Positions 1 through 64,000 of a DNA stretch of 64,000 nucleotides are shown here, piece by piece. The position numbers and the translations under genes were made by a program. Numbering within the stretch: position 1 is the first letter of the stretch; every line of letters starts with the position of its first letter. The notes under the pieces were generated by a model, which did not search any database, was not told the origin of the DNA, and worked only from the letters and a program-made list of their open reading frames with translations. The stretch is from Schmidtea polychroa (lineage: Eukaryota), in assembly GCA_044892525.1 (NCBI GenBank), contig CM097885.1, positions 11,844,001 through 11,908,000 on the forward strand. The letters are read 5' to 3'.

Positions 1-3000
1 CAACTCCTAAATAATGCCCAAATGCGTAACTTAAGTTTTTTCCTAGCCACGCGCGCTTATCATCATTATTACTTAGGGCAATTTTCGAATTTTTAAAAGT
101 AAAAAGTTGGTGATTTCTAGTACCTATTCTAGTCTGCGGTACAGAAATCACCTGATTTGAATTATAGCAATTTAGATATGTTTCATGATTTATTGATGTC
201 CGAGATAATTTAACCCCCTTCGCTTTTACCGTTTCCTTACTACCTAAAAGACTATAACATTTAGGGCGTAAGAAAACCCATTCAGAATACCCTAATCCCT
301 TGCTCTCATCTTTAAACTTCCCGATGACCGAGTCAAGGTTCCTACTATACAAGGGGTGGGTTGGATCGTAATTTGACGTATCCAATAAATTATCTGAGAT
401 CATTTGAGGTAATAGAGTTGTTAATTTTAAATTTTTAATTTCTAAAAAGAAACTGTCGGTATCACCGGCAATAATATTAATTATATATTTATATTGGCGT
501 CTGTACTTCTCCAAATCAATATATTGGAGCTGGTACATCCGCAGTTTAGACAGATCTAGTACTGTTTGACCAATGTAGCTAGGTCTGTCTAAACAAATCA
601 CATCTTTTTCCAAATGTGCCGCAATCAGATCGTTATCGATTCTTATGGACTTTCTGAAAGTCGGCTTTGAGGAGTATACTATCATCTTTTCGGATGAATT
701 ACACAACCTCAAATTCATTCTTTTTTTCAAATTTTCAACCGATTTACCGTAAAGAGAGTTATTATACAATTTAAACAAGTCCCTATATATCTCGCTAGTA
801 GACTGAGATCGTAAAGTGGTGTTGGTGTCTATGTAGGATTTAAAGATAGGTCCTTGTTTAAACTTTATACACCTATGAATATTTACAACAACCGCACCTA
901 ATTCTATATACAATTTGAGAAGCCTCCAATGAAGAACATAGTTCCTCTTTGGCCAATGCGTAAGCATAAGCTTCTCAACTTTTGAATTAGGTGGGCACAA
1001 CTTTTCCGGCGCAAGCGGAAAATCATTCAAAAAGTCATGCACACATTCCGGAATATCGATATCGACCTCCATAGTATACCCATATGGAAGGTTATCAATA
1101 TCCGTGTTCATACATTCAAGTAAAACATCATTCAAGTTATTATTCACCCAAGAAAAATCACCATACGGAAGATTTTGGCTAAGAGCCCAACCATACAGAT
1201 TATTTATATCAATGTACAATAATTCTGTATCATCTGAAGTAGCCGTGTAATGTTTGTTAACAAATGTTAACCCACCCCGGATACCTCCCTCATAGAAATT
1301 ATACATTTCCATGTCCTGCAGAAGTTCTATTGGTTCCGTTAATGTCATAAGCGCTGAGGCCCATGACATACCGGGAATCCCGTAGAAATTAAGAGGATCC
1401 AGACCATTGTAAGCAATTGCCTTACCGCGGAATTGCTGAAAATAATCTGCGAGGAGGTATACGTCCAATTTTAGGTAGATTAACATATAATCTAACAAAT
1501 TATTACAGTTATGCTGACTCCAAATTAGTTGAGCCTCAGCGTACTGATCTTCCGTAACATCAGACCAAATAGGAGGTAATTCTAAAGTCGATTCAAGAAC
1601 ATCTAAAGAAGTAGCGAAATTATATGGAAAGATACCTTTAGAGTGAATCATCGACCCTTGAAAGACAGACGAAGTCAAAGGAAAAGTAGTTAAGGTTTTC
1701 ACAGCTTTTGCTAAAGAACAATTAACAAATTGCATGCTGTCAATAAAACGAACAGGCAATTTGTTAATATATGCAATTAAAGATATAAATTTTTCTGTAG
1801 AGGTAGGTATAATATTAAGTTCCCAAAGGGGAAAATCACTGAGACCATGTTTTAAAATATGGTGGAGGTCATAGCCTCGTAAATTATGAAAGACAACAGG
1901 TAACAATTTATTAATCCTGCGAGAGACATTGCATTTCCTACATGCCGCTCCGACATATCTACCTGTAAAATGACAATGATCTCTCACAGGATTAATAATA
2001 GATTTTTTACACAAATAACAAATAGTGGAAGATCGAAAGGCACGCTCCTGAGCAAAAGACAAAGTAGACATACCTTTATGACCTTGAAGTTCATAATATG
2101 GCAGGACAATTGTGACAGCAATTTCCTCCACTTTCCTCAAAAAATCCAAAATACAATTAGGTCCAAAAAAATAATAATAAAATTTTGTGTTTGTATAATT
2201 ATTAATTAATAAAAGACCTGCTGATATGGGTAAATGTATTTGATGATATGTTTCATGTTCTGGTAAAACCGATTCAAAATCGGCATAAATTACGAAGGGA
2301 GGTGTAACTGTTTTTGCGTAATCTGTGAATAATAAATCTTTATTTTTAGGAAGTGTATACAAGGTTGTGCCAGTCTGATTTTTACAGCATAGAGCAACAT
2401 GCTGATCGAAAGCATTCTTATATCTAAAGCCATTTAAACAACGTGGGCACCAGTTACACCTTATTTGAACGTTAACATTTTCATTTTCATGACAATTCAT
2501 TAATTTGTCCAAGTCTGTCACGGCCGTATAATGATATTTATCTTTATTACTCAAAAGTAATAAATAAATTGGTCTACCGTCTATAACCTTGGAGCGATGT
2601 ACTATATTAAGATGAGGGTGGTGAGCTACATAATCCTCAGAAATATCTAAATCAGAACTGGCTGGATTATACGAAAGAACGTTTATGCTTAAATTTAAAT
2701 CACGATTTTTCCTTTCAAATTTAGGAATGTTGCATAGCCTCATCGGGCAATCGGTGTCTTCGTCATAATTTAATAGAGGTAAAAATTCTATATATTTGGC
2801 GGCTCTTTGGTGATTACGACCTATTTCTTCTCTTTTTAAAAGTGCAAGAATGCTATACAAGAAGCACTTATGGTCGTTGTTTTTAACGTTAATTATTGCA
2901 TGTTTTAATTTTAAAGCCGATGGGGTTTTTATATAGCTATGTCCGGATAATCTACTAACGGGTGCGTATTTCGTTAAAATAAAATCTATTTCTAAAATAT

Positions 3001-4232
3001 TCACTACTCGCCACCCGCTTCCTAAATAGGTGAATTGCTCAATCTTTTCATTTAATTTGCTCACCCCCTCGTTTATAAAGTTTGATGTAAAAACTTGAGC
3101 ATTGTTTGAAAAATAATTATCCCGGATCTCCCCATCTTTTTCAAATTTAATTAAAATTGTGAATTGTATTTTTACATTGCCCATCTTTTCTATTTCCTCT
3201 ATTAATCTATCTTCAATTTTTGATGTTAGGGCTATTTTAACCAGGTTTTCATTTCTTATATTAAATTTTAATGTTTTACGTGATCCATTCAAATCGGATT
3301 CTACCGTAGGTTCAAACAAAGAGCCGCCTATTTGAAATATGTTGAAAGACGTTGAAGCTACACATTCATCATTGATGACTATCACTTCTTGTTGTGTAAT
3401 GGGTGATTGTTGTGTAATGGGTGCTTGTTGTGTAAACGATGTTGAAGCTACACATTCATCTTTGCTGATGACTATCACTTCAGGTCGCGATAATTTATTA
3501 GGAATGCAATTTTTAATTAAACCAGCAGGTCTTTTAATAGAATCTTTTTTAATATTTATAATATCTTTTTTAATAATATTTATAGTATCTTTTTTAATAG
3601 CATCTTTTTTAATAGAATCTGTTTTTTCTTTTATAATATTTTTTTTAATATTTTTTAAATCTTTTTTAATATCTTTTTTTATATCTTTTTTAATAGTATT
3701 TTTTGGTAAATTTTTTGATAAATTTTTTTGTAATTTTTTATTTATTTTTTTAAATAAAACATTTTTTGATATCGAAAATTGCCCTAAGTGACAATGATGT
3801 TTATTAAAAAATTCCCTATATTTTACTTTTTCTCTCGTTACACATTTGGGGCATATAAAAAAGTTGAGCGAATTAAACGTCTTTTTGTAGTATTTTCTCA
3901 TTGTGCGATGACATTTATCGCTATGTCCATTTGCAGCTTGGCAATAATTTGGGTATAGTTTACCTGTTAAATAATAAAATTAAAGTTTTATTTTTTTTCT
4001 AATTGTTATTAATTGTTACATCTATAAGGATTTATCATCATTTGTTATTTAATTCAAATGAACTATATAACAAATGATGATAAATCCTTATAGAAAATAG
4101 GTTAATATATTCGAGAGAATATTAGAGAGATTTTAGTAGATAGGTCAGATTATTATATGAATATGTTAAATATTAGAGAGATTTTAGTAGATAGGTCAGA
4201 TTATTATATGAATATTAGACGAGTCAGATTAA

Positions 4233-4297
<65 letters not shown>

Positions 4298-4462
4298 TGA
4301 AGAGAAGTAGCTGCATGCCCACTGCAGACTACTATGTAGCTACATGCTTACTGTAGACTACATTATTATTTATATTAAAGAGAAGTAGCTGCATGCCCAC
4401 TGCAGACTACTATGTAGCTACATGCTTACTGTAGACTACATTATTATTATTAATATTATTAA

Positions 4463-4529
<67 letters not shown>

Positions 4530-6198
4530 TTAACTATTGTAGATGCACATTGCAAACTACAAGGATTTATTTTATAACTATAATTTTGTAATCACTTTTT
4601 TAAATACTTTGATTATATTTCAAAAACATAGTATTTTCTTCATAATTTTCGTCATATTTTCATCATAATTTTGGTCATATTTTCATCATAATTTTGGTCA
4701 TAATTTTGGTCATAAATCATTTTCATTTTGTTCATAAATTTTCGTCATTATTTCATAATAAATCATTTTCATCATAATTTTCTTCGTAAATCATTTTCAT
4801 CATAATTTTGGTCATAAATCATCATAATTTGGGCATAAATCATAAATCATCATAATTTGGGCATAAATCATAAATCATCATAATTTGGGCATAAATCATT
4901 TTCTTCATAATTTGGGCATAAATCATCATAATTTGGGCATAAATCATAAATCATCATAATTTGGGCATAAATCATTTTCTTCATAATTTGGGCATAAATC
5001 ATTTTCTTCATAATTTGGGCATAAATCATCATAATTTGGGCATAAATCATAAATCATCATCATAAATCATAAATCATCATCATAATTTGGGCATAAATCA
5101 TAAATCATCATAATTTGGGCATAAATCATTTTCTTCATAATTTGGGCATAAATCATCATAATTTGGGCATAAATCATTTTCTTCATAATTTGGGCATAAA
5201 TCATCATAATTTGGGCATAAATCATCATAATTTGAGCATAAATTCATAATTCATTTTCTTCATAAGTTTGATCATAAGGTTCATCAAAATATTTAAGAAA
5301 TTTTCATCAAAATATTTAAAAAAAAGTGATTACGAAATTTAAATATCAAAAATATATATATATAGAATAAATAAATCTTACATTCTGATTCCATATCGGA
5401 ATCTGAGTCTTCAGCAACCGAACTGAGGGTATTATCATCAATTGTTACATTTTCCATAAAATCTTCATCGATGAAATCTGAGTCTTCAGCAACCGAACTG
5501 AGGGCATTATCATCAATTGTTACATTTTCCATAATTTCTTCATCGATGTCGACATTGAAATTAAACGCTAAAAAATAAAATTTTTAAAAATAAATTACTA
5601 AAGTAAATAAATTTACTTTTTTCTTTGATAACCTTGGTTTGCCCAACATCAATAACTGGGGCGTCCGATTGTCCAAGAAAAATAATATCTTCATCACTAT
5701 TTTCATTAACATTTTCTGTAATGCAAATTAATTTAATAAAAATTAAAATAAATTTACTTTTTTCTTTGAAAACATAGTTGTGCCCAACATCATTAACTGG
5801 GGCATCCGATTGTCCAAGAAAAATAATATCTTCATCACTATTTTCATTAACATTTTCTGTAATGCAAATTAATTTAATAAAAATTAAAATAAATTTACTT
5901 TTTTCTTTGAAAACATAGTTGTGCCCAACATCATTAACTGGGGCATCCGATTGTCCAAGAAAAATAATATCTTCATCACTATTTTCATTAACATTTTCTG
6001 TAATGCAAATTAATTTAATAAAAATTAAAATATTAAATTTACCAAATATATTTTCCACATTTAAAATGGCATCGTTTTCTGTAACTTCGTACCAGTCGAA
6101 TGGTTCTAAAATAAAATATAATAAAAATCGAATAAAAATAATAATAATTTACCGTTACTCAAAAGACTTCTCAATACTCGATTCTTGTTGGTTTCCAT
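1..6198 (-). CDS. polB: Protein-primed family B DNA polymerase (pPolB), spliced, runs off the window edge. Predicted exons 6198-6153, 6105-6043, 5997-5899, 5856-5758, 5715-5617, 5567-5382, 3963-<1
   Basis: Absent from the ORF track, most likely because there is no stop in the window; the two ends of the main exon are in the same frame. Minus-strand translation gives IYADFE, RDHCHFTG, FHNLRGYD, KGIFPY, IRGG, YIDINNLYG, NSLYGKS, AGDTDS and AKGV, collinear with the 36-40 kb pPolB. All six GT-AG introns are phase 1 and keep frame. Confidence 0.9.
4630..5290. repeat. Minisatellite of CATAATTTGGGCATAAATCAT-type units inside the long pPolB intron
   Basis: Direct tandem variants with ~21-28 bp units. 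Confidence 0.85.
5617..6030 (-). repeat. Three tandem copies of a 141-bp unit (99-nt exon plus 42-nt intron)
   Basis: Exon starts at 5997, 5856 and 5715, each preceded by TTGCATTACAG and followed by GTAAAT. Confidence 0.85.
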
Positions 6199-6551
6199 TG
6201 ATTTCAAATAGATTTTCGAATTGATTTTCAAAATTTCAAAATAATTGTGACAAATTTTAGATTTGTCAATGTTTATAAAGAGAATGAATATTTTCCTGTC
6301 CCAGCCAATGAGAATATAGACACACACACATATACATTGAATATTTTACTCTCTCAACCAATCACACGCATGCATGTATGTAATGTAAATCAGTCAGAAT
6401 TACATGTGACTGCCTTTGTTAGTCATGCCTTTGTTAACTTGCACTGTGCATGCCTCAGGCAAAGGCAGTCTTTATGTTACAAATAATAATATTTATTAGA
6501 ATAATAATAAAATTAATTAAAAATAATAATATTTTTCACAATAATAATAAT

Positions 6552-6582
<31 letters not shown>

Positions 6583-6698
6583 ATAATAATAATAATAATA
6601 ATATTAATAATAATAATAATATTAATAATATTAATAATAACACAACAACAAAGGAAAGGATACATTTATTAAACATCAAATTTATTAAACATTTTTCT

Positions 6699-7084
6699 TT
6701 AAACATCAAATTTTTTGTACAATAACCAAGCTAAACAATGTTGACCGCATGTTTGGGTCAAAGGATTTTGAAACATAGTTTTATTATACACAATAGGTTT
6801 TCCCATTGTTTGTAGTTTTGATATCAACAAAGCTGGGTAATAGAAACCCATAGGATCGAACACGAATATATTACCAGGTTTCACATATATAGCTATCCAA
6901 TGTTCTCCACCAAGATGAGACGATTGAGTATTGACGATTATTGCTTGATTATTGCTCAAATATGGAATTTTATCAAGAGGAAAAACTCCAACAAATTCAT
7001 TTCCCAATATCTGTTTTCCGATTTTATTGACCTGAACAGAACTATTTAAATAAATCCAGAGTATAAAAAAACAACTTACTCCAT
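6699..7084 (-). CDS. Adenain-like (C5) cysteine maturation protease; exons 7084-7080 and 7041-6699
   Basis: Motifs IVNT..GEHW, FDPMG and Q....CGQHC. The track ORF starts at TTG; a 38-nt GTAAG..TAG intron supplies the ATG (MDSVQVNKIGKQILGNEF). Confidence 0.9.
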
Positions 7085-7111
7085 GATAACTTTTTGTGTT
7101 TCTGTATACAT

Positions 7112-8335
7112 TTATACCAACACGGTTCTATTTGCAGTAATTTGAACTTCATTTTCAAATACTCCATATATTATAACATGTACTGGTTCTGTAATGGCTC
7201 TTGCAAACTTTATATCCAGTCGTAAATTCCCGTTTTGTGGTAATTGACTTTGATTTAAATCAAAATCAGGGGCTAAAACAAATGTAAAAAATGGGTATTT
7301 GCTTTTAAAATCTTCTAGTGTTATTCCGCAATTCAAATTTTTATCTAAATAACCCAGATTTCTAACAATACTCTGCATATATGTCGCACAGTAATTGTCA
7401 TTCTCGAAATCTTGAATATATGTTTCTCTATAATCAGTATTTTTCGACAAAGTCAATGATGTAACACCAAAGTTTTTGAAAATTGAGCTGGACGCAGTAT
7501 ATGATCCATTATATTGTGCTTCACTTTGAAATGTTATCAGAATAAAATTAGGCATTCTTCTGTCACCAAATATTTGTTCTTTATAGAATGATGAAGCACC
7601 TTTAGCAATAGCAAATTGTACAATTTCCTTTGTTTTTAATGGATAAATTGCATGTTTTGAATTAAGACCCAATTGATGACCTGCTAATACTGAGGGGTCT
7701 ACTCGAACTCTTCTCACCAATAATTTTGCATCAACTAATTGACATATTGGTGTAGTAGTTGCACTAGTAAGAGATAATGCAGAATCAGACCTTTTCAGTC
7801 TAATATGTACATTAACCCCCGGTAGTAAATATTTCGGTTGATCCATAAAATCAAGTTGTAACGATGAGCACATGGTGAAAACCTTTGAGCCTTTTACCCA
7901 CTTTTTTCTTTCATAATCTGCTGCTGCATAGCCCATAGGAGTAAGACATGTATTTTTAGTATCGGAATTGTAATTTAAAATAGTTTCTATTAATGCCTTG
8001 TGAATGAATGTATTATTTCCGCCCTCAATCTTAATATTATTAAATCCCAACACTGCATCTTTAAAAAGAGTATGAAACAGGAAATTGTTCGGTATTACAT
8101 CTGCATTGGCATCCAAAACTTTTCTATCTTTATCTACAACCTTAATCTGAACAGTCAATAAAGTATCATTCAAATCTAAATATTCGGTTTGCGAACCATT
8201 AATATAAAACTCGATATCATTTCTACTATCGGTAATTGAATTCATAGGAAAAACTTCCTCAAATGCCCCAAATTCTATTACAGCCTGGGGCGACGGTCTA
8301 TCAAATATACATAATTCGGATTTACCACAAATCAT
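7112..8335 (-). CDS. Major capsid protein (double jelly-roll, PY/hexon-like)
   Basis: 407 aa. CGKSELCIF N-terminus, EYLDLNDTLL, QPKYLLPGVNVHIRL and C-terminal GNLRLDIKF are typical of Polinton MCP; position next to the protease fits. Confidence 0.9.
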   Translation of the reverse strand: MICGKSELCIFDRPSPQAVIEFGAFEEVFPMNSITDSRNDIEFYINGSQTEYLDLNDTLLTVQIKVVDKDRKVLDANADVIPNNFLFHTLFKDAVLGFNNIKIEGGNNTFIHKALIETILNYNSDTKNTCLTPMGYAAADYERKKWVKGSKVFTMCSSLQLDFMDQPKYLLPGVNVHIRLKRSDSALSLTSATTTPICQLVDAKLLVRRVRVDPSVLAGHQLGLNSKHAIYPLKTKEIVQFAIAKGASSFYKEQIFGDRRMPNFILITFQSEAQYNGSYTASSSIFKNFGVTSLTLSKNTDYRETYIQDFENDNYCATYMQSIVRNLGYLDKNLNCGITLEDFKSKYPFFTFVLAPDFDLNQSQLPQNGNLRLDIKFARAITEPVHVIIYGVFENEVQITANRTVLV

Positions 8336-8703
8336 TTTGCAAATATAGTTCCATGTCCTTTCATTCGTTTGTTTATACGTGATATTCCATGTCTTTTACG
8401 TTTTGGAGCATGAGCTGGAGCTGGAGCTGGAGCTGGTTTTTGAAACATACCTGCAACCCCGGGTAAAACTTTCCCTAATTCTGCTAAAGCATTTGTTTTT
8501 AGAGATGGTAATATTTTCTGTTCATTCATAATAACATCTTTTGCAGTTTTCATACCAAAACTACCGATACGTTTAAGAATAGGCAATGCAAATCTACCTA
8601 TTGTTCTCAACCATCCTGATCCGTACTGTTTACCAATAAAATATGGTAAATCACCACCAGATTGGCTACCACTATACATACTAATAATATCAGAATTAGC
8701 CAT
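8332..8703 (-). CDS. Small Polinton core/PW-like precursor protein
   Basis: QSGG and QYGSG motifs followed by an amphipathic helix (WLRTIGRFALPILKRIG) and a basic tail. It overlaps the MCP start (ATGA). Confidence 0.7.
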   Translation of the reverse strand: MANSDIISMYSGSQSGGDLPYFIGKQYGSGWLRTIGRFALPILKRIGSFGMKTAKDVIMNEQKILPSLKTNALAELGKVLPGVAGMFQKPAPAPAPAHAPKRKRHGISRINKRMKGHGTIFAK

Positions 8704-9708
8704 TTATTTTACGAAAATGTAATGTCAAATGAGTTTTTGAGCCTTTTGGAAATTCGATTAATTGACCAGAATCATCTCTTATATTTATTTCTATATTGTT
8801 TATACAAGATGTTGAAACAGGTAAATACATGGGATTTTCTACATTGATTTGTACAACTTCATCTTGATCATGTTTTTCAATCCATATAGATTTCATTAAA
8901 GGTACACTAGAATCGCCAACAATAACTGGTTCCACGATATTACTGTAAATGAACATTTGCTGATGATGTTTAAGGATTTTCGGTTTGTTTGTTCCTTCAC
9001 AAATTTGTTCATTTTGTGTACATACTGGTTTAGTCAATCCTAATGTTTTTGTCAAATTTGAGTCAAATTTAACTTGACTAAGATTAGAATTTATACTAAA
9101 TCTAAATACTTTATCTTTTTGAAGCTCAAAAACTGTTAAAATATCGCTACAATTGTCACCTAAATAAGTTTGTAATTGTTCGAGGTCTGTAATATATAAA
9201 TTATCTTTAAAAGTATATGCATGCTCTGTTATTTCAATGTATGACAGCTTAAATTTGAATTCCACTAAATTATTAGTTTTCGGAAGTGTAGAGAGATTTA
9301 TTTTGACTGTATCATTAAATACATTACGTAAATCAGTAAATCCAAGACGTTTAGCATCAGCCACTGTAGAAAATATAATTTCGAATGACTTATTCAAGCA
9401 ATTCATGTATAAATATTGACCATCATCATAAATTATAGGTTTCCTTGATTTCGATGAACTCGTCAAGTTATAATTATCTTTATCAATAAGAACATTAATA
9501 TATTCCGTTACTGCTACTTTCTTATTATATTCAATAACAGATTTGCTATAGATTGGGAATAAATTGTATACAAATGTAAAATCCAAAAGAGCAACTTCCC
9601 AGTCATTATCCAAATAGATAGGGTTTTGGAGTTCGATGATGAATTTGCTTGATTTTCTGGATGAATTAATGGACAACTATTGCTCGGCAAAATAGTATAA
9701 AAATTCAC
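8696..9708 (-). pseudogene. Minor capsid protein (penton, PX); GTG start and a frameshift near 9646-9650
   Basis: The N-terminal motif FYTILPSNS..HPENQA is in a different frame from KFIIELQNPIYLDNDWEVAL. The C-terminus MFIYSNIVEP..GDS..PLM..NPMYLPV..IEINIRDDSG..LHFRK is intact. Confidence 0.8.
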
Positions 9709-10337
9709 TTTACTAGGTCTTTTGCTGATATCCATGACGGGTTTTGATAACCATGCCATTTGACATAGTATTGTTTATCCTTGCCGACCTTTTTAGTTTT
9801 CAATATTTTTTGAATTCTAAATACTTTTGGGGGAGGAATGACTTGTAATTCCTGCTCATAAAATTTCCCCTGTAAAATATTATTATCATTGTCTTTGATG
9901 ACATACATTACAGGATTCTGTTTAGTATTTATTTTTGAAATTACAAAGACTTCATCACTCCAATTTGTATCAAAATTTTTAATAAATGGTGATGCACTAA
10001 TTTTACTAATTCTAACATGGTCACCGACTTTATATTTAGGTTTTGCAATTTTTACAGATTTCTTAGAAGTCAATGATGTTTTTGATGTAATATCAACCGG
10101 TCTCAATCCATTCAGTCCTCGATGTGATGAATGATTATAACTTGTTATTATTTTCGGTAAAGCATTTACCCATTTTTTATTACCTTGATGCACGAACAAT
10201 TTCTTTAATCGATCTCTCAATGTTCGATTAAATCTTTCAACATGGGCAGCTTTGTATTGAGAATGTACCGAGTAGTGATTTATTTTCAGTTTATCGAGGA
10301 TTTGCTTAACTTTACTATTGTAGAATTCTTTACCTAA

Positions 10338-10417
<80 letters not shown>

Positions 10418-10805
10418 CTAAATCTGTTTGCAAGTTATTAGGATGTCCGTCTTTAAATAAAATATTAATTGCCTTGGACATTTCTTCTGCAGATTTTGCC
10501 TTGACCGGTATTGCTCGTGCAAACCTGCTGTATACATTAATACATGTTAAAATATATTTATTCCCATTGTTAATTTTCGAATATGGTATCATCTCCATCA
10601 AATCCATTTGCCATAAATCGTCAATACCAAATGTTTTATACGCTCTTGTTGGAAATCTTTTCCGCATTGGTTTGTTCAAACTGTACGCAAGCTGATCTGA
10701 TAACCACTTCTGGGTTTCTTTTTTCGAATTCGGAACTCTTTTGTTTAATTTTGCCACTCCACCGAAACCGGCTTCGTCTTCTGGGTTCGTCCAAATCTTC
10801 TCCAT
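9705..10805 (-). CDS. int: Retroviral-like (rve) integrase with C-terminal chromodomain; intron 10417-10334
   Basis: Motifs WQMDL, TDLG|KEF, HVERFNRTL, YNHSSH and YYVKWHGY. The poly-Ile run is an 84-nt GT-AG intron. Confidence 0.92.
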
Positions 10806-10863
10806 TACAACAAGAAGATTTAAAATTAAATTTAATGTCGGGCAATGAAGGATTAGCACCCAT
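10636..10863 (-). CDS. Putative myristoylated small protein overprinted on the integrase 5' end
   Basis: MGANPS fits MGxxxS, followed by SSCC. The ATG lies 3 nt after the upstream stop in context ACAATGG. Confidence 0.55.
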   Translation of the reverse strand: MGANPSLPDIKFNFKSSCCNGEDLDEPRRRSRFRWSGKIKQKSSEFEKRNPEVVIRSACVQFEQTNAEKISNKSV

Positions 10864-10866
10864 TGT

Positions 10867-11400
10867 TTATGATTGATTTCCTACAACTCCACCTAATAAT
10901 GATAATGCCAGAGGTATTAATGCGCCAATAAATCCACCTTGTTGTTTATATATAATTTTTCTCATTTGCTTACGATTTTTATTATTTACTAAAGATAACA
11001 ATGGTTTCCTATGTTTGCTCAATAAATGCTTTTTTGATTTACTGATTTTAATTTTGCCTTTGACTACTTTAAGTATAATATTGAGTAAATCATCGACAAC
11101 AAAATTTGGGAATGATTGCAATATATTCATTCTTTTCATACTCGGGGCCTTTAACAATGCATTAAAAAATGGAAAACTGCGATGATTTTTAACTACTTTT
11201 TTACCGGTTTTACGGATTTTACGGGTTTTACGTTTAGGTTTAGGATTTTTCGAAATAAGATTCATTGCAGAGAAATTTTCAGTTACAAGTTTTTTAGATG
11301 GTGTATAACTAGTTGTTGGTGGAACTTTTGGAACTTTAATAGTCTTTCTAATACCTTTTCTTAATTTCCTAATATTTTTCACCCTTGCTTTTAGAAACAT
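10867..11400 (-). CDS. Basic Polinton conserved protein (PM-like core precursor)
   Basis: Lys/Arg-rich, ending in KQQGGFIGALIPLALSLLGG; lies between the ATPase and integrase. Confidence 0.7.
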   Translation of the reverse strand: MFLKARVKNIRKLRKGIRKTIKVPKVPPTTSYTPSKKLVTENFSAMNLISKNPKPKRKTRKIRKTGKKVVKNHRSFPFFNALLKAPSMKRMNILQSFPNFVVDDLLNIILKVVKGKIKISKSKKHLLSKHRKPLLSLVNNKNRKQMRKIIYKQQGGFIGALIPLALSLLGGVVGNQS

Positions 11401-11418
11401 TATTATTCATAGAGGTTT

Positions 11419-12045
11419 TCAACTTTGTTTATAAACCATGGCACCTTTTGGGTTGAAAATATCTGTTTTTACACGTAAATCATCGGGACATTGTTGTGTG
11501 AAATCAAGAAATATATATCCATGAGGTATTTTTGTAGCATCTTGAAATGCACTGATAAGAAAATTACGATTGTTAGGGTATGCTTGACGTGCAAGAAAAT
11601 CAATCACTGTTGCATCTCTAGGATTCTTGAAAATGACTAAATACTGTACATTTAAATTACGTGTTCGATGTGCCCCACCTTGATGAAATAGATTTTGAGT
11701 TATGAAAATAACTGTTACACCGACATGTCTGCTGATCTTTGTAAATAAATTATTAAAATCTTTTTCTTTATTAGCTTCTTGATACAAATCATCGATAATA
11801 ATGACATCACCTTTCTTTAATCGGCTGGACCAGTTTTTATCGAATCCCTTTACTATTTTCATGTTTTTTAATTTACAGAAACTTGATTGAGTTAATCCAT
11901 GTTCTTCATCAGCACCCCTATGCCAATAAATCCTGTTGAATTTTGATTTGAATAAATTTGATTTTAGTAATTTACAAACAAATAATGTTTTTCCACTACC
12001 ACTCGGACCAACGATTTGGTATACTGCATCATTTCTTAATTCCAT
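11419..12045 (-). CDS. FtsK/A32-like genome packaging ATPase
   Basis: Walker A GPSGSGKT, Walker B IIIDD, plus SRH, ITQNLF and FKNPRD. Confidence 0.93.
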   Translation of the reverse strand: MELRNDAVYQIVGPSGSGKTLFVCKLLKSNLFKSKFNRIYWHRGADEEHGLTQSSFCKLKNMKIVKGFDKNWSSRLKKGDVIIIDDLYQEANKEKDFNNLFTKISRHVGVTVIFITQNLFHQGGAHRTRNLNVQYLVIFKNPRDATVIDFLARQAYPNNRNFLISAFQDATKIPHGYIFLDFTQQCPDDLRVKTDIFNPKGAMVYKQS

Positions 12046-12144
12046 TTCAAAGATTTTATAAATGTGTATTTGTTTATATTCGATGATTTAATGAACTCAT
12101 GCTCAATTTGTATATAAAGACTAATTTTCATAAATGATTTAATA

Positions 12145-12582
12145 ATGTTAGCAAATATAAATTATCGAGGAAATTTTGATGTATCGAATATGAGGTTCCC
12201 ACCAGGGAAACCTCAGCAAATTATCGATAGAAGCGGGAAATATCCGATAATATTTTTCAAGACTGGTAAATGCAGAATCATGGGATGTAAGAAACCTTTG
12301 GATATTAATAAATTACAATATCGAATAAATAATATTAAAATCCAATCAATTACCGTTACTATGGATATGGGACATAGTATCAATCTATATAACATGTCGA
12401 AAAAATGTGATTGTATGTTTGAACCGGAATTGTTTCCGGCACTAAGACTAATAAAATATAACCCTATATGTGTCAACGTGTTTGCTAGTGGAAAGGTTGT
12501 CATGTTGGGGTTGAGAAATTTGGAGTATAGAGAATTTGTTGACAATGTTCGAAATGAGATAATTTCATTGGTCGATTTTTAA
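12145..12582 (+). CDS. TATA-binding protein (TBP)-like protein, 145 aa
   Basis: KIQSI..FEPELFPAL..VFASGKVVMLG resembles the TBP C-terminal repeat (FKIQN..YEPELFPGL..IFVSGKVVLTG). IIFFKTGKCRIMGCK resembles the N-terminal repeat (LIFSSGKMVCTGAK). Confidence 0.8.
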   Translation: MLANINYRGNFDVSNMRFPPGKPQQIIDRSGKYPIIFFKTGKCRIMGCKKPLDINKLQYRINNIKIQSITVTMDMGHSINLYNMSKKCDCMFEPELFPALRLIKYNPICVNVFASGKVVMLGLRNLEYREFVDNVRNEIISLVDF

Positions 12583-12653
12583 TTGGTTAATTTCTAATTG
12601 GTTATTGATTGATTTAAACAAACGGTTTTTTGTTTAGAATTCATTTTTTCACT

Positions 12654-13068
12654 ATGTACAAAATACCAAGCTCTGCAACCCTCATGAAGGATATTGACGA
12701 TTCCGGTAAATTTAAAATTTTTATTTTCACATTATTTACTATTTATTATTTTAGAAAAATATATCAAAGTTATGATCAATAGGATAAAATATTATTATCC
12801 GCAAATCAATGAAATTATCAAGGATAGAGAAGCAGAAATAATTCCGGACCTCATTTTCTACACAACACAAATTAGAATAATGGAAGTATTTCACCAGTTT
12901 CTGTGGGATTTAAAGATAAACAGAACAATCAAACAAATGGAGCCAGAGTACCAGTGCATCATCGGATGCTCATGCTGTGCCGATCGATATCGGCGATATG
13001 TCGAATGGGAGTTAGTGAAAACTCTGCGAAGGTTTCACTACTCCCGGATTGTAGATTTGGGTTATTAA
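12654..13068 (+). CDS. Hypothetical protein with Cys cluster; exons 12654-12705 and 12755-13068
   Basis: ATG plus a 49-nt phase-1 GT-AG intron joins the track ORF in frame; CIIGCSCC motif; AATAAA at the stop. Confidence 0.6.
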
Positions 13069-13492
13069 TAAATGTATTTTTATTGTGTTCTATCTTTTTA
13101 TATTTGAAATAATATTTGGAATAATAATAATAATAGTAATAGAAATAATAATAGTAATAATAATAGAAATAATAATAATAGTAATAATAATAATAATAAT
13201 AATAGTAATAATAATAGAAATAATAATAGTAATAGAAATATGAATAGTAATAATAGTAAAAACATTAATAATGAAACATATTAATAATAAATCTGTACAT
13301 ATATCAAAACATGTAATAATTTAAACATTAATAATAAATCTGTAAATAGAACATGTGACAATGCAACATCAATGCAACATCAATGCATTTTGAATGCAAT
13401 TTAAACAAAGACATGCTGTAATCTGATTGGTTGATAGGCATGAGTCAAAGGTATAAAAACCCTGTAACATTTCAATTTATTCATTATTCACG

Positions 13493-13903
13493 ATGACCAA
13501 GAAAATTTCAAGCACCGAAAAACCAAAAGAAATGGTACAACCAGTTCAAATGTTCCACAACTACAAAATGTATTTTTTGAAAGAAGAAATCAATATGAAA
13601 TTGGTTGCACCAGTCAAGCTAATTCCAACTAAATTCGAATTCTTATCCGGCACGCTTTCAATGATTGATGTCAAAACTATTGATGATGTTTTTAAACGGA
13701 TAGATTCGAATCTATCGTGTAATCAACATGCATGGTTCAACAATAGATATGCAAGATTTTATGATGCTTTTGATGAAATCAGTTTCAAAGAAAATGAAAA
13801 TTGGTATATAACAATAGCAATCCAGGGATATAAAGTTGATAATAATGATGTATATTCTCCTATTTGGAAAATTATGTCTGCTAGACTTTCACAAATATTT
13901 TAA
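13493..13903 (+). CDS. Hypothetical protein, 136 aa
   Basis: ATG ORF with GATTGG (~13424) and TATAAA (~13452) upstream and AATAAA downstream. Confidence 0.65.
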   Translation: MTKKISSTEKPKEMVQPVQMFHNYKMYFLKEEINMKLVAPVKLIPTKFEFLSGTLSMIDVKTIDDVFKRIDSNLSCNQHAWFNNRYARFYDAFDEISFKENENWYITIAIQGYKVDNNDVYSPIWKIMSARLSQIF

Positions 13904-14029
13904 TGTTATATTTAATAAATGTATTAGTCAGATTTGTTTTTCTCTTTATTAATTGCAACATAAATGCAAATGACATGCAAATTTAACAAAGAAAATCTAT
14001 AAACAAAATTATAATATAGTTTTAAAGTG

Positions 14030-14415
14030 ATGAAAATGACTGCAGAAAAAGGTTAACATGATTAATTAATTACCGAATTATTTATTATTTAGAATTTTTA
14101 ATCAACTTTTTGTTGGAAAAGTTAGCAGAAATATCTGGTGTGAAAATGGAGGATATATTATCTATTACAAATGCCTTAAATATCGGCTGGTTAGTTGAGA
14201 GTCAAGATACAGGATTTGATGATGAGGAAGAAACTCAAGAAATTGATGAGGAAGAAACACAAGAGGAAATGTATGAACCTATAGAGGAACCTATAGAGGA
14301 ACCTATAGAGGAACCTAAAGATGAATCTAAAGATAATATTACGAATGATTGTATTGATCATGTCGTTGAAAATATAATGAAATGTGGAGATGACGACTGC
14401 GAATGTGTTAATTAA
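14030..14415 (+). CDS. Acidic hypothetical protein; exons 14030-14051 and 14093-14415
   Basis: A 41-nt phase-1 intron links the ATG to the track ORF in frame; EEPI repeats; AATAAA overlaps the stop. Confidence 0.6.
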
Positions 14416-14483
14416 TAAATCTTAGTGTTTGTAAATTTATTTAAAATTTTATTTAAAAATCAAACAAAATAACTATATAAATT

Positions 14484-14998
14484 TTATTTAAAAAAACGAC
14501 ATAAAACATATAAAATAGCAACACCTGTTGCAAGTTTTAAATAGTTTTTAAATTGGATTTTTTGCTGATCTAATTCTTTTGCATTTCTGGCGAGTCGATT
14601 CAGCACGCCCCATCCGCCATTGGCTTCAATCCATGGCTGAAACTTTGACTTGATTATCTAGAAAATATATATTAATAAAATATAGATTATAAAAGTATTA
14701 CTTCTTGAGACCACTGATAATAGTGCTCGGAATCCAATAGGCTTTTTTCAATTATTATCTTCATATAAGCGAACCCTACTAATATTCGGGTCCACTTCAT
14801 CTCCTCGTCGCATAAGCAATTAAATATTCTATTAAAATAGAATTTCTTTGTTTCGAGGGAATCGGAATTGAGGACGTCCTCATAATCAATGTGATTACCT
14901 TCTATAATCTTTTCGGTCCGATCGACCAGGAAAATTAGGCTTTCCATAATATTCTTGTTGATGAGTTCTCTGCACATATTTTCCATTAAATTAGACAT
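14484..14998 (-). CDS. Bcl-2-family protein, 156 aa; exons 14998-14702 and 14657-14484
   Basis: BH1-like EEMKWTRILVGFAY. After a 44-nt intron come BH2 PWIEANGGWG and a hydrophobic tail anchor LATGVAILYVLCRFFK. Confidence 0.82.
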
Positions 14999-15103
14999 TT
15001 TTACAATATTTTAAAATATGATGTTTTATTTATACTAATACCGGATGATTTTGATTGGTTGATAGACTATAAATGTAAAAGAAAGGTTTTGATTTGATAC
15101 ACC

Positions 15104-15601
15104 ATGAAAACTATATTCATATTGCTAATTATTATAACGAGTGTGTGCTCACACAATACAACAATAACAGTGGAGTCTTTTAATAAATCAATATGTGTTT
15201 GTCCGAATACAGCCAAGTTGATGGATATTTTATATATTCTCGACAAACCAAAATAGTCAAAGCATCCAGGAAAAAGAATATCTCAAAGATTGGAGAATTT
15301 AGAAAACAGTTATGAACTATCATTTGAATATATACAAAATATAAAATTTGAATTGATTGATCATATTAAGGTTTTCAATAACTCTATTGTTGAAAATAAA
15401 ATGAATATGAAAATAATTGATAAGAAGCATGATTATTTGTTAAAAAAGATTGAATTATTATTAAGAGAAATTCAAACAATCAAAGGATCAATAGAATCTC
15501 TGAAGATCAATTCAACGTTACCAATTTCAAACAATATTGCTGCGAATAGTACATCAATATTTAGTTTACCTTTGTTAATTTTACATTATTTTATTGTTTA
15601 A
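15104..15601 (+). pseudogene. Secreted/GPI-type coiled-coil glycoprotein gene with an in-frame TAG at 15254-15256
   Basis: Signal-peptide-like MKTIFILLIIITSVCS; sequons NTT, NKS and NST x2; heptad-like middle; hydrophobic C-terminus. The frame is the same on both sides of the stop. Confidence 0.6.
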
Positions 15602-15726
15602 ATAAATGTATGTTTTGTTGATTTGTTGATTTGTTGAGCGTGACCAGTACCCTTGTGAGCATTACCCATAGGGGGACAAAATATTTTGTCGGATAGACTA
15701 GGAGTATATAGACTCGGAGTATATAG

Positions 15727-15883
<157 letters not shown>

Positions 15884-16044
15884 GTAACAAGATATATAGC
15901 TCATTCGAAAGGTCTTGGATTGAGCTTTAAAATGAGCTATCGATTATTAATTTTCGTTGGCGGGAACTTTGAAAAAATTAAAAATAAAATAATAATATTT
16001 TTAAAAATAATAATAAAAATAATAATATTTTTAAAAATAATAAT

Positions 16045-16810
16045 ATGACCTTGATGAGTCATCGCGATGACTCATATGACCTTGGCAATGACCTTGGATG
16101 AGTCATGCGACCTTGAAAATGACCTTGATGAGTCATAGGATGACTCAGATGACCTTGAAAATGACCTTGAAAATTTTTGATGAGTCATGGTATGAGTCAT
16201 ATGACCTTGAAAAAATTTCGATGAGTCATAGTATGAGTCATATGACCCTGAGAAATTTTTTTTCAAGGTCATATGAGTCATAGTATGAGTCATTTGACCT
16301 TGAGAAAATTTTTTCAAGGTCACATGACTCATACTATGACTCATATGACCTTGAAAATGACCTTGATGAGTCATAGGATGAGTCAGATGACCTTGAAAAA
16401 AATTTTTCAAGGCCATATGAGTCATATTATGACTCATTTGCCCTTGAAAATGACCTTGATGAGTCATAATATGAGTCATGGTCTTTGTTTAAATGACCTT
16501 GAGAATTTTGATGAGTCATACTATGAGTCATACGACCTTGGGAAAAATTTTCAAGGTCATATGAGTCATAGTATGACTCATACGACCTTGAAAATGACCT
16601 TGATGAGTCATGGTCTTTGTTTAAATGACCTTGAAAAATTTTTTTTGACCTTGATGAGTCATATTATGAGTCATACGACCTTGAAAATGACCTTGATGAG
16701 TCATAGGATGAGTCATGGTCTTTGTTTAAATGACCTTGAGAATTTTGATGAGTCATACTATGAGTCATGGTCTTTGTTTCAATGACCTTGATGAGTCATA
16801 TGTCTTTGTT
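16045..16810. repeat. Subterminal repeat array of ATGAGTCAT/ATGACTCAT and TGACCTTG motifs (probable TIR interior of element 1)
   Basis: Dozens of interleaved copies directly inside the terminus. Confidence 0.85.
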
Positions 16811-17139
16811 TAAAAAAAATTTGTACTTTTAGACTTAGCATATTTTTGAAAAATATGATGACGGGGGGGGGGTACTGTGCTAGCGGTGCCCTGTGCCAGC
16901 AGTGCCCAATCCATCTACTGACATTAACTTGCAGGTCACTCTATTTTCCAAGATTTAAGTTATTTTTTCAATATTGCAGGCTAAAACTCGTGTTTACTAC
17001 ATGTCGTTTTTGCCATAAGAAATAAACTCACAAAACCACCATCAAATACCACAGTCAATATGTAAAGAACATTCATCGGCATTGCGTCCAAGTTGCAAAA
17101 CTAAGTGTTGAAGTTATCAAGATCAAGAATAATATATAT

Positions 17140-20100
17140 TAGGGTGGGTCGAAAATTTTTTTTTTCTCCAAACATGCCTAAAAAGTTGTGCTTATGCTAG
17201 AAAATGAAATATCCCTGCAAAAGACTGCTGTTTAAAAGGGTTTACAGGTCCCAACTTTTGTTTGTATGTATTAGTACTATCCCAGTAAAAATGCTCGCAC
17301 ATGTGCCATTGTAAATTCATCCTGCAAGCAGTCACACGCTTGCAGAAAGACCATTTTTGACATGCTCTATTCACAAGTCCAAGCTAACGCGTGCATGTAT
17401 AGAGAGGTTAATTCACGGAAGCACCTTCACACAAGCACTCACAAAGACAATTTCTTCTGAACAATACTAACACACACACTACAGTCAACACATAATCCAC
17501 ATGGATACTACTAGTCAGTCTAAACTCAGATAATTTAATTTGTTTCGATTGGATGTCAAGTGTTTGCTGGACATAATTAAAAAAGTTAACTTGATGATTC
17601 ACTTTTATTTTGCCAGAGCTGAGTACAGAAGAGCAGTTATGAAGGGACAGAGAAATAAGCAATTTCGCAAAACAAGAAGTAAATCACGTCATTGTCTGTT
17701 TGGTCAAACTTGTGAACTACCCAGAAACCAATTACCTACTTGTGAAGATGTGTTTCGTGATTACTGTTACAATGAGAAATGTACGCAATTTCATACTGGC
17801 TTTAACGAACAAGCAACTCTTCTCGCAAATAAGGTGAAGGAAATTTATATGAAGGCAAGTATCCCAACTGTTGAGTTCAGTAGTATTGTGGTTCGTGTCA
17901 AGCGACTAATATCAAAAGTGCGTGAATTAGAGAAGTATCCAGTATGCAAGAGGTCATCTGCCAAATTTCAAGATAAGTTAAGCTCGTTTTCCAAATTGTT
18001 TGACATATGTTGCTGCAAATGTTTTAATGATGGTGCTCGTGGAAGAAGTCAGTGTACATGCCGATTGGCCTTGAAAATTCCTACCTTAGAGTGGGAGTTC
18101 TGGATTGACCAACAAACTACCAGAAACATGAAAATCGGAAATACGGACAGACAGGAAACCTCAAAATTGAAGAGAAAACAAACGAAAAGCAGCCCTACAG
18201 GAAAAGGAAAACAAATGAAAAATGAAATAATGGACACTGAAGTTAACGATCTACATCCGACCTCAAGAAGTGACACGGAGAGTGAAGCCGCTAGTGATGA
18301 AAGTAAAGATAAGTTAGACAATTCAACAGAAAGCTCAGAGTCAAGCGTAGAAGAATGTGATGAATTTCAAAATAGAAGACATTATCCTGAATTAAGTAAA
18401 GCTGTTGACAGATGTGGTGTGAGCAACAGAGACACGTGTTTGCTAGTAAACGCTTTTCTGAAAGATATGGAACTGTTATCCTCTCAAACAATCATCGATC
18501 CCGCAAAATTACGGCGTCAGAGAAAGTACTGGAGGGAGAGAGAAATTGAACAGCATTCAGCAGAAGCGAAAAACTTGATTTGCCTCGATTTCGACGGGAA
18601 ACAAGATTCCACCTTACTTCATAGAAGGATCCTAAAAGAGGAGCATTATGTGATTGTCGCCTTTCCAGGGGATACATATATCGATCATGTTGTACCTCAA
18701 AGTAGTAAAGCTGTGGATATTGGCAAAGAAATCATGTCAATCATCGTTAGCACGCAGTCCTCACTGACCCTTCAAGCAATTGTGTGCGATGGAACCAATA
18801 CAAACACCGGAAAAAATAATGGAATAATCAGAAGACTCGAAAAAAGCCTAGGGCGACCTCTACAATGGCTGATATGCTTGTTGCATGCAAATGAATTGCC
18901 ATTCAGGAAGTATTTTTCAGTCGTCGATGGTGGAGAAACAAAAGGTCCAAAAACGTCATGTGGTGAAATAGGAAGCGTTCTTGATTTTGATCCAAAAGAC
19001 AAGCCCGTAGTAGCCTTTATGTCCCTTCCTGGAAAGGTCGTAGATATTAGTGAAAATGTCAAGAAAGAATTGAACACTGATCAATTGTATTTCCTCAGAG
19101 TATGCTTGGCAGTCCAGAAAGGGTACCACAACAACAAGGATGTCCCTTTTCTACAAATGGCACAACCAGGAAATTTGAATCACAGTCGCTGGCTAACGAA
19201 AGCTAATAGAATTCTGCGACTATATATGTCCGAAACTGCTCCATCTGAACCTCTCATGCGAATAGTGAAATTTATTGTCAATTTCTATGGACCGTCATGG
19301 TTTTATATAAAGATTCACTCGTCATGCCAAGATGGTGCAAGAAATATTTTTTATATGCTCCAACTTCTGCAGGATTTGGATCCATCAGACCAAGAAATCA
19401 TCTTTCCTGTCATTCAGAACAACAATTACTTCTCACATCCAGAAAATATACTCCTAGCTGCTGTTGGTGATGATGATGAAGAAATCAGAAAGTTTGCAAC
19501 AGAAAAAATCATAACTGCAAGACAAAATTTTCTCCCTTCCGAAGTGATTCGCACTATGGACAAGAATACTGTCTTTCTTCAGTCGTCTGCTACATCATAT
19601 GCTGACATGATTGACTGGACAAAATGTAATTTGACGCCTCCCCCTCTTTTATCTCATATATTGGATCATGAATTGAAGATGAATAAGAAAATTACATTAG
19701 AACAATTTCCCTGTCATTCTCAAGCCGTTGAAAGAGCCATCAAAGATGTTTCTTCTGCCAGTTGCAAAGTGTTTGGTCACAAGTCCAGACATGGTATGGT
19801 ACTACTGTGTAAAAAATCAAGGAAGGAATTGCCCAAGGTGCAAAGCAAAGCTGATTTCATGTGACTTCTTTTTATGCCCTCGCTAATACATTTCTAAACT
19901 TTTGGCTGGATGTTTTTAATAAAAAATAATTTCGAAAGTTGATTTTTGTCTTTGAAAAGGATAATTCAAATTTGGCCCTTCCTAATCACTGACGTTGTCA
20001 GGATATATTTCAATGCGGGATGAGGACACAGAATATACTATCTCAGCCCAAGAGAGTAAATAATATACTTATAAGCTCTTAAGAAAGCTACATCTAAATA

Positions 20101-20311
20101 TGGACAAAGGCGCAAAACACATTCCGACACTAGCCAAATTACATTGTTTTCACACTTATGTTGAACTGCATTTTCGGAGAAAAGTTGGGAGCAGTAAATG
20201 TCCATAAATCTAAGTAAAATGGTTTGATTCGATTTTTCTATACCAAAATACAACTTTTTAACCATGTTTCCTTTCTTGAACTCAAAATTTATTAACATTC
20301 GACCCACCCTA
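17140..20311 (+). mobile_element. hAT-superfamily (hATm-like) DNA transposon
   Basis: TIR TAGGGTGGGTCGAA/TTCGACCCACCCTA; ATATATAT on both flanks (8-bp TSD); transposase inside. Confidence 0.85.
17639..19864 (+). CDS. DDE transposase (hATm-like), intact ORF
   Basis: FDGKQD, CDGTNTNTG, CLLHANEL, SRWL and HSQAVER motifs. The start is uncertain (ORF open from 17540). Confidence 0.85.
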   Translation: MKGQRNKQFRKTRSKSRHCLFGQTCELPRNQLPTCEDVFRDYCYNEKCTQFHTGFNEQATLLANKVKEIYMKASIPTVEFSSIVVRVKRLISKVRELEKYPVCKRSSAKFQDKLSSFSKLFDICCCKCFNDGARGRSQCTCRLALKIPTLEWEFWIDQQTTRNMKIGNTDRQETSKLKRKQTKSSPTGKGKQMKNEIMDTEVNDLHPTSRSDTESEAASDESKDKLDNSTESSESSVEECDEFQNRRHYPELSKAVDRCGVSNRDTCLLVNAFLKDMELLSSQTIIDPAKLRRQRKYWREREIEQHSAEAKNLICLDFDGKQDSTLLHRRILKEEHYVIVAFPGDTYIDHVVPQSSKAVDIGKEIMSIIVSTQSSLTLQAIVCDGTNTNTGKNNGIIRRLEKSLGRPLQWLICLLHANELPFRKYFSVVDGGETKGPKTSCGEIGSVLDFDPKDKPVVAFMSLPGKVVDISENVKKELNTDQLYFLRVCLAVQKGYHNNKDVPFLQMAQPGNLNHSRWLTKANRILRLYMSETAPSEPLMRIVKFIVNFYGPSWFYIKIHSSCQDGARNIFYMLQLLQDLDPSDQEIIFPVIQNNNYFSHPENILLAAVGDDDEEIRKFATEKIITARQNFLPSEVIRTMDKNTVFLQSSATSYADMIDWTKCNLTPPPLLSHILDHELKMNKKITLEQFPCHSQAVERAIKDVSSASCKVFGHKSRHGMVLLCKKSRKELPKVQSKADFM

Positions 20312-20814
20312 ATATATATATTTGTTATTTTTGAAGTTTAATCATGTAAAAATTTTATATTTAACTTTTAGAATATTTATAATTTTATTTTTCTTCTTTC
20401 GTTATGTAAATAAAATCTTTAGAGAATTTATTTATTTTATTTAACACTAAAATAAGTCAGAAATAATTATATTACAGTTTCCCATCAATCATCAATGTAA
20501 ATTTTCTTGTTTTTTCTCGTGGTCAATCTCAACTGAAAAAAGAGATTTTTACTTTTGTTTGTTTTTTTTTAAAGAACAATTTTGGTAAAAGTCTTTAAAA
20601 TTCTTTCGACATTAGAATTTGTTTGAATTGAGTAAAGGTAATATTGGTTTGGAGGTGTTTGTTTTAAAATCTTTAATTATTGTATTTTTTGGTTTAAAAA
20701 TAAAAATTTTAAAAGTTCATCTGTTTTAACCATACCAATTTTTTTTAATAAATTGAGTTTTACCATTATTATGTACATGTACATACAATTATATTAAAAA
20801 ATAAATTACAATGA

Positions 20815-21157
20815 GGGTACTTCCGTGTTATCTTACCCCAAAAATTAAATTAAAAAAGAACACATATAATTATTATATTTATTTTCTAAATCACAGTTAC
20901 AAACTCAGCAAATGTTTTTAAAGAGTTTGTAAATGGTCATCCAGGTGGTCAGAAAACCACAATGTCGTTGAGAATAGTGTCGAACACATCGGCACTGTTG
21001 CTTAGAACACGTTTGCGCCACATAAACTCACATAATCACATAATCACATAAATCACAGATAGCCTTAATAAATTCATGTTCAATAATGTTCAATAACGTC
21101 ATCAATAATGTATTTTTATAATTTAATTTTTGGGGGTAAGATAACACGGAAGTACCC
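20815..21157. mobile_element. MITE with ~35-bp TIRs
   Basis: GGGTACTTCCGTGTTATCTTACCCC...GGGGTAAGATAACACGGAAGTACCC; flanks CAATGA/AAATGA form an imperfect TSD. Confidence 0.75.
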
Positions 21158-24100
21158 AAATGAGTTAATAAAAATAACAATATCACCACCTTCTTTTTTC
21201 AACTGCACAAAAATATACTCAAAACTCTGGAATTTTAACAATTTGTGGAAAATGGAACCACTTCATCTCTATATCGAATAGGAGAGTTGCATTAAATGTA
21301 CTGTGAAACAAAATATCCTAATCACCAAATACAATTGGAAAAAAGATGGGAAATTTGATCATCCAATGGAAATGGAAACGTCGGCGCTGCTCAAATCTAC
21401 TCGATTTGCTTATGAAGATATTGATAAAACCAATAGTAATGAATATATTTTACCTATTAGTTTTATGTTACTACAGACAAAATCTTTAGAAAAAATTGTT
21501 GAAAAATATTATTACTGAACATTTATCTCATTTTTAATTAGTATTAACGGTTAAGAAGAAACTCATCATACATAGCAATGCTAACACTTTCATAGCTTTC
21601 TGCAACATTGTCAATGTCTAAATCGTATTTATTATTTTGCAGTGTATTAGTCCGATGTTTATAGCTTTATGGTCCAGTGGTTAATGAAAGTGTAAATGCA
21701 ACTCGGGAAACGAGTTCAGCATCATTGAGTAAACCTTCAAGGAAACTTTGTAAATCGTGTTTATCAAGATGAGAATTTATCACGACTTTTACAATTAACT
21801 GTTGATAATATCTCATTTTATAAAGATGTTTATTTTTATAAAGACAAATCAGTTTTCAATTCGATAGTCAGGAAGTCGAAGGAAATAATGAATAAAGTTA
21901 ATTTTGCATTTTATTCAGAAAAATAAATGCTGAATGAAAAAAAGCTGTAAGAGTTGCTCAGTTCTTAGCTTTAAGCGATAATGGAAAAATTGATGAAAAC
22001 AAATTAATAGGGATGATCTGTTACAGATTTATCATTCAGGCTTCCTTCAGTTTCGCAACATAATCCAATGTTATCCTGCGAGTGTCAAACTTTTTAATTC
22101 TACGATTATCAAAACTGACTTTTACTTTTTCTTCCTTCCGATGGTTTATGTGATAGATAAATTTTTTATTATTTAATCCCTTAACGTGCAAGCCGGAGTT
22201 ACCTCGAGCGCGCTAAACGGGTCACATTGTTCACATTTGACATAATAAAATTTTTAGTAATTTTCTATTTTTTTAAAAATGTTTGATCAAAATAAGGTTC
22301 AAAAATGTATATTTTTCAAAAAAAATTGTATTTTTTTCCGGTATTTTTTCAAAATAAGTCTGAGTTAAGGGATTATATAGCCTATATCTTTATATTTGCA
22401 CTTCTTAGAAATCCTCTGTCTTTAATTAATTTACATTTCACTATTTTTATACAAACCAACATTAATAATATTCTTAACTCACATTTTAATATTTTTTAAT
22501 TAATTAAATTAAAATAAATTTTTAATATTAAAAAAACCATTTGGTAAATTTTGAAAAAAATTTCAAAATTTATTAACACATGTTTATGAGTCTATTAAAA
22601 CATTTTAAACGATTTTTATTACTAGAAACTGGTCTCGGGAGAATACTATAACATAAATTTGTTCAAATAAGTGATATTGGAAAATATTTGTTATTTTTAA
22701 TAATGGATATAACATCTTTAGTTTTAGCAATTTTACTTACTTAGCAATATTTATTAAAATCACTAATAAAATAAATATTTTTGATTAATTTTTAAAATAT
22801 TTTAAAATTAAATTTTAAATCAAAAATACCAAATTTTTATGTTAGTTGACAATAAATCAATACATTCTTAAAAATTCCTTTCCAAAAGAAAAATATGTTT
22901 TAGCATATTATGCTAACACTTTTGATTTAAATGAAAAACTTTACTGTAAAAGTTATTATGAAATAAATATCTTGATAGAGACTCAAATTATTTAAAGTTA
23001 AAGGACAGAATGTTATATTTATTTGGGTTGTTGGTGAAATGCAAAATTAACAAGTGTTACTTTGTTGACAACTATAACAAATTTCAAAAAATATAAACTT
23101 TTATTGATTAGCACAATTGATTACCAATTTTCAATGACAAAACATGATTCGATATTGCAACATTGGTTATTGAATGTTTATAGCAACCCTTTAGGAGGAA
23201 TAGCACTATTATTACAACTTGGTATTTATGACCACCTGCTTATTAGTTCTGGTTTCATTTCTTTATCTTTAATTAACTCATCAACCTTTTCTATTACATT
23301 ACAAGATTATATTTTAATTATATATCACTTATTTATTTTCTCATATTTTGCATACTGACAATATTTAATTTTTAAATTTTTTCGATATTGAAATCCTCAA
23401 ATTAAATAAATATATTAAATATATATATTAAATATATATATATATATATATATATTAAATATAAATATCTATTATATTAAAAATTAATTATATTATTATA
23501 ATTATTATTAATTATAATAATTATTATTAATTATAATAATTATTATTAATTATAATATTCATTATTAATTATAATAATTAATATTAATTATTATTATTAT
23601 AATTTTTATTATTAATAATTATTATTTGTTTTATTAATTAATCTACCAAGATTTATTTTTATTAAATATGTAAAATGTTACTGATCATTCTTAAAATTTT
23701 CGAAAAATAAATTGACATTTTCTTGAAATTGTATCTAATCATATATTTCAAATGTAATTCATTAAAATTGCATTATTAATTAATGTTACTCACAATAACT
23801 ATTAAAATTTGTAATTTAATAAAATTAATAATGATCATAAATAATTCACAGACAGATTATTTTCAACATTGATGTTTTCTGTGAATAATTCCACTGGACC
23901 TGACAGATGAGTCTGTAACAAATTATCAATTCAGAAACTTGATAATTGATTTGCTAAAATTTTTTTATTGTGAAGATATTTTTGTTTTAATAAAAATATT
24001 GTTTAGGTACAACATTTCAATCATTCACAGCGACTGGAGGACTAAAATAAATTAAAAAAAAGTTAAAAAAAAAAATTAAAAAAAAATTAAAAATTAAAAA

Positions 24101-26044
24101 TGTCATAATTAACTGTAATGTATTCTTCATTTTTTAATGAATTATAAAAAGAAACTGAGAAATATAAAATTAAAATTAAACTTTTATTTTCTAATTTTAA
24201 TTGTTATTTATTTCACACAAATTTTCTGCATAACTTTTTTCAGGTGTTTGTCAATTCATCTTAATTTATTTGTTTAAATCATTGGGGCTATATGAAAAAC
24301 GCTTAAAATTAATTAAAATTTCAATAATAAAATTTAAAAAATAGAAATTAAAAACAAAGTTAATCATTACAAAATATTCTGGATCCTACAAAGTATAAAT
24401 TAAAAATACAAAAAAATTAATTAATTAATTAAATAATTAAAAAATAATTTACGTCATTAATCATTATGATGGTTGCAACAAAATTGTTATTTCGCCATGC
24501 AAAAAAACAATCAGTTAAATTAATACAATTTTTATTTTTTATTTTAGAATCTTTTCAGTAGCTTTTAGAAAAAATGAGAAGTTAATGTTTAAATAGCATT
24601 TAAGTAAAAGTTAAAAAATCAAAATATGTAAAAATCGCATTTGTTGTCGAAAAAAGAGAGATTCAGGTGTAGTTAGGAGAGCCGTAACAAGGGTGGTGCG
24701 AGCGGTGGAGTCGCACAGGGCGCACATCTGAAAGAGGTGCAAAATTGGGATGTAACATTTTTTTAATGTTATCAAAATTTAACAAAATATAAATAAAATA
24801 ATTATCAAATGGCATTCACGAAACAAAATGGCAAATTAGGTAGCCTGTCTTTAACATTACTGTTGGACTGGTCTATTAGGTGTGTATTTTGTAAAATATT
24901 AGTTCACAAAATGGGTTCTTGAGTAGGTAGTTAGGAGCCTACGGGAACAATAGGGGGGGGGGTAAAAAATGTTGCAAACTTTTGATTGCATAACTTTTTC
25001 CGTAGACATTTTTTGATTACATAATTGTTGCCGTAATGCCCAATGTTTTCTGGGATTTTAAATACAAAATTTTTTTTTCAATAAACAAGCCAAGGATAAA
25101 TATTATTTGGGTGGGTCTCCTTGGTCCTGAGAATTTCAATAGAAAAAGGTAGTCTTCAATAAAAAAGCATGGATTTTTCACACAATAGTGAGGGGATCTT
25201 CTTGGTCATGAGAATTTCAATAGAAAAGATGGTTTACATTAAAAACACATAGTAAATTTTTAAAATAAAGCAAATTATTGGTCTAAAATTTAAAAATAAA
25301 GTAAATGATGGGTCTAAAAAATTTAAGTAAATCAGGGTTCAGATTTTTTTTGAAATAAAGTAAATTATGGTCTAAATAAGTAAATTATGGGCTAAGATTT
25401 TTCAATTAAAGTAAATTATGGTCAAAATTTTAAAATTAAAGTAAATTAAGGTTCTAAAAATTAAATTACAGTAATTAATGGTCCAAATTTTTAAATTAAA
25501 GTAAATTTAGGTTCTAAAATATTAAATTAAAGTAAATAATTGTTCAAAATTTAAAATTAAAGTTAATTAAGGGCTCAACTAAGTAAATTATGGTTCAAAT
25601 TTTTAAATTAAGTAAATAATGGTTCTAAAAATTAAAGTAAATTAAGGTCCTAAAAAATTAAATTACAGTAAATAATGGGCACAAATAACTAAATTAAGGT
25701 TCTAAAAAATTAAATTAAAGTTAATTAAGGTCCAAATTTTAAAATTAAGTAATCAATGGTAAAAAAAAATTTTAAATTAAAGTTAAATAAGTAAATTAAA
25801 GTAATAATTTTTAAATAAGTAAATTAAAGTAAGATTTTAAAATTTATTAACAAAAAGTTGAAATAATAGAAGGTGTTTGAGAATTGAAATTTTTTAATGA
25901 AAATTTTAATGAAATATTTTTCAATGATAATTTTTAATGAAAATTTTAATGAAATAATTTTTTAAGTAATTTTAGATGGAAATTTTTATGGAATATTTTT
26001 CAATGTTAATTTTTAATGGAAATTTTAATAGAATAATTTTTTTT

Positions 26045-26123
<79 letters not shown>

Positions 26124-26315
26124 TATTAGTAATAATATATCAACCAAATACTATACAACACATAAAAAATTAACTAAACACATAAAAATAACTAGACACA
26201 TAACAAAACATATAAACATTAACTAAACACATAAAAATGAACTAGACACATAACAAACATAAAAATTTACCAAACAAATAACAAATGTATAGATATAAAC
26301 TTTTATTTAATAAAA

Positions 26316-29300
26316 TTAGTCCTCATCGGACAAAATAACGTCATCGATATCGATGTCATCTTCTCCAAAATCTTCATTTAATTCTTCCTCATCTTCTCCA
26401 AAATCTTCATTAAATTCTTCCTCATCTTCTCCAAAATCTTCATTTAATTCTTCCTCATCTTCTCCAACAATTTCTGCAACATTTTCTCTAATATTAAATT
26501 CACTTAATCTTACATGCCCATATGCAAGACTAGTATTTTCCCCCACCCAAACCCTTTTGTCGTCTTTGTTTGTTAGTGCTATTTTTGTGTTTTTAATTGT
26601 AAAAATTTGATGATTTTTGCTTGTTATTTTAGTCTGAGGAACCGAAAAAATCTGGTTAGTGTTATAACAATCCAGGTATGACTGATGTTTTATGTCACTA
26701 CCTTTCAATGTTACACCTTTAGCCTTTTTTGTTTCCTCATCACCCAACAAGCTATAACATTTAGGTCTAAGAAAAACCCATTCCTTATATTTAAGACCTT
26801 TATTCTCGTCTTTGAACTTTCCAATGACTGAATCAAGGTTCTTACTATATAAGGAATGACAACTATTGTAATTGGAAGTATCTAATAAATTATCTCGAAT
26901 CATTGCAGGTAAAAGAACCTCGAGTTTACAGTTAATGACTTCGAGGAAAAAAGAATCTGTATCACCTGCAACGATATTAATTTTACAATTAAACTCATTG
27001 CGAAATGATTCCAGATCCTTATATTGCAATTCATACATTCTAAGTTTAGATAGATCAAGTACAGATTGACCAATGTAACTTGGTCTATCTAAACATATAG
27101 AATCTGAATTCAATAATGCCGCGATTAAATTATCGTCTATTTTAATAGATTTTTTAAAAGTTGGCTTCGAAGAATATTTAACTAATTTATCGGCTGTTGT
27201 ACAAAGACGAAGATTCATTCTTCTCTTTAAATTTTCAACTGTTTTGCCGTATAAACTGTTATTTAGCAATTTATAATAATTTTTATCTAAGTTATTTATG
27301 CTTTTTGACCTTAATTCTGTATTTGTATCTATATATTTTTTAAAAATTGGAGATTGCTTAAATCTTACACCCCTATTTACACGTGTTACTTTAACACCAA
27401 GTTCCAAATATAATTTTAATAATCTCCAATGAATAACATAATTAGATTTTGGAAGATGAGTTAATAATAATTTTTCAACCTTAGACCCAGCAGGTTTCAT
27501 TTTTTCAGCAGCTACAGGGAAATCATCCAACTTATCATGAAGCTCAGAAGGAATTACAAGATCAACTTCAAGAGTGTATCCATAAGACAAAGATTCAAGA
27601 TTTAAATTCCTACATTCATCTATTATTAAATCAAATCCATCAAGAACCCAACTAAATTCGCCACAAGGTAATGATTGACTTAAAGCCCAACCATAAAGAT
27701 TATTAATATCTATATAAAGTAACTCGGTGTTCTCGTCGGTTTTTACGTAATGCTTATTGACAAAAGTAAGACCGCCTCTTATTCCACCCTCATAAAAGCT
27801 AAACATTTCGTTTTCAGTTATGAGCTCAATTGGTTCATTTAGAGACATTAATGCAGAAGACCAAGACATACCTGGAATTCCGAAATAATTCAATGGTTCC
27901 AATCTATTGTGAGCAATGGATTTCAACCGAAACTGATGAAAGAAATCAGCCAAAAGAAAACAATCAAGTTTTAGGTAGATCATCATATAATCTAATAAAG
28001 TTACGCAATTAGTTTCTACCCAAATCTCCTGAGCTTTTTCATACTCAAGCTCAGTGACACCTTCCCAGATTGGTGGTAATTCATAAGTAGTTTGGAGAAT
28101 ATCTAAAGAAGTGGCGAAATTATAAGGGAAGATTCCTTTTTCAGAAACTATAGTACCAGAAAAAGCAGAATTAGTAAAAGGCAAAGAATTCAAAGTTTTG
28201 ACTGCTTTAGCTAAAGAATCATTGACAAATTGATAAGAATCAATGAATCTTAAGCTAATTTTGCCTAAATGAGCAATCAAAGAAATAAATTTTTCACTCG
28301 TTATTGGGATGCAACCTAAAGTCCAATTTTTAAATTTATTTAATCCATATTTAAGTATATGATGCATATCGTATCCCTTCAAGTTATGAAATACGATAGG
28401 CAAAATTTTATTTATTTTCCTATTTATGTTACATGTGCTACAAGCTGCACCCAAGTATTTGCCCGTAAAATGATCGTGATCTCTAACAGGATCGACGATA
28501 GATTTCAAACAAAGATAACAAACGGAAGCACTAAGAAATTGATGTTGTTCAATTTTCGTTAATTTTATCATTGGTTTCCTACCCATTTTATAATAAAAAG
28601 GAAGAACCTTATTTAATGCTATATCCTCTATAGCACTTAAAAAACTCTCGACGCAATCTAAACCTATGAATTGTTGATATGATTTAGATCCGTCAAAGTT
28701 ATTTACTAGTAAAAGACCAGCAGATATTGGCATGTGTCGTTGGAAATGAAGATTATCAGAAGGTAAAATAGCCTCAAAATCGGCATAAACTACAAAAGGA
28801 GGAGTTACTGTTTTCGACCAGTCAGTAAACTGTAAGAATTTATTTTGAGGGAAAGTGTAAAGAGTTGTTCCTAATTGATTACGTTTACATAATATTTCAT
28901 GTTTTTCCAGTGCGTGTTTATACCTAAACCCATTCAAACACCGATGGCACCATAATGATTGTATGCGTGTAGGACAACTAGTTTTTATGTGGCAATTCAG
29001 TAACCTATTTAAATTACTTATAGCGACGTAATGGAAATTGTTTCCTTTATTTAATAATAGTAAATTAATTACAGTTCCATTTAAAACTTTGGAACGATGT
29101 ATAATGTCTAAATGTGGATGTTTTAAAACGTAATTATCTGTTAATTGTTTGCTATTGTCATAAGAAAAAACATTAATTATTAAGCCGGGATTTTTGGCCT
29201 CAAATTTTCTAATGTCTTTTAATTTCATGGGTAAATCTAATGGATTATATATTAAGTCTGATAAATTATAACTGGACGTCCTATTTCTATATTGTCTAAC

Positions 29301-30729
29301 AACCTCATCATATTTTAAAATAGCTAAAATGCTATATAAAAAACATGAATCATCGGTGTTTTTTATATTAATTAAACAATATTTATTTTTTAGACAAGTA
29401 GGTAGTTCAATGAAACTCCTACCACTTAATCTACTTAACCTACTTATTTTTGTTATGGTGAAGTGGATTTCAGTTATTTTTTTTATGATCCAACTACTTC
29501 CTAACTCTGTGATATTACTTATTTTCTCGTTTAGTTCCCTAATGCCTTCGTCAAAAAATGATGCAGTTAAAGGTTTTGCGTAATTCGAAATATTATTAAC
29601 CTTTATTTCCCCGTCTTTTTCAAATTCGATTGTTATTCCGAATTGAATTTTGACGGAGCCTAATTCGTTAATAATATCTCGTAATTTTATAATTAATCGT
29701 TCTGGAAATATTATTTCCTTTATATTCAAGTCGCTAGTATTTAAACTTAAAATTTGATGTGTACCCCTTAAATCTTTCTGTATTATGGGAACATTACCCC
29801 CTATTTGTATTATATTTAATCCATCCCAAGAATCAAAGGAATTGAATAATCCGACCTGGGATTCAACAACTAATCCGACCTGGGATTCAACAAAAGGCAA
29901 TCCGACCTGGGATTCAACAAAAGACAATCCGTCCTGAAATTCAACAACCAATCCATCATTGGATTCAACAACTAATCCGACCTGGGATTCAAAAGAAGAA
30001 GTATCTAATTTAATTTTTTTATTTGTATTATTTTTTTCTATAGTCGAAGGTCTTTTAAAAACACTATCTTTTTTAAAATTAAACCTATCTAAATGTTGTT
30101 TATGTTTATTATAAAAAACACTATATGTTACAGGGTCACTAGTCTTACATACGGGACATATAAAATATGTTTTATTATAATATTTTTTCGTGTAATAATT
30201 CTCCATTATAGAATGGCAATTATTATCATGTTCTTTCGATGAACAATAATTTGGATAAAGTATACCTATAAAATAAAAATTTAATAAAAAAAATATATAT
30301 ATAATTTAAATGAAATATTTTAATAAATGTTTACGCAAAAATTTACAAATTTTATTTACTAAAAAAAAATAAAAATTTACTAAATTAAAAATATTAACAT
30401 TTAATTAAATAAAAAATTATATTAAATTTCCTTTAAATTATATAAAAAAGTAATCAATACTTACATTGTAAATTTTCATTTCGATTTATTGACACATTGA
30501 CATAATTTTTCTCTTTATTCGTATTACCTAAATTATTAATTAATTAAATCAATAAATTAAAAATTATGTTTACTTTTTCTTTTCAAATTTCCTTTAATCT
30601 TCGATTTTAAATTGTCTTCATTAATATTATCTAAATTAATTAATAAATTAATTAATAAATAAATTAAAATTTACCAAATTCCTGAATTTTTTCTCGAACA
30701 TTCATAACGTTTTCTATTAAAGAATTCAT
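26316..30729 (-). CDS. polB: pPolB, left-arm copy; exons 30729-30675, 30630-30574, 30527-30465, 30265-26316
   Basis: 1296-aa ORF with Exo motifs (YADFE, HNLKGYD, YLKLD) and Pol motifs (YIDINNLYG, KLLNNSLYGK, GDTDS, KAKGV), an OTU-like NTDDSCF..HY segment, and upstream phase-1 micro-exons. Confidence 0.93.
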
Positions 30730-33004
30730 TTTTAAAGGTTAATTATTTGTTAAATGTGAATAATGATTGATTATTGTTTATAGATTATTATTGTTTATAG
30801 ATTATTATTGTTTATAGGAACAAATTCTAACCAATCAAAATCAAGGAAGGGTAGGGAAAAAATATATTACGTTGGGGTATTTTAAAATTGAAATTTATTT
30901 TAAAAACACATTTTGACGTTAAAGTCGAGTTATGTAACAAAGACATAATAAACTTATTATTTACTACAAATATTTCACCTATTTAATACCTAACTAGAGA
31001 TGATATATATTGATTGTTCATAAAAGCAAACTTAATCATATATTTCTGTATATTATTTTGTATATTATTTCTGTAAATTATCAAGTAAATTTAAAGTTCT
31101 TGATAAGGTTAAAATCATCATTAAAGCTTTAAATTTTTTAATAAATCAACATGAAATTCTTAGAAAATAATTGAAAAAAAAATATTATTACAAAGTCATA
31201 TCCTATCACGTGATTATTAACCTAACTGTCATTAAAAATAATTTTTATTTAAAATTAAAAAACCAATCAATAAAAATGCATCCAATTATCAAGAAATTAA
31301 TTAATAAAAATGCATCCAATTATCAAGAAATTAATTAATAAAAATGCATCCAATTATCAAGAAATTAATTAAATTTATCTTAGAACTAACTTAAAATTTT
31401 TAAATATTCATTCTATTCACATGAAATTCATGAAAATGATAAAAATTCACAAAAACCATCAACTCTAAAAAAAAAAATTACTAATGAATACCTTAAACAC
31501 AAAAATTTATCCAAATAATCTTTCAAATTAATTCATTAAAATTGAAGACAACACGCTCTATTTCGTCATTACATTCAATTAAAATTAAATAAAACAAGAT
31601 AAGAACTTTGATAAAAAATATTATTCTAAAATGGTAAGAATTAACACTGTAGTGTTAAATGAAAAGGTAATTATTCTTTAAATCTAATTATAATTATAAT
31701 CATATTTTTCTTTAATTTAACTCTTTATTTACTTAATTTAGTCATTGTTTACCGAATATAGAAGTTTAAAATATAGACCATTGATTACTTTAATTTAAAA
31801 ATGTATCCCTTAATTTACATAATTTCCATCTAAAATTATTTCAAAAAATTTTTTTTTTAAATTTGTCATTGAAAAATATTTCATAAAAGTTTTCATTAAA
31901 AATTATCTTAAAAATTATTCCATAAAAATTTCCATCTAAAATTACTTAAAAAAATTATTTCATAAAAATTTTCATTAAAAAATTTCAATTCTCAAACACC
32001 TTCTATTATTTTGTTAATAAATTTAAAATCTTACTTTAATTTGCTTATTACATTACTTATTTAAAAATTATTACTTTAATTTACTTATTTAAAATATTTG
32101 ACCATTGATTACTTAATTTAAAAATTTGGACCTTAATTTACTTTAATTTAATTTTTTAGAACCTTAATTTACTTTAATTTTAAATTTTGAACCTTAATTA
32201 ACTTTAATTCAAATTTGGACCTTAATTTACTTTAATTGAAAATTTTAGACCTTAATTTACTTAATTGAAATTTTAGATCTTAATTTACTTATTTATCTTT
32301 AATTTACTTGAGTTTAAAAATATATACCATAATTTACTTAATTGAAAATTTTAGACTTTATTTTAGAACTTAATTGAAAATTTCAGACATTAATTTACTT
32401 AATTGAAAATTTTAGACCATAATTTCATGTAAAATTTTAGACCATAATTTACTTATTTGAATATTTTAGACCTTAAATTGCTTAATTTAAAATTTTAGAC
32501 CTTAATTTGCTTATTTATCTTTAATTTACTTAAGTTTAAAAATATATACTATAATTTACTTTAATTTAAAATTTTATACCATAATTTACTTAATTGTAAA
32601 TTTTAGACCATAATTTCATGTAAAATTTTAGACCATAATTTACTTAATTGGAAATTTTAGACCTTAATTTGCTTATTTATCTTTAATTTACTTAAGTTTA
32701 AAAATATATACCATAATTTACTTAATTGAAAATTTTAGACTTTATTTTAGAACTTAATTGAAAATTTTAGACCTTAATTTGCCTAATTGAAAATTTTAGA
32801 CCTTAATTTACTTAATTGAAAATTTTAGACCTTAATTTGCTTAATTGAAAATTTTAGACCTTAATTTACTTAATTGAAAATTTTAGACCTTAATTTACTT
32901 AATTGAAAATTTTAGACCTTAATTTACTTAATTGAAAATTTTAGACCATAATTTTAATGTAAAATTGTTATTGAAAAAATTTTCATTTCTCAGGCGCCGT
33001 TTAT

Positions 33005-33311
33005 AGTAGGTAGTTAGTGGCCCGCTGCAAATGCAAGCCTTTTTTTATGCGGCACGATTTTTTTTTTACGGCAACTTTTGATTGCGCAATTGTTGCAACT
33101 TGTTTTTTTTTTTGTATTGAAAATTCTAGAAAAAAAAATAATACAGTTGCGTAATAATCCAAAAAAAAAATACAACAAAAAAAACTAGTTGCAACAATTG
33201 CGTAATAAAAAGTTGCAACAAAAAAAAGTTGCAACAAAAAAAAAGTTGCAACAACCCCCCCCCCCCCCCCGGGGGGGGGTAATTGTTGCAGCGGGCCACT
33301 ATCTACCTACT
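33005..33311. other. Central junction module bounded by terminus-like inverted repeats
   Basis: AGTAGGTAGTTAGTGGCCCGCTGCAA...TTGCAGCGGGCCACTATCTACCTACT, with an asymmetric interior containing GTTGCAAC repeats and a poly-C/poly-G run. Confidence 0.8.
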
Positions 33312-35449
33312 ATAAACGGCGCCTGAGAAATGAAAATTTTTTCAATGACAATTTTACATTAAAATTATGGTCTAAAATTTTCAATTAAGTAAATTAAGGT
33401 CTAAAATTTTCAATTAAGTAAATTAAGGTCTAAAATTTTCAATTAAGTAAATTAAGGTCTAAAATTTTCAATTAAGCAAATTAAGGTCTAAAATTTTCAA
33501 TTAAGTAAATTAAGGTCTAAAATTTTCAATTAGGCAAATTAAGGTCTAAAATTTTCAATTAAGTTCTAAAATAAAGTCTAAAATTTTCAATTAAGTAAAT
33601 TATGGTATATATTTTTAAACTTAAGTAAATTAAAGATAAATAAGCAAATTAAGGTCTAAAATTTCCAATTAAGTAAATTATGGTCTAAAATTTTACATGA
33701 AATTATGGTCTAAAATTTACAATTAAGTAAATTATGGTATAAAATTTTAAATTAAAGTAAATTATAGTATATATTTTTAAACTTAAGTAAATTAAAGATA
33801 AATAAGCAAATTAAGGTCTAAAATTTTAAATTAAGCAATTTAAGGTCTAAAATATTCAAATAAGTAAATTATGGTCTAAAATTTTACATGAAATTATGGT
33901 CTAAAATTTTCAATTAAGTAAATTAATGTCTGAAATTTTCAATTAAGTTCTAAAATAAAGTCTAAAATTTTCAATTAAGTAAATTATGGTATATATTTTT
34001 AAACTCAAGTAAATTAAAGATAAATAAGTAAATTAAGGTCTAAAATTTCAATTAAGTAAATTAAGGTCTAAAATTTTCAATTAAAGTAAATTAAGGTCCA
34101 AATTTGAATTAAAGTAAATTAAGGTTCTAAAAAATTAAATTAAAGTAAATTAAGGTCCAAATTTTTAAATTAAGTAATCAATGGTCAAATATTTTAAATA
34201 AGTAAATTAAAGTAATAATTTTTAAATAAGTAATGTAATAAGCAAATTAAAGTAAGATTTTAAATTTATTAACAAAATAATAGAAGGTGTTTGAGAATTG
34301 AAATTTTTTAATGAAAATTTTTATGAAATAATTTTTTTAAGTAATTTTAGATGGAAATTTTTATGGAATAATTTTTAAGATAATTTTTAATGAAAACTTT
34401 TATGAAATATTTTTCAATGACAAATTTAAAAAAAAAATTTTTTGAAATAATTTTAGATGGAAATTATGTAAATTAAGGGATACATTTTTAAATTAAAGTA
34501 ATCAATGGTCTATATTTTAAACTTCTATATTCGGTAAACAATGACTAAATTAAGTAAATAAAGAGTTAAATTAAAGAAAAATATGATTATAATTATAATT
34601 AGATTTAAAGAATAATTACCTTTTCATTTAACACTACAGTGTTAATTCTTACCATTTTAGAATAATATTTTTTATCAAAGTTCTTATCTTGTTTTATTTA
34701 ATTTTAATTGAATGTAATGACGAAATAGAGCGTGTTGTCTTCAATTTTAATGAATTAATTTGAAAGATTATTTGGATAAATTTTTGTGTTTAAGGTATTC
34801 ATTAGTAATTTTTTTTTTTAGAGTTGATGGTTTTTGTGAATTTTTATCATTTTCATGAATTTCATGTGAATAGAATGAATATTTAAAAATTTTAAGTTAG
34901 TTCTAAGATAAATTTAATTAATTTCTTGATAATTGGATGCATTTTTATTAATTAATTTCTTGATAATTGGATGCATTTTTATTAATTAATTTCTTGATAA
35001 TTGGATGCATTTTTATTGATTGGTTTTTTAATTTTAAATAAAAATTATTTTTAATGACAGTTAGGTTAATAATCACGTGATAGGATATGACTTTGTAATA
35101 ATATTTTTTTTTCAATTATTTTCTAAGAATTTCATGTTGATTTATTAAAAAATTTAAAGCTTTAATGATGATTTTAACCTTATCAAGAACTTTAAATTTA
35201 CTTGATAATTTACAGAAATAATATACAAAATAATATACAGAAATATATGATTAAGTTTGCTTTTATGAACAATCAATATATATCATCTCTAGTTAGGTAT
35301 TAAATAGGTGAAATATTTGTAGTAAATAATAAGTTTATTATGTCTTTGTTACATAACTCGACTTTAACGTCAAAATGTGTTTTTAAAATAAATTTCAATT
35401 TTAAAATACCCCAACGTAATATATTTTTTCCCTACCCTTCCTTGATTTT

Positions 35450-35520
35450 GATTGGTTAGAATTTGTTCCTATAAACAATAATAATCTATAAACAATAATA
35501 ATCTATAAACAATAATCAAT
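35450..35520 (+). promoter_or_regulatory. Putative Pol II promoter of the right-arm pPolB (inverted CCAAT plus triplicated TATAAACAAT)
   Basis: GATTGG at ~35450 and three TATAAA units 45-90 nt before the predicted ATG at 35557. The element-1 pPolB shows the same layout. Confidence 0.5.
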
Positions 35521-35556
35521 CATTATTCACATTTAACAAATAATTAACCTTTAAAA

Positions 35557-38500
35557 ATGAATTCTTTAATAGAAAACGTTATGAATGTTCGAGAAAAAAT
35601 TCAGGAATTTGGTAAATTTTAATTTATTTATTAATTAATTTATTAATTAATTTAGATAATATTAATGAAGACAATTTAAAATCGAAGATTAAAGGAAATT
35701 TGAAAAGAAAAAGTAAACATAATTTTTAATTTATTGATTTAATTAATTAATAATTTAGGTAATACGAATAAAGAGAAAAATTATGTCAATGTGTCAATAA
35801 ATCGAAATGAAAATTTACAATGTAAGTATTGATTACTTTTTTATATAATTTAAAGGAAATTTAATATAATTTTTTATTTAATTAAATGTTAATATTTTTA
35901 ATTTAGTAAATTTTTATTTTTTTTTAGTAAATAAAATTTGTAAATTTTTGCGTAAACATTTATTAAAATATTTCATTTAAATTATATATATATTTTTTTT
36001 ATTAAATTTTTATTTTATAGGTATACTTTATCCAAATTATTGTTCATCGAAAGAACATGATAATAATTGCCATTCTATAATGGAGAATTATTACACGAAA
36101 AAATATTATAATAAAACATATTTTATATGTCCCGTATGTAAGACTAGTGACCCTGTAACATATAGTGTTTTTTATAATAAACATAAACAACATTTAGATA
36201 GGTTTAATTTTAAAAAAGATAGTGTTTTTAAAAGACCTTCGACTATAGAAAAAAATAATACAAATAAAAAAATTAAATTAGATACTTCTTCTTTTGAATC
36301 CCAGGTCGGATTAGTTGTTGAATCCCAGGACGGATTAGTTGTTGAATCCAATGATGGATTGGTTGTTGAATTTCAGGACGGATTGTCTTTTGTTGAATCC
36401 CAGGTCGGATTGCCTTTTGTTGAATCCCAGGTCGGATTAGTTGTTGAATCCCAGGTCGGATTATTCAATTCCTTTGATTCTTGGGATGGATTAAATATAA
36501 TACAAATAGGGGGTAATGTTCCCATAATACAGAAAGATTTAAGGGGTACACATCAAATTTTAAGTTTAAATACTAGCGACTTGAATATAAAGGAAATAAT
36601 ATTTCCAGAACGATTAATTATAAAATTACGAGATATTATTAACGAATTAGGCTCCGTCAAAATTCAATTCGGAATAACAATCGAATTTGAAAAAGACGGG
36701 GAAATAAAGGTTAATAATATTTCGAATTACGCAAAACCTTTAACTGCATCATTTTTTGACGAAGGCATTAGGGAACTAAACGAGAAAATAAGTAATATCA
36801 CAGAGTTAGGAAGTAGTTGGATCATAAAAAAAATAACTGAAATCCACTTCACCATAACAAAAATAAGTAGGTTAAGTAGATTAAGTGGTAGGAGTTTCAT
36901 TGAACTACCTACTTGTCTAAAAAATAAATATTGTTTAATTAATATAAAAAACACCGATGATTCATGTTTTTTATATAGCATTTTAGCTATTTTAAAATAT
37001 GATGAGGTTGTTAGACAATATAGAAATAGGACGTCCAGTTATAATTTATCAGACTTAATATATAATCCATTAGATTTACCCATGAAATTAAAAGACATTA
37101 GAAAATTTGAGGCCAAAAATCCCGGCTTAATAATTAATGTTTTTTCTTATGACAATAGCAAACAATTAACAGATAATTACGTTTTAAAACATCCACATTT
37201 AGACATTATACATCGTTCCAAAGTTTTAAATGGAACTGTAATTAATTTACTATTATTAAATAAAGGAAACAATTTCCATTACGTCGCTATAAGTAATTTA
37301 AATAGGTTACTGAATTGCCACATAAAAACTAGTTGTCCTACACGCATACAATCATTATGGTGCCATCGGTGTTTGAATGGGTTTAGGTATAAACACGCAC
37401 TGGAAAAACATGAAATATTATGTAAACGTAATCAATTAGGAACAACTCTTTACACTTTCCCTCAAAATAAATTCTTACAGTTTACTGACTGGTCGAAAAC
37501 AGTAACTCCTCCTTTTGTAGTTTATGCCGATTTTGAGGCTATTTTACCTTCTGATAATCTTCATTTCCAACGACACATGCCAATATCTGCTGGTCTTTTA
37601 CTAGTAAATAACTTTGACGGATCTAAATCATATCAACAATTCATAGGTTTAGATTGCGTCGAGAGTTTTTTAAGTGCTATAGAGGATATAGCATTAAATA
37701 AGGTTCTTCCTTTTTATTATAAAATGGGTAGGAAACCAATGATAAAATTAACGAAAATTGAACAACATCAATTTCTTAGTGCTTCCGTTTGTTATCTTTG
37801 TTTGAAATCTATCGTCGATCCTGTTAGAGATCACGATCATTTTACGGGCAAATACTTGGGTGCAGCTTGTAGCACATGTAACATAAATAGGAAAATAAAT
37901 AAAATTTTGCCTATCGTATTTCATAACTTGAAGGGATACGATATGCATCATATACTTAAATATGGATTAAATAAATTTAAAAATTGGACTTTAGGTTGCA
38001 TCCCAATAACGAGTGAAAAATTTATTTCTTTGATTGCTCATTTAGGCAAAATTAGCTTAAGATTCATTGATTCTTATCAATTTGTCAATGATTCTTTAGC
38101 TAAAGCAGTCAAAACTTTGAATTCTTTGCCTTTTACTAATTCTGCTTTTTCTGGTACTATAGTTTCTGAAAAAGGAATCTTCCCTTATAATTTCGCCACT
38201 TCTTTAGATATTCTCCAAACTACTTATGAATTACCACCAATCTGGGAAGGTGTCACTGAGCTTGAGTATGAAAAAGCTCAGGAGATTTGGGTAGAAACTA
38301 ATTGCGTAACTTTATTAGATTATATGATGATCTACCTAAAACTTGATTGTTTTCTTTTGGCTGATTTCTTTCATCAGTTTCGGTTGAAATCCATTGCTCA
38401 CAATAGATTGGAACCATTGAATTATTTCGGAATTCCAGGTATGTCTTGGTCTTCTGCATTAATGTCTCTAAATGAACCAATTGAGCTCATAACTGAAAAC

Positions 38501-39994
38501 GAAATGTTTAGCTTTTATGAGGGTGGAATAAGAGGCGGTCTTACTTTTGTCAATAAGCATTACGTAAAAACCGACGAGAACACCGAGTTACTTTATATAG
38601 ATATTAATAATCTTTATGGTTGGGCTTTAAGTCAATCATTACCTTGTGGCGAATTTAGTTGGGTTCTTGATGGATTTGATTTAATAATAGATGAATGTAG
38701 GAATTTAAATCTTGAATCTTTGTCTTATGGATACACTCTTGAAGTTGATCTTGTAATTCCTTCTGAGCTTCATGATAAGTTGGATGATTTCCCTGTAGCT
38801 GCTGAAAAAATGAAACCTGCTGGGTCTAAGGTTGAAAAATTATTATTAACTCATCTTCCAAAATCTAATTATGTTATTCATTGGAGATTATTAAAATTAT
38901 ATTTGGAACTTGGTGTTAAAGTAACACGTGTAAATAGGGGTGTAAGATTTAAGCAATCTCCAATTTTTAAAAAATATATAGATACAAATACAGAATTAAG
39001 GTCAAAAAGCATAAATAACTTAGATAAAAATTATTATAAATTGCTAAATAACAGTTTATACGGCAAAACAGTTGAAAATTTAAAGAGAAGAATGAATCTT
39101 CGTCTTTGTACAACAGCCGATAAATTAGTTAAATATTCTTCGAAGCCAACTTTTAAAAAATCTATTAAAATAGACGATAATTTAATCGCGGCATTATTGA
39201 ATTCAGATTCTATATGTTTAGATAGACCAAGTTACATTGGTCAATCTGTACTTGATCTATCTAAACTTAGAATGTATGAATTGCAATATAAGGATCTGGA
39301 ATCATTTCGCAATGAGTTTAATTGTAAAATTAATATCGTTGCAGGTGATACAGATTCTTTTTTCCTCGAAGTCATTAACTGTAAACTCGAGGTTCTTTTA
39401 CCTGCAATGATTCGAGATAATTTATTAGATACTTCCAATTACAATAGTTGTCATTCCTTATATAGTAAGAACCTTGATTCAGTCATTGGAAAGTTCAAAG
39501 ACGAGAATAAAGGTCTTAAATATAAGGAATGGGTTTTTCTTAGACCTAAATGTTATAGCTTGTTGGGTGATGAGGAAACAAAAAAGGCTAAAGGTGTAAC
39601 ATTGAAAGGTAGTGACATAAAACATCAGTCATACCTGGATTGTTATAACACTAACCAGATTTTTTCGGTTCCTCAGACTAAAATAACAAGCAAAAATCAT
39701 CAAATTTTTACAATTAAAAACACAAAAATAGCACTAACAAACAAAGACGACAAAAGGGTTTGGGTGGGGGAAAATACTAGTCTTGCATATGGGCATGTAA
39801 GATTAAGTGAATTTAATATTAGAGAAAATGTTGCAGAAATTGTTGGAGAAGATGAGGAAGAATTAAATGAAGATTTTGGAGAAGATGAGGAAGAATTTAA
39901 TGAAGATTTTGGAGAAGATGAGGAAGAATTAAATGAAGATTTTGGAGAAGATGACATCGATATCGATGACGTTATTTTGTCCGATGAGGACTAA
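35557..39994 (+). CDS. polB: pPolB, right-arm copy; exons 35557-35611, 35656-35712, 35759-35821, 36021-39994
   Basis: 1304-aa ORF matching the left copy except for one extra 8-aa repeat unit; three phase-1 GT-AG introns. Confidence 0.93.
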
Positions 39995-40186
39995 TTTTAT
40001 TAAATAAAAGTTTATATCTATACATTTGTTATTTGTTTGGTAAATTTTTATGTTTGTTATGTGTCTAGTTCATTTTTATGTGTTTAGTTAATGTTTATAT
40101 GTTTTGTTATGTGTCTAGTTATTTTTATGTGTTTAGTTAATTTTTTATGTGTTGTATAGTATTTGGTTGATATATTATTACTAATA

Positions 40187-40247
<61 letters not shown>

Positions 40248-41405
40248 AAAAAAAAATTATTCTATTAAAATTTCCATTAAAAATTAACATTGAAAAATAT
40301 TCCATAAAAATTTCCATCTAAAATTACTTAAAAAATTATTTCATTAAAATTTTCATTAAAAAATTTCAATTCTCAAACACCTTCTATTATTTCAACTTTT
40401 TGTTAATAAATTTTAAAATCTTACTTTAATTTACTTATTTAAAAATTATTACTTTAATTTACTTATTTAACTTTAATTTAAAATTTTTTTTTACCATTGA
40501 TTACTTAATTTTAAAATTTGGACCTTAATTAACTTTAATTTAATTTTTTAGAACCTTAATTTAGTTATTTGTGCCCATTATTTACTGTAATTTAATTTTT
40601 TAGGACCTTAATTTACTTAGTTGAGCCCTTAATTAACTTTAATTTTAAATTTTGAACAATTATTTACTTTAATTTAATATTTTAGAACCTAAATTTACTT
40701 TAATTTAAAAATTTGGACCATTAATTACTGTAATTTAATTTTTAGAACCTTAATTTACTTTAATTTTAAAATTTTGACCATAATTTACTTTAATTGAAAA
40801 ATCTTAGCCCATAATTTACTTTATTTCAAAAAAAATCTGAACCCTGATTTACTTAAATTTTTTAGACCCATCATTTACTTTATTTTTAAATTTTAGACCA
40901 ATAATTTGCTTTATTTTAAAAATTTACTATGTGTTTTTAATGTAAACCATCTTTTCTATTGAAATTCTCATGACCAAGAAGATCCCCTCACTATTGTGTG
41001 AAAAATCCATGCTTTTTTATTGAAGACTACCTTTTTCTATTGAAATTCTCAGGACCAAGGAGACCCACCCAAATAATATTTATCCTTGGCTTGTTTATTG
41101 AAAAAAAAATTTTGTATTTAAAATCCCAGAAAACATTGGGCATTACGGCAACAATTATGTAATCAAAAAATGTCTACGGAAAAAGTTATGCAATCAAAAG
41201 TTTGCAACATTTTTTACCCCCCCCCCCCCCCCCCTATTGTTCCCGTAGGCTCCTAACTACCTACTTTCTTGTCATTTTTTCAATTAGCAACAAAATTTTA
41301 AGAGTATTACTACCTATTATAATAGCTGGCAATGAATACATAGTTAACAATCTCAACATGAACATTATAGTATATTTTTTTCCAATTTCACCACTGATTT
41401 TCTTT

Positions 41406-41517
41406 TTTATTGAATTTATTAACAATAGGTTGAAGACTATAAATCAATAAATCTATCGATGTTTTTGATATATTTATTGATTTATAGTCTTCAAGCTTTT
41501 TTAATAAATTCAATAAA
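41406..41517. repeat. Short imperfect palindrome (~110 bp), MITE-like
   Basis: TTGAAGACTATAAATCAATAAAT...ATTTATTGATTTATAGTCTTCAA. Confidence 0.6.
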
Positions 41518-41873
41518 CATTATAATTATTATAGTAAGCTCTTTTGATTTCGCGTGTTGGGGGCGCCAGATATATGAACCGCACAGGGCTCAATAATGCG
41601 TTGTTATTAATCCAAATATTTCAGTTGGATTGGAACTGAGGTTTTCCTTAGAACAACCTATAAAATCTGTAATTATTTTTATTATTTTGTTAAACTTGTA
41701 TTTCTAAAAATTAGTTACTGAATCGAGTCGCATAAATTGTTTTACTGAAATAAAATCTTAAATTTATCAGGTAACATAAAAATATTATAATAATATTATA
41801 ATAATATGAACTAGAACTTAGAATATTCATACCGAATTCATTATAAACCCTAAAATAGTTTAATAACATTGTC

Positions 41874-42795
41874 AGTAGTATGATTGGTCACCGCCCGGCC
41901 ATGAGCCCGCCCGGCCACATATACCCCCTCCCCCCGGATGAAAAAAAAATTCTAGAACGATGCCACATATTTTTAGAACTATTACGTAATCGATGCCACA
42001 TATTTTTAGAACGATGCCTCATATTTTTAGAACTATTACATAATCGACGCCTAATATTTTTAGAACGATGCCTCATATTTTTAGAACTATTACGTAATCG
42101 ACGCCTCATATTATTATTCAAAATATTATTAGTGATCAATCGGGGACATGGTTTTCGTTTGCCCAAAAGTTATCGTTCCCATTATCCGAATTTATTGGAC
42201 GATACCTCATCTTAAAGCCCTTTGCAAGACCTTTAAAATGAGTTATAGATTCCTATCATCCTATGACTCGTCATATTTTTAGAACGATGCCTCTTATTTT
42301 TAGAATGATTACGTCATATTTTTAGAACGATGTCTCTTATTTTTAGAACGATTACGTCATTATTTTAGAACGATGCATCATATTTTTAGAATGATTACGT
42401 CATTATTTTAGAACGATGCCTCATATTTTTCGAATGATTACGTCATTATTTTAGAACGACGCCTCTTATTTTTAGAATGATTACGTCATATTTTTAGAAC
42501 GATGACTCATCCTATGACTCATCATATTTTTAGAACTATTACATAATCGATGCCTCATTATTTTTAGAACGATGACTCATACGATGATTCATCAATGTCA
42601 CTATAATTTTAGTAATAAAGACATCTATTTTTAGCAACATTTTAAATCTATTTTTAGTAACATTTTCGAACCAATGTTTTAATTATCGATTATGTAATAA
42701 TTTGATTTTGTTTAAATCATTGATTATATTATAATTTTTTTGTTTTAATTATCGATTACGTAATAATTTAACTTATCATTATCGCACGCGCGAGA

Positions 42796-42846
<51 letters not shown>

Positions 42847-43066
42847 TTTCTCCGAGTTTATCCGACACGATATTCTGTCCCCCTAAGGGTAATGGTCACA
42901 AAGGTACTGCTAAAACTTTAACATATTATTACACACAATGTATAAAAAATATTATTAGTGTCCACACATGCTACAAGTTAGTATTCCCATCGATAGCTCA
43001 TCTTAAAGTTTAGTGTAAGATCTATCTAATGATATATTATTATTATAATTGGTAAAGATGTTATTA

Positions 43067-43143
<77 letters not shown>

Positions 43144-43235
43144 TAAAACAATAAAATGATAATTTAAGCCTTTTGCTGCAAATAATGTATTTAATGAAAG
43201 AATTTTCGACTATACGATAGTCCTTGTCAATCTCC

Positions 43236-43324
<89 letters not shown>

Positions 43325-43727
43325 GGTAAAGATATTAACACTTGCGCGAAAGATGTTATTATTATTATTATGATTATTATGATTATTATTATATCTAGTC
43401 CGAGTTTATCTGACAAGATATTCTGTCCCCACACACATTCTATATACACATACCTTATTATTTCAAAGTAACACGCGCGGGAGTTATTATTATTATCAAA
43501 AATCTAAAATATGGTTTACACACACACACAACCCATTAACAATTATTATTATGAATATTAGTGAAAATCTAAAATATAGTTTACACACACACACACAACC
43601 CATTAACAATTATTATTATGAATATTAGTGAAAACCTAAAATATTTTCTACACACATACACAACCCATTATTATTATCAATATTAAAAACCTAAAATATT
43701 TTCTACACACATACACAACCCATTAAC

Positions 43728-43793
<66 letters not shown>

Positions 43794-46700
43794 GATTATG
43801 ATTATTATGATTATTATTATATATAGTCAGAGTCTATCCGACAAGATATTCTGTCCCCCTATGGGTATTGCTCATATGGGTAATGGTCACAAGGGTACTA
43901 CTCACACTCAACATGTCGCAAAGGTTTTCGATCTTAAAGCATATTATGGTTTATTAAGGTTAGTAAATAAAACTTATCACACACACTTTAATATTTAAAC
44001 GATAAAAAATCAAGACAAGAGAGGACAAGGCAAAGTGTATGCATTTAGTATTGCCAGGCCTAATGAGCAGTGACCAAATATTTGAAAGACACGGTGGATA
44101 TTTGTTCGCGTCCACAAGGGTCGTCTGTGCCTCCCCCAAGTGGGGTCAGAAGAACCTGGGCATTATAGCTTTCCGTACGGAACATTACGCCTAGCATGAG
44201 TAGTCAACTACCAGCACATTCGAAACGTATAATTTCAAAATGCATGCGTCATTGGCACTATAGCCAAATTAATTAATGTTTTCACTAACACAAATATATA
44301 TTTACAGAGGCCTCCCACTAGTTGGATTACAACCGCCCACCACGACGATCAGCTTGTAAATATATATTAATTAAGGGATAAAGAGGACCCACCCAACCCT
44401 ATTATATTTAATTTACAAAAGGTTTCTCGCTCTTCTGCTGGTAATCTATCTCAAAATTATCATCTCCATCGGGCCATTTGAAATACATCTTGCAAATTGG
44501 ACGTATTTCTTAGTTTCTGATGCGGTGTCAACTATCATTGCTAAAATTTATATTGATTTAAAAGCAATTAACTTACAGATGTTATCTAGCATTTTATCGT
44601 CAAAAATTAAATTCTGTCTGACTATTAGGCAACTGTTATTTGTGGTATACTTTTTCAATGACATTTCCCACCATAAAACACAGATACCTAAATATAATAA
44701 ATATATATTTTAAAGAATTAATTCATGTCTTACATTAATAATAATATTCTTCAGGTATGACGAGTACTTTACTTAATTGCTAAAACATCGGTTTTCCCAT
44801 TTTTTTGACATTCGTTGAAACTTTACATAATTTAAGTCTGATAATTCATGTTGAAGGACACCCACAATCAGCTAATTCATTTAAAACATCCAGAACATAA
44901 GTCATTTAGTGTTTCACCATTTTGTCTGGTTCATCTTCTTCATAATCATATAATTCATTTTCTTCATTACTAAGTAAAATAATTAAAATATTGTAGTAAA
45001 TTCTTTATTTAATTACTTTATGGATACTAAATCGAAAGAAATAAAGTTATATGAAAAGTTTATTTAAATAATTTAAATTTAGTTATTTAAAAATATTTAA
45101 ACAATTTAGTTATTTAAGCATATTTAAACATTATTATATACATTATTATATAAACATTATTATCTTACCACCTGAGAATAATATTGTTAATTTATCTCGG
45201 TGTTATTAAAATTATCTTTCGACTTTACGCTTCTTACCATTTTAGAATAAGATTTTTTATCAAAATTTGTGTTAATTTGACTGATTCAATTTGATGGAGT
45301 TATTGTTAATTCGTTTTATTATATATACTCTGGGTTTATCCGACAAGATATTTTCTCCCTCTATGGGTACTGTTCACAATTGGTACTGCTCGTAAGGGTA
45401 CTGGTCGTAAAGGTACTGGTGTGTTTTATTTAGGCAAATTTTTGGTTATTATTTAGCATTAAATTCATTGGTAATTTTTAGAGTTAGCGGGATTTTACTA
45501 ACATTATTACTAACCTTTTTGTGAATAATTGAAAGAATATTTTAAAATTTAACGTTTTAGTGTTAATTCTAAGACAAATTTAATTAATTTCTTGATAATT
45601 TGCTATATTTTATTGACTTGTTTTTAAATTTACTTTTAAATAAAAATATTTTTAATGGCAGTTAGGTTAATAATTAGAGTTTTTACAATAATCAAGTTAT
45701 TATTATTTAATTTTTGTAAAAATTATTGTAAAATATACTGAAATTTGTGATTTTGAAAGATATATCACGTTATAATTGCTATATAATTAGCTGAATCGAT
45801 AAAGAATTATGATCAATCGATATATTTCATCTCTAGTTAGGTATTTGATGGTAAATGTGGTGAAATATTTGTAGAAAATATTGATTTTAGTAAATTTTGA
45901 TTTTTTAATGGGCTCTTACTACATGAATTTAAATACTAAATTATTTCAATGGAAGGATGTCTGTAACAATTAAATAAAATTCATATTTTGAAGAATTTTC
46001 TATGGATTTTAAGAGAATTGATATATTAAAGGTCTGATATATTAAAGTCGGTTGGTTAAGATGGTAATAGATGATTTTTAAGGTGTTTAAAATGATAGAA
46101 ATATTTGGTGAGGGATCGGTTAAGGTGGAAATGTTTGAAATCTCTATTTAAATCGACAATGTTCTTATTGGTAAATTTTAAAGGGAAATAGTCAGTATTT
46201 AGCTATGAATTAATAATAGTTCCTGTGAAATTATATCGTTTTAGAGGTTTATTAGGTTGTGATGAATGTTATTGCACAGTAATTTAGATTTATGTTTTAG
46301 AACCAGTTTTTTATTAATTATCCACTGTTTTATTAAGTCGTTTAGGGTTAATGATCAATTTACTTGGTTTTCACAATGAAATATTTGAAATCTTTAGAAT
46401 TAATTGGGATTGATATCAAAGGTTATTGCTTTAAATTATTTTACTTAAGAAGTTATTTTATTCATTGTGGGGACATCAGTGACAAAACTTGAGAAATATT
46501 GACTTAAAAGTTGGAAATCGACAACAGCTAAAGAAAATTGATCTTTATTGAAGGAATTTTATGATTTTAATTAGAAATTAAATCGGTTGAATATCAGTTA
46601 ATCTATTGAAGGAATATTGTTATCGGATGGATAAATGATATTTTGCCAAATTACCTTTGCTAAATATTATTTTAAATCACTAAAAATGAGAAAAATAAGC

Positions 46701-49240
46701 ACTATTCATAAATTGATGGCACAAAATATCCATGTTTTGGTTACTCAAACATCTTAAATTTCTCGCAAAGATATATTACGTCTAATGATCATCTAACTAA
46801 ATTAGAAAAGAATTGTAACCCTATATGAATATATATTTTTAACTAATAAGCACCTTATTTGGTTAAATGATAACCATATTTCTATTATGACTCCTTTAAA
46901 TATTTTTGCCTCAAACAAACTTACTCCAAATGATATAGAATTTAAAATTATCAATGAATAATAACCATGTTTTTCTCATATTATTATCTATTGTAACGAA
47001 CATTAGATGAATAAATTAATTTTTGCTTTAAATGACTACAAAGTTAACCAATAAATTAGTCGCTCGACATAAGTGTAAAGTTACATTTAAAATATTCACG
47101 ATCATCTCACTAAATTACCTAAGAATTTCTAAATGATTAATATACCCTTGCGACATGTTGAATGTGACCAGTACCCTTGCTAGCAATACCCATAGGGGGA
47201 CAGAATATTTTGTCGGATAAACTCGGAGTATATGGTCTTTATTGATATTTCAAAATACTGTTATTTATAAATTAACTAAAACATACTCAAAAATATTATA
47301 TTATTTTACTGAATGATAACTTAAATGTTTTTAATATATTTATTTCTAAAATAAATCGACAGCTCAGACCAACAACATGTATGGATGACCACCCATTGTT
47401 AATTTATTTCCAGTGTCACGTCCCTCAAAAATACCGTGAGTGTTTTAACAAAACTGAGCTCAAAGAAACTTTCCAGATAACAATTCACCTGAATGTTTTG
47501 AACAAAAATGAGCGAATTTGAGAACAAACGATTAGATGGCAATTAACTTCTGGCCACAACCCTAACAACATGAAAATTAAGATTTTAATTATTGAATTCG
47601 TTGTTTTCTTCCTGGAAATACTAACAGAATATTTTTTTTTAATTCAAAGAATCTTCATTATAAATTTTTGAATTTAAAAAATTAAATGAAGGATATATAA
47701 GTGTACATAATATTATAATATTATATAAAATTATACTATATTTATTAATAAATTTAGAATACATAAAATTATAATATAATAATATTTTATAAAGTTATAC
47801 TATATAATAATGTTTAAATATGCTTAAAAAACTAAATTGTTTAAATATTTTTAAATAACTAAATTTAAATTATTTAAATAAACTTTTCATATAACTTTAT
47901 TTCTTTCGATTTAGTATCCATAAAGTAATTAAATAAAGAATTTACTACAATATTTTAATTATTTTACTTAGTAATGAAGAAAATGAATTATATGATTATG
48001 AAGAAGATGAACCAGATAAAATGGTGAAACACTAAATGACTTATGTTCTGGATTTAGAAATTTCTTATTAAAACATGAATTATATGATTATGAAGAAGAT
48101 GAACCAGACAAAATGGTGAAACACTAAATGACTTATGTTCTGGATGTTTTAAATGAATTAGCTGATTGTGGGTGTCCTTCAACATGAATTATCAGACTTA
48201 AATTATGTAAACTTTCAACGAATGTCAAAAAAAATGGGAAAACCGATGTTTTAGCAATTAAGTAAAGTACTCGTCATACCTGAAGAATATTATTATTAAT
48301 GTAAGACATGAATTAATTCTTTAAAATATATATATATTATATTTAGGTATCTGTGTTTTATGGTGGGAAATGTCATTGAAAAAGTATACCACAAATAACA
48401 GTTGCCTAATAGTCAGACAGAATTTAATTTTTGACGATAAAATGCTAGATAACATCTGTAAGTTAATTGCTTTTAAATCAATATAAATTTTAGCAATGAT
48501 AGTTGACACCACATCAGAAACTAAGAAATACGTCCAATTTGCAAGATGTATTTCAAATGGCCCGATGGAGATGATAATTTTGAGATAGATTACCAGCAGA
48601 AGAGCGAGAAACCTTTTGTAAATTAAATATAATAGGGTTGGGTGGGTCCTCTTTATCCCTTAATTAATATATATTTACAAGCTGATCGTCGTGGTGGGCG
48701 GTTGTAATCCAACTAGTGGGAGGTCTCTGTAAATATATATTTGTGTTAGTGAAAACATTAATTAATTTGGCTATAGTGCCAATGACGCATGCATTTTGAA
48801 ATTATACGTTTCGAATGTGCTGGTAGTTGACTACCCATGCTAGGCGTAATGTTCCGTACGGAAAGCTATAATGCCCAGGTTCTTCTGACCCCACTTGGGG
48901 GAGGCACAGACGACCCTTGTGGACGCGAACAAATATCCACCGTGTCTTTCAAATATTTGGTCACTGCTCATTAGGCCTGGCAATACTAAATGCATACACT
49001 TTGCCTTGTCCTCTCTTGTCTTGATTTTTTATCGTTTAAATATTAAAGTGTGTGTGATAAGTTTTATTTACTAACCTTAATAAACCATAATATGCTTTAA
49101 GATCGAAAACCTTTGCGACATGTTGAGTGTGAGTAGTACCCTTGTGACCATTACCCATATGAGCAATACCCATAGGGGGACAGAATATCTTGTCGGATAG
49201 ACTCTGACTATATATAATAATAATCATAATAATCATAATC

Positions 49241-49303
<63 letters not shown>

Positions 49304-49640
49304 GTTAATGGGTTGTGTATGTGTGTAGAAAATATTTTAGGTTTTTAATATTGATAATAATAATGGGTTGTGTATGTGTGTAGAAATTATTTTAGGTTTT
49401 CACTAATATTCATAATAATAATTGTTAATGGGTTGTGTGTGTGTGTGTGTAAACCATATTTTAGATTTTTGATAATAATAATAACTCCCGCGCGTGTTAC
49501 TTTGAAATAATAAGGTATGTGTATATAGAATGTGTGTGGGGACAGAATATCTTGTCAGATAAACTCTGACTATATATAATAATAATCATAATAATCATAA
49601 TAATAATAACATCTTTCGCGCAGGTGTTAATATCTTTACC

Positions 49641-49731
<91 letters not shown>

Positions 49732-49943
49732 TCTTTACCAATTATAATAATAATATATCATTAGATAGATCTTACACTAGACTTTAAGATGAGCTATCGA
49801 TGGGAATACTAACTTGTAGCATGTGTGGACACTAATAATATTTTTTATACATTGTGTGTAATAATATGGTAAAGTTTTAGCAGTACCTTTGTGACCATTA
49901 CCCTTAGGGGGACAGAATATCGTGTCGGATAAACTCGGAGAAA

Positions 49944-50033
<90 letters not shown>

Positions 50034-50983
50034 TCTCGCACGTGCGTTAATATCTTTCCCAATAATAATGATAAGTTAAATTATTACGTAATCGATAATT
50101 AAAACAAAAAAAATTATAATATAATCAATGATTTAAACAAAATCAAATTATTACATAATCGATAATTAAAACATTGGTTCGAAAATGTTACTAAAAATAG
50201 ATTTAAAATGTTGCTAAAAATAGATGTCTTTATTACTAAAATTATAGTGACATTGATGAATCATCGTATGAGTCATCGTTCTAAAAATATGAGGTATCGT
50301 TCTAAAATAATGACGTAATCATTCTAAAAATATGAGGCATCGTTCTAAAATAATGACGTAATCATTCTAAAAATATGAGGCATCGTTCTAAAATAATGAC
50401 GTAATCATTCTAAAAATATGAGGCATCGTTCTAAAATAATGACGTAATCGTTCTAAAAATAAGAGACATCGTTCTAGAAATATGACGTAATCATTCTAAA
50501 AATAAGAGGCATCGTTCTAAAAATATTAGGCATCGTTCTAAAAATATGACGTAATCATTCTAAAAATATGAGGCATCGATTGAGTCATCGTTCTAAAAAT
50601 ATGACGAGTCATAGGATGATAGGAATCTATAACTCATCTTAAAGGTCTTGCAAAGGGCTTTAAGATGAGGTATCGTCCATTAAATTCGGATAATGGGAAC
50701 GATAACTTTTGGGCAAACGAAAACCATGTCACCGATAGATCACTAATAATATTTTGAATAATAATATGAGGCGTCGATTACGTAATAGTTCTAAAAATAT
50801 GAGGCATCATTCTAAAAATATTAGGCATCGATTACATAATAGTTCTAAAAATATGAGGCATCGTACTAAAAATATGTGGCATCGATTACGTAATAGTTCT
50901 AAAAATATGTGGCATCGTTCTAGAATTTTTTTTCACCCGGGGGGGCGGGTATATGTGGCCGGGCGGTGACCAATCATACTACT
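41874..50983. mobile_element. Non-autonomous non-coding Polinton derivative (element 3) with ~3.2-kb TIRs
   Basis: Ends AGTAGTATGATTGGTCACCGCCCGGCC...GGCCGGGCGGTGACCAATCATACTACT. TSD ATTGTC at 41868-41873 and 50984-50989. Arms ~41874-45140 and ~47800-50983. No credible ORF. Confidence 0.9.
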
Positions 50984-51429
50984 ATTGTCACAATAAATAC
51001 ATAAATCTATGCTTAACAGAATATCAGAAGATACAGAAACGGAGATCAAATGAAAAATATAATTTCAAGCCCAATAAAAACTTCTTGGGGGTACCTCCAA
51101 TGAGGACCCTTGACATTAATGAATAAATTACACAAATATTTTAATTAAATTTTTATTTATTTTTTATTTGCTTTATTAAAACAAAATTAATAAATGCAAA
51201 CTCACATTCATTACTTTAAATGTTTTATTTTTCAATTATTTTATTGAAAATTTCTCGATTATCAAAAAACTGAATTTTTTTCGTTTATCTATAACATTCG
51301 TGATTTGGAAATAAAAGAAAATCTTTACCTTCAAAGAACTGAATTAAGGAAATAAAGACTTTGGTTAGTTTAAAGCAGTTTATCAATTAAACTTCAAACG
51401 AGAAATATTCCATTGTGGAATGTATTTTG

Positions 51430-51474
<45 letters not shown>

Positions 51475-51736
51475 ATTAAAATACGGAAAATTTTAATTTC
51501 AATCCCAAGCGTAGTTTTTTGGAAAGTTTTTTAAAACAAAATATTTTTAAAAATTTCTATAAAAATAACTTTTACAAATAAGAAAAATGAAATTATTATT
51601 TTTGCTTATTAAAACAATTAATAAACCTTTTAGTGATTTTTTATAAACAAAAATAAAAGGAACTGTTTAAATTAAAAGTATGCAAAAAGTATTTATATAC
51701 TGGGATTATATTTAGAAAATTTAAATGTATATATAT

Positions 51737-54700
51737 TAGGGTGGAGTGAAAATATTTTTTTCTTAATATCTTGTTTGGATAGCTATAAAAACTTGGTAAC
51801 ACATGCAATTAGTAATGTGGCAAACAATTAGACAATTTAAAGCATATCTTGAGGTTCCACAATTGACCTAAAGTATAGGCATATTTCGATAAAAAAGCAA
51901 TAATCTTTAAAAAAAACATTTTTTTTATAAGTAACATATTTATGTTATGGTTTAACTTTTTAACAGTCTGTACATAACATTACAAGTAATAAGAACCATA
52001 TCTGTGATGGGGAAACCACATGCAAACTGTCTAACATGTTTTTATAACTACAAATGATGTTGGGCTTTGGTGTCCAGTTTTGGCATTTTCGATCTCGATT
52101 CCAAGCGTGCTCTAATGAATCCGTCGCGTTTTTCTGGACCACACACCATTTCGGATGCTTCTGTCACTAGCTTGATATGTCTCTCTACTGCCTGGGTGTG
52201 ACAAGGATAGCGGGCGAAATCCAGTCTTGGCGTTTCTTCTTCCCGGATCATGGTTAACAAAGTATCTTCGTCAATGTCCACTACGATTGGAGGCTCTGTG
52301 ATCGGAGTTTTCTGCCAATCGATCATGTCTATGTAGCTAGTAGCTTCAAAGTTGATTACTGGCACGCAGAAAGATCTAACTGAAGTCGTACGTTTCTGCT
52401 TTCTGGATTTCAGTATGCGTCGCAGAGCTAACTCGCGTATATCTGATCTTTCATCGGTAAGCATCGCAAGCAACAGATTTTCTGGATGACTAAAGAATGC
52501 GTTGCGTTGAATTACCTGGTCAACAACTTTCTTCAGCTCGTCTGTGAGGTAGCGTGATTTCAGTATCGTACTGTGGACATGTCGAGCGCCGTCTTTACAC
52601 GAAGGGGTATTCTTTATTTCAAACCATGCAGGTGCATAAACTGTTACGATGAAGGTAGCAAGCGTCTTTAGTTCATCCGACGGGCTTCTTGTGGCAACAT
52701 ACAGACGTAGTATGCGATTAGCCGTGGTTAACCATCTCGAATGGTTGATAAGACCAGGATTGCGAAGTGAATGGTCGACAGGACAAATACCAACACTTAC
52801 AGCAGTACACAAATCGAACAGGTATTTCTGATCTGTACTTAAATCGTCGGAATTTGCACTTGACGGTAGAACACAGTTTATCGGCATGTAGTCAACGATG
52901 GGAAGCTTCTCACAATTCAACAATGACTTTCCAATGGGACCAGAAAATCCTTTTGGACCATTGGTAGGTCCATCAAGATACTGAAACAAATGTCTTAACG
53001 GTAATTCGTTTGCATGCAACTGACATACGAACCACTGTAGCGGTCTGTGTAACGTCACTTCAAGTAATCGAATGATGCCTCCTCGAATGCCCGTATTAGT
53101 GGCTGTCCCATCACAACCTATTGCTTTTATGCCACTCGTGTCAACATTTCTTTTATTCAAATATGCAATCAACTCAGCCGTGATAACTTTGCTTGACCCT
53201 GCAGTTGGTGTAATGTGACCGAAATATGTAGCTCCTGGTTCGGCTATAATCGATATATGTTCTTCAGTTATTATTTTCCGATGAAATTTACCATCGCATT
53301 CTTTAATTTGGGTCATTGTATTGTCTTTTCTGCCGTCAAAATATAACCCAGTGATTGTGTTACTGACTTCGGCACATAATGCGCCACGCTTATTACAACG
53401 TTCTCGACGCACTTTACTTCTGTCAATCACTTTAGAAACATCATGTTCGTGGATTATTCCAACATCTTGAAGAACAGCACTGGCGATTCCTGCTGCCGCC
53501 CTGTCGGATACGCCATGTCGATCACACGCTAAAGCCAACGACGGTAGCTTAACTCTCATCTGCTTGTCATTCAATTTTCGCTGTTGTTTAATTTGGCTTA
53601 TACAATCGTCATCAGAGTCATCATCGCCGGTATCCATTTCCTCTTCCATTCCAGAAATCTCGTCACAGACATCCGACTGTTTATCACCGATGTCATCAAT
53701 GGCAGATTTGGTACACATCTGCCTCTGTGTCGACTCTTTACGGATATACCGCTTTTGTAATCTACTGGATTCAACCTCATCAACTCCAGCTATGATCATA
53801 CTGCGTGAACCCCGCTGATCTTCTAGAAAGTCACGTTCAATTGTGGGTATCTTTCTTGACTTCTCACAGTGACACTGAGACATACAAGAGCACTTGCAGG
53901 AGCAAATGTCAAAGAGTTTAATCGATTCATCTTTAAACTGCGATATTTTCTCTCTGTATGGTTCTGAGTCCTTCCTAGATTTATACGGCTTCAGCAATTT
54001 CATGAACGTCTTGTGGTACACGTTCAACATTTCATGAACACGGCGGTGGCTTACATGTGGTATGGAAGCTTTGTCCCATATTTGTTCTACTTTCATTGAC
54101 ACTGTTTCTGCCACGTTGCGATGTGAAGGATCTTTATTGTTCAATTCGCATTTCAGTCTCTGCTTTGTCAGATTGTAGAATTTCATAACATCTGCATAAG
54201 TCGGTAATTGATTGTCGGGCATCTCGGATGGACCACCAAAGATGACACAAGACACTTTCTTTCTGGTTACAGCCATTGCAACTCTAAAAAGGAAAACCAG
54301 AGGCATTTTAAATCCATATTATTTAAATGCCATCAATGACTTCAATAATATGTTATAATATTACCTCTTATAATGAAGTATCGTAGTGGAGTAATTATTT
54401 ATCACTAACAATACTACATACAGCGATTCAAAAAAAATACAATGTTATGCAATATGTATGCAATAATCCGTCTGAATTGACTCTAGAAACAGGAAGTGCA
54501 GCGTGTGAATGCGTAGAAAAGTGAACTAATAATGATCTTTTAGTTAACAGTAAGTAACGATAACGTATTAGTGGAAGCAAAAAGTTGCCAATTCCTTGTA
54601 ATGAAAAGAACACCGGATAGCAAATACATTATCGTTTTCTTATCAATGGTTACATTTTAAAGTTGGTTGTGGAACCTCAAGACATTATTTAAATTATTGT

Positions 54701-54804
54701 TTTTCTTTACAGAGTACTTCATTTGACCTCATAGCAAGTTTTTATAACTATCCAAAGTCTACTAAGTCAAAAAATTTTTTTTCGGTCATTTTCACTCCAC
54801 CCTA
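51737..54804 (-). mobile_element. hAT-superfamily (hATm-like) DNA transposon, second family
   Basis: TIR TAGGGTGGAGTGAAAAT/ATTTTCACTCCACCCTA; ATATATAT flanks. Confidence 0.85.
52048..54276 (-). CDS. DDE transposase (hATm-like), intact ORF
   Basis: FDGRKD, CDGTATNTG, CQLHANEL, SRWL and HTQAVER motifs. Likely start MAVTRKK. Confidence 0.85.
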   Translation of the reverse strand: MAVTRKKVSCVIFGGPSEMPDNQLPTYADVMKFYNLTKQRLKCELNNKDPSHRNVAETVSMKVEQIWDKASIPHVSHRRVHEMLNVYHKTFMKLLKPYKSRKDSEPYREKISQFKDESIKLFDICSCKCSCMSQCHCEKSRKIPTIERDFLEDQRGSRSMIIAGVDEVESSRLQKRYIRKESTQRQMCTKSAIDDIGDKQSDVCDEISGMEEEMDTGDDDSDDDCISQIKQQRKLNDKQMRVKLPSLALACDRHGVSDRAAAGIASAVLQDVGIIHEHDVSKVIDRSKVRRERCNKRGALCAEVSNTITGLYFDGRKDNTMTQIKECDGKFHRKIITEEHISIIAEPGATYFGHITPTAGSSKVITAELIAYLNKRNVDTSGIKAIGCDGTATNTGIRGGIIRLLEVTLHRPLQWFVCQLHANELPLRHLFQYLDGPTNGPKGFSGPIGKSLLNCEKLPIVDYMPINCVLPSSANSDDLSTDQKYLFDLCTAVSVGICPVDHSLRNPGLINHSRWLTTANRILRLYVATRSPSDELKTLATFIVTVYAPAWFEIKNTPSCKDGARHVHSTILKSRYLTDELKKVVDQVIQRNAFFSHPENLLLAMLTDERSDIRELALRRILKSRKQKRTTSVRSFCVPVINFEATSYIDMIDWQKTPITEPPIVVDIDEDTLLTMIREEETPRLDFARYPCHTQAVERHIKLVTEASEMVCGPEKRDGFIRARLESRSKMPKLDTKAQHHL

Positions 54805-55084
54805 ATATATATATATATATACGAAATGTTATTAAATTTTTATTTAAAATTTTATATTAAATTTTCACACACGTCCTCCAGCAATGCAAGAGCTCCAAAA
54901 CGACATTTTTGAAGAAAATTGAACTTTGAATTTTCAAGAAAAGTTCTACATCCTGTGGTATGTGTCCATAAGATTGCTGTAGTAGGTAAAATTAATACGA
55001 AAAATAAATTTCAGAACTTGGAAAAGAGCATTTTTCATGAAATTGATCAACGTTGGATCCATTACAAATTTTTTACTTTTTCTT

Positions 55085-55290
55085 AACTATGTATTCATCT
55101 CCAGCTATTATAATAGGTAGTAATACGCTTAAAATTCTGTTGCTAATTGAAAAAATGACAGGAGCCCATTTTGTGGACTAACATTTTTCAAAATACACAC
55201 CTACAAAGGCACGTTAATGGACCAGTTCAATTAGCGATGTTAAAGATAGGCTAGTTAGTGTGTCGTTTTTTTCGTGCAGACCATTTGATA
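55085..55290 (-). repeat. Uninterrupted paralog of the dispersed repeat into which element 2 inserted
   Basis: The reverse complement reads CACAAAATGGG-CTCCTG-TCATTTTTTCAATTAGCAAC, joining the two flanks of element 2 across a single TSD-like hexamer. Confidence 0.8.
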
Positions 55291-56954
55291 CTTTCTAGTT
55301 ATTTGTTGATAATTTATCATATTTTCAAACTCTTTCATTTTATTTTCTACAGGTCATACAAATCACCCGAGGCAACTACTCCAAAATCAAGTTTGTCCCG
55401 GAAGGCGGTAAATTGTAATATTTAAAACGACCTAGTGATGATTTAATCAAATTCTGGGGTCAGATCACAAAGTTATTGGAGGTTGGGTAAATGAATCTTA
55501 CAGTTCATATTCAGCCCCATCAAATAAATGTTATAGAAAATGATATGACAAAATAAAAGACGAAACCACAAAGCTTGTTATCTTAATGGTGTTGAAAAGA
55601 AAGGATAAAAAGTGATTTTGTGTAAAAATGAAAATCTTTATATTTTCCAAGTTTTTTTCAAGATTGTAGTTACCATATTTACATTGTAAACAATCAAATT
55701 TTTAAAGTAGAAATAGAAAAATTAAAAACGTTAATATTTTACGACAAAAATTCTCAAATGAGGTCAATCATTCGAAACTCCCAATGGAGGCTGCTATTTT
55801 ATTACAATCCAGTGTCAAATATCAAAGAATAAAAATTTTCCTGACTTTATTATTTTCAAGAAACCCAGCATGGATATCTGAAACCAACAAGACATTATTG
55901 GAATCGAAATTTTAATTTTAAATTAAATATTTAATAAAAAAATTATTTTTTGTTTAATTTTTGTGGAATAAATTTAATTTAAAATAATCATATGATAACA
56001 TGTGCTATTAAAATTAACATAAAATTGTTTTAGAATTAATTTTTAATATTTTAATTTTTTAATATTTAAAATTATAAAAATAATTAAAAAAAATAAAACT
56101 AATTAAAATTTATTTATTATCATTATAAAATTATTTATTATTCCTGTCAATTAAATAAAATTGTATGAAATTAAGTATTTAAGTTATATTAGTCACTAGG
56201 CGTACATAGCCATGTCCGAGTGAGACACATGTGACCATTGCATTTACTCATTAAATTTTACTTGCTTGTTTCCGACGCTACCCAGAGATATTATTCCTAT
56301 AACTATCTACATACATAAATTATTTTTTGACCAAAAATTCAACATAAATATGTACATTAAGTGATCAGTGAGTATCAAAATCTTTATAACACTTTCAAAT
56401 AAAATTAATCATTTTTCAAATCAAATTACAATCCATTCATATTTTATTCATTTGTTCTATGGTATGCCATTATTACACTTGGGACATAGAAATGAAAGTC
56501 CCAAGAATTCCAAATTCTTAGTAATCAACTGTAACGACACGCTGTCCATGAAAAATGAAATAATCTGAAGGGAAATATGATAGTCTGAAAGAAGAAGTGT
56601 AGAGGAAGCTTCAATTCTTCCGAAAATAAAAGGAAAAATAAATATTATATTTTTAAAAAAATAAAGAAATCGGTAGAAAGAAATTAATAGAAATTATTAA
56701 AGAAGTAAATGATGTCATAAAAAAAAACTTTTGACTTATACTACTATTTATTAAAAGTTAAAATATGAGCATTTTGTGATTTTGCATAAATAAAGTATAA
56801 GGAAATGATGATATATAATATTATTCGTAAACAACTCATTCAATTTTATCAACACAATCATTTTTATTAATGATGATAAAAGATTATAAAAATATAAAAA
56901 TGAAATTATAAGATTATATCTAATTCGCATAAATTACGCAATGTGTTTATTAAT

Positions 56955-57170
56955 AAATCCAAAACTCCGGTTGGAGTGTGTTCTGATTTCATTTATCAAT
57001 TGACATTTAATGGATGTAATGCCACATACATTTGTGAGACCTCCAGCTTTTTCAGTATTCAAGAGCATACCAACTATCGAAGTAATTGACCAATATTAGT
57101 GAGAACTATACGAGTAAAATAAAGATATCAAAAACCTGAAAATTATTTGACAGCGCTTCCAGAAAAGGTT
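56955..57170 (+). pseudogene. Penelope-like GIY-YIG endonuclease relic
   Basis: Translates as KTPVGVCSDFIYQLTFNGCNATYICETS. Confidence 0.55.
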
Positions 57171-57210
57171 CAACTATCAATGGTTCACCTATTGGATTTA
57201 TGATAAATAT

Positions 57211-57320
<110 letters not shown>

Positions 57321-57869
57321 GAAAATAGCCAACTAAGTAGATTAAAATATAACATTGCTATATCGTATTAAAAATAACTAAATAAAAATAAGGAATATTT
57401 AAACCAATTAACCAATAATAACCGTAATCAAATTGTAGCAAACTAAAATATTTTAATAATTTTTTCTCTTTTTTCTTTGGAAAAATAAACATTTTTAAAT
57501 CAAATAAAAATTATTTTTTAAAAACGCACAAAATTATTATCATTCTCTCTACAAGTTATTTTTGTTATTTTTAAAATTATAAAGAAAAACATTCAAGTTA
57601 AATTTAAATTTAAAAATTCATTTTCATACAAAAACAAAAATTGACATTATCACAGATACAAAATAAACAACTTTCAATTATTTAAATACATTCAAAATCT
57701 TTGCAGACTGAGTACTTTTAATATACTTTTAATATTTTAAAATATTTAATATTAACGCCTCACAAGTTGCTTGTTCCCAATAATTAATCAAAATTTCGTC
57801 ACAATCTTAAAATCAGAGATAGCTATTTTTTACTCGTACACTTCCGAAAATGATGACTGATGTGGGTCA

Positions 57870-58060
57870 ATCCAATGCTCAATAACTCAAGTGCAGAGAT
57901 GACGGGCAATCTCGCCAATGTATGTGACATTACACTCATTACATGAAAATTGATATGCGAGTTCTGAACACAAACCAACAGGAGTTGGAGATTTATTTGT
58001 GAACATGGTACTAACTTTGCAGGACGTTGAAATAATCTTAAACAGTTAAATGTTAAAAGG
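57870..58060 (-). pseudogene. Penelope-like GIY-YIG endonuclease relic
   Basis: Translates as MFTNKSPTPVGLCSELAYQFSCNECNVTYIGEIARHLCT*VIEH. Confidence 0.6.
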
Positions 58061-58601
58061 ATAGTTACATGTTAAAGGATCTTATGCTTGAATTCTCTGA
58101 AACCATCAAAATAAGAAAATACCAAAACGTATTTTGGATTCTTGTGTTTATAACAAATTTGTTCACCTTCCGAATTTGGCAACATATTAACTTTAAAGTC
58201 AATAGCAACATTACATACTGACAAACCCTTGCGAAGATCATGTGTATTCAACATCCATTTATCAAGAGTCTCTTTTGTCATACAATCAAACAAAGATTTA
58301 GATTATCTATTTTTAAGTAGCAACACAACCAGAGAGTCAACACTTTTTATTGAATTGACAAATTATTTTGTTTCAAACTTTCAAATGAAATACAATTTAA
58401 TAATGAAAATAAAGTCATCAAAATTACTAAAAAATCCAAATAATTTAATGAATGGAATAATTGAATTAATTTCCAATAAATAATAAATCCTCAATAAAAA
58501 CTGAGCACATAAATCTTGGATATTAAAAAAAAAGCTCTAGCAAACAACACAAGAAAAGGAAACAATTGCACAATGGAAAACTTTCAGACACCGAATGATA
58601 T

Positions 58602-58880
58602 GTGCTTTCGAAAAATAACCTTGTCTATTGCATCACGTGCAATATATGCAAAGAAATATACATTGGAAGTATGCTCAGGACCCTCTACCAAGGAGTTAAT
58701 GAACATCTAGATCCTGGTGGAAAATTCTCAGTATACAGACATCTCCAACAATGTCAACCAAGGAAAGAAAGAAAAAAAAATTTCAATCAAAATCTTAGCC
58801 AATGGAAAAATCCAAAAAAATGTCGGATTTAAGGAAGCAATTCTCATAATAAACACTCGGCCAACAATCAACACTAAAAA
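58602..58880 (+). pseudogene. Penelope-like GIY-YIG endonuclease relic, frameshifted
   Basis: NLVYCITCNICKEIYIGS..EH..SVYRHLQQC, then EAILI..RPTIN in another frame. Confidence 0.65.
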
Positions 58881-60864
58881 GAGATCAATGTTTTTCAATT
58901 TAATTTGTTGTTTTTGACCTAGAGATCAGCTTTTAAAAAATAAAATTAAAAATTAAAAAATACTAATTTAAAATAATATAGAAAATAGATAACATATAAT
59001 TTTAAAAGATCAGTAGGATTTAAAAATCAAAATAGAAACATTTTTAAAAATATTTAAATTGTGTATATAAATAGCTATTGGAAACTATATTTTATAAATA
59101 TTTTAAGATAGTATTTATTAAACGAGGTTTCTATGAGGTAATTATAGATGCTTTTAAAATTTAAAAATATTTCTTAGTGAGTCGTTTTGAATTTTATAGG
59201 ATATTTAATTAAAAAAATTTTTAAATTTTAAATTCTTCAGAAAAAATGTTTATTATTAATCTTAACCAATGAGAAGTAATGAAAAGGAAATAAAAAAGAA
59301 GATAAAATATCATTTTGGAAAATAGAAAATAAATTCAATGAATTAGAAAAGGGCTATCTTATAGTTGAAAATTTTTTCATTTGCTTTAAATATGTTATTC
59401 GCAGCAAAAGGCTTAAATTATCATTTAATTGTTTTAAAAACTTAACATTATTATTATATAATAAATATTTTGTTAAATTTTAAATTAATTTATTATTGAA
59501 TAAATTACAAAATAAAAGGTGGTCACAGGATTTCCTAGCGTCATTATGTTCAGTTAAAATTTATTTCTAACAAATTTATGCGTAAAATTTTCAAACTTTA
59601 ACTTTTCAAAATAAAATTTACAATTAAAATCCTTTTTGAATCAGTTCTGAATAAATTATATTATGAAGCAGTTAAATTGTCTAGATTTTGCTTTTAATCT
59701 TTCGAAATTCTTTTCATTTATTCATGGATTAGTTAACAAATGCATTTCCAGGTAAATAAATAAATTGGAAATAATTGAGAGATTTTAATGGGAATTAATA
59801 AATTATTTCTGTATTTTAATCAATTTATAATTGTGATATTTTTTGCCACGATTTACAATATTTAACTCATAACTGACCATGAAAAATTAAAATAAAATCG
59901 ACAAAAAATAAGAATCTCAATAATATATAAAAATTAACTAATAATAAATGTGTGTGTACCATTAATAAAAATGACAACAAATAAGAGGATTGGATAAAAC
60001 GTAAGGTCCTTGCCTATTGCAAAATAATTACTCGTGTTTTTCTTATTTTAAGAATTGACCTGTTAAAATACTGTGTATAAAAATTTCATTCGACAACATT
60101 TTTTTTTGATTAAAAAATTCAATGACCTTAAGTCCCCATTCAAAATGATTACACGTGTTCTTATACCAGTTAAAATCTGTTCAATTCTCTTTCGACCAAA
60201 AAAGTCTTTGTTCAAAATGACTGAGAATGTTTATGTCTGTAGAACATATCAAATCTCCTGCACAAAATAACTAAGACGGAAACTAGTTCATTTAGACCAG
60301 CAAAAAATCATCAGGCTTCTGCAGCAATAAAAAAGTTCTGTACAAAACCACTTTGCATTTAGAAAATAATGAGACCAAAAATTTCCAATATGAAAAGTCA
60401 TTACCAAAAATTATAGCGTAGCATTTCTAAGATTCTGAGTAAGGGGGGAAGGGAGAATATGGGAGGGGAGATTCATAAAAATTTCTCTCTACTTGAGAAT
60501 AAACAACGTACATACTCATCATTTAACAAAATGTTACCAATTTTTCATTTCGAATATCAGGAAGAATATTCGTGACCTTCAGTTTTTAATAATAAAAAGA
60601 AGTTGCTTCCATTACATTAAAATTATTAAGAAATAACAATTATTTTTTTGACTTGATGAATTCACTTAAACTAATAAATATTAGAAAATTATTGAGATTA
60701 AAATGTCATACGAGATAAAGGAAGAATTAAAATTGCTCAAAGTTAATTAGATTCTTTTACAAAAAGATTATGAGAAATGATAAATGTGTATACAATATAT
60801 ATTATTATTTAATTCAGATATTTTCATGATATTCGTAAAAAACATCATAAACCATAAAATTTTA

Positions 60865-61039
<175 letters not shown>

Positions 61040-62101
61040 CAGACGCTCAAAACTCCAAAACCCAAAATCTAATCAGCTATAGGGGAAAAATTTCTAAACT
61101 TAATTAATTAATTTCCATTTAATTTGGTTTCATTTTTGACAAAAAAAATCTATGAAATCCCCCTTAAATCTAATCATAAAAAATTGTTTGAAAAGCAAAA
61201 AAAAATATTTGATTTCTAATTCAGCAAAAAGATTACTGAATTGAAAAACGAAAAATACTTCTCATGATAAATTGCGGCCCAGGTCTTCAATGGACCCTAA
61301 TCCAATGTATGTTGCTGGAGAATTCTCGTTGGAGTTTCTCTAGAGTAATAAAGTGTATGATTTTATTGAGAGACAGAAATTTCCGTTATAATTAATGACG
61401 ATGTAAAAACTTCACCATCAAATGCCTGAAACTGTTGAGATTTATTTCACAAATTTCATTGAAAAAACAATTTAAAAATTATTTTTTTGTAAAAGTAAAA
61501 TGACCGTCAATGATTTTTAGGTGATGAAATTATATTTTTTGTATTTTTAAACTTTATATAATTATTTCTAAATTTCAATTTAATTCATTTCGTGTTTTCA
61601 TCTGAATTGATCTAGAAAACTAAAACCGATAAAGTGTTACGCTTAAAATGTCAATAAAATTAGATTAATTAATTAATTAATAATTCATCAATAAAATATT
61701 AATCGATAAGTTGAATTTAATCAACTTCTTTGGGGTTCTAATAAAAGTAATTTGAAAAATAATTTATTGAAATATAATGTTTTTTGTACTTCAAGTTTTA
61801 AAATATTATTGAAATTGTCTAAAATATTAAATTAAGAATAATAATTATTATATTAATAATAATAAAAAATTTACTAAACAAAATAATTAATTAAAACAAA
61901 TTACAAGGTCATTGATAAATTATTATTCCAAATGGGAAAATTGGAATGTCAAAAATTAAAACAAAATTATTTTGAAAAGTAATACAAACCTGTGAAGATT
62001 TATTAGCCCCACAAAATTCAAATGCTTAATTTTATAAACGTTGTCCTTGGTGAGTAACAAGGCCGTCCTATCCAATATGCACACCAGGAACTGTGCTTAG
62101 T

Positions 62102-62501
62102 CATGGGCGTCCGCAACAATTCTATTTTTCTATTAATTTAAACACATTTTAATAGATGCGCTCAAACAATGTTGGAAAAACCCAAGACAAAAAAAAATTA
62201 ATAAAAAAATATAATTTAAAGAGGCTTCCTGTTTTCTTTAATTGTTATTAACTATATCTGGAAATCAATGATTTAAAATCATTTTATTTTTATAAAAACT
62301 TTCAATATTAACTGACTTTCTGGTTTAAAAAAAGTGTTCTATTTTGTACATAAACGAAAAAAAGTACCATTTTGTATAATGCCCCAAATATTTATTATAA
62401 GCATGCATAATTTTTTCAACTCTCTTCCCCCCTAGAAAAATTGTCTACTTGGTAAAAAAATATTTTTGCTCCCCTTGGAAAAATTCCTGCGGACGTCCAT
62501 G
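62102..62501. mobile_element. hAT-type MITE, 400 bp
   Basis: TIR CATGGGCGTCCGCA/TGCGGACGTCCATG; exact 8-bp TSD TGCTTAGT at 62094-62101 and 62502-62509. Confidence 0.85.
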
Positions 62502-63447
62502 TGCTTAGTGCCTATATAATTCAAAAATAAGATATTGAAAAAGTAAATTAAGTAATTGAAAAATATAATGCTAACTTTGCGGATCTTTGCATATCTGCAT
62601 AAATTATGATAAAGTTATATTTTTTCAAAATCACTTGACAATGGTAGTGCCGAAAATTCATGAAAAACATCGATATCTTTACTGATTCATAGTCAAATGT
62701 TTTTAATAAATACAATGTCAATTGAAAAGAAATCAGTGGTGAAAACTGAAAAAAGTTCTTATAAATAAACTACTCGAATCTGTGTGCACACAATAATTTT
62801 CCACACATCGAGTGGTTGAATTTTGATTGAATGAGTATATGGTGTCGAATTATCATTATTATTAAATTTTATCTGGATCCTTCGGATTGATTCCTCGTGT
62901 CTTTTGTTTAATTTTGTGAAGTTTCGAATTCCTGTAATTCGAAAAATGTGTTTTTGATCGTTGGAGTTCAATTGTTTTGTGAATAATAATAATAATATTA
63001 CTGCCTGAACAATTGGCAATGAACCTTGTATGTGCAAAGTCGGATTCTCAGGCAATAAAGCTCCAAAAGCTTTATTACTGTCAATTATCTAAAGATTTCG
63101 TCATCAAGATCTCGTCATTGGGCAATTCGAGTTTCGTTTATTTGGCATTAATCATTTTGTTAATCATAACAAAAATAATTATTTTAGCTCTTCGGTTCAT
63201 AGAGAATTAATTATTTATCTGCCTTGCATCAAAGAAAAAACCATGAATTACATAAACATTGGCAGCCTAATTGATTGGATTCTCTGTAGAAAGATTCAAT
63301 ATAATTTCGGTTATATTGGAGATAGTCATATTTATATCAGTTGTTTGGCGGCTTTAGCAAACTCTCATTCAAAGTTTATTAATCTTCATTCTCAAGCTAA
63401 TGGACCTATGCGCAAGCAAAATTACCCCTCGTTCATCTCCACAACAA

Positions 63448-63615
63448 AAGGCTAACAGAAAATTACTCAAATCATTTTGAAACATTCAATGTTCAGATAT
63501 TGAAGCTGTTCTGTCGCTTTATGGTTCAGGAAGAACTACCGGCATTTTTTAGATTCTGGCGATGGTGTACCACACACAATATCAATTTATGAAGGTCATG
63601 TGTTGCTTCATGCTA
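63448..63615 (+). pseudogene. Actin pseudogene fragment
   Basis: KANR..TQI.FETFNV (frameshifted), then [34 protein letters not shown], versus actin [34 protein letters not shown]. Confidence 0.85.
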
Positions 63616-64000
63616 CACCCAAATCCGAAATTTAATAACCTCTATAATTCACGTTGGTGTGCACACCAGTTGAGGTGAGTCACCATTTACGTGAAAATGA
63701 AGTTATTAAATTTCATTTATTCAATTTATTAAAAATGGTTTTCAGGTAATTTTTTTAATTTCAAGTAACTTTTAAGACTTGAATTTTGATTTTATATAAT
63801 TATGAGATCATTATTCAAGTTCTTAAATATTACTGTTAGTCAGCATTTATAATATAACATTAATAATTAAATTTCAGGTGTTTATTAGGAATTATATGAT
63901 ATTTTATGCATTTATCTAGAATTATTTCGTTAAAATGTAAATTAGATATATTTTTAACTAAATAAATAAACTAATCACCGAATACATTTATTTTTATAAT

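Follow-up and report, generated by a model that had tools for sequence, protein, structure and literature searches.

The protein-primed family B polymerase (pPolB) of alpha adintovirus-type Polinton/Maverick elements has the order TP, vOTU, exonuclease and palm in the available sections of 10.1101/2024.03.18.585575 and PMC8502044, and the former source, in those sections, proposes for polintons a vOTU cleavage between TP and vOTU. According to the accessible parts of the respective studies, the core genes of intact vertebrate Mavericks (PMC8097293) and of nematode Mavericks (10.1101/2022.07.12.499685) are intronless. Introners are contained in dinoflagellate Maverick/Polinton-like proviruses (available sections of 10.1101/2025.03.18.643946) and group I introns in some PLVs (available sections of PMC12220804). 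Spliced pPolB leaders were not found in the literature searched, including the accessible portions of 10.1101/2023.08.22.554363, PMC8502044, PMC11296320, PMC7851563 and PMC5718144; supplements and Repbase element maps may bear on novelty.

Here we describe a Polinton/Maverick pPolB gene that probably begins with a spliced, acidic leader, in a window of 64,000 nucleotides of Schmidtea polychroa DNA, the whole stretch that was analysed and to which all coordinates refer. The locus has the gene set of ATPase, rve integrase, adenain-like protease and pPolB as well as the catalytic motifs in common with Polinton/Maverick elements, and putative OTU-type Cys/His motifs lie ahead of the exonuclease in both. 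What sets it apart from the described elements is that its core genes have predicted spliceosomal introns and that its pPolB has an N-terminal Cys/His domain and the predicted spliced acidic leader. Spliceosomal introns within Polinton-like elements would be shared with the dinoflagellate proviruses, but the introns there are transposon-made, whereas those described here share no sequence except by tandem duplication, are almost all in phase 1 and are clustered in a disordered N-terminus. In adenovirus, the E2B polymerase and pTP mRNAs obtain their first residues from a tiny upstream exon, and the present gene would likewise encode a protein-primed polymerase with a start supplied by splicing; it differs in its predicted 197-aa leader, six exons, host-size micro-introns, tandem exon duplication, fused TP and location in an integrating element. 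Symmetric class 1-1 exon duplication occurs in animal genes, where 3n exons between phase-1 introns are likewise duplicated without loss of frame, although the units here are low-complexity peptides rather than folded domains and lie in a virus-like element.

Element 1, from position 1 to ~16876 of the window, was identified as Polinton/Maverick type from its gene content, based on ORFs and Pfam matches. Its minus strand carries an A32-like ATPase (Pox_A32, E 3.5e-7), an integrase ORF at 9705-10880 (rve, E 1.4e-5, a value under the curated cut-off for an ORF that contains an intron, plus Chromo), two capsid-sized ORFs, an adenain-like protease (Peptidase_C5, E 3.6e-6), the leader region and the pPolB ORF. 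The capsid-sized ORFs at 7112-8395 and 8696-9676 are candidates for double and single jelly-roll capsid genes by size and position, and a Pfam-type search gave no informative family match for them. One terminus of the element is likely at 16876, where the sequence fits a 5'-AGT start, which we take to be typical of Polinton ends; the opposite terminus lies outside the window start. The pPolB ORF (2..3979, minus strand) is open over 1326 aa and extends beyond the window start. Following the domain order in the available sections of 10.1101/2024.03.18.585575, its main exon encodes a Cys/His double zinc-finger-like domain, a K/I-rich linker, a TP-like part, a vOTU-like part, an exonuclease with an EndoVII-like insert, and the polymerase. 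The alignment shows conserved exonuclease and polymerase motifs, as expected of a family B polymerase. PF03175 is carried by the homologues P0001-4, 6 and 8, and gave no match in the window pPolB protein itself. The vOTU-like part was assigned by motif and order, with DxxCFLYS and HYxAV in the alignment consensus.

Several further features were seen at this locus. The integrase ORF has a putative phase-1 GT-AG intron at ~10332-10417 (minus strand) that is nearly all (TAT)n microsatellite, is in-frame and translates as poly-Ile. A TBP-like gene (PF00352, E 1.2e-15) lies within element 1 at 12118-12582 on the plus strand; TBP-like genes are named among MELD virus genes in a figure legend of PMC8502044, in the part of that source available. 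Two transposase-like ORFs of ~760 aa, belonging to DNA transposons that adjoin the Polintons, are found at 17534-19864 (plus) and 52048-54318 (minus) and had no Pfam match. A second nested set of long inverted repeats, without long ORFs, occupies 41918-50957 with its center near 46400.

Table 1. Features of the pPolB 5' region in element 1 (window coordinates)
Feature	Position	Strand	Description
Putative Pol II promoter of the pPolB transcript	6225..6365	-	two CCAAT-type boxes and TATAAA; predicted function
Exon 1	6153..6198	-	46 nt, begins with ATG
Intron 1	6106..6152	-	47 nt, phase 1, GC 0.09
Exon 2	6043..6105	-	63 nt
Intron 2	5998..6042	-	45 nt, phase 1, in-frame, stop-free; template for introns 3 and 4
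Exons 3, 4, 5	5997-5899, 5856-5758, 5715-5617	-	99 nt each; 42-nt introns 3 and 4 between them
Intron 5	5568..5616	-	49 nt, phase 1
Exon 6	5382..5567	-	186 nt, acidic, internal 75-nt duplication; last letter is the T of the predicted Cys codon
Intron 6	3964..5381	-	1418 nt, phase 1, GT..AG (predicted)
Hairpin	4021..4094		36-bp arms, 94% complementary; RNA fold z -11; ~57 nt upstream of the pPolB acceptor
Main pPolB exon	2..3963	-	from ORF reading, alignment and homologues; continues past the window start

The sizes and positions of the six upstream exons proposed in the initial annotation were confirmed from the sequence (Table 1), as was its claim that all introns are in phase 1: GT-AG ends and phase 1 were each found in 6/6. 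Its term micro-exon fits exon 1 only, the other exons being larger and the tiny parts of this gene being its introns. The five short introns have a GC content of 0.08-0.12 versus 0.30-0.37 for the exons, and a phase-blind chain search, a GC-driven heuristic built for this analysis, returned exactly introns 1-5, with a score of 132 compared to 38 when phase 1 was forbidden. The leader comprises 197 codons and is acidic, as had been claimed, with 49 D/E versus 10 K/R over 192 full codons. Since introns 2-4 are all 3n long and stop-free, ORF 5561-6148 reads straight through them. The predicted spliced product has at least 1518 aa in total, the pPolB exon continuing past the window start. Intron 6 holds a minisatellite (4632-5254) between ~40-bp inverted repeats (4582-4620 and 5299-5339), a foldback-insertion-like arrangement that enlarges the intron; it also has (AAT)n runs and 78x2 and 51x2 repeats. 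By eye, the minisatellite unit and the pPolB exon start are alike at 13/15 nt.

The annotation had further described a tandem exon triplication and growth by exon duplication, both of which were borne out. A unit of 141 nt, consisting of an intron plus an exon, stands in tandem at 5617..5997 on the minus strand (TRF period 141, 3.0 copies, 97%). Exons 3 and 4 have 0 differences, and each with its intron is 100% identical to the other. Exon 5 differs from both at 7 nt in 6 codons, with 5 nonsynonymous changes, all of them beyond codon 16, which places at least one of the duplications further back in time. The triplication arose by recent duplication of the intron+exon unit. Because the unit includes the intron, introns 2-4 are one duplicated intron and hence not three independent phase-1 events; with phase-1 introns on either side of a 3n exon, every duplicate keeps the frame and passes on phase 1. 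The hallmarks of symmetric duplicated exons, namely 3n length, equal flanking phase and tandem copies, are all present. The complete identity of the exon 3 and exon 4 units, the single readable copy and the repeat-rich intron 6 are also what would be seen if the triplication or the long intron 6 were a private, neutral or assembly-made trait of a silent copy. We regard this as highly improbable, considering that no stop interrupts the six exons or the 1326-aa ORF, that exon 5 differs from exons 3 and 4, and that sister copies show spliced forms.

Splicing was examined in contigs of 4 of 12 sequencing runs (X1, X2, X3 and X5; X1-X3 were guessed to be RNA) aligned to 5300-6460, a region in which X2 had no aligned contig. 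The aligned stretch ended at 5300, so that the exon 6/pPolB junction lay outside it, and coverage of 5300-5377, the start of intron 6, by X5 and not by X1 or X3 was not counted as evidence. One X1 contig has a 52-nt jump with the joint 6100->6153 and 5 variant letters, corresponding to excision of the 47-nt intron 1 together with a variant exon start (depth 3.56, a 30-letter side, aligned at 90% likeness); 0 contigs in X3 and X5 have this joint, and another X1 contig retains intron 1. Four X1 contigs have a loose end at 5617 that continues with 23/30 identity to the exon 6 start, the last 8 letters being exact, and intron 5 is thus removed there. With 8 other letters in 77 and 23/30 identity, these spliced contigs represent diverged sister copies and not the copy in the window. 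Of the 5 introns within 5300-6460, 2 (introns 1 and 5) were thus seen to be removed, in sister-copy contigs guessed to be RNA; no joint for introns 2-4 was among the joints listed, and the pieces listed there were unspliced, including an X3 piece (piece 10) that crosses the intron-2 acceptor. A further 141 loose ends lay beyond the listing.

The idea that the exons are skippable found no support. No exon-skipping joint was among the joints listed, from contigs that cannot resolve identical repeats, and contigs cross the intron-2 boundaries unspliced. Short introns are normally recognized across the intron, which would favor retention over skipping. It is conceivable, if quite improbable, that the leader is joined to pPolB with introns 2-4 often or always retained, the 'triplicated exon' being part of one long exon. 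Equally improbable is the corollary that variation arises by in-frame retention, adding 15, 14 and 14 hydrophobic residues, and not by exon skipping. All three introns are 3n and stop-free, their acceptors are weaker (T8 versus T11-13), and only unspliced pieces were among those listed for them, whereas introns 1 and 5 show spliced forms. Against retention, their GC content of 0.11-0.12 is like that of true introns and their sites are canonical, assembly into contigs merges repeats that are nearly identical and the runs may include DNA, and loose ends keep the intron letters while the neighboring exon varies in a codon-like manner. We favor splicing of introns 2-4 as predicted from the chain.

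The six-exon acidic leader probably joins the main pPolB exon at 3963. As had been claimed, donor T|GTAAG at 5381 and acceptor CAG|GT at 3963 give C-K-L-Y-P-N-Y-C in the frame of ORF 2..3979; the letters and frame hold, and the junction itself is predicted by comparison. Of 44 proteins matched by a profile of the N-terminal domain, 27 cover the junction position and all 27 have Cys there, while unspliced genomic read-through has Gly where the splice would create Cys. The join is likely on the grounds of this restored, conserved Cys and of a second element in the window that shares the acceptor and a phase-1 leader. A nearly identical junction motif lies four residues from the Met of one homologue (P0083). 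Donor 5381 ranks 1/70 on a matrix from 18 introns of relatives. Acceptor 3963 is tied second among YAG sites by T-tract score and is the best within intron 6; it ranks 12/81 on the 18-intron matrix, whose training set is without any CAG. An unspliced start near 3960 was rejected, as no in-frame Met occurs until 21 codons past the acceptor, and a start at that Met would lose two Cys and one His.

The Cys/His domain probably binds zinc, judging from its Cys/His pattern. Its model (P0082, 30 sequences) has a pLDDT of 88.5 overall and 85 for residues 1-10; a single-sequence fold of P0083 was uninformative (pLDDT 34). A fold search of the domain against PDB and BFVD gave no match at E<=0.001 (best Z 2.4), its top weak rows being C2H2 fingers over 33 columns, and a PDB sequence search gave 0 matches. 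The domain itself is tandemly repeated 2-3x in P0080, P0081, P0085, P0091, P0105, P0115 and P0005. There were 0 matches for residues 6-72 among proteins of 728-2319 aa, 0/2008 candidates for the unspliced exon 2 to exon 5 read-through among longer proteins, no usable match for the exon 6 peptide in Atlas, and no related locus confirmed in scans of viral contigs and a first metagenome scan.

An alternative start for pPolB would be a 22-nt first exon of its own (4041-4020, donor 4019 GTAACA, 56-nt intron) spliced to the same acceptor, with the six exons forming a separate acidic protein of ~200-230 aa, or with both isoforms made. The Cys would then follow the Met by seven residues, as it does in most homologues and in the intronless relatives L003, L004, L005 and L007; the intron size is typical, and such an exon arises in only 209/5000 resamples of the intron tail, in a post hoc test. 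Nevertheless, donor 4019 ranks 23/70, ATG 4041 lies within the 3' arm of the 36-bp hairpin (of which no second copy was found within the window), no CCAAT box occurs within 200 nt and the only TATA-like box is TATAAG at -51. Element 2 has an equal acceptor without such an ATG, and exon 6 would need another acceptor, none in intron 6 having an equal T tract. We consider this start rather unlikely, and the join of exon 6 to pPolB is the preferred reading.

The putative promoter of the leader has ATTGG at -164 and -111 and TATAAA at -79 relative to ATG 6198, and element 2 has a similar layout, with ATTGG at -106 and TATAAA at -87. The 8-mer GATTGGTT occurs 9 times in the window versus 3.6 expected. 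An X3 contig that runs on the minus strand through 6203-6460 ends at 6203 in an A run, just before the pPolB start codon; this is possibly the poly(A) end of an upstream capsid/protease transcript.

The pPolB of element 2 (35981-39994, plus strand; mirror copy 26316-30305, minus strand) is 53% identical to that of element 1. Its acceptor lies at the homologous base (36021), and it has a T|GTAAG donor and phase-1 leader exons of 55, 57 and 63 nt, and possibly a further exon of 12 or 24 nt; no in-frame ATG was seen near its acceptor. The surrounding stretch, 24953-41226, is a large palindromic element (center near 33150-33280) with two near-identical, outward-facing pPolB genes, each with phase-1 leader exons, and contains no capsid-sized ORFs. 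The leader of element 2 is basic and without sequence likeness to the acidic leader of element 1, which argues against a conserved leader function.

Relatives were sampled by fetching 80 loci, of which 13 were close (43-55%) and 8 had at least 1.3 kb upstream of the match and were examined. Four of the 8 (L003, L004, L005 and L007) have no coding intron and no leader and start a few residues before the Cys. The other four (L001, L006, L012 and L014) have short-intron chains in pPolB, in phase 1 except for one L006 intron: L012 and L014 each carry three introns in phase 1, located past the Cys/His domain, L006 has four introns, one called phase 0, and L001 has four introns and its own duplicated 66-nt linker exon, a duplication independent of that in element 1. 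As the leader is absent from the first four while relatives carry phase-1 chains, it appears to be a lineage-specific addition. Outside element 1, 17/18 predicted introns are in phase 1, though these are not independent. Proto-splice bias was rejected as insufficient to explain phase 1 fully: of the AG|R sites in the ORF, 67/127 are in phase 1, the share of about half that codon usage alone would give, versus 17/18 for the introns, and most junctions are not AG|R. Phase 1 is also not special to the leader, being found in the integrase intron and in the linker introns of relatives. Phase-1 chains with exon duplication recur, as predicted from these sequences, in the disordered N-terminus of this Polinton clade. 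Just before the start codon of the otherwise intronless L007 pPolB, an acceptor-like T tract and AG at 300-320 are perhaps part of a 5' UTR intron.

The initial annotation had also described the 99-nt exon as carrying a SUMO-interacting-like acidic motif. SDEDIIFL, an acidic/hydrophobic pattern of this kind, is present in each 99-nt exon but is not above shuffles (p=0.069 for exon 3, 0.154 for exon 5), and no enrichment was found family-wide, with a strict match in 1/8 N-termini tested (2 of 10 were dropped, having no boundary). We consider it unlikely that the exon serves as a SUMO-binding module, with duplication and skipping adjusting the number of its copies. SUMO-interacting motifs (SIMs) have a hydrophobic core with an acidic flank, a pattern that IIFL after acidic residues would suit; the first 16 codons are unchanged between exons 3 and 5, the nonsynonymous changes falling in the second half; loose ends of sister copies keep the acidic-then-hydrophobic stretch; and the main exon has a VIVI-type repeat with 1 strict match (p=0.044). 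The shuffle result for exon 3, the 0 strict matches in 7/8 N-terminal parts tested and the lack of a skipping joint among the joints listed speak against such a module, as does one sister variant with F at the first core position, which suits an Atg8-binding pattern equally. The unchanged codons and kept stretch leave a short binding motif possible. Short tandem acidic-hydrophobic repeats, which mostly failed the strict SIM filter, were also noted in pPolB linkers and tails of the clade (P0002, P0003, window 3340-3480 and ~39840-39990). We rather infer that the leader is a tolerated acidic tail growing by duplication.

We propose the following model for this 5' end of a Polinton/Maverick pPolB in a genome that is AT-rich and has introns of ~45 nt. 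Transcription would be driven by a promoter near 6280, and splicing would unite the six small exons with the main pPolB exon at 3963. The product would carry a 197-residue, acidic and probably disordered leader before the Cys/His domain, whose first Cys would be made by the last junction, and the leader would have grown, with the frame kept, via tandem duplication of the 141-nt unit. If the vOTU cuts between TP and vOTU, the terminal-protein fragment on the DNA ends would retain the leader. Rather than being a switchable module, the leader would there most likely serve as a low-specificity acidic tail that pairs, for instance, with the neighboring Lys-rich linker or with basic proteins of the host chromatin. 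A bolder proposal, which we hold to be unlikely, is that a clade of Polintons uses host-type exon duplication as a regular means to remodel the terminal-protein end of its polymerase, different lineages gaining and multiplying phase-1 mini-exons before or after the Cys/His domain; in the family of the present element the duplicated exon would be a SUMO- or Atg8-type binding module that remains on the genome ends once the vOTU has cut, and copy number together with alternative splicing would set its valency.

What is new here are the junction-spanning contigs and exon duplication across genomes. As core Maverick/Polinton genes are annotated as intronless, ORF-based calls place the pPolB start at a Met inside the protein and miss the first half of the conserved Cys/His domain, and several homologue records begin at that internal Met. 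A spliced core gene would tie the element to the host nucleus and its minimal-intron machinery, and would bear on host range and on the question of virus versus transposon. The leader offers a compact example of ongoing exon duplication.

Follow-up and report, generated by a model that had tools for sequence, protein, structure and literature searches.

A 19.4-kb Polinton in the genome of Schmidtea polychroa encodes a 145-residue protein with the two-lobed fold of TBP, whose DNA-facing residues are fixed within its own family but unlike those of cellular TBP, and the word ATAAAC precedes the virion and integrase genes of the same elements. The reading that we prefer, to which we give a probability of roughly 0.65, is that this viral TBP is the element's own promoter-recognition factor, which would bind ATAAAC and recruit host TFIIB and RNA polymerase II (Pol II). 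The stretch of DNA analysed, called the window hereafter, covers 64,000 nucleotides of contig CM097885.1 (positions 11,844,001 to 11,908,000 of assembly GCA_044892525.1), and coordinates refer to it unless another locus is named.

The host element and its genes

The element is 19,449 bp long; it begins 2.5 kb outside the left edge of the window and ends at position 16919. Its ends are AGTAGA..TCTACT, flanked by a 6-bp target duplication; five other copies have the same ends, each with its own 6-bp duplication, and the six copies examined are all Polintons in this respect. The genes expected of a Polinton (pPolB, rve integrase, packaging ATPase and protease) are present, and the features are the following.

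2..3979, minus strand: frame of a protein-primed-type family B DNA polymerase (PolB), running past the left end of the window
6699..7127, minus strand: adenovirus-type maturation protease (Peptidase_C5, E 3.6e-6)
7112..8335, minus strand: major capsid-like protein, 407 aa, so named from its size, position and conservation
8332..8703, minus strand: ORF123, 123 aa, with TATAAAC at 8371-8377 in its tail, ahead of the major capsid gene
8696..9759, minus strand: minor-capsid-like gene, in two reading frames in this copy, so named from its position and relatives; GATAAAC at 9773-9779 upstream and TATAAAC at 8798-8804 in its tail
9705..10805, minus strand: rve integrase with chromodomain, containing a GT..AG-bounded ATT tract at about 10334-10417
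10636-10863, minus strand: Met-Gly ORF, 75 aa, starting at 10863, with a Cys-Cys pair and overlapping the integrase start
10865..10871, minus strand: CATAAAC word before the small Met-Gly ORF and the integrase
10867..11400, minus strand: ORF177, basic, with a hydrophobic C-terminus and a TATAAAC word inside it (10944-10950); from its position, a likely accessory of the virion module
11419..12045, minus strand: A32-like packaging ATPase (Pox_A32, E 3.6e-7)
11427..11433, minus strand: TATAAAC word in the 3' end of the ATPase gene, 33 nt before ORF177
12072..12078, minus strand: TATAAAC word, 33 nt before the ATPase start
12111..12119, plus strand: TATA-like word of the ordinary kind (TATATAAAG) ahead of the TBP gene, likely a host-read early promoter
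12145..12582, plus strand: TBP-fold gene, 145 aa, without N-lobe H1 and H2; F38, F97, F113 and E93/E95 kept
12772..13068, plus strand: ORF98, 98 aa, Cys-containing, adjoining the TBP gene
13493..13903, plus strand: ORF136, predicted OB fold, T7 gp2.5 SSB-like, with TATAAAA and CCAAT upstream
14687..14998, minus strand: ORF103, 103 aa, with a weak Bcl-2-like match (E 0.028, below the cut-off)
15557..16919: right terminal inverted repeat, ending ...TCTACT; its left counterpart is located 2.5 kb ahead of the window
16920..16925: target-site duplication of 6 bp, with its match at the left end

PF03175 was matched by hmmscan in the PolBs of sister copies and not in the PolB of the window itself, and Pfam gave no capsid match for the 407-aa major capsid-like protein. 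ORF123 is what we take to be a pX/PZ-like protein. The Met-Gly ORF has similar starts in relatives and is possibly myristoylated. The predicted fold of ORF136 is closest to phage gp2.5-type SSBs and to ASFV CP312R, with middling scores (Z 6.8-7.3), and an Atlas search returned no usable match for it. The ATT tract of the integrase recurs in 8/8 other copies, where it measures 66-189 nt and is always a multiple of three; it is likely a microsatellite intron, and vertebrate Mavericks have no introns according to PMC8097293. Immediately beyond the left edge of the window, the element also has a RING-finger ORF (E 5.6e-10; L152:8602-8925), placed between PolB and the left repeat.

The earlier note had placed the TBP gene divergently from the virion gene block. 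This is so in the window, where 99 bp separate its start from that of the ATPase gene, which is on the opposite strand; as a family trait, divergent placement is rejected, being found in 2 of the 26 metagenomic loci that hold both genes, whereas in 23 of them the two genes share a strand, with TBP upstream of the ATPase.

Outside the element the window contains two large palindromes (24953-41226 and 41918-50957), the first of which holds two inverted copies of another Polinton PolB; head-to-head PolB pairs of this kind also occur elsewhere in genome G000. Two long transposase-like ORFs are located at 17594-19864 (756 aa, for which Pfam gave no match) and 52048-54306 (752 aa).

A TBP fold with a reduced N-lobe

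The ORF at 12145-12582 on the plus strand had been described as a Polinton-encoded TBP-like protein, and this description is borne out by a clear fold match, by the Polinton genes around it and by dN/dS values well below 1. The Pfam TBP family (PF00352) matches residues 63-125, in the second half of the protein, with E 1.3e-15 (57.4 bits, the cut-off being 22.9); 35 PDB sequences match the protein at E < 4e-6, all of them TBP or TBP fusions, and the Atlas search returned TBP clusters only. The AlphaFold2 model, built from a 97-row alignment, has a pLDDT of 95.9, and VIA-align superposes all 145 residues on residues 164-338 of human TBP (Z 13.2, rmsd 2.4). Since alignment to human and yeast TBP spans the whole length (rmsd 2.4-2.5), both lobes are present. 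Five TBP chains score Z 11.0-13.2 and the next unrelated fold Z 6.6, while the Foldseek match to TBP has E 4e-9; Pfam, VIA-align and Foldseek thus agree on the two-lobed saddle that defines the TBP family, which is the fold that the earlier note expected.

The C-lobe is complete in the model. The N-lobe has four strands and no helix of at least four residues before residue 81, and H1 and H2 are therefore gone, in agreement with the shortened N-terminal repeat without most of its helical segments that had been noticed in the sequence. These two helices, with their basic patch (TFIIA, TAF1, Mot1, Brf1), are absent from both the model and the alignment; of the five N-lobe residues that TFIIA, TAF1, Mot1 and Brf bind, three belong to helix H2 (section 12 of PMC7221094). 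Longer members of the family (160-185 aa; P0169, P0203, P0223, P0246 and L240:969-1469) retain N-lobe sequence where H1 and H2 lie and share the altered DNA face of the short forms; the one at L240:969-1469 stands ahead of a Polinton ATPase, with the motif.

DNA face and stirrup

Conservation was counted over the 97 rows of the family alignment, and the DNA-contact positions of cellular TBP were taken from Table 1 of PMC12529657 and mapped by alignment. The earlier note's statement that the C-terminal repeat keeps both intercalating Phe and the EPE stirrup holds across the family: F97 and F113 are each present in 97/97 rows, and of the stirrup glutamates (C.L3.2/C.L3.4) E93 is found in 94/97, with Asp in the other three, and E95 in 96/97, one of the two being lost in some long members. 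These glutamates contact TFIIB (section 11 of PMC7221094). In the N-lobe one intercalating Phe is kept (F38, 96/97) and the other site, cellular F99, is Pro (P23, 96/97), so that three of the canonical four phenylalanines remain; because one is lost, the affinity for DNA may be low.

The positions kept as in cellular TBP are N69, F116, L189, F190, P191 and F207. Those changed, besides F99 to P23, are V71 to N6 (91/97), V122 to R44 (96/97), T124 to M46 (97/97), N159 to S68 (93/97), V161 to T70 (90/97), L205 to N111 (97/97) and T215 to L121 (79/97). KSHV ORF24 also alters V122, T124, V161, L205 and T215 (PMC12529657).

Copies, selection and phylogeny

A search of the host genome (781 Mb) with the TBP protein gave 150 scored matches, all 99-100% identical and stop-free, which were drawn from 4,174 first-look candidates and stand for at least 150 intact copies rather than for a copy number. 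At loci selected by their ATPase the TBP gene is adjacent in 20/20 and unbroken in 17/20; 18 more ATPase loci, chosen for diversity, all have a TBP match, several of them broken, and so do 6/6 elements selected by PolB, one architecture having TBP at the far end. A TBP-free control was sought within the genome and none was found among these 38 ATPase-selected loci and six PolB-selected elements. Database relatives number 109, with 37-97% identity. Of 80 metagenomic loci, 37 contain a core Polinton gene, as do 18 of the 21 that are at least 4 kb long; TBP occurs with Polinton genes down to 35% ATPase identity and often adjoins an SSB-like gene. Scans of viral contigs with the ATPase and capsid queries found no relatives, and the TBP scan gave one 26% match on a large-virus contig, outside this Polinton TBP family.

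The TBP gene is under purifying selection, at a dN/dS of about 0.2. Against the gene of the window, dN/dS is 0.14-0.38 in 30 pairs, which are those with pS < 0.7 and come in many cases from one subfamily; over all pairs with dS 0.1-1.5 (408/4,851) the median is 0.29 and the maximum 0.67, and the median for the ATPase is 0.08 (672/2,016 pairs). The earlier note had held that disruption or neutral evolution in other copies would count against a viral gene, and the presence beside the ATPase and the dN/dS values point the other way.

In a quick tree of 70 rows, with midpoint root and few outgroups, 58 family rows form a set of their own, separate from the TBPs of the host and of cells (SH-aLRT 99), and 25 mostly short forms group together (SH-aLRT 94), the longer forms that keep the helix regions falling outside this group. 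The host has an intron-split canonical TBP, a TFIIB also split into exons and at least five divergent TBP-like loci or paralogues; an origin from these paralogues is not supported by this quick midpoint-rooted tree with its few outgroups.

Modules appear to have been swapped among copies in G000 (L161-L171 and L172-L211), where ATPases are 96-97% identical and TBP alleles only 53-61%; compared with the window, one subfamily has a dS of about 0.27 for TBP but about 1.1 for the ATPase.

The ATAAAC word and two promoter classes

Upstream regions of 130 nt, de-duplicated at 70%, were counted against shuffles. ATAAAC precedes the ATPase in 27/27 regions (shuffle mean 2.6, maximum 7; reverse strand 0), the major capsid gene in 10/10, ORF123 in 7/7, ORF177 in 2/2 and the integrase in 14/18. 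Among the other genes it is found before the protease in 1/2, ORF136 (SSB-like) in 3/17, ORF98 in 0/2, ORF89 in 0/1, ORF103 in 0/2, PolB in 0/6 and TBP itself in 4/61 (shuffle 4.4). The minor capsid count of 0/4 probably reflects mis-set starts, since other copies have ATAAAC 19-100 nt upstream. Before the ATPase the sites lie at -31 to -40 in 21/28, and in the ATPase, major capsid, ORF123 and integrase regions the word occurs on the coding strand only (opposite strand 0/64). ATAAAC is also the top 6-mer, with 60/64 regions of the motif class against 7/78 of the TBP/SSB class. In contrast, TATAAA[ATG] precedes TBP in 26/61 regions (shuffle mean 11.8, maximum 20) and shows no enrichment ahead of the ATPase (8/27, shuffle 6.6); near the start, an initiator-like word of the TCA type is found in 54/78 regions of the TBP/SSB class versus 9/64 of the motif class. 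There are therefore two promoter classes, ATAAAC before virion and integrase genes and TATAAA[ATG] with TCA before TBP and SSB genes. The structural genes thus have a dedicated non-canonical TATA word, and that they are late genes is our assumption.

Several of these sites lie in the tail of the preceding gene. The Ile-Asn pair is coded ATA AAC in 12/12 ORF123 tails and in 14/15 minor-capsid tails, against a background of 41/337; in the exceptional minor-capsid tail ATAAAC is gained in another frame, and ATPase 3' regions are flagged for the word in 24/27, in several frames. To judge from these codons, ATAAAC is kept at the DNA level inside coding sequence, and protein constraint alone is rejected as its cause by codon choice and frame changes. 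A poly(A) signal is rejected as well, because the word precedes the ATPase, where no same-strand gene lies upstream; moreover, ATAAAC reaches as far as 100 nt into coding tails, and AATAAA has no strand bias (14 versus 15).

Elements without this TBP

Five Polinton fragments were found in bacterial MAGs. The G001 fragment has a 167-aa member of the TBP family before its ATPase, and ATAAAC before the ATPase, the next ORF, the integrase and the minor and major capsid genes. G002, G003 and G004 gave no match to the TBP-family profile, and in these fragments ATAAAC precedes the ATPase in 0/4 and the major capsid gene in 0/3; since they are few, incomplete, partly from one host and mostly GC-rich (38-59%), and since G004 has ATAAAC 33 nt before one other ORF, this control is suggestive only. 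G004, a 22.9-kb Polinton-like contig, carries a different TBP (G004:C86 11777-13041; L251:574-1838, minus strand), which is without the stirrup glutamates and overlaps a TFIIB-like gene, the pair adjoining ATPase, integrase, capsid, protease and PolB genes. From this one example, Polintons may have solved transcription with their own TBP at least twice.

No TFIIB-like frame was detected in 99 family or flanking regions, nor by Pfam on the ORFs of the window, a search that a highly divergent one could escape. Intronless TFIIB-like ORFs of 301-310 aa occur in many copies in G000 (C1 23.85-24.19 Mb and C3 38.2-39.1 Mb; L132, L133, L158-L160), some of them in 7.9-kb tandem units with Polinton PolB fragments.

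Proposed function and alternative explanations

In the mechanism that we propose, host TBP would act first, on the ordinary promoters of the genes for the viral TBP, the SSB-like protein and the polymerase, so that these are transcribed, and the viral TBP would then bind (T/C)ATAAAC(A) through its altered concave face. The kept stirrup glutamates would dock TFIIB of the host, because no TFIIB was seen in the element and it encodes no RNA polymerase, and the loss of H2 would remove the surface for Mot1/BTAF1, TAF1, TFIIA and Brf1, leaving the protein free of host control and biased towards Pol II. The element would thus likely bring its own switch for capsid, packaging and integrase genes while using host Pol II. 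The odds are about even for the wider proposal that a widespread lineage of Polintons, with a genome of 19 kb, orders its transcription into an early/late cascade by means of one minimal, regulator-proof TBP with its own ATAAAC specificity and of host TFIIB. The pairing of ATAAAC with this TBP could also reflect shared descent, because all motif-positive sets were chosen for having TBP.

The earlier note had left the choice between a late-transcription factor and a TFIIB/TATA decoy. The former appears better supported, because a matching word precedes the virion and integrase genes and because the protein has a fixed DNA face of its own, and a pure TFIIB decoy fits less well, needing neither of the two. 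A fuller form of the decoy idea, in which the host reads ATAAAC, be it through canonical TBP, a divergent TBP paralogue or a forkhead protein, and the viral TBP acts as a decoy on TFIIB or on host promoters, seems to us unlikely. It would account for a near-invariant stirrup in a protein that has lost one Phe and two helices, the host does have divergent TBP-like loci, cellular TBP can presumably bind TATAAAC (PDB 1qn3), and ATAAACA fits the forkhead consensus; however, the DNA face is as fixed as the stirrup, and the motif is confined to one strand and fixed in position before the ATPase. A forkhead reader agrees poorly with GTAAACA in only 2/64 regions and C as the base before the core in 19/64, a host TBP reader with the lack of TATAAA[ATG] enrichment before the ATPase, and either of them with the missing motif before the ATPase and major capsid genes of elements without this TBP, in a small control.

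That the viral TBP binds ATAAAC and represses, either silencing the virion and integrase genes of integrated copies or setting the time of their release, would explain the same match of protein and DNA word as activation does, and the loss of H2 would also remove the TFIIA and TAF1 contacts that aid activation (section 12 of PMC7221094); nevertheless it is not clear why a repressor should need the TFIIB glutamates, and the motif occupies the place of a TATA box at genes with no second ordinary TATA, which makes repression rather improbable. There is only a slight chance that the role of the protein is to bend DNA in replication, integration or packaging and that a co-infecting large virus reads the motif as a promoter, in the way known from virophages. 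The TBP gene often neighbours an SSB-like gene, and virophages and some PLVs share promoter words with giant viruses; against this, the right terminal repeat of the window is without ATAAAC, the stirrup is kept, the GT..AG tract of the integrase suggests nuclear spliced transcription, and in the small control the motif goes together with the TBP family. A recently captured fragment of host TBP, carried along without function, is hardly credible: the gene is shortened and many copies are young and near-identical, but the dN/dS range in 30 comparisons, the separate position of the 58 family rows in the tree and the company of Polinton genes down to 35% ATPase identity all contradict it.

If the wider proposal is true, it would explain how the virion genes of Mavericks, whose particles have not been observed according to the abstract of PMC8097293, get switched, and few orthogonal TBP-promoter pairs for Pol II would be as small. 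A candidate factor with a candidate cis word makes the control of Maverick capsid genes testable. A natural TBP without two helices, with a rewired DNA face and the TFIIB contact kept, would show how little of TBP suffices and how its sequence preference can change.

Comparison with known systems

The element shares with Polintons, Mavericks and adintoviruses (PMC8502044; PMC8097293) the pPolB, rve integrase, ATPase, protease and capsid genes, the terminal inverted repeats and the 6-bp duplication. TBP is not among the eight core Polinton genes named in PMC8097293, nor among the map labels of animal adintoviruses in the text of Fig. S2 of PMC8502044; Starrett et al. (PMC8502044 and its preprint) name 'TBP' in the legend to their Fig. 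5, which deals with MELD viruses and related elements. This article and preprint, whose supplementary protein lists may hold more, were the only literature found that ties TBP to such elements, and no mention of TBP or TATA was found in the available text of PMC11161782, PMC8097293, 10.1101/2023.08.22.554363 and 10.64898/2026.06.19.733378. In the literature found, viral TBPs are known from large DNA viruses and not as a conserved system of mid-sized integrating ones.

With cellular TBP and TRF2/TBPL1 the protein has in common the two-lobed saddle, the Phe pair of the C-lobe, the Pro after F190 and the EPE stirrup. Unlike cellular TBP, it is about 30 residues shorter, has an N-lobe without H1 and H2 and eight changed DNA-contact positions, is only 24-27% identical and falls in a separate clade. 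TBPs of large DNA viruses (NCLDV and mirusviruses; PMC7221094; BFVD) have likewise the TBP fold and have lost the regulatory signature of the N-lobe; in the account of PMC7221094, however, most of them are accompanied by a viral TFIIB and about 40% retain C.L3.2, as opposed to 94/97 and no TFIIB seen in the Polinton family, whose elements have a genome of about 19 kb and no RNA polymerase.

The closest parallel in function would be the TBP mimics of beta- and gammaherpesviruses, such as KSHV ORF24 (PMC12529657), viral proteins of the TBP fold whose DNA face is more polar and altered at many of the same positions; ORF24 uses host Pol II on late genes with a non-canonical TATA word, as predicted for the Polinton TBP. 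The differences are that ORF24 has 752 aa and all four Phe and is without the TFIIB glutamates, whereas the Polinton TBP has 145 aa, three Phe and the glutamates kept, and that ORF24 makes direct contact with Pol II and depends on five further viral factors, while no partner complex was found for the Polinton TBP, which is all TBP fold and has neither the Pol II-binding N-domain nor the extra C-domain of the ORF24 type. By analogy, the Polinton TBP may thus work like a herpesvirus late-gene TBP mimic without being a member of that family.

Follow-up and report, generated by a model that had tools for sequence, protein, structure and literature searches.

The window analysed here is a stretch of 64,000 nucleotides from Schmidtea polychroa, and on its minus strand, at 14484-14998, lies a Bcl-2-like gene in two predicted exons, with the following parts:

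14702..14998, minus strand: exon 1 of the Bcl-2-like gene (99 aa, helical, BH1-like region inside)
14658..14701, minus strand: predicted GT-AG intron, phase 0, 44 nt (11% GC, stops in all three frames)
14484..14657, minus strand: exon 2 (57 aa plus stop; end of the Bcl-2 domain, BH2 and C-terminal tail)
14786..14797, minus strand: BH1-like KWTR, residues 68-71, replacing NWGR (placed by alignment to the NWGR of A1; W-T-R kept in relatives)
14610..14633, minus strand: BH2-like WIEANGGW (exon 2 translation)
14487..14534, minus strand: candidate tail anchor, a short hydrophobic stretch with basic residues at its end (hydropathy)
15029..15034, minus strand: TATAAA, a possible promoter 36 nt upstream of the ATG (consensus match in AT-rich DNA)

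Read without splicing, the gene is an open reading frame of 103 aa (14998-14687, minus strand) that starts at the ATG at 14998 and stops four codons past E99. A GT at 14701 directly follows codon 99, and joining there to the AG at 14658, after which the frame stays open for 57 codons to the stop at 14484, gives a predicted product of 156 aa. The GC content of the predicted intron (11%) compares with 35% and 34% in the exons, and 44-nt windows with at most five G+C numbered 18 of 8276 in the element's coding DNA. Three other in-frame AG acceptors, at 14648, 14642 and 14636, would give introns of 53, 59 and 65 nt; we preferred the 44-nt acceptor because exon 2 read from it matches Pfam family PF00452 (positions 86-100), whereas the two shorter versions tested (from the 53- and 65-nt introns) gave no match at E≤1. 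An alternative donor at 14779 was discarded, as it would delete most of helix 5.

Conditional on this splice, the gene carries the BH2 W..GGW: in the six frames of the 64 kb, WIEANGGW was the sole match to a BH2-like pattern that occurred 0.005 times per window in 200 shuffled windows, the pattern having been written after the motif was seen. The exact NWGR of BH1 is absent, with KWTR or QWTR in its place in 8 of 8 sequences (the gene and seven relatives); KWTR aligns with the NWGR of A1/Bfl-1, keeping Trp and Arg, in a region at the start of helix 5. At the C-terminus, 12 uncharged residues (exon-2 residues 42-53) precede a basic end, with a best hydropathy of 1.94 over 15 residues and 1.27 over 19. 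The gene anatomy as described in the sequence-only reading is real: its coordinates, phase, intron length and 156-aa product were correct when recomputed from the sequence, the ORF does end before BH2, and NWGR is indeed altered to KWTR. The transmembrane tail also claimed there held up as a hydrophobic tail and not as a full-length anchor, since with only 12 uncharged residues it makes a short, marginal anchor candidate. No second copy of the gene was found within the 64-kb window, and an Rfam search of 14484-17200 returned no match.

Upon searching each exon alone against 24,736 Pfam families, a check proposed along with the sequence-only reading, we found PF00452 as the only match for both, and in the right order: exon 1 at positions 10-67 (E 0.03, 15.3 bits) and exon 2 at positions 86-100 (E 0.26, 12.3 bits), although both scores, taken separately for each exon, lie below the gathering score of 31.4 bits. 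All seven members of the exon-1 alignment matched PF00452 (best E 0.0008; best relative exon 1, 20.4 bits), whereas none of 17 other window ORFs did so at E≤1 and none of 86 ORFs of related elements at E≤0.1. Against PDB sequences, A1/Bfl-1 filled the top six of eight rows for exon 1, and Bcl-xL or Bcl-2 all 40 rows among the matches listed for exon 2; the exon-1 profile ranked A1/Bfl-1 first, followed by two schistosome Bcl-2 proteins and Bak (weak, E 0.7-1.8), with four falcipain rows of similar score. Cellular A1/Bfl-1 and Bcl-xL are the best sequence matches to exon 1 and exon 2, respectively, and both are very distant from the Maverick gene (E 0.02-0.5).

By ESM Atlas features, the best cluster for exon 1 was a Bcl-2 cluster (46% of members; 0.91, 204/256 shared), a weak match with a recognition of 1945; exon 2 alone gave no usable match, and neither exon had a match in PHROG. 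A model of exon 1 alone, built from seven sequences, had four helices, including one from residue 65, at pLDDT 70.6 and pTM 0.52. As it covers half of the protein with a seven-row alignment, its comparison with known structures carries little weight: nothing came up at E≤0.001 in PDB, where the Bcl-xL entry 5b1z ranked 33rd with E 5.1, or in BFVD, and nothing at Z≥8 in a wide structure search, where a p53/Bcl-xL fusion stood in the last row at Z 4.7. Judged by its sequence matches, the gene is kin to the Bcl-2 family, and its product very probably has the whole Bcl-2 fold.

We found seven relatives of exon 1, from short ENA contigs and 64-86% identical, which are called ORFs compared as protein over exon 1. 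Conservation is strongest over residues 67-83 (14-17 of 17 identical across the seven, versus 13-23 of 30 for residues 1-30), and W-T-R is present in every one. All seven also stop 3-13 codons after the E99 position, before BH2; in six of them the residue after E99 is Val, as a GT donor would give, while one (P0009) has Gly-Ile-Tyr, so its donor register differs. Because W-T-R and the interruption are both common to 7/7 relatives, we regard them as family traits and not as decay of a single copy. A search of a 1.84-billion library returned one exon-1 relative, an exon-1 profile search only three proteins that had already been found, and none of four candidate stretches in viral contigs, of 122 in JGI metagenomes, or of 28 candidates for a longer protein also matching exon 2 was confirmed. 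The one match to exon 2, of 11 residues in a phage-like ORF, was dismissed as chance. Among 14 sequencing runs listed in a search, 10 contain the stretch or part of it and none is recorded as RNA. Taken as a prediction, the 44-nt intron is very probably spliced out, and the gene is probably a functional, spliced Bcl-2-family cargo.

The surrounding DNA belongs to a virus-like element with these further features:

14..3979, minus strand: family-B DNA polymerase (PolB), stop-free frame (phrog_1907, E 8.8e-20)
6699..7127, minus strand: adenain-type protease (PF00770, E 3.6e-6)
7112..8335, minus strand: double jelly-roll major capsid protein (model pLDDT 82.5; Foldseek E 3.6e-15)
8696..9730, minus strand: minor capsid (penton)-like gene with a frame change near 9660 (frame comparison with relatives)
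9705..10805, minus strand: rve integrase plus chromodomain, with an 84-nt GT-AG insert at 10417-10334 (PF00665, E 1.2e-5; PF00385, E 3e-4)
11419..12045, minus strand: A32-type packaging ATPase (PF04665, E 3.6e-7)
12145..12582, plus strand: TBP-like accessory gene (PF00352, E 1.3e-15; in related elements too)
16040..16800, no strand: tandem-repeat block, probable subterminal region of the element (repeat analysis)

PolB, rve integrase, double jelly-roll capsid, A32 ATPase and adenain are hallmarks of a Maverick/Polinton of the adintovirus type. In Foldseek, the capsid model matched the double jelly-roll capsids of PBCV-1, iridovirus and mavirus (best E 3.6e-15). The penton label at 8696..9730 is one we presume from gene order and motif. 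In its relatives, 14 of 19 frames exceed 200 codons and the other five end at contig edges; the frame change near 9660 may be decay or an assembly error. The Bcl-2-like gene sits in the right arm: after the TBP-like gene come three ORFs without clear family, the Bcl-2-like gene, one further ORF and the repeat block. No left end matching the 16040-16800 block was found in the window, where the PolB end lies at the window edge.

For comparison we kept 80 of 113 ATPase loci of related elements, which have the core gene order in common; the closest of them also have the TBP-like gene, a compact 145-aa ORF (12145-12582, plus strand) that recurs in several related elements at about 50% identity. ATPase and capsid searches of viral contigs gave nothing. 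The Bcl-2-like gene went undetected in the related elements: an exon-1 profile run over 4962 of their ORFs (at least 30 aa) reached a best E of 0.16, and Pfam on 85 of 189 accessory-arm ORFs plus one shorter ORF showed no Bcl-2, about three related loci (L006, L022, L023) spanning the equivalent slot in the same layout and small exons possibly escaping notice. What the variable arm of related elements does hold is TRAF, RING, E2 and dual-specificity phosphatase genes as host-control cargo. Since related arms hold other genes and no detected Bcl-2, the gene looks like exchangeable cargo, a comparison in which few loci span the slot. The sequence-only reading had called it an accessory gene, and the PolB, integrase, ATPase, adenain and capsid context bears this out for a predicted spliced Bcl-2-family gene inside a virus-like element; the best explanation, as far as sequence can tell, is that the gene is a divergent member of the Bcl-2 family, borne as variable cargo by an endogenous Maverick/Polinton of the adintovirus type in its accessory arm.

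In or beside the variable arm of L002 (178-3325), L006 (225-722), L007 (1665-2168) and L013 (2-1260) we noted TRAF (RING-zinc finger-MATH), RING, ubiquitin E2, dual-specificity phosphatase and a glycosyl-transferase-4 gene, and L006 has two penton-like genes in tandem. In the window itself, the 16040-16800 block contains 31 TGA[C/G]TCA sites in 761 nt versus 2 in 8901 nt of element body; we take these sites to be AP-1-like, and the block might act as an enhancer that responds to stress. Between PolB and protease (5293-6148, minus strand) lie pieces of acidic ORF that contain tandem units of 141 nt and are probably multi-exon. Two long ORFs (17594-19864, plus strand; 52048-54306, minus strand), which appear transposase-like, are 36% identical to each other with no clear Pfam match, the first sitting between short inverted repeats near 17128 and 20322. 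A giant near-perfect palindrome at 24922-41265 holds two PolB copies (26316-30206, minus strand; 36080-39994, plus strand) that are 59% identical to the element's own PolB, with no capsid-sized ORF between or beside them, and a second large inverted-repeat structure at 41918-50957 has 43- and 54-nt tandem units.

The intron layout of the gene departs from that of its cellular relatives. In nearly every animal bcl-2 gene, an intron directly follows the TGG codon of the BH2 GGW (PMC7527217). This canonical BH2 intron is absent from the Maverick gene, where GGC GTG follows the GGW TGG codon, and the 44-nt intron is positioned 16 codons upstream of the canonical site, a layout consistent with a gene that was captured as a processed copy, or that lost its intron, and later gained a new one. 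The 84-nt integrase insert (10417-10334, minus strand) is in-frame, has GT-AG ends and consists of an ATT run between two TTTAGGTA copies; it lies inside the QTDLG-KEFY motif, and 22/22 related integrases show a 28-residue gap exactly there. An ATPase tree of 69 rows, serving as a proxy for the integrase, nests the window's element among loci without the insert, which suggests a gain, and the insert looks like a recently gained intron. Reading it as such makes splicing of the element's genes plausible.

Intact vertebrate Mavericks are described as intronless (PMC8097293), and introners are reported inside dinoflagellate polinton-like elements (PMC12166617). The Bcl-2 cargo without the ancestral BH2 intron but with a new 44-nt one, together with an integrase (ATT)n intron that lies between two copies of an 8-nt repeat containing AG/GT inside the catalytic motif, led us to consider that spliceosomal introns arise de novo in the genes of this Maverick lineage, with host splicing then gating the element; we hold this to be distinctly unlikely. 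If it were true, retention would leave the Bcl-2 protein at 103 aa, lacking BH2 and anchor, and lengthen the integrase by 28 residues, and splicing would yield the working forms, possibly in some cell types only. As a separate observation, the PolB frames near 3964 and 30268 (minus strand) start just past AT-rich, AG-ending acceptor-like sites followed by similar peptides, which suggests a spliced 5′ exon.

For the function of the gene we propose that host Pol II would transcribe it from the TATAAA 36 nt upstream of the ATG, and that host splicing would remove the 44-nt intron to give a helical protein of 156 aa, whose short C-terminal tail may enter the mitochondrial outer membrane or ER. Its groove would capture the BH3 helix of host pro-death proteins via the Arg that KWTR retains, the Thr that stands in for Gly might shift or narrow the binding range, and the host cell would be kept alive during replication and integration of the element. 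We assign a probability of about 0.58 to this full account of a spliced pro-survival Bcl-2 cargo of a Maverick; within it, pro-survival action is reasonably probable once a Bcl-2 fold is granted, and an anti-apoptotic role appears likely from sequence comparison. Pro-survival action is favoured because the closest matches (A1/Bfl-1, Bcl-xL) are pro-survival and because exon 1 has no BH3-core pattern (L-x3-G-D type; no match to four such patterns). In the family, the Arg of NWGR contacts the BH3 Asp, and Gly and Arg both matter for interactions; orf virus ORFV125, which has SPGR there, is functional, although it binds Puma about 250-fold less tightly (PMC9027176). Since KWTR keeps the Arg and loses the Gly, altered binding specificity is to be expected. 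Loss of NWGR in adenovirus and murine herpesvirus Bcl-2 (PMC7199394), as in ORFV125, indicates that the motif is not required of viral members.

A spliced Bcl-2-fold protein whose Thr-altered groove acts on autophagy, calcium or innate signalling, instead of mitochondrial apoptosis, is an unlikely reading that has several points in its favour. The Gly of NWGR is replaced in all eight sequences, the TRAF, RING, E2 and phosphatase cargo of related elements points to signalling targets, and several poxvirus Bcl-2-fold proteins block NF-kB signalling. Viral Bcl-2 proteins are described as modulators of autophagy as well (PMC11209288). The gene nevertheless retains everything that death-regulating members usually have, with BH1 Trp/Arg, BH2 GGW and a hydrophobic tail. 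A pro-death or selfish role, in which a Bax/Bak-like or decoy protein kills or sensitises cells, is improbable: nematode Maverick cargo did become the msft-1 toxin (10.1101/2022.07.12.499685) and Bak is among the weak matches, but pro-survival A1/Bfl-1 and Bcl-xL rank first, exon 1 lacks a BH3 core, and no partner antidote gene was identified.

Whether there is a working product at all was weighed in the same way. If the 44 nt were an unspliced insertion, the gene would be a dead or truncated 103-aa remnant, and decay may well occur in this element copy, whose penton-like gene appears broken. Against this, all seven relatives, the most distant at 64% identity, have the interruption together with a conserved core, the 44 nt have GT-AG ends and low GC, and exon 2 is open to its own stop with BH2 kept, which makes a remnant very improbable. 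That the Bcl-2 likeness is due to chance is scarcely credible, for although the two single E-values are weak, two separate pieces, 44 nt apart, choose one family of 24,736 in the right order, and all exon-1 alignment members match PF00452 with negative controls. The spliced pro-survival cargo thus stands as the preferred reading.

The literature already has examples of Bcl2 in adintoviruses, of Maverick cargo with introns and of a viral Bcl-2 gene with two exons. Bcl2 and IAP homologs have been observed in adintoviruses (PMC8502044), and homologs of anti-apoptotic genes or of oncogenes appear to be encoded by the majority of mammal-associated adintoviruses (PMC11071296). Like the gene described here, the homologs of adintoviruses and animal Mavericks are Bcl2-like accessory genes beside PolB, integrase, ATPase, adenain and capsid; intron and motif detail is not given in the main text of that paper, so that the comparison with our predicted spliced gene and its KWTR is by description (PMC8502044). 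In nematode Mavericks, spliced host-derived genes occupy a variable arm between terminal repeat and integrase, as cargo with introns beside a core described as intronless; that cargo consists of proteases and kinases, whereas here the core integrase also has an intron-like insert (10.1101/2022.07.12.499685). The viral Bcl-2 HVT vNr-13 also has two exons, with BH1, BH2 and TM tail, but it belongs to a herpesvirus and retains NWGR and the host exon-intron layout, neither of which the Maverick gene has (PMC7199394). ORFV125 also has a changed BH1 (SPGR; PMC9027176). Adenovirus E1B-19K, named in the sequence-only reading, is likewise a divergent vBcl-2 in a related virus lineage, and the 12th-ranked Atlas cluster (0.84) had E1B-19K among its members (20%); there was no Pfam match to the E1B-19K family, however, and the likeness is one of analogy.

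Planarian Burro LTR retrotransposons also combine an apoptosis-regulator domain with a giant mobile element, although their BCL2-like motif is part of a polyprotein in a retroelement (PMC6431247). This bears on the further step taken in the sequence-only reading, from the gene to an infectious or germline-persistence lifestyle, which the Bcl-2 gene does not support: Burro elements have such a motif too, related Maverick fragments gave no Bcl-2 match, and the minor-capsid gene has a frame change. It is the capsid module that speaks for a viral phase of the lineage, and not the Bcl-2 gene. Our literature search, which was not aimed at 'KWTR', found no paper that deals with how introns are laid out in a Maverick Bcl-2 gene or with its motif, and 10.64898/2026.10.13.758929 makes no mention of Bcl or apoptosis.

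Less usual are the absence of the near-universal BH2-splitting intron, the presence of an intron 16 codons upstream and the element's own integrase insert; the shifted intron and the insert may be recent intron gains with a visible mechanism. With this gene, the known cargo of animal Mavericks gains a Bcl-2 subfamily that is divergent and apparently conserved, and the view of what Mavericks are stays unchanged. As Maverick Bcl-2 homologs are named from sequence only in the papers compared, a 156-aa protein with a fixed W-T-R would be an easy test of whether they block death and of how far BH1 can drift.

Follow-up and report, generated by a model that had tools for sequence, protein, structure and literature searches.

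The window analysed, 64,000 nucleotides of contig CM097885.1 of Schmidtea polychroa, contains an element of 16,344 bp (24922..41265) that starts with AGTAGGTAGTTAG, ends with CTAACTACCTACT and is flanked on the forward strand by an exact direct 6-bp target-site duplication (TSD), TTCTTG at 24916..24921 and again at 41266..41271. A sequence-only reading had placed the element at exactly these coordinates, with AGTAG..CTACT ends and an exact 6-bp TSD. The terminal motif is AGTAGGTAG. The host flanks outside the TTCTTG repeat are not mirror images of each other, and a self-BLAST of the element returns a single inverted alignment spanning all 16,344 bp. The left arm (24922..33004, 8,083 bp) opens with the outer terminus AGTAGGTAGTTAG, followed by a G run and sub-terminal repeats, and the right arm (33312..41265, 7,954 bp) is its reverse complement, with CTAACTACCTACT as its last letters. 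The arms make up 98.9% of the element and the remainder is a non-palindromic centre, so that the earlier description as fully palindromic fits the arms but not positions 33005-33311, which are occupied by a cassette with inward-facing termini. In the left arm, outer repeat arrays (25253..26042; units of about 29-31 bp and 13/27/40 bp) and inner arrays (31832..32954; units of 13/27/40 bp and 29 bp) are about 74% identical in inverted orientation, and each arm thus has its own degenerate TIR-like ends. Outside the centre, the arms differ by 2 substitutions and 7 indels, the latter affecting the poly-G run, repeat units of 17-54 bp and an in-frame 24 bp in the polymerase gene, much as the small indels had been read before; a third substitution is located in the cassette stem.

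The element carries two pPolB genes that point outward, one of 1296 aa in the left arm (26316..30206, minus strand) and one of 1304 aa in the right arm (36080..39994, plus strand), the latter with 0 substitutions and one additional 24-bp repeat unit relative to the former. No other ATG-initiated ORF of at least 120 aa was found within the element, and no other stop-to-stop frame between 30200 and 33000 was longer than 55 aa. Integrase, capsid and ATPase probes from a neighbouring Polinton gave no tblastn match inside the element, integrase was likewise absent as an ORF or tblastn match from every family copy fetched, and for a protease the ORF scan offered no further candidate of at least 120 aa, the homology probes being those for integrase, capsid and ATPase. 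The predicted protein has the layout of a protein-primed family B polymerase, comprising a vOTU-like Cys288/His392 pair, exonuclease motifs, an EndoVII/HNH-like insertion, polymerase motifs A/B/C and an acidic tail, and its AlphaFold model (pLDDT 91) has phi29 polymerase as its best PDB matches (E 6e-19), a sequence search of the PDB having returned 0 matches. The best viral matches were adintovirus, densovirus-labelled and MELD PolBs, and no helicase, as in a pPolB-helicase fusion, appeared in the Pfam scan or among the fold matches. The zinc-finger insertion (28428..28520, minus strand; aa 563-593, CxxC..DHDH..CxxCN) lies in the exonuclease domain and matches Pfam PF02945 at E 0.0012, under the curated cut-off; PF02945 is annotated on many homologues. 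Its CxxC..DHDH and CxxCN motifs are kept in 26 of 26 intact pPolB copies, which places, at motif level, an HNH/EndoVII-like domain inside the exonuclease region as in pPolB2 (Jeong et al.), and all scored motifs are kept in 24-26 of the 26. With a median dN/dS (omega) of 0.135 (range 0.07-0.30; 136 pairs, 18 elements), pPolB is, on codon evidence, under purifying selection. Together with the intact catalytic motifs, this supports the earlier view of a self-replicating element and speaks against the word "defective" in its snap-back defective genome; the fold-back part of that idea could be refined to the conserved central cassette.

The pPolB search yielded 37 scored places from 3348 candidates, and the closest matches formed 27 loci, 23 of which have mirrored arms; at the other 4, no mirrored arm lay within the 10 kb fetched, and several family copies are without their centre. 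Among 21 two-ended pPolB elements, 18 have their own exact 6-bp TSD, 2 have one mismatch and 1 has none, and across all 33 elements checked the corresponding numbers are 27, 4 and 2, an exact TSD having a chance of about 0.0008 per site. These comparisons within the assembly confirm a family of many independently inserted dimers, and the refuting case named in the earlier reading, a single palindromic copy, did not arise. A one-off rearrangement is ruled out by the 23 of 27 mirrored loci, the 18 of 21 exact TSDs and 190 arm-cassette junctions. Sister gene-less palindromes in the genome, whose centres were covered by a motif scan, are mirrored too. In 18 of 21 pairs, an arm's nearest neighbour is the other arm of its own element, and the median pPolB distance is 0.0005 (0.05%) within an element and 0.033 (3.3%) between elements, although arm identity may be overstated by assembly polishing. 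Element-private substitutions common to both arms (101) outnumber those in one arm (53), which is arm homogenisation as read from the assembly. Arm differences do not have their minimum beside the centre (7.7 substitutions/kb in the first kb, 0.5-1.1 in unique sequence), a point against regeneration of an arm from there, although the gradient is confounded by the repeat array that makes up this first kb. The central stretch is partly present in 17 of the 24 runs listed, each time as assembled contigs, and no RNA run is listed as containing it.

The central cassette (33005..33311, 307 bp) is bounded by a second pair of terminal motifs that face inward, with an end of type A on the left (AGTAGGTAG..GCAAATGCAAGC) and an end of type B on the right, which has a C run/G run and resembles the outer termini of sister families. 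Its flanks, GTTTAT|..|ATAAAC, are mirror images without a TSD, and the last base ahead of the cassette and the first one beyond it are exactly complementary. The fold of the cassette, at -95 kcal/mol (z -14.7), is a hairpin with imperfect pairing and a loop of 50 nt. Genome-wide, 97 cassette middles and 190 arm-cassette junctions were found, with 76 of the 100 junction entries listed forming facing pairs. Of the 62 cassettes examined, 24 were not typable at both ends, and the 34 with both ends typed and arms on both sides comprised 26 B/A, 6 A/A (possibly of common descent), 2 unclear/A and 0 B/B. An inserted mini-element, leaving aside the cassette's origin, is ruled out by the lack of a TSD around the cassette in any dimer and of any free-standing cassette among the 62. 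This conserved two-terminus structure looks like a dedicated, terminus-based fold-back point.

Single-arm forms are rare, with 3 candidates among the 62 cassettes, a sample in which unpaired junctions were deliberately included. Two of them, G000:C1:169744056-169760095 (TSD ATCAGC) and C1:215441205-215449239 (TSD TAAATG), terminate exactly at the outer B end of the cassette, as would be expected of monomers integrated with this end as their own. The third (C1:150352686-150360834) has no TSD and was rejected. One of the three candidates is a gene-less chimaera, and the candidate with pPolB holds an 8-kb insertion and has a right flank that does not continue the gene broken on the left. As regards a monomer stage in general, its rarity and the ability of a dimer to replicate without any monomer would both count against it. 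The design recurs in a second pPolB family, which has its own terminus cassette at the same position and 250 junctions (palindromy checked in one copy). In a composite (G000:C2:181267630-181291710; TSD TAAATG), this second family is inserted in an arm of the first, and all 24 kb, including the insertion junction, are mirrored about the second family's own cassette.

In the genome, a terminus with the same motif is followed by genes for TBP, ATPase and integrase. Of the 41 ATPase-integrase places listed, 4 are part of elements that have such a terminus, likewise listed, about 2 kb away, in 1 of the 4 after discounting an inserted palindrome, and 13 or more terminal bases are common to the palindromic and the integrase-encoding families. 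An integrase-encoding family with the termini of the palindromic family thus appears to reside in the same genome, in support of the earlier suggestion of helper-mediated integration. The TSDs and the absent integrase point to mobilisation in trans, with the shared ends as the link to this helper. None of the 37 places scored in the pPolB search (3348 candidates) is a close autonomous parent. Of the integrase-bearing relatives observed, the neighbouring Polinton comes nearest, at 59% amino-acid identity and with different ends. The comparison with other sources covered 111 loci from viruses and metagenomes that carry a related pPolB (47 of at least 8 kb; best 80 of 566 metagenome matches kept). 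None has an inverted repeat longer than 552 bp, a weak negative because short-read contigs collapse palindromes.

On balance, we favour an integrase-less Polinton satellite that replicates by protein-primed strand displacement, regenerates its second arm by fold-back at the cassette, and is integrated by a helper via shared ends. In this scheme, pPolB would prime at the terminal AGTAG repeats and copy by strand displacement. The unit genome would be one arm of about 8 kb with the inner end A-cassette-B, and a displaced strand ending in B' could pair back on A through the 25-bp closing stem of the -95 kcal/mol hairpin and be extended along the arm into an 8-kb hairpin. Copying of this hairpin would give a 16-kb duplex with identical arms, whose displaced strand would likewise snap back at once and restore a duplex origin. 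Single-arm forms might occasionally be released when synthesis starts, or the DNA is processed, at the internal B end, and an autonomous family whose ends are likewise AGTAGGTAG would supply integrase, and possibly capsids, in trans, resulting in 6-bp TSDs. Fold-back priming at short inverted repeats is established in yeast and mammalian cells (PMC7999016). Once doubled, the genome matches the helper in size (15.8-17.0 kb), and this may be the reason for the dominance of dimers. More tentatively, and with doubt outweighing confidence, giant-hairpin Polinton satellites could be replicons in a class of their own, alternating between monomer and dimer in their life cycle. The internal pair of termini would then be a programmed switch for folding back, by which one arm serves in each round to rebuild the other and an 8-kb polymerase-only genome is doubled to helper-capsid size. 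This switch would have emerged, or been retained, in two or more polymerase families that have diverged from each other. The EndoVII-like finger of the polymerase might open the hairpin or cruciform to return monomers.

The strongest competitor, which we regard as unlikely yet worth serious weight, is an extreme form of the racket model: the dimer arose by a single ancient fold-back and has since replicated only as a dimer, with a relic cassette and accidental monomers, and the arms are kept alike when a displaced strand forms a full-length hairpin, inside which mismatch repair or template switching takes place. This agrees with a dimer:monomer ratio of about 30 to 1, with the mirrored gene-less palindromes, and with the single-stranded racket intermediate that PMC4196379 presents as the standing Polinton model. 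Nevertheless, symmetric repair predicts neither 6 A/A against 0 B/B nor mirror copying of the long heterologous insertion in the composite, and a relic would not need the second family's own cassette at the same place with its 250 junctions. Homogenisation after insertion, by host cruciform repair or intrachromatid gene conversion rather than during transposition, would fit the loss of the centre in several copies and the recombinogenic nature of large palindromes (PMC7999016), and we consider it improbable. Changes between the arms of pPolB (1 synonymous, 13 non-synonymous) look neutral, whereas those common to both arms are under purifying selection and therefore appear to have passed through element replication; the cassette and the monomer TSDs would also be left unexplained. 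An assembly artefact, with palindromes or arm identity created by fold-back chimaeric reads or polishing, has very little in its favour: cross-mapping in polishing could produce arm identity within a locus, but a fold-back artefact is made unlikely by the 27 of 33 elements that have direct TSDs and whose flanks are unique and not mirrored, and the same biological junction occurs at 190 places, the arms differ by in-frame and repeat-unit indels, and the 64-kb window has zero N.

Polinton replication has been deduced almost wholly from sequence, and dozens of dated, independently inserted palindromes would provide a fossil record of a hairpin-like single-stranded intermediate, since their arms are concerted, their fold-back junction is fixed and single-arm forms have integrated as well. 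The favoured satellite model makes testable predictions, namely 8-kb and 16-kb linear forms, snap-back DNA and a direction of arm copying. About a hundred 16-kb palindromes per family bear on genome stability and also on assembly, because short-read assemblies collapse them. No paper on whole-length palindromic Polintons appeared in a search of literature listings and the openings of abstracts; such families may be contained in Repbase, in subscription journals, in the founding paper of 2006 or in supplementary files.

The element resembles Polintons/Mavericks (Polintoviruses) of the pPolB2 type in its AGTAG-type ends and 6-bp TSD, and in its TP-vOTU-exonuclease-palm polymerase with an HNH-like insertion (Jeong et al., 10.1101/2023.08.22.554363; PMC11161782). 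Its length is near the mean of 16.9 kb given for vertebrate Polintons in PMC8097293. Inverted repeats measure 100-1500 bp according to Jeong et al. and 46-1447 bp according to PMC8097293, in contrast to about 8 kb here. Of the features of autonomous Polintons/Mavericks, the element has the polymerase and a TSD within 5-8 bp (mostly 6 bp), and it lacks integrase, capsid/ATPase and, by the ORF scan, protease. The terminal AGTAGGTAG repeat is present, but TIRs in the usual size range of about 0.1-1.5 kb, with their short tandem repeats at the termini, are replaced by inverted repeats of about 8 kb; unlike Polintons, it has a doubled polymerase gene, an internal pair of termini, and both single-arm and double-arm forms. 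Non-autonomous Polinton derivatives, reported by Kapitonov and Jurka in 2006, are said to depend on a helper integrase and to keep their ends. In contrast to these, the element has a polymerase under apparent purifying selection and a whole-length palindrome with concerted arms. Partial Polinton remnants are also known (PMC11414722).

Eukaryotic linear pPolB plasmids and transpovirons are likewise capsid-less with their own polymerase, their forms being linear replicons. We know of no description of them as whole-length palindromes or of their integration with TSDs of the Polinton type. Transpovirons carry a pPolB-helicase fusion, which the element does not. According to PMC11161782, the origin of both linear plasmids and transpovirons lies in the same lineage. 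An element with a polymerase as its sole gene, purifying selection acting on it and a borrowed integrase would stand between Polintons and linear plasmids as a type of satellite. Tetrahymena rDNA and snap-back defective viral genomes offer parallels for a fold-back palindrome. In the fold-back amplicons of yeast and mammalian cells (PMC7999016), a free end beside a short inverted repeat folds back and primes synthesis, and the outcome is a large palindrome whose short centre is not palindromic; in the element, by contrast, the inverted repeat is its own replication/integration terminus, and, unlike a one-off amplicon or a dead-end defective genome, the element constitutes a heritable mobile family.

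The palindromic element at 24922-41265 of the window (G000:C1:11868922-11885265, on contig C1 of the host genome) begins with AGTAGGTAGTTAG, ends in the reverse complement of that motif and has TTCTTG at either flank, in agreement with the exact 6-bp target-site duplication (TSD) of the sequence-only reading. Half-to-half alignment gave 2 substitutions and 7 indels over ~8 kb of arm; all seven indels fall within runs or repeat units, and one is an in-frame 24-bp indel inside the protein-primed family B polymerase (pPolB) gene. Two outward-facing pPolB ORFs, of 1296 and 1304 aa, account for every ATG ORF of at least 120 aa in the element, bearing out the earlier view that it carries two divergent intact pPolB genes and nothing else. 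That it is fully palindromic holds for the mirrored arms but not for the centre, which is no simple turn but a 307-bp cassette (33005-33311) starting with AGTAGGTAG and ending with CTACCTACT, flanked by mirror-image bases (GTTTAT versus ATAAAC) and with no target duplication at its flanks. The cassette ends, A and B, diverge beyond ~25 bp. End B, with a C run and a G run, matches the outermost sequence of numerous elements genome-wide (1161 genomic matches to the shared terminus motif), and end A was met, in the loci examined, solely within cassettes. Folding of the cassette is predicted to give an imperfect hairpin closed by an A:B stem (-95 kcal/mol; none of 100 shuffles was equally stable). 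Because degenerate repeat arrays, inverted relative to each other and ~74% alike, lie at both ends of each arm, one arm plus the cassette looks, from its sequence, like a small Polinton with terminal inverted repeats (TIRs) and a terminus at either end. At three centres (G000:C1:182199129, 182229266 and 182241561), the arm is directly joined to a shortened terminus and the remaining cassette is absent.

A genome search seeded with pPolB gave 37 scored places, 94-100% identical, among 3348 candidates; these correspond to 27 loci. A mirrored arm, whole or partial, was found in 23 of these loci in the neighbourhoods fetched, and four had none within the stretch fetched. The 6-bp TSD was exact in 18 of the 21 two-ended pPolB elements, with one mismatch in two and no TSD in one (27, 4 and 2, respectively, for the 33 elements with both ends), and the flanks of the two-ended elements checked were not mirror images. 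Other palindromic copies with their own TSDs, as the sequence-only reading had envisaged, do exist, and a one-off rearrangement is excluded by the mirrored loci and the TSDs of separate elements. Two copies on different chromosomes (G000:C1:130882752 and C3:41043736) share an identical TSD and flanks, so that either the locus was duplicated or the assembly contains it twice. There are 190 occurrences of the arm-cassette junction, with facing pairs making up 76 of the 100 places listed, and 97 of the cassette middle; some centres come from gene-less versions whose ends are identical to those of the pPolB family. Gene-less palindromes of 14.2-16.7 kb at G000:C1:44846375, 48356590 and 54474469 have the outer ends and cassette of the pPolB family, and all five fetched loci with B-type outer ends (G000:C1:9889602, 12035669, 23261756, 29291495 and 36955886) were 14.7-17.2-kb palindromes, with exact TSDs in four and no match to Polinton protein probes.

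Within an element, as given in the assembly, the median substitution divergence of the two pPolB copies is 0.05%, compared with 3.3% between elements (21 elements). The two arms are mutual nearest relatives in 18 of the 21 elements, two of the exceptions being one duplicated locus, and element-private substitutions are found in both arms (101) or in a single arm (53), a pattern that upholds the proposal of transposition already in palindromic form. Intact pPolB was present in 26 of 54 extracted copies, part of the remainder having been shortened by extraction itself, and the median dN/dS between elements was 0.135 (136 pairs with dS >0.02, 18 elements). Arm-to-arm changes within elements (13 non-synonymous, 1 synonymous) are as expected under neutral decay following insertion. 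Since the arms co-evolve and pPolB is selected, the palindrome is the transposing unit, its arms reset at or before every insertion, and the pPolB lineages with a working polymerase are those that spread.

The favored and fairly probable explanation is that the polymerase would copy by protein-primed strand displacement, that fold-back priming would occur at the cassette and that a helper would carry out integration. A strand ending in B' would fold onto A and then extend, and the first bases added would complement those just before A, without duplication; a junction of this type (complementary base, no duplication) is present at every dimer, i.e., double-arm palindrome. Integrated single-arm forms ending at the cassette B end comprise a pPolB arm that contains an 8-kb insertion and runs from B to the outer end (G000:C1:169744056-169760095, TSD ATCAGC), a gene-less arm of 8,035 bp (C1:215441205-215449239, TSD TAAATG) and a candidate whole pPolB arm with no TSD (C1:150352686-150360834). 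Of the 62 cassettes examined, 38 could have both ends assigned to a type and 24 could not. Non-arm sequence adjoins the B end in four (the three single-arm forms plus an internal inversion) and never the A end in those 38. The 34 cassettes with arms on both sides were B/A (26), A/A (6) or unclear/A (2), and never B/B. Copying that starts at the B side and proceeds onto the A side would yield A/A if the primer end were shortened, and never B/B; this asymmetry is only suggestive of copying direction because the six A/A cassettes are not independent. In a composite at C2:181267630-181291710 (TSD TAAATG around the whole), a palindrome-family arm contains a member of a second pPolB family (protein 54% identical), and everything, including the insertion junction, is mirrored around the cassette that belongs to this second family (G000:C2:181279852-181280262). 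This cassette has another sequence but the same plan, with two inward AGTAG termini and a 29-bp stem; its junction occurs 250 times, facing pairs being 72 of the 100 listed, and palindromy in this family refers to the composite copy (n=1), the one examined.

In the main rival, fold-back happened just once, long ago, and the element has since replicated exclusively as a dimer, with repair taking place within the hairpin. This would suit the rarity of monomers, but it accounts neither for the A/A versus B/B asymmetry nor for the second family's cassette, and seems unlikely. Host conversion of the arms after insertion fits poorly and is very improbable. An assembly artefact is harder still to credit, as unique flanks and direct repeats are unlike the product of fold-back chimaeras; the palindrome is real.

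For the helper integration of the favored explanation, integrase, capsid and ATPase probes gave no match inside any palindrome-family copy fetched. The copy at C3:120831045 interrupts the TIR of an element whose start is the AGTAGGTAGTTAG motif and which continues into TBP, ATPase and integrase genes, a module scored in at least 41 places, at least four of them ~2 kb from a listed terminus (one subtype, first 100 of 120 places). We infer that a helper Polinton could mobilize the palindromes in trans. Facing ATPase-integrase modules 11 kb apart (G000:C3:88987449 and 88996977) possibly form a palindrome bearing the integrase module. The window's full 19.4-kb Polinton (1-16919, left end at G000:C1:11841471; AGTAGATGG ends, TSD GACATT, TIRs ~1.1 kb) differs in its ends and makes a less likely helper. 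Its genes are an integrase, an ATPase, putative capsid genes, a pPolB with 59% identity to that of the palindrome and, at 12145-12582, a small gene with a TBP fold (Pfam E 1e-15). In another Polinton (L035, G000:C3:12358528-12368527), integrase, ATPase and TBP are 97-99% identical to those of the window Polinton and the adjoining pPolB is at 28%; with these genes near-identical while pPolB is very different, the mix suggests polymerase swapping. The 9.1-kb element at 41874-50983 (AGTAGT ends, TSD ATTGTC, inverted arms >3 kb, no ORF of 120 aa) is another long-TIR Polinton-type derivative. Two related 750-aa ORFs (17594-19864 and 52048-54306, 35% identical) had no Pfam match and, by resemblance, are presumably transposases of another DNA transposon. 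The sizes of dimers (15.8-17.0 kb for the 13 complete, uninterrupted pPolB palindromes), gene-less palindromes (14.2-17.2 kb) and full elements (13.7-19.4 kb) are in keeping with the idea that doubling of the arm might bring the genome to helper capsid size; vertebrate Mavericks average 16.9 kb, as excerpted from PMC8097293.

The pPolB model (pLDDT 91) has the fold of a phi29-like protein-primed polymerase, and its closest viral matches are adintovirus, densovirus-labelled and MELD PolBs. It retains Cys and His fitting, by motif, a vOTU domain, as described for Polinton pPolBs in sections of PMC11161782. All 26 intact copies carry an EndoVII/HNH-like finger, for which a role in opening hairpins is speculation; passages of 10.1101/2023.08.22.554363 treat this finger as a general pPolB2 feature, not peculiar to the palindrome family. 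Two short, complete-looking IMG/VR contigs (L210 and L205; 6.5 and 9.8 kb) have related pPolB and TIRs of 270-500 bp.

Among the titles and abstract openings listed by literature searches, none dealt with whole-length palindromic Polintons. New here are the terminus cassette, integrated single-arm forms and A/A asymmetry, together with the mirrored composite, the second family and the test for selection on pPolB. In yeast and mammalian amplicons, short inverted repeats are known sites of fold-back (portions of PMC7999016), and the current Polinton model has a racket-shaped intermediate, as outlined in PMC4196379. The palindrome resembles Polintons in its ends, TSD and polymerase but stands apart from autonomous members in having no integrase or virion genes, and its inverted repeats are five times the upper range published for Polintons, as excerpted from 10.1101/2023.08.22.554363 and PMC8097293.

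Follow-up and report, generated by a model that had tools for sequence, protein, structure and literature searches.

A palindromic insertion in the genome of Schmidtea polychroa is probably a duplex dimer, formed by snap-back, of a polymerase-only Polinton/Maverick derivative of 8.4 kb. It lies in a window of 64,000 nt, the whole stretch of DNA that was analysed (GCA_044892525.1, CM097885.1, positions 11,844,001-11,908,000, forward strand); positions below follow window numbering. On the best reading of the DNA, the element is a mirror-image double copy of a Polinton derivative reduced to its polymerase gene, and its centre is the derivative's own self-folding end. This reading draws on the anatomy of the palindrome, the TSD around the dimer, the hairpin, and an axis that falls exactly at the central module, all of them at one dimer locus.

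Anatomy of the palindrome and its insertion as one unit

Self-comparison of the window identified 24922-41265 as a single palindrome of 16,344 bp. Its parts, and the TSD copies that border it, are as follows.

24922..41265, no strand: whole palindromic element with AG...CT ends, a one-unit insertion (self-comparison and arm alignment)
24916..24921, plus strand: left TSD copy TTCTTG, 6 bp (flank comparison)
41266..41271, plus strand: right TSD copy TTCTTG (flank comparison)
24922..25252, plus strand: outer (L) terminus region with AGTAGGTAGTTAG, G-run, and TGTTGCAA motifs; no special fold-back (z = -0.87)
25253..26043, plus strand: outer subterminal array, AT-rich; contains a GAAGGTGTTTGAGAATTG block at 25869
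26047..26120, no strand: (TAA)n microsatellite downstream of pPolB, bounds approximate
26316..30206, minus strand: pPolB copy 1, 1296 aa, uninterrupted, with exonuclease, polymerase, Cys/His protease-like, and endonuclease-VII-like motifs
30207..31830, no strand: non-coding stretch upstream of pPolB
31832..32963, minus strand: inner AT-rich array, the right subterminal repeat of the monomer, ~70-74% identical to the outer array
33312..41265, plus strand: mirror arm, with 7,920 identical bases, 2 substitutions, and 7 indels relative to 24922-33004 (arm alignment)
36080..39994, plus strand: pPolB copy 2, 1304 aa, with an 8-aa in-frame repeat indel relative to copy 1

The element ends, AGTAGGTAG...CTACCTACT, are terminal inverted repeats of the AG...CT / AGT...ACT type. 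The exact (AGT)2 motif given in PMC8097293 is present only in the neighbouring element at 41874 and not in the palindrome ends. Immediately outside 24922 and 41265 lies a direct 6-bp TSD, TTCTTG (chance agreement of two 6-mers, ~7e-4 at the local composition). This TSD around the whole palindrome adds to what an earlier note on this DNA had found. Since TTCTTG stands in direct orientation on both sides, we conclude that the palindrome integrated as one molecule.

Alignment of the arms (24922-33004 and 33312-41265) gave 7,922 aligned positions with only two substitutions, at 32278/34038 and 32969/33347, and all seven indels fall in tandem repeats or the G-run. Near the centre, the arms differ solely at 32969/33347. 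At 32278 and 32969, the left arm has T, and both the right arm and the adjacent repeat units have C. Both substitutions lie no more than 730 bp from the centre, and five of the seven indels are additional sequence on the left-arm side.

The earlier note had described two AG..CT segments of ~8.3 kb that share a junction, each arm being bounded by inverted AT-rich arrays. Both descriptions hold: the segments 24922-33311 (8,390 bp) and 33005-41265 (8,261 bp) share 307 bp, and the arrays (25272-26040 and 32616-31832) are 74% identical over 832 columns. The GAAGGTGTTTGAGAATTG block (GAAGGTG) occurs at four placed sites, 25869(+), 31986(-), 34283(+), and 40367(-). Between 30207 and 33004 there is no stop-to-stop frame longer than 55 aa.

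The two inner termini are not equivalent

The 307 bp at the centre comprise the following features.

33005..33311, no strand: central module, an imperfect hairpin with 216/307 bases paired, -94.95 kcal/mol, z = -14.7 (computed ssDNA fold)
33005..33030, plus strand: embedded inverted terminus copy, the 5' arm of a 26-bp stem; mostly joined to the array, rarely to other flanks
33032..33250, no strand: inner imperfect stem, 33032-33118 with 33169-33250, closing a 50-nt loop (33119-33168)
33254..33280, no strand: C-run/G-run side hairpin, on the 33311 side only; counterpart of the outer-end G-run
33286..33311, minus strand: the monomer's true right (R) terminus, which ends in CTACT-3'; in public contigs, joined to many unrelated flanks

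The terminal 13-mer AGTAGGTAGTTAG has exact copies at 24922 (+), 33005 (+), and 41265 (-) and a copy with a single mismatch that ends at 33311 (-). These are four matches in the window for 0.05 expected, a number reached in 0 of 100 shuffles, and the terminus copies that the earlier note had placed at 33005 and 33311 are thereby borne out. The first 13 terminal bases are kept at both inner ends (13/13 and 12/13). The module ends are complementary at 25/26 positions, and the inner stem has diverged. As the note had also claimed, the module flanks are inverted (59/60 positions, with GTTTAT before and ATAAAC after), and comparison of the flanks found no direct duplication around the module at this locus. 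The absence of a direct TSD is not decisive, since a fold-back would erase one copy. The module edge also presents an outward-facing TATAAAC on both sides (33311-33317 and 32999-33005); this 7-mer has 33 occurrences in the window, and its position at the edge may be chance.

The outer end lacks a fold of this kind (z = -0.87, compared with -14.7 for the module). Over the first 30 bases, it agrees with the 33311 end at 23 positions and with the 33005 end at 20. Read inward from 33311, the module aligns with the outer 339 bp at a score of 53.5 (shuffle maximum, 14.5), with the G-run present; read from 33005, it scores 13.5 (shuffle maximum, 9.0), with the G-run absent. The landmark C[AC]TGAGAA, which precedes the arrays, is set back 318 bases from the 33311 end; its distances from L are ~205 and ~286 bases, and the 33005 edge is only 11 bases away. 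We conclude that the inner terminus copies are not equivalent: 33311 is a true end of the element, and the copy at 33005 is for the most part embedded. From the collinearity of 33311 with L and the landmark distances, 24922-33311 can be read as a complete monomer with diverged inverted repeats. This putative 8.4-kb monomer would run from L (24922) to R (33311), ends that have drifted apart (~70-75% identical), and 33005-33118 appears to be an older inverted terminus copy set into the right repeat.

Public contigs use the two ends unequally

Nineteen public runs are listed as containing part of the pPolB region. Four of these, from four studies (X14, X1, X2, and X16), were compared over 32945-33340 at the level of contigs only. 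This interval was covered by 9,595 contigs in X14, 1,758 in X1, 4 in X2, and 1 partial contig in X16. The numbers for X14 and X1, runs that may include the sample used for the assembly, indicate that the end family is abundant. Of the words that make up the pPolB region, X2 contains 61% and X16 56%, although their filtered contigs give only four and one on the module; sparse cover of this kind is no evidence of absence.

Among the contigs listed, loose ends behind 33311 were found in 71 contigs (plus 18 at 33312) of X14, 30 of X1, and 1 + 1 of X2, and loose ends before 33005/33004 were found in 8 of X14 and 3 of X1. Agreement among the loose ends behind 33311 was low, at 0.42-0.47, which corresponds to many different flanks. 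The share of 33005 in the end junctions listed is thus 8/97 in X14 and 3/33 in X1, and a 1:1 ratio is rejected. The resulting ratio of ~10:1 for 33311 over 33005 is approximate, in that placement of a contig on one side of the stem depends on ~5 diagnostic bases, mirror-side placement is possible, and 175 further loose-end rows lie beyond those listed. The array flank is joined to the 33005 end in many variant contigs at high depth, and none of the contigs listed covers the whole module. Summed contig depth, which is not a copy number, favours the G/C-run half of the module over the left half by a factor of 2-3. Numerous joints and loose ends were also seen near 33214-33290 (within 33197-33308), some resembling an outer-type terminus; they suggest that the host genome contains several related variants of the terminus as well as very short derivatives.

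We conclude that, among the contigs listed, 33311 serves many copies as a genuine insertion end and 33005 is usually internal. Free 307-bp copies and monomers of the second orientation (33005-41265, "flop"; 24922-33311 being "flip") are a minority, and free mini-elements look rare; the 8 and 3 junctions at 33005 fit either. The copies that end at 33311 could alternatively be a separate gene-less family that donated its end to the element.

The element encodes a single polymerase

In each arm, pPolB is the sole open reading frame (ORF) of at least 100 aa, with its start codon towards the centre. Besides the exonuclease, polymerase, and Cys/His motifs, it carries RDHDH...CxxCN, and it is intact, with all catalytic motifs. 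The closest relatives (at most 60% identity) carry PF03175 and PF02945. A Pfam search of the element's own pPolB gave no match to PF03175 (DNA_pol_B_2), a family matched by 19/34 aligned pPolBs. Endonuclease_7 was matched by all 34 at E <= 0.1, and by the element's pPolB at E = 0.0012, a match below the curated cut-off.

The predicted structure of residues 140-700 (pLDDT 90) has fold matches among adintovirus, bidnavirus-like, and adenovirus polymerases, with E values down to 4e-24. Solved structures gave weak matches only, among them phi29 and Y-family polymerases. The Foldseek match to Y-family polymerases is weak (E about 0.03, about 120 columns) and fits the little-finger likeness named in PMC11161782, from which the domain names D1 (terminal protein) and D2 (vOTU) are also taken. 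No OTU fold was present among the Foldseek matches listed for the model. The candidate vOTU/protease Cys is invariant in alignments A1 and A2; the His is invariant in A1 and has a nearby position in A2. In sequence searches of solved structures, the zinc/endonuclease-like segment did not match T4 endonuclease VII, and the pPolB profile matched phi29 weakly (E = 0.14).

The element has no second gene, and an HUH/Rep-type gene is absent. No integrase was detected by tblastn with the neighbour's integrase or among ORFs of at least 100 aa. Likewise, tblastn with 11 neighbour proteins, no identified protease among them, found no remnant of a capsid or packaging ATPase gene, and no terminal resolution site is recognisable in the element. 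Since the element has neither integrase nor capsid function, we infer that the integrase must have been borrowed.

Neighbouring elements and related loci

A complete-looking Polinton, likely of the helper type, lies 8 kb to the left of the palindrome (<1-16919). Its pPolB is an open frame on the minus strand (1-3900) and is 59% identical to that of the element; its right end, ...CATCTACT at 16919, has an AGTAG terminus related to those of the palindrome. It also has putative capsid genes, an integrase (rve + chromo), and a packaging ATPase; a short gene at 12145-12582 is TBP-like (Pfam TBP, E = 1e-15). The integrase ORF (9705-10805) is open through an in-frame (ATA)n microsatellite, which gives a run of ~27 isoleucines in the core domain.

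To the right, 41874-50983 is a second Polinton-type element, apparently gene-less, of 9,110 bp, with AGTAGT...ACTACT ends and the TSD ATTGTC. Its arms are ~3.2 kb long and differ by 58 substitutions, and its 2.6-kb centre has no AGTAGGTAG-type terminus. Pieces of 37-97 bp from this centre are also found in the non-coding stretch upstream of the dimer's pPolB, at 30946-31640. Intact 750-aa transposase-like ORFs without a Pfam match, which we guess to be perhaps Sola-like, occupy 17594-19864 and 52048-54306; TATATATTAGGGTGG lies upstream of both, and its reverse complement lies downstream of the first.

Profile scans identified 77 metagenome and 13 viral loci with a related pPolB. None of these 90 loci has the tested terminus motif or a comparable palindrome; most of the loci lie on contigs too short to reveal such an architecture, the close relatives among them on contigs of 1-4.5 kb. 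Scans of viral contigs with the protein alone and with the terminal DNA pattern gave no match. Hairpins at the ends of two contigs (L047 and L032) were rejected: one overlaps the polymerase frame, neither has the terminus, and both resemble assembly fold-backs. Recurrent sizes in clusters of relatives (~5.7 and 11.3-12.6 kb; 6.7-7.3 and 12.6 kb) were dropped as evidence of monomers and dimers, because repeat arrays would split a complete Polinton into similar pieces. One 6.5-kb viral contig (L087, 1-6543) has 272-bp inverted ends, a distant pPolB, and three other ORFs of at least 120 aa, the layout of a compact pPolB replicon.

A probable snap-back origin for the dimer

We computed a joint fold of the two 350-nt ends of the monomer. 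For base 33309, the pairing probability is 0.99 with 33007 and 0.001 with L. The corresponding 26-nt duplex energies are -31.9 kcal/mol for the 3' end with the embedded copy and -13.0 kcal/mol for the 3' end with the L end. In these computed folds, a base-paired 3' end is available at the terminal hairpin, on 33005-33030. Since the 3' end pairs with the embedded copy far better than with L, a displaced strand should snap back. Extension from the paired 3' end would copy the sequence from 33004 leftwards and so give exactly the sequence that follows 33311. Inverted flanks that start exactly at the module edge are what 3' self-priming from the 26-bp stem predicts.

Strand displacement, self-priming, and a helper integrase are the steps that we infer for the cycle. 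Protein-primed strand displacement starting at L would free the top strand. The 3' end of this strand would pair with 33005-33030, rather than form a panhandle with L, and act as a primer. Copying back as far as L would yield a hairpin molecule closed at the module, and new protein priming at its open L end, proceeding round the hairpin, would convert it into a duplex of 16.3 kb that has L at both ends. Insertion of the dimer with a 6-bp TSD would then fall to a retroviral-type integrase that a complete Polinton provides in trans. With a perfect 8-kb panhandle and approximately unit Polinton length, such a dimer could spread as a satellite or defective replicon, and its inner termini would not be needed as origins. 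At 16,344 bp, it is close to the length of intact vertebrate Mavericks in PMC8097293 (16,862 +/- 1,678 bp). The head-to-head dimer and fold-back that the earlier note had considered are supported by the near-identical arms, the flanks inverted at the module edge, and the diverged inverted repeats of the monomer, which end at 33311.

A wider proposal, which we regard as doubtful, is a Polinton lineage with a parvovirus-like hairpin telomere. Protein priming would operate at the open end and self-priming at the hairpin end, duplex dimers of packaging size would be the mobile form, and monomers would occasionally be resolved by the endonuclease-VII-like domain of pPolB or by a helper integrase. 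Polymerase-only dimers might then be the replication helpers of gene-less palindromic satellites.

Alternative explanations

The dimer could instead be an obligatory intermediate of a programmed cycle that uses internal origins. Regular resolution at the module would yield flip and flop monomers, either through a nick, for which the endonuclease-VII-like domain of pPolB is one candidate, or through an integrase that cuts the inner CT ends. The conservation of the terminal 13 bases and of the stem (25/26), while the inner stem diverged, suggests selection. The module, a stem with a side arm, is built like the AAV ITRs described in PMC1131931, and a minority of contigs have other flanks at 33005. 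A symmetric junction with internal origins, which the earlier note had put forward together with a check for flip and flop, is nevertheless unlikely: among the contigs listed, the 33311 end is joined ~10 times as often as 33005, and 8/97 and 3/33 are far from 1:1. Furthermore, the 33005 copy has no G-run, and the element has neither an HUH/Rep-type gene nor a dedicated nickase. Protein priming generally requires a free DNA end, which also counts against internal origins. The Endonuclease_7 match of all 34 aligned pPolBs, the element's own sub-cut-off match included, would supply a candidate nuclease, but a domain common to all aligned relatives is not specific to this element.

Quite unlikely, in our view, is the suggestion that the module is a nested mini-element, i.e., a free 307-bp non-autonomous element with ~125-bp imperfect inverted repeats that inserted near the right end of the pPolB element and was the site of a later fold-back. 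MITEs and foldback non-autonomous transposons have a non-coding inverted-repeat layout and require an integrase in trans. The module shares this layout, is placed 11 bases beyond the CCTGAGAA landmark, at a site where the sequence of the outer repeat is unrelated, and is joined to other flanks at 33005 in some contigs. However, unlike those of a MITE or foldback element, its flanks are inverted rather than direct. Its two ends are also used very unequally in the genome (~1:10 among the contigs listed), whereas a free element should give equal junction counts. The junction of the array with 33005 is itself present in many variant contigs at high depth, and the 64-kb window contains no other copy of the module. 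As a free element, therefore, the nested mini-element of the earlier note does not fit the unequal junctions; as an ancient source of the hairpin, it may be correct and is compatible with the snap-back reading.

Inverted recombination between two monomers at the 26-bp stem, or the copying of one arm by gene conversion or template switching, without 3' self-priming and followed by integration, seems very improbable. Recombination would yield the identical sequence, so that it and self-priming through the same stem cannot be separated by sequence alone. The partners, however, would have to agree at all but 2 of 7,922 positions and cross over within a 26-bp repeat, and intramolecular pairing of the 3' end is strongly favoured.

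An assembly or library artefact from fold-back chimeric reads is barely credible: long palindromes are a known class of artefact, but this one stops exactly at AG...CT termini with different flanks beyond, its direct 6-bp TSD argues strongly against a fold-back, and 2 substitutions and 7 indels separate its arms, one indel being an in-frame 24-nt repeat unit.

Comparison with known systems

The element resembles Polintons/Mavericks in its AGT...ACT ends, 6-bp TSD, and pPolB with an extended N-terminus (PMC8097293, PMC11161782, and PMC4196379). With these adintovirus-like elements of animals it also shares subterminal repeats and an overall length of ~16-17 kb. It differs from them in that it has no integrase, capsid, ATPase, or protease genes, its pPolB is doubled in mirror image, and its centre is a hairpin with two termini. 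Its inverted repeats are ~8 kb, whereas those of vertebrate Mavericks are 46-1,447 bp in PMC8097293; gene-bearing repeats of ~2 kb are described for a butterfly Polinton in 10.1101/2025.02.07.637071. In the standard Polinton model, as outlined in PMC4196379, a single-strand racket (panhandle) forms between both ends and is copied by protein priming, not by 3' self-priming. By its ends, TSD, and polymerase, the element is a Polinton derivative; it is not an autonomous Polinton, since the integrase and capsid genes are absent. A full-text literature search found no palindromic polymerase-only Polinton and no self-priming Polinton end; Repbase reports, supplements, and subscription papers may list such elements.

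Bidnaviruses, as presented in PMC4938981, also have a pPolB, on linear genomes of ~6 kb with inverted ends. In contrast to the element, their ends form a panhandle without terminal hairpins, self-priming is excluded, and capsid proteins are encoded. The rolling-hairpin dimers of AAV and other parvoviruses, and self-complementary AAV, are similar in that a terminal hairpin serves as the 3' primer and copying that goes unresolved produces a duplex dimer whose axis is the hairpin (PMC1131931). The same source describes dimers that are head to head or tail to tail and half-size genomes that reach unit length by dimerising. Unlike these viruses, the element lacks a Rep/HUH nickase, a recognisable terminal resolution site, and 1:1 flip/flop, and it has Polinton-type protein-primed outer ends, its own polymerase, and a 6-bp TSD. 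With no Rep, it is not a parvovirus.

Protein-primed plasmids offer a further parallel. Vierula and Bertrand reportedly described, in 1992, a hairpin or palindromic derivative of the protein-primed linear plasmid kalilo. The pGKL1 hairpin plasmids are likewise protein-primed replicons that give hairpin and palindromic duplex molecules, as proposed here. Those derivatives are mitochondrial or cytoplasmic, whereas the element is nuclear, was presumably inserted by a Polinton integrase, and has an intact polymerase. It also differs from them in folding at a structured, terminus-bearing end that is found in many copies.

Implications

What is particular to this locus is the combination of an intact polymerase with an axis that coincides with a real and structured terminus. 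Most of what is known of Polinton replication comes from the single-strand racket model, and this insertion preserves an apparent replication product. It gives a named DNA structure: a terminus that can fold on an embedded copy of itself and prime its own copying, by which a half-size, polymerase-only derivative would become a palindrome of unit length, open to integration by a helper. If sister copies confirm the reading, the insertion would be direct genomic evidence that single strands are displaced during the Polinton cycle. Confirmation would also offer an origin for large palindromic Polinton satellites and would link protein-primed and rolling-hairpin replication in one element.
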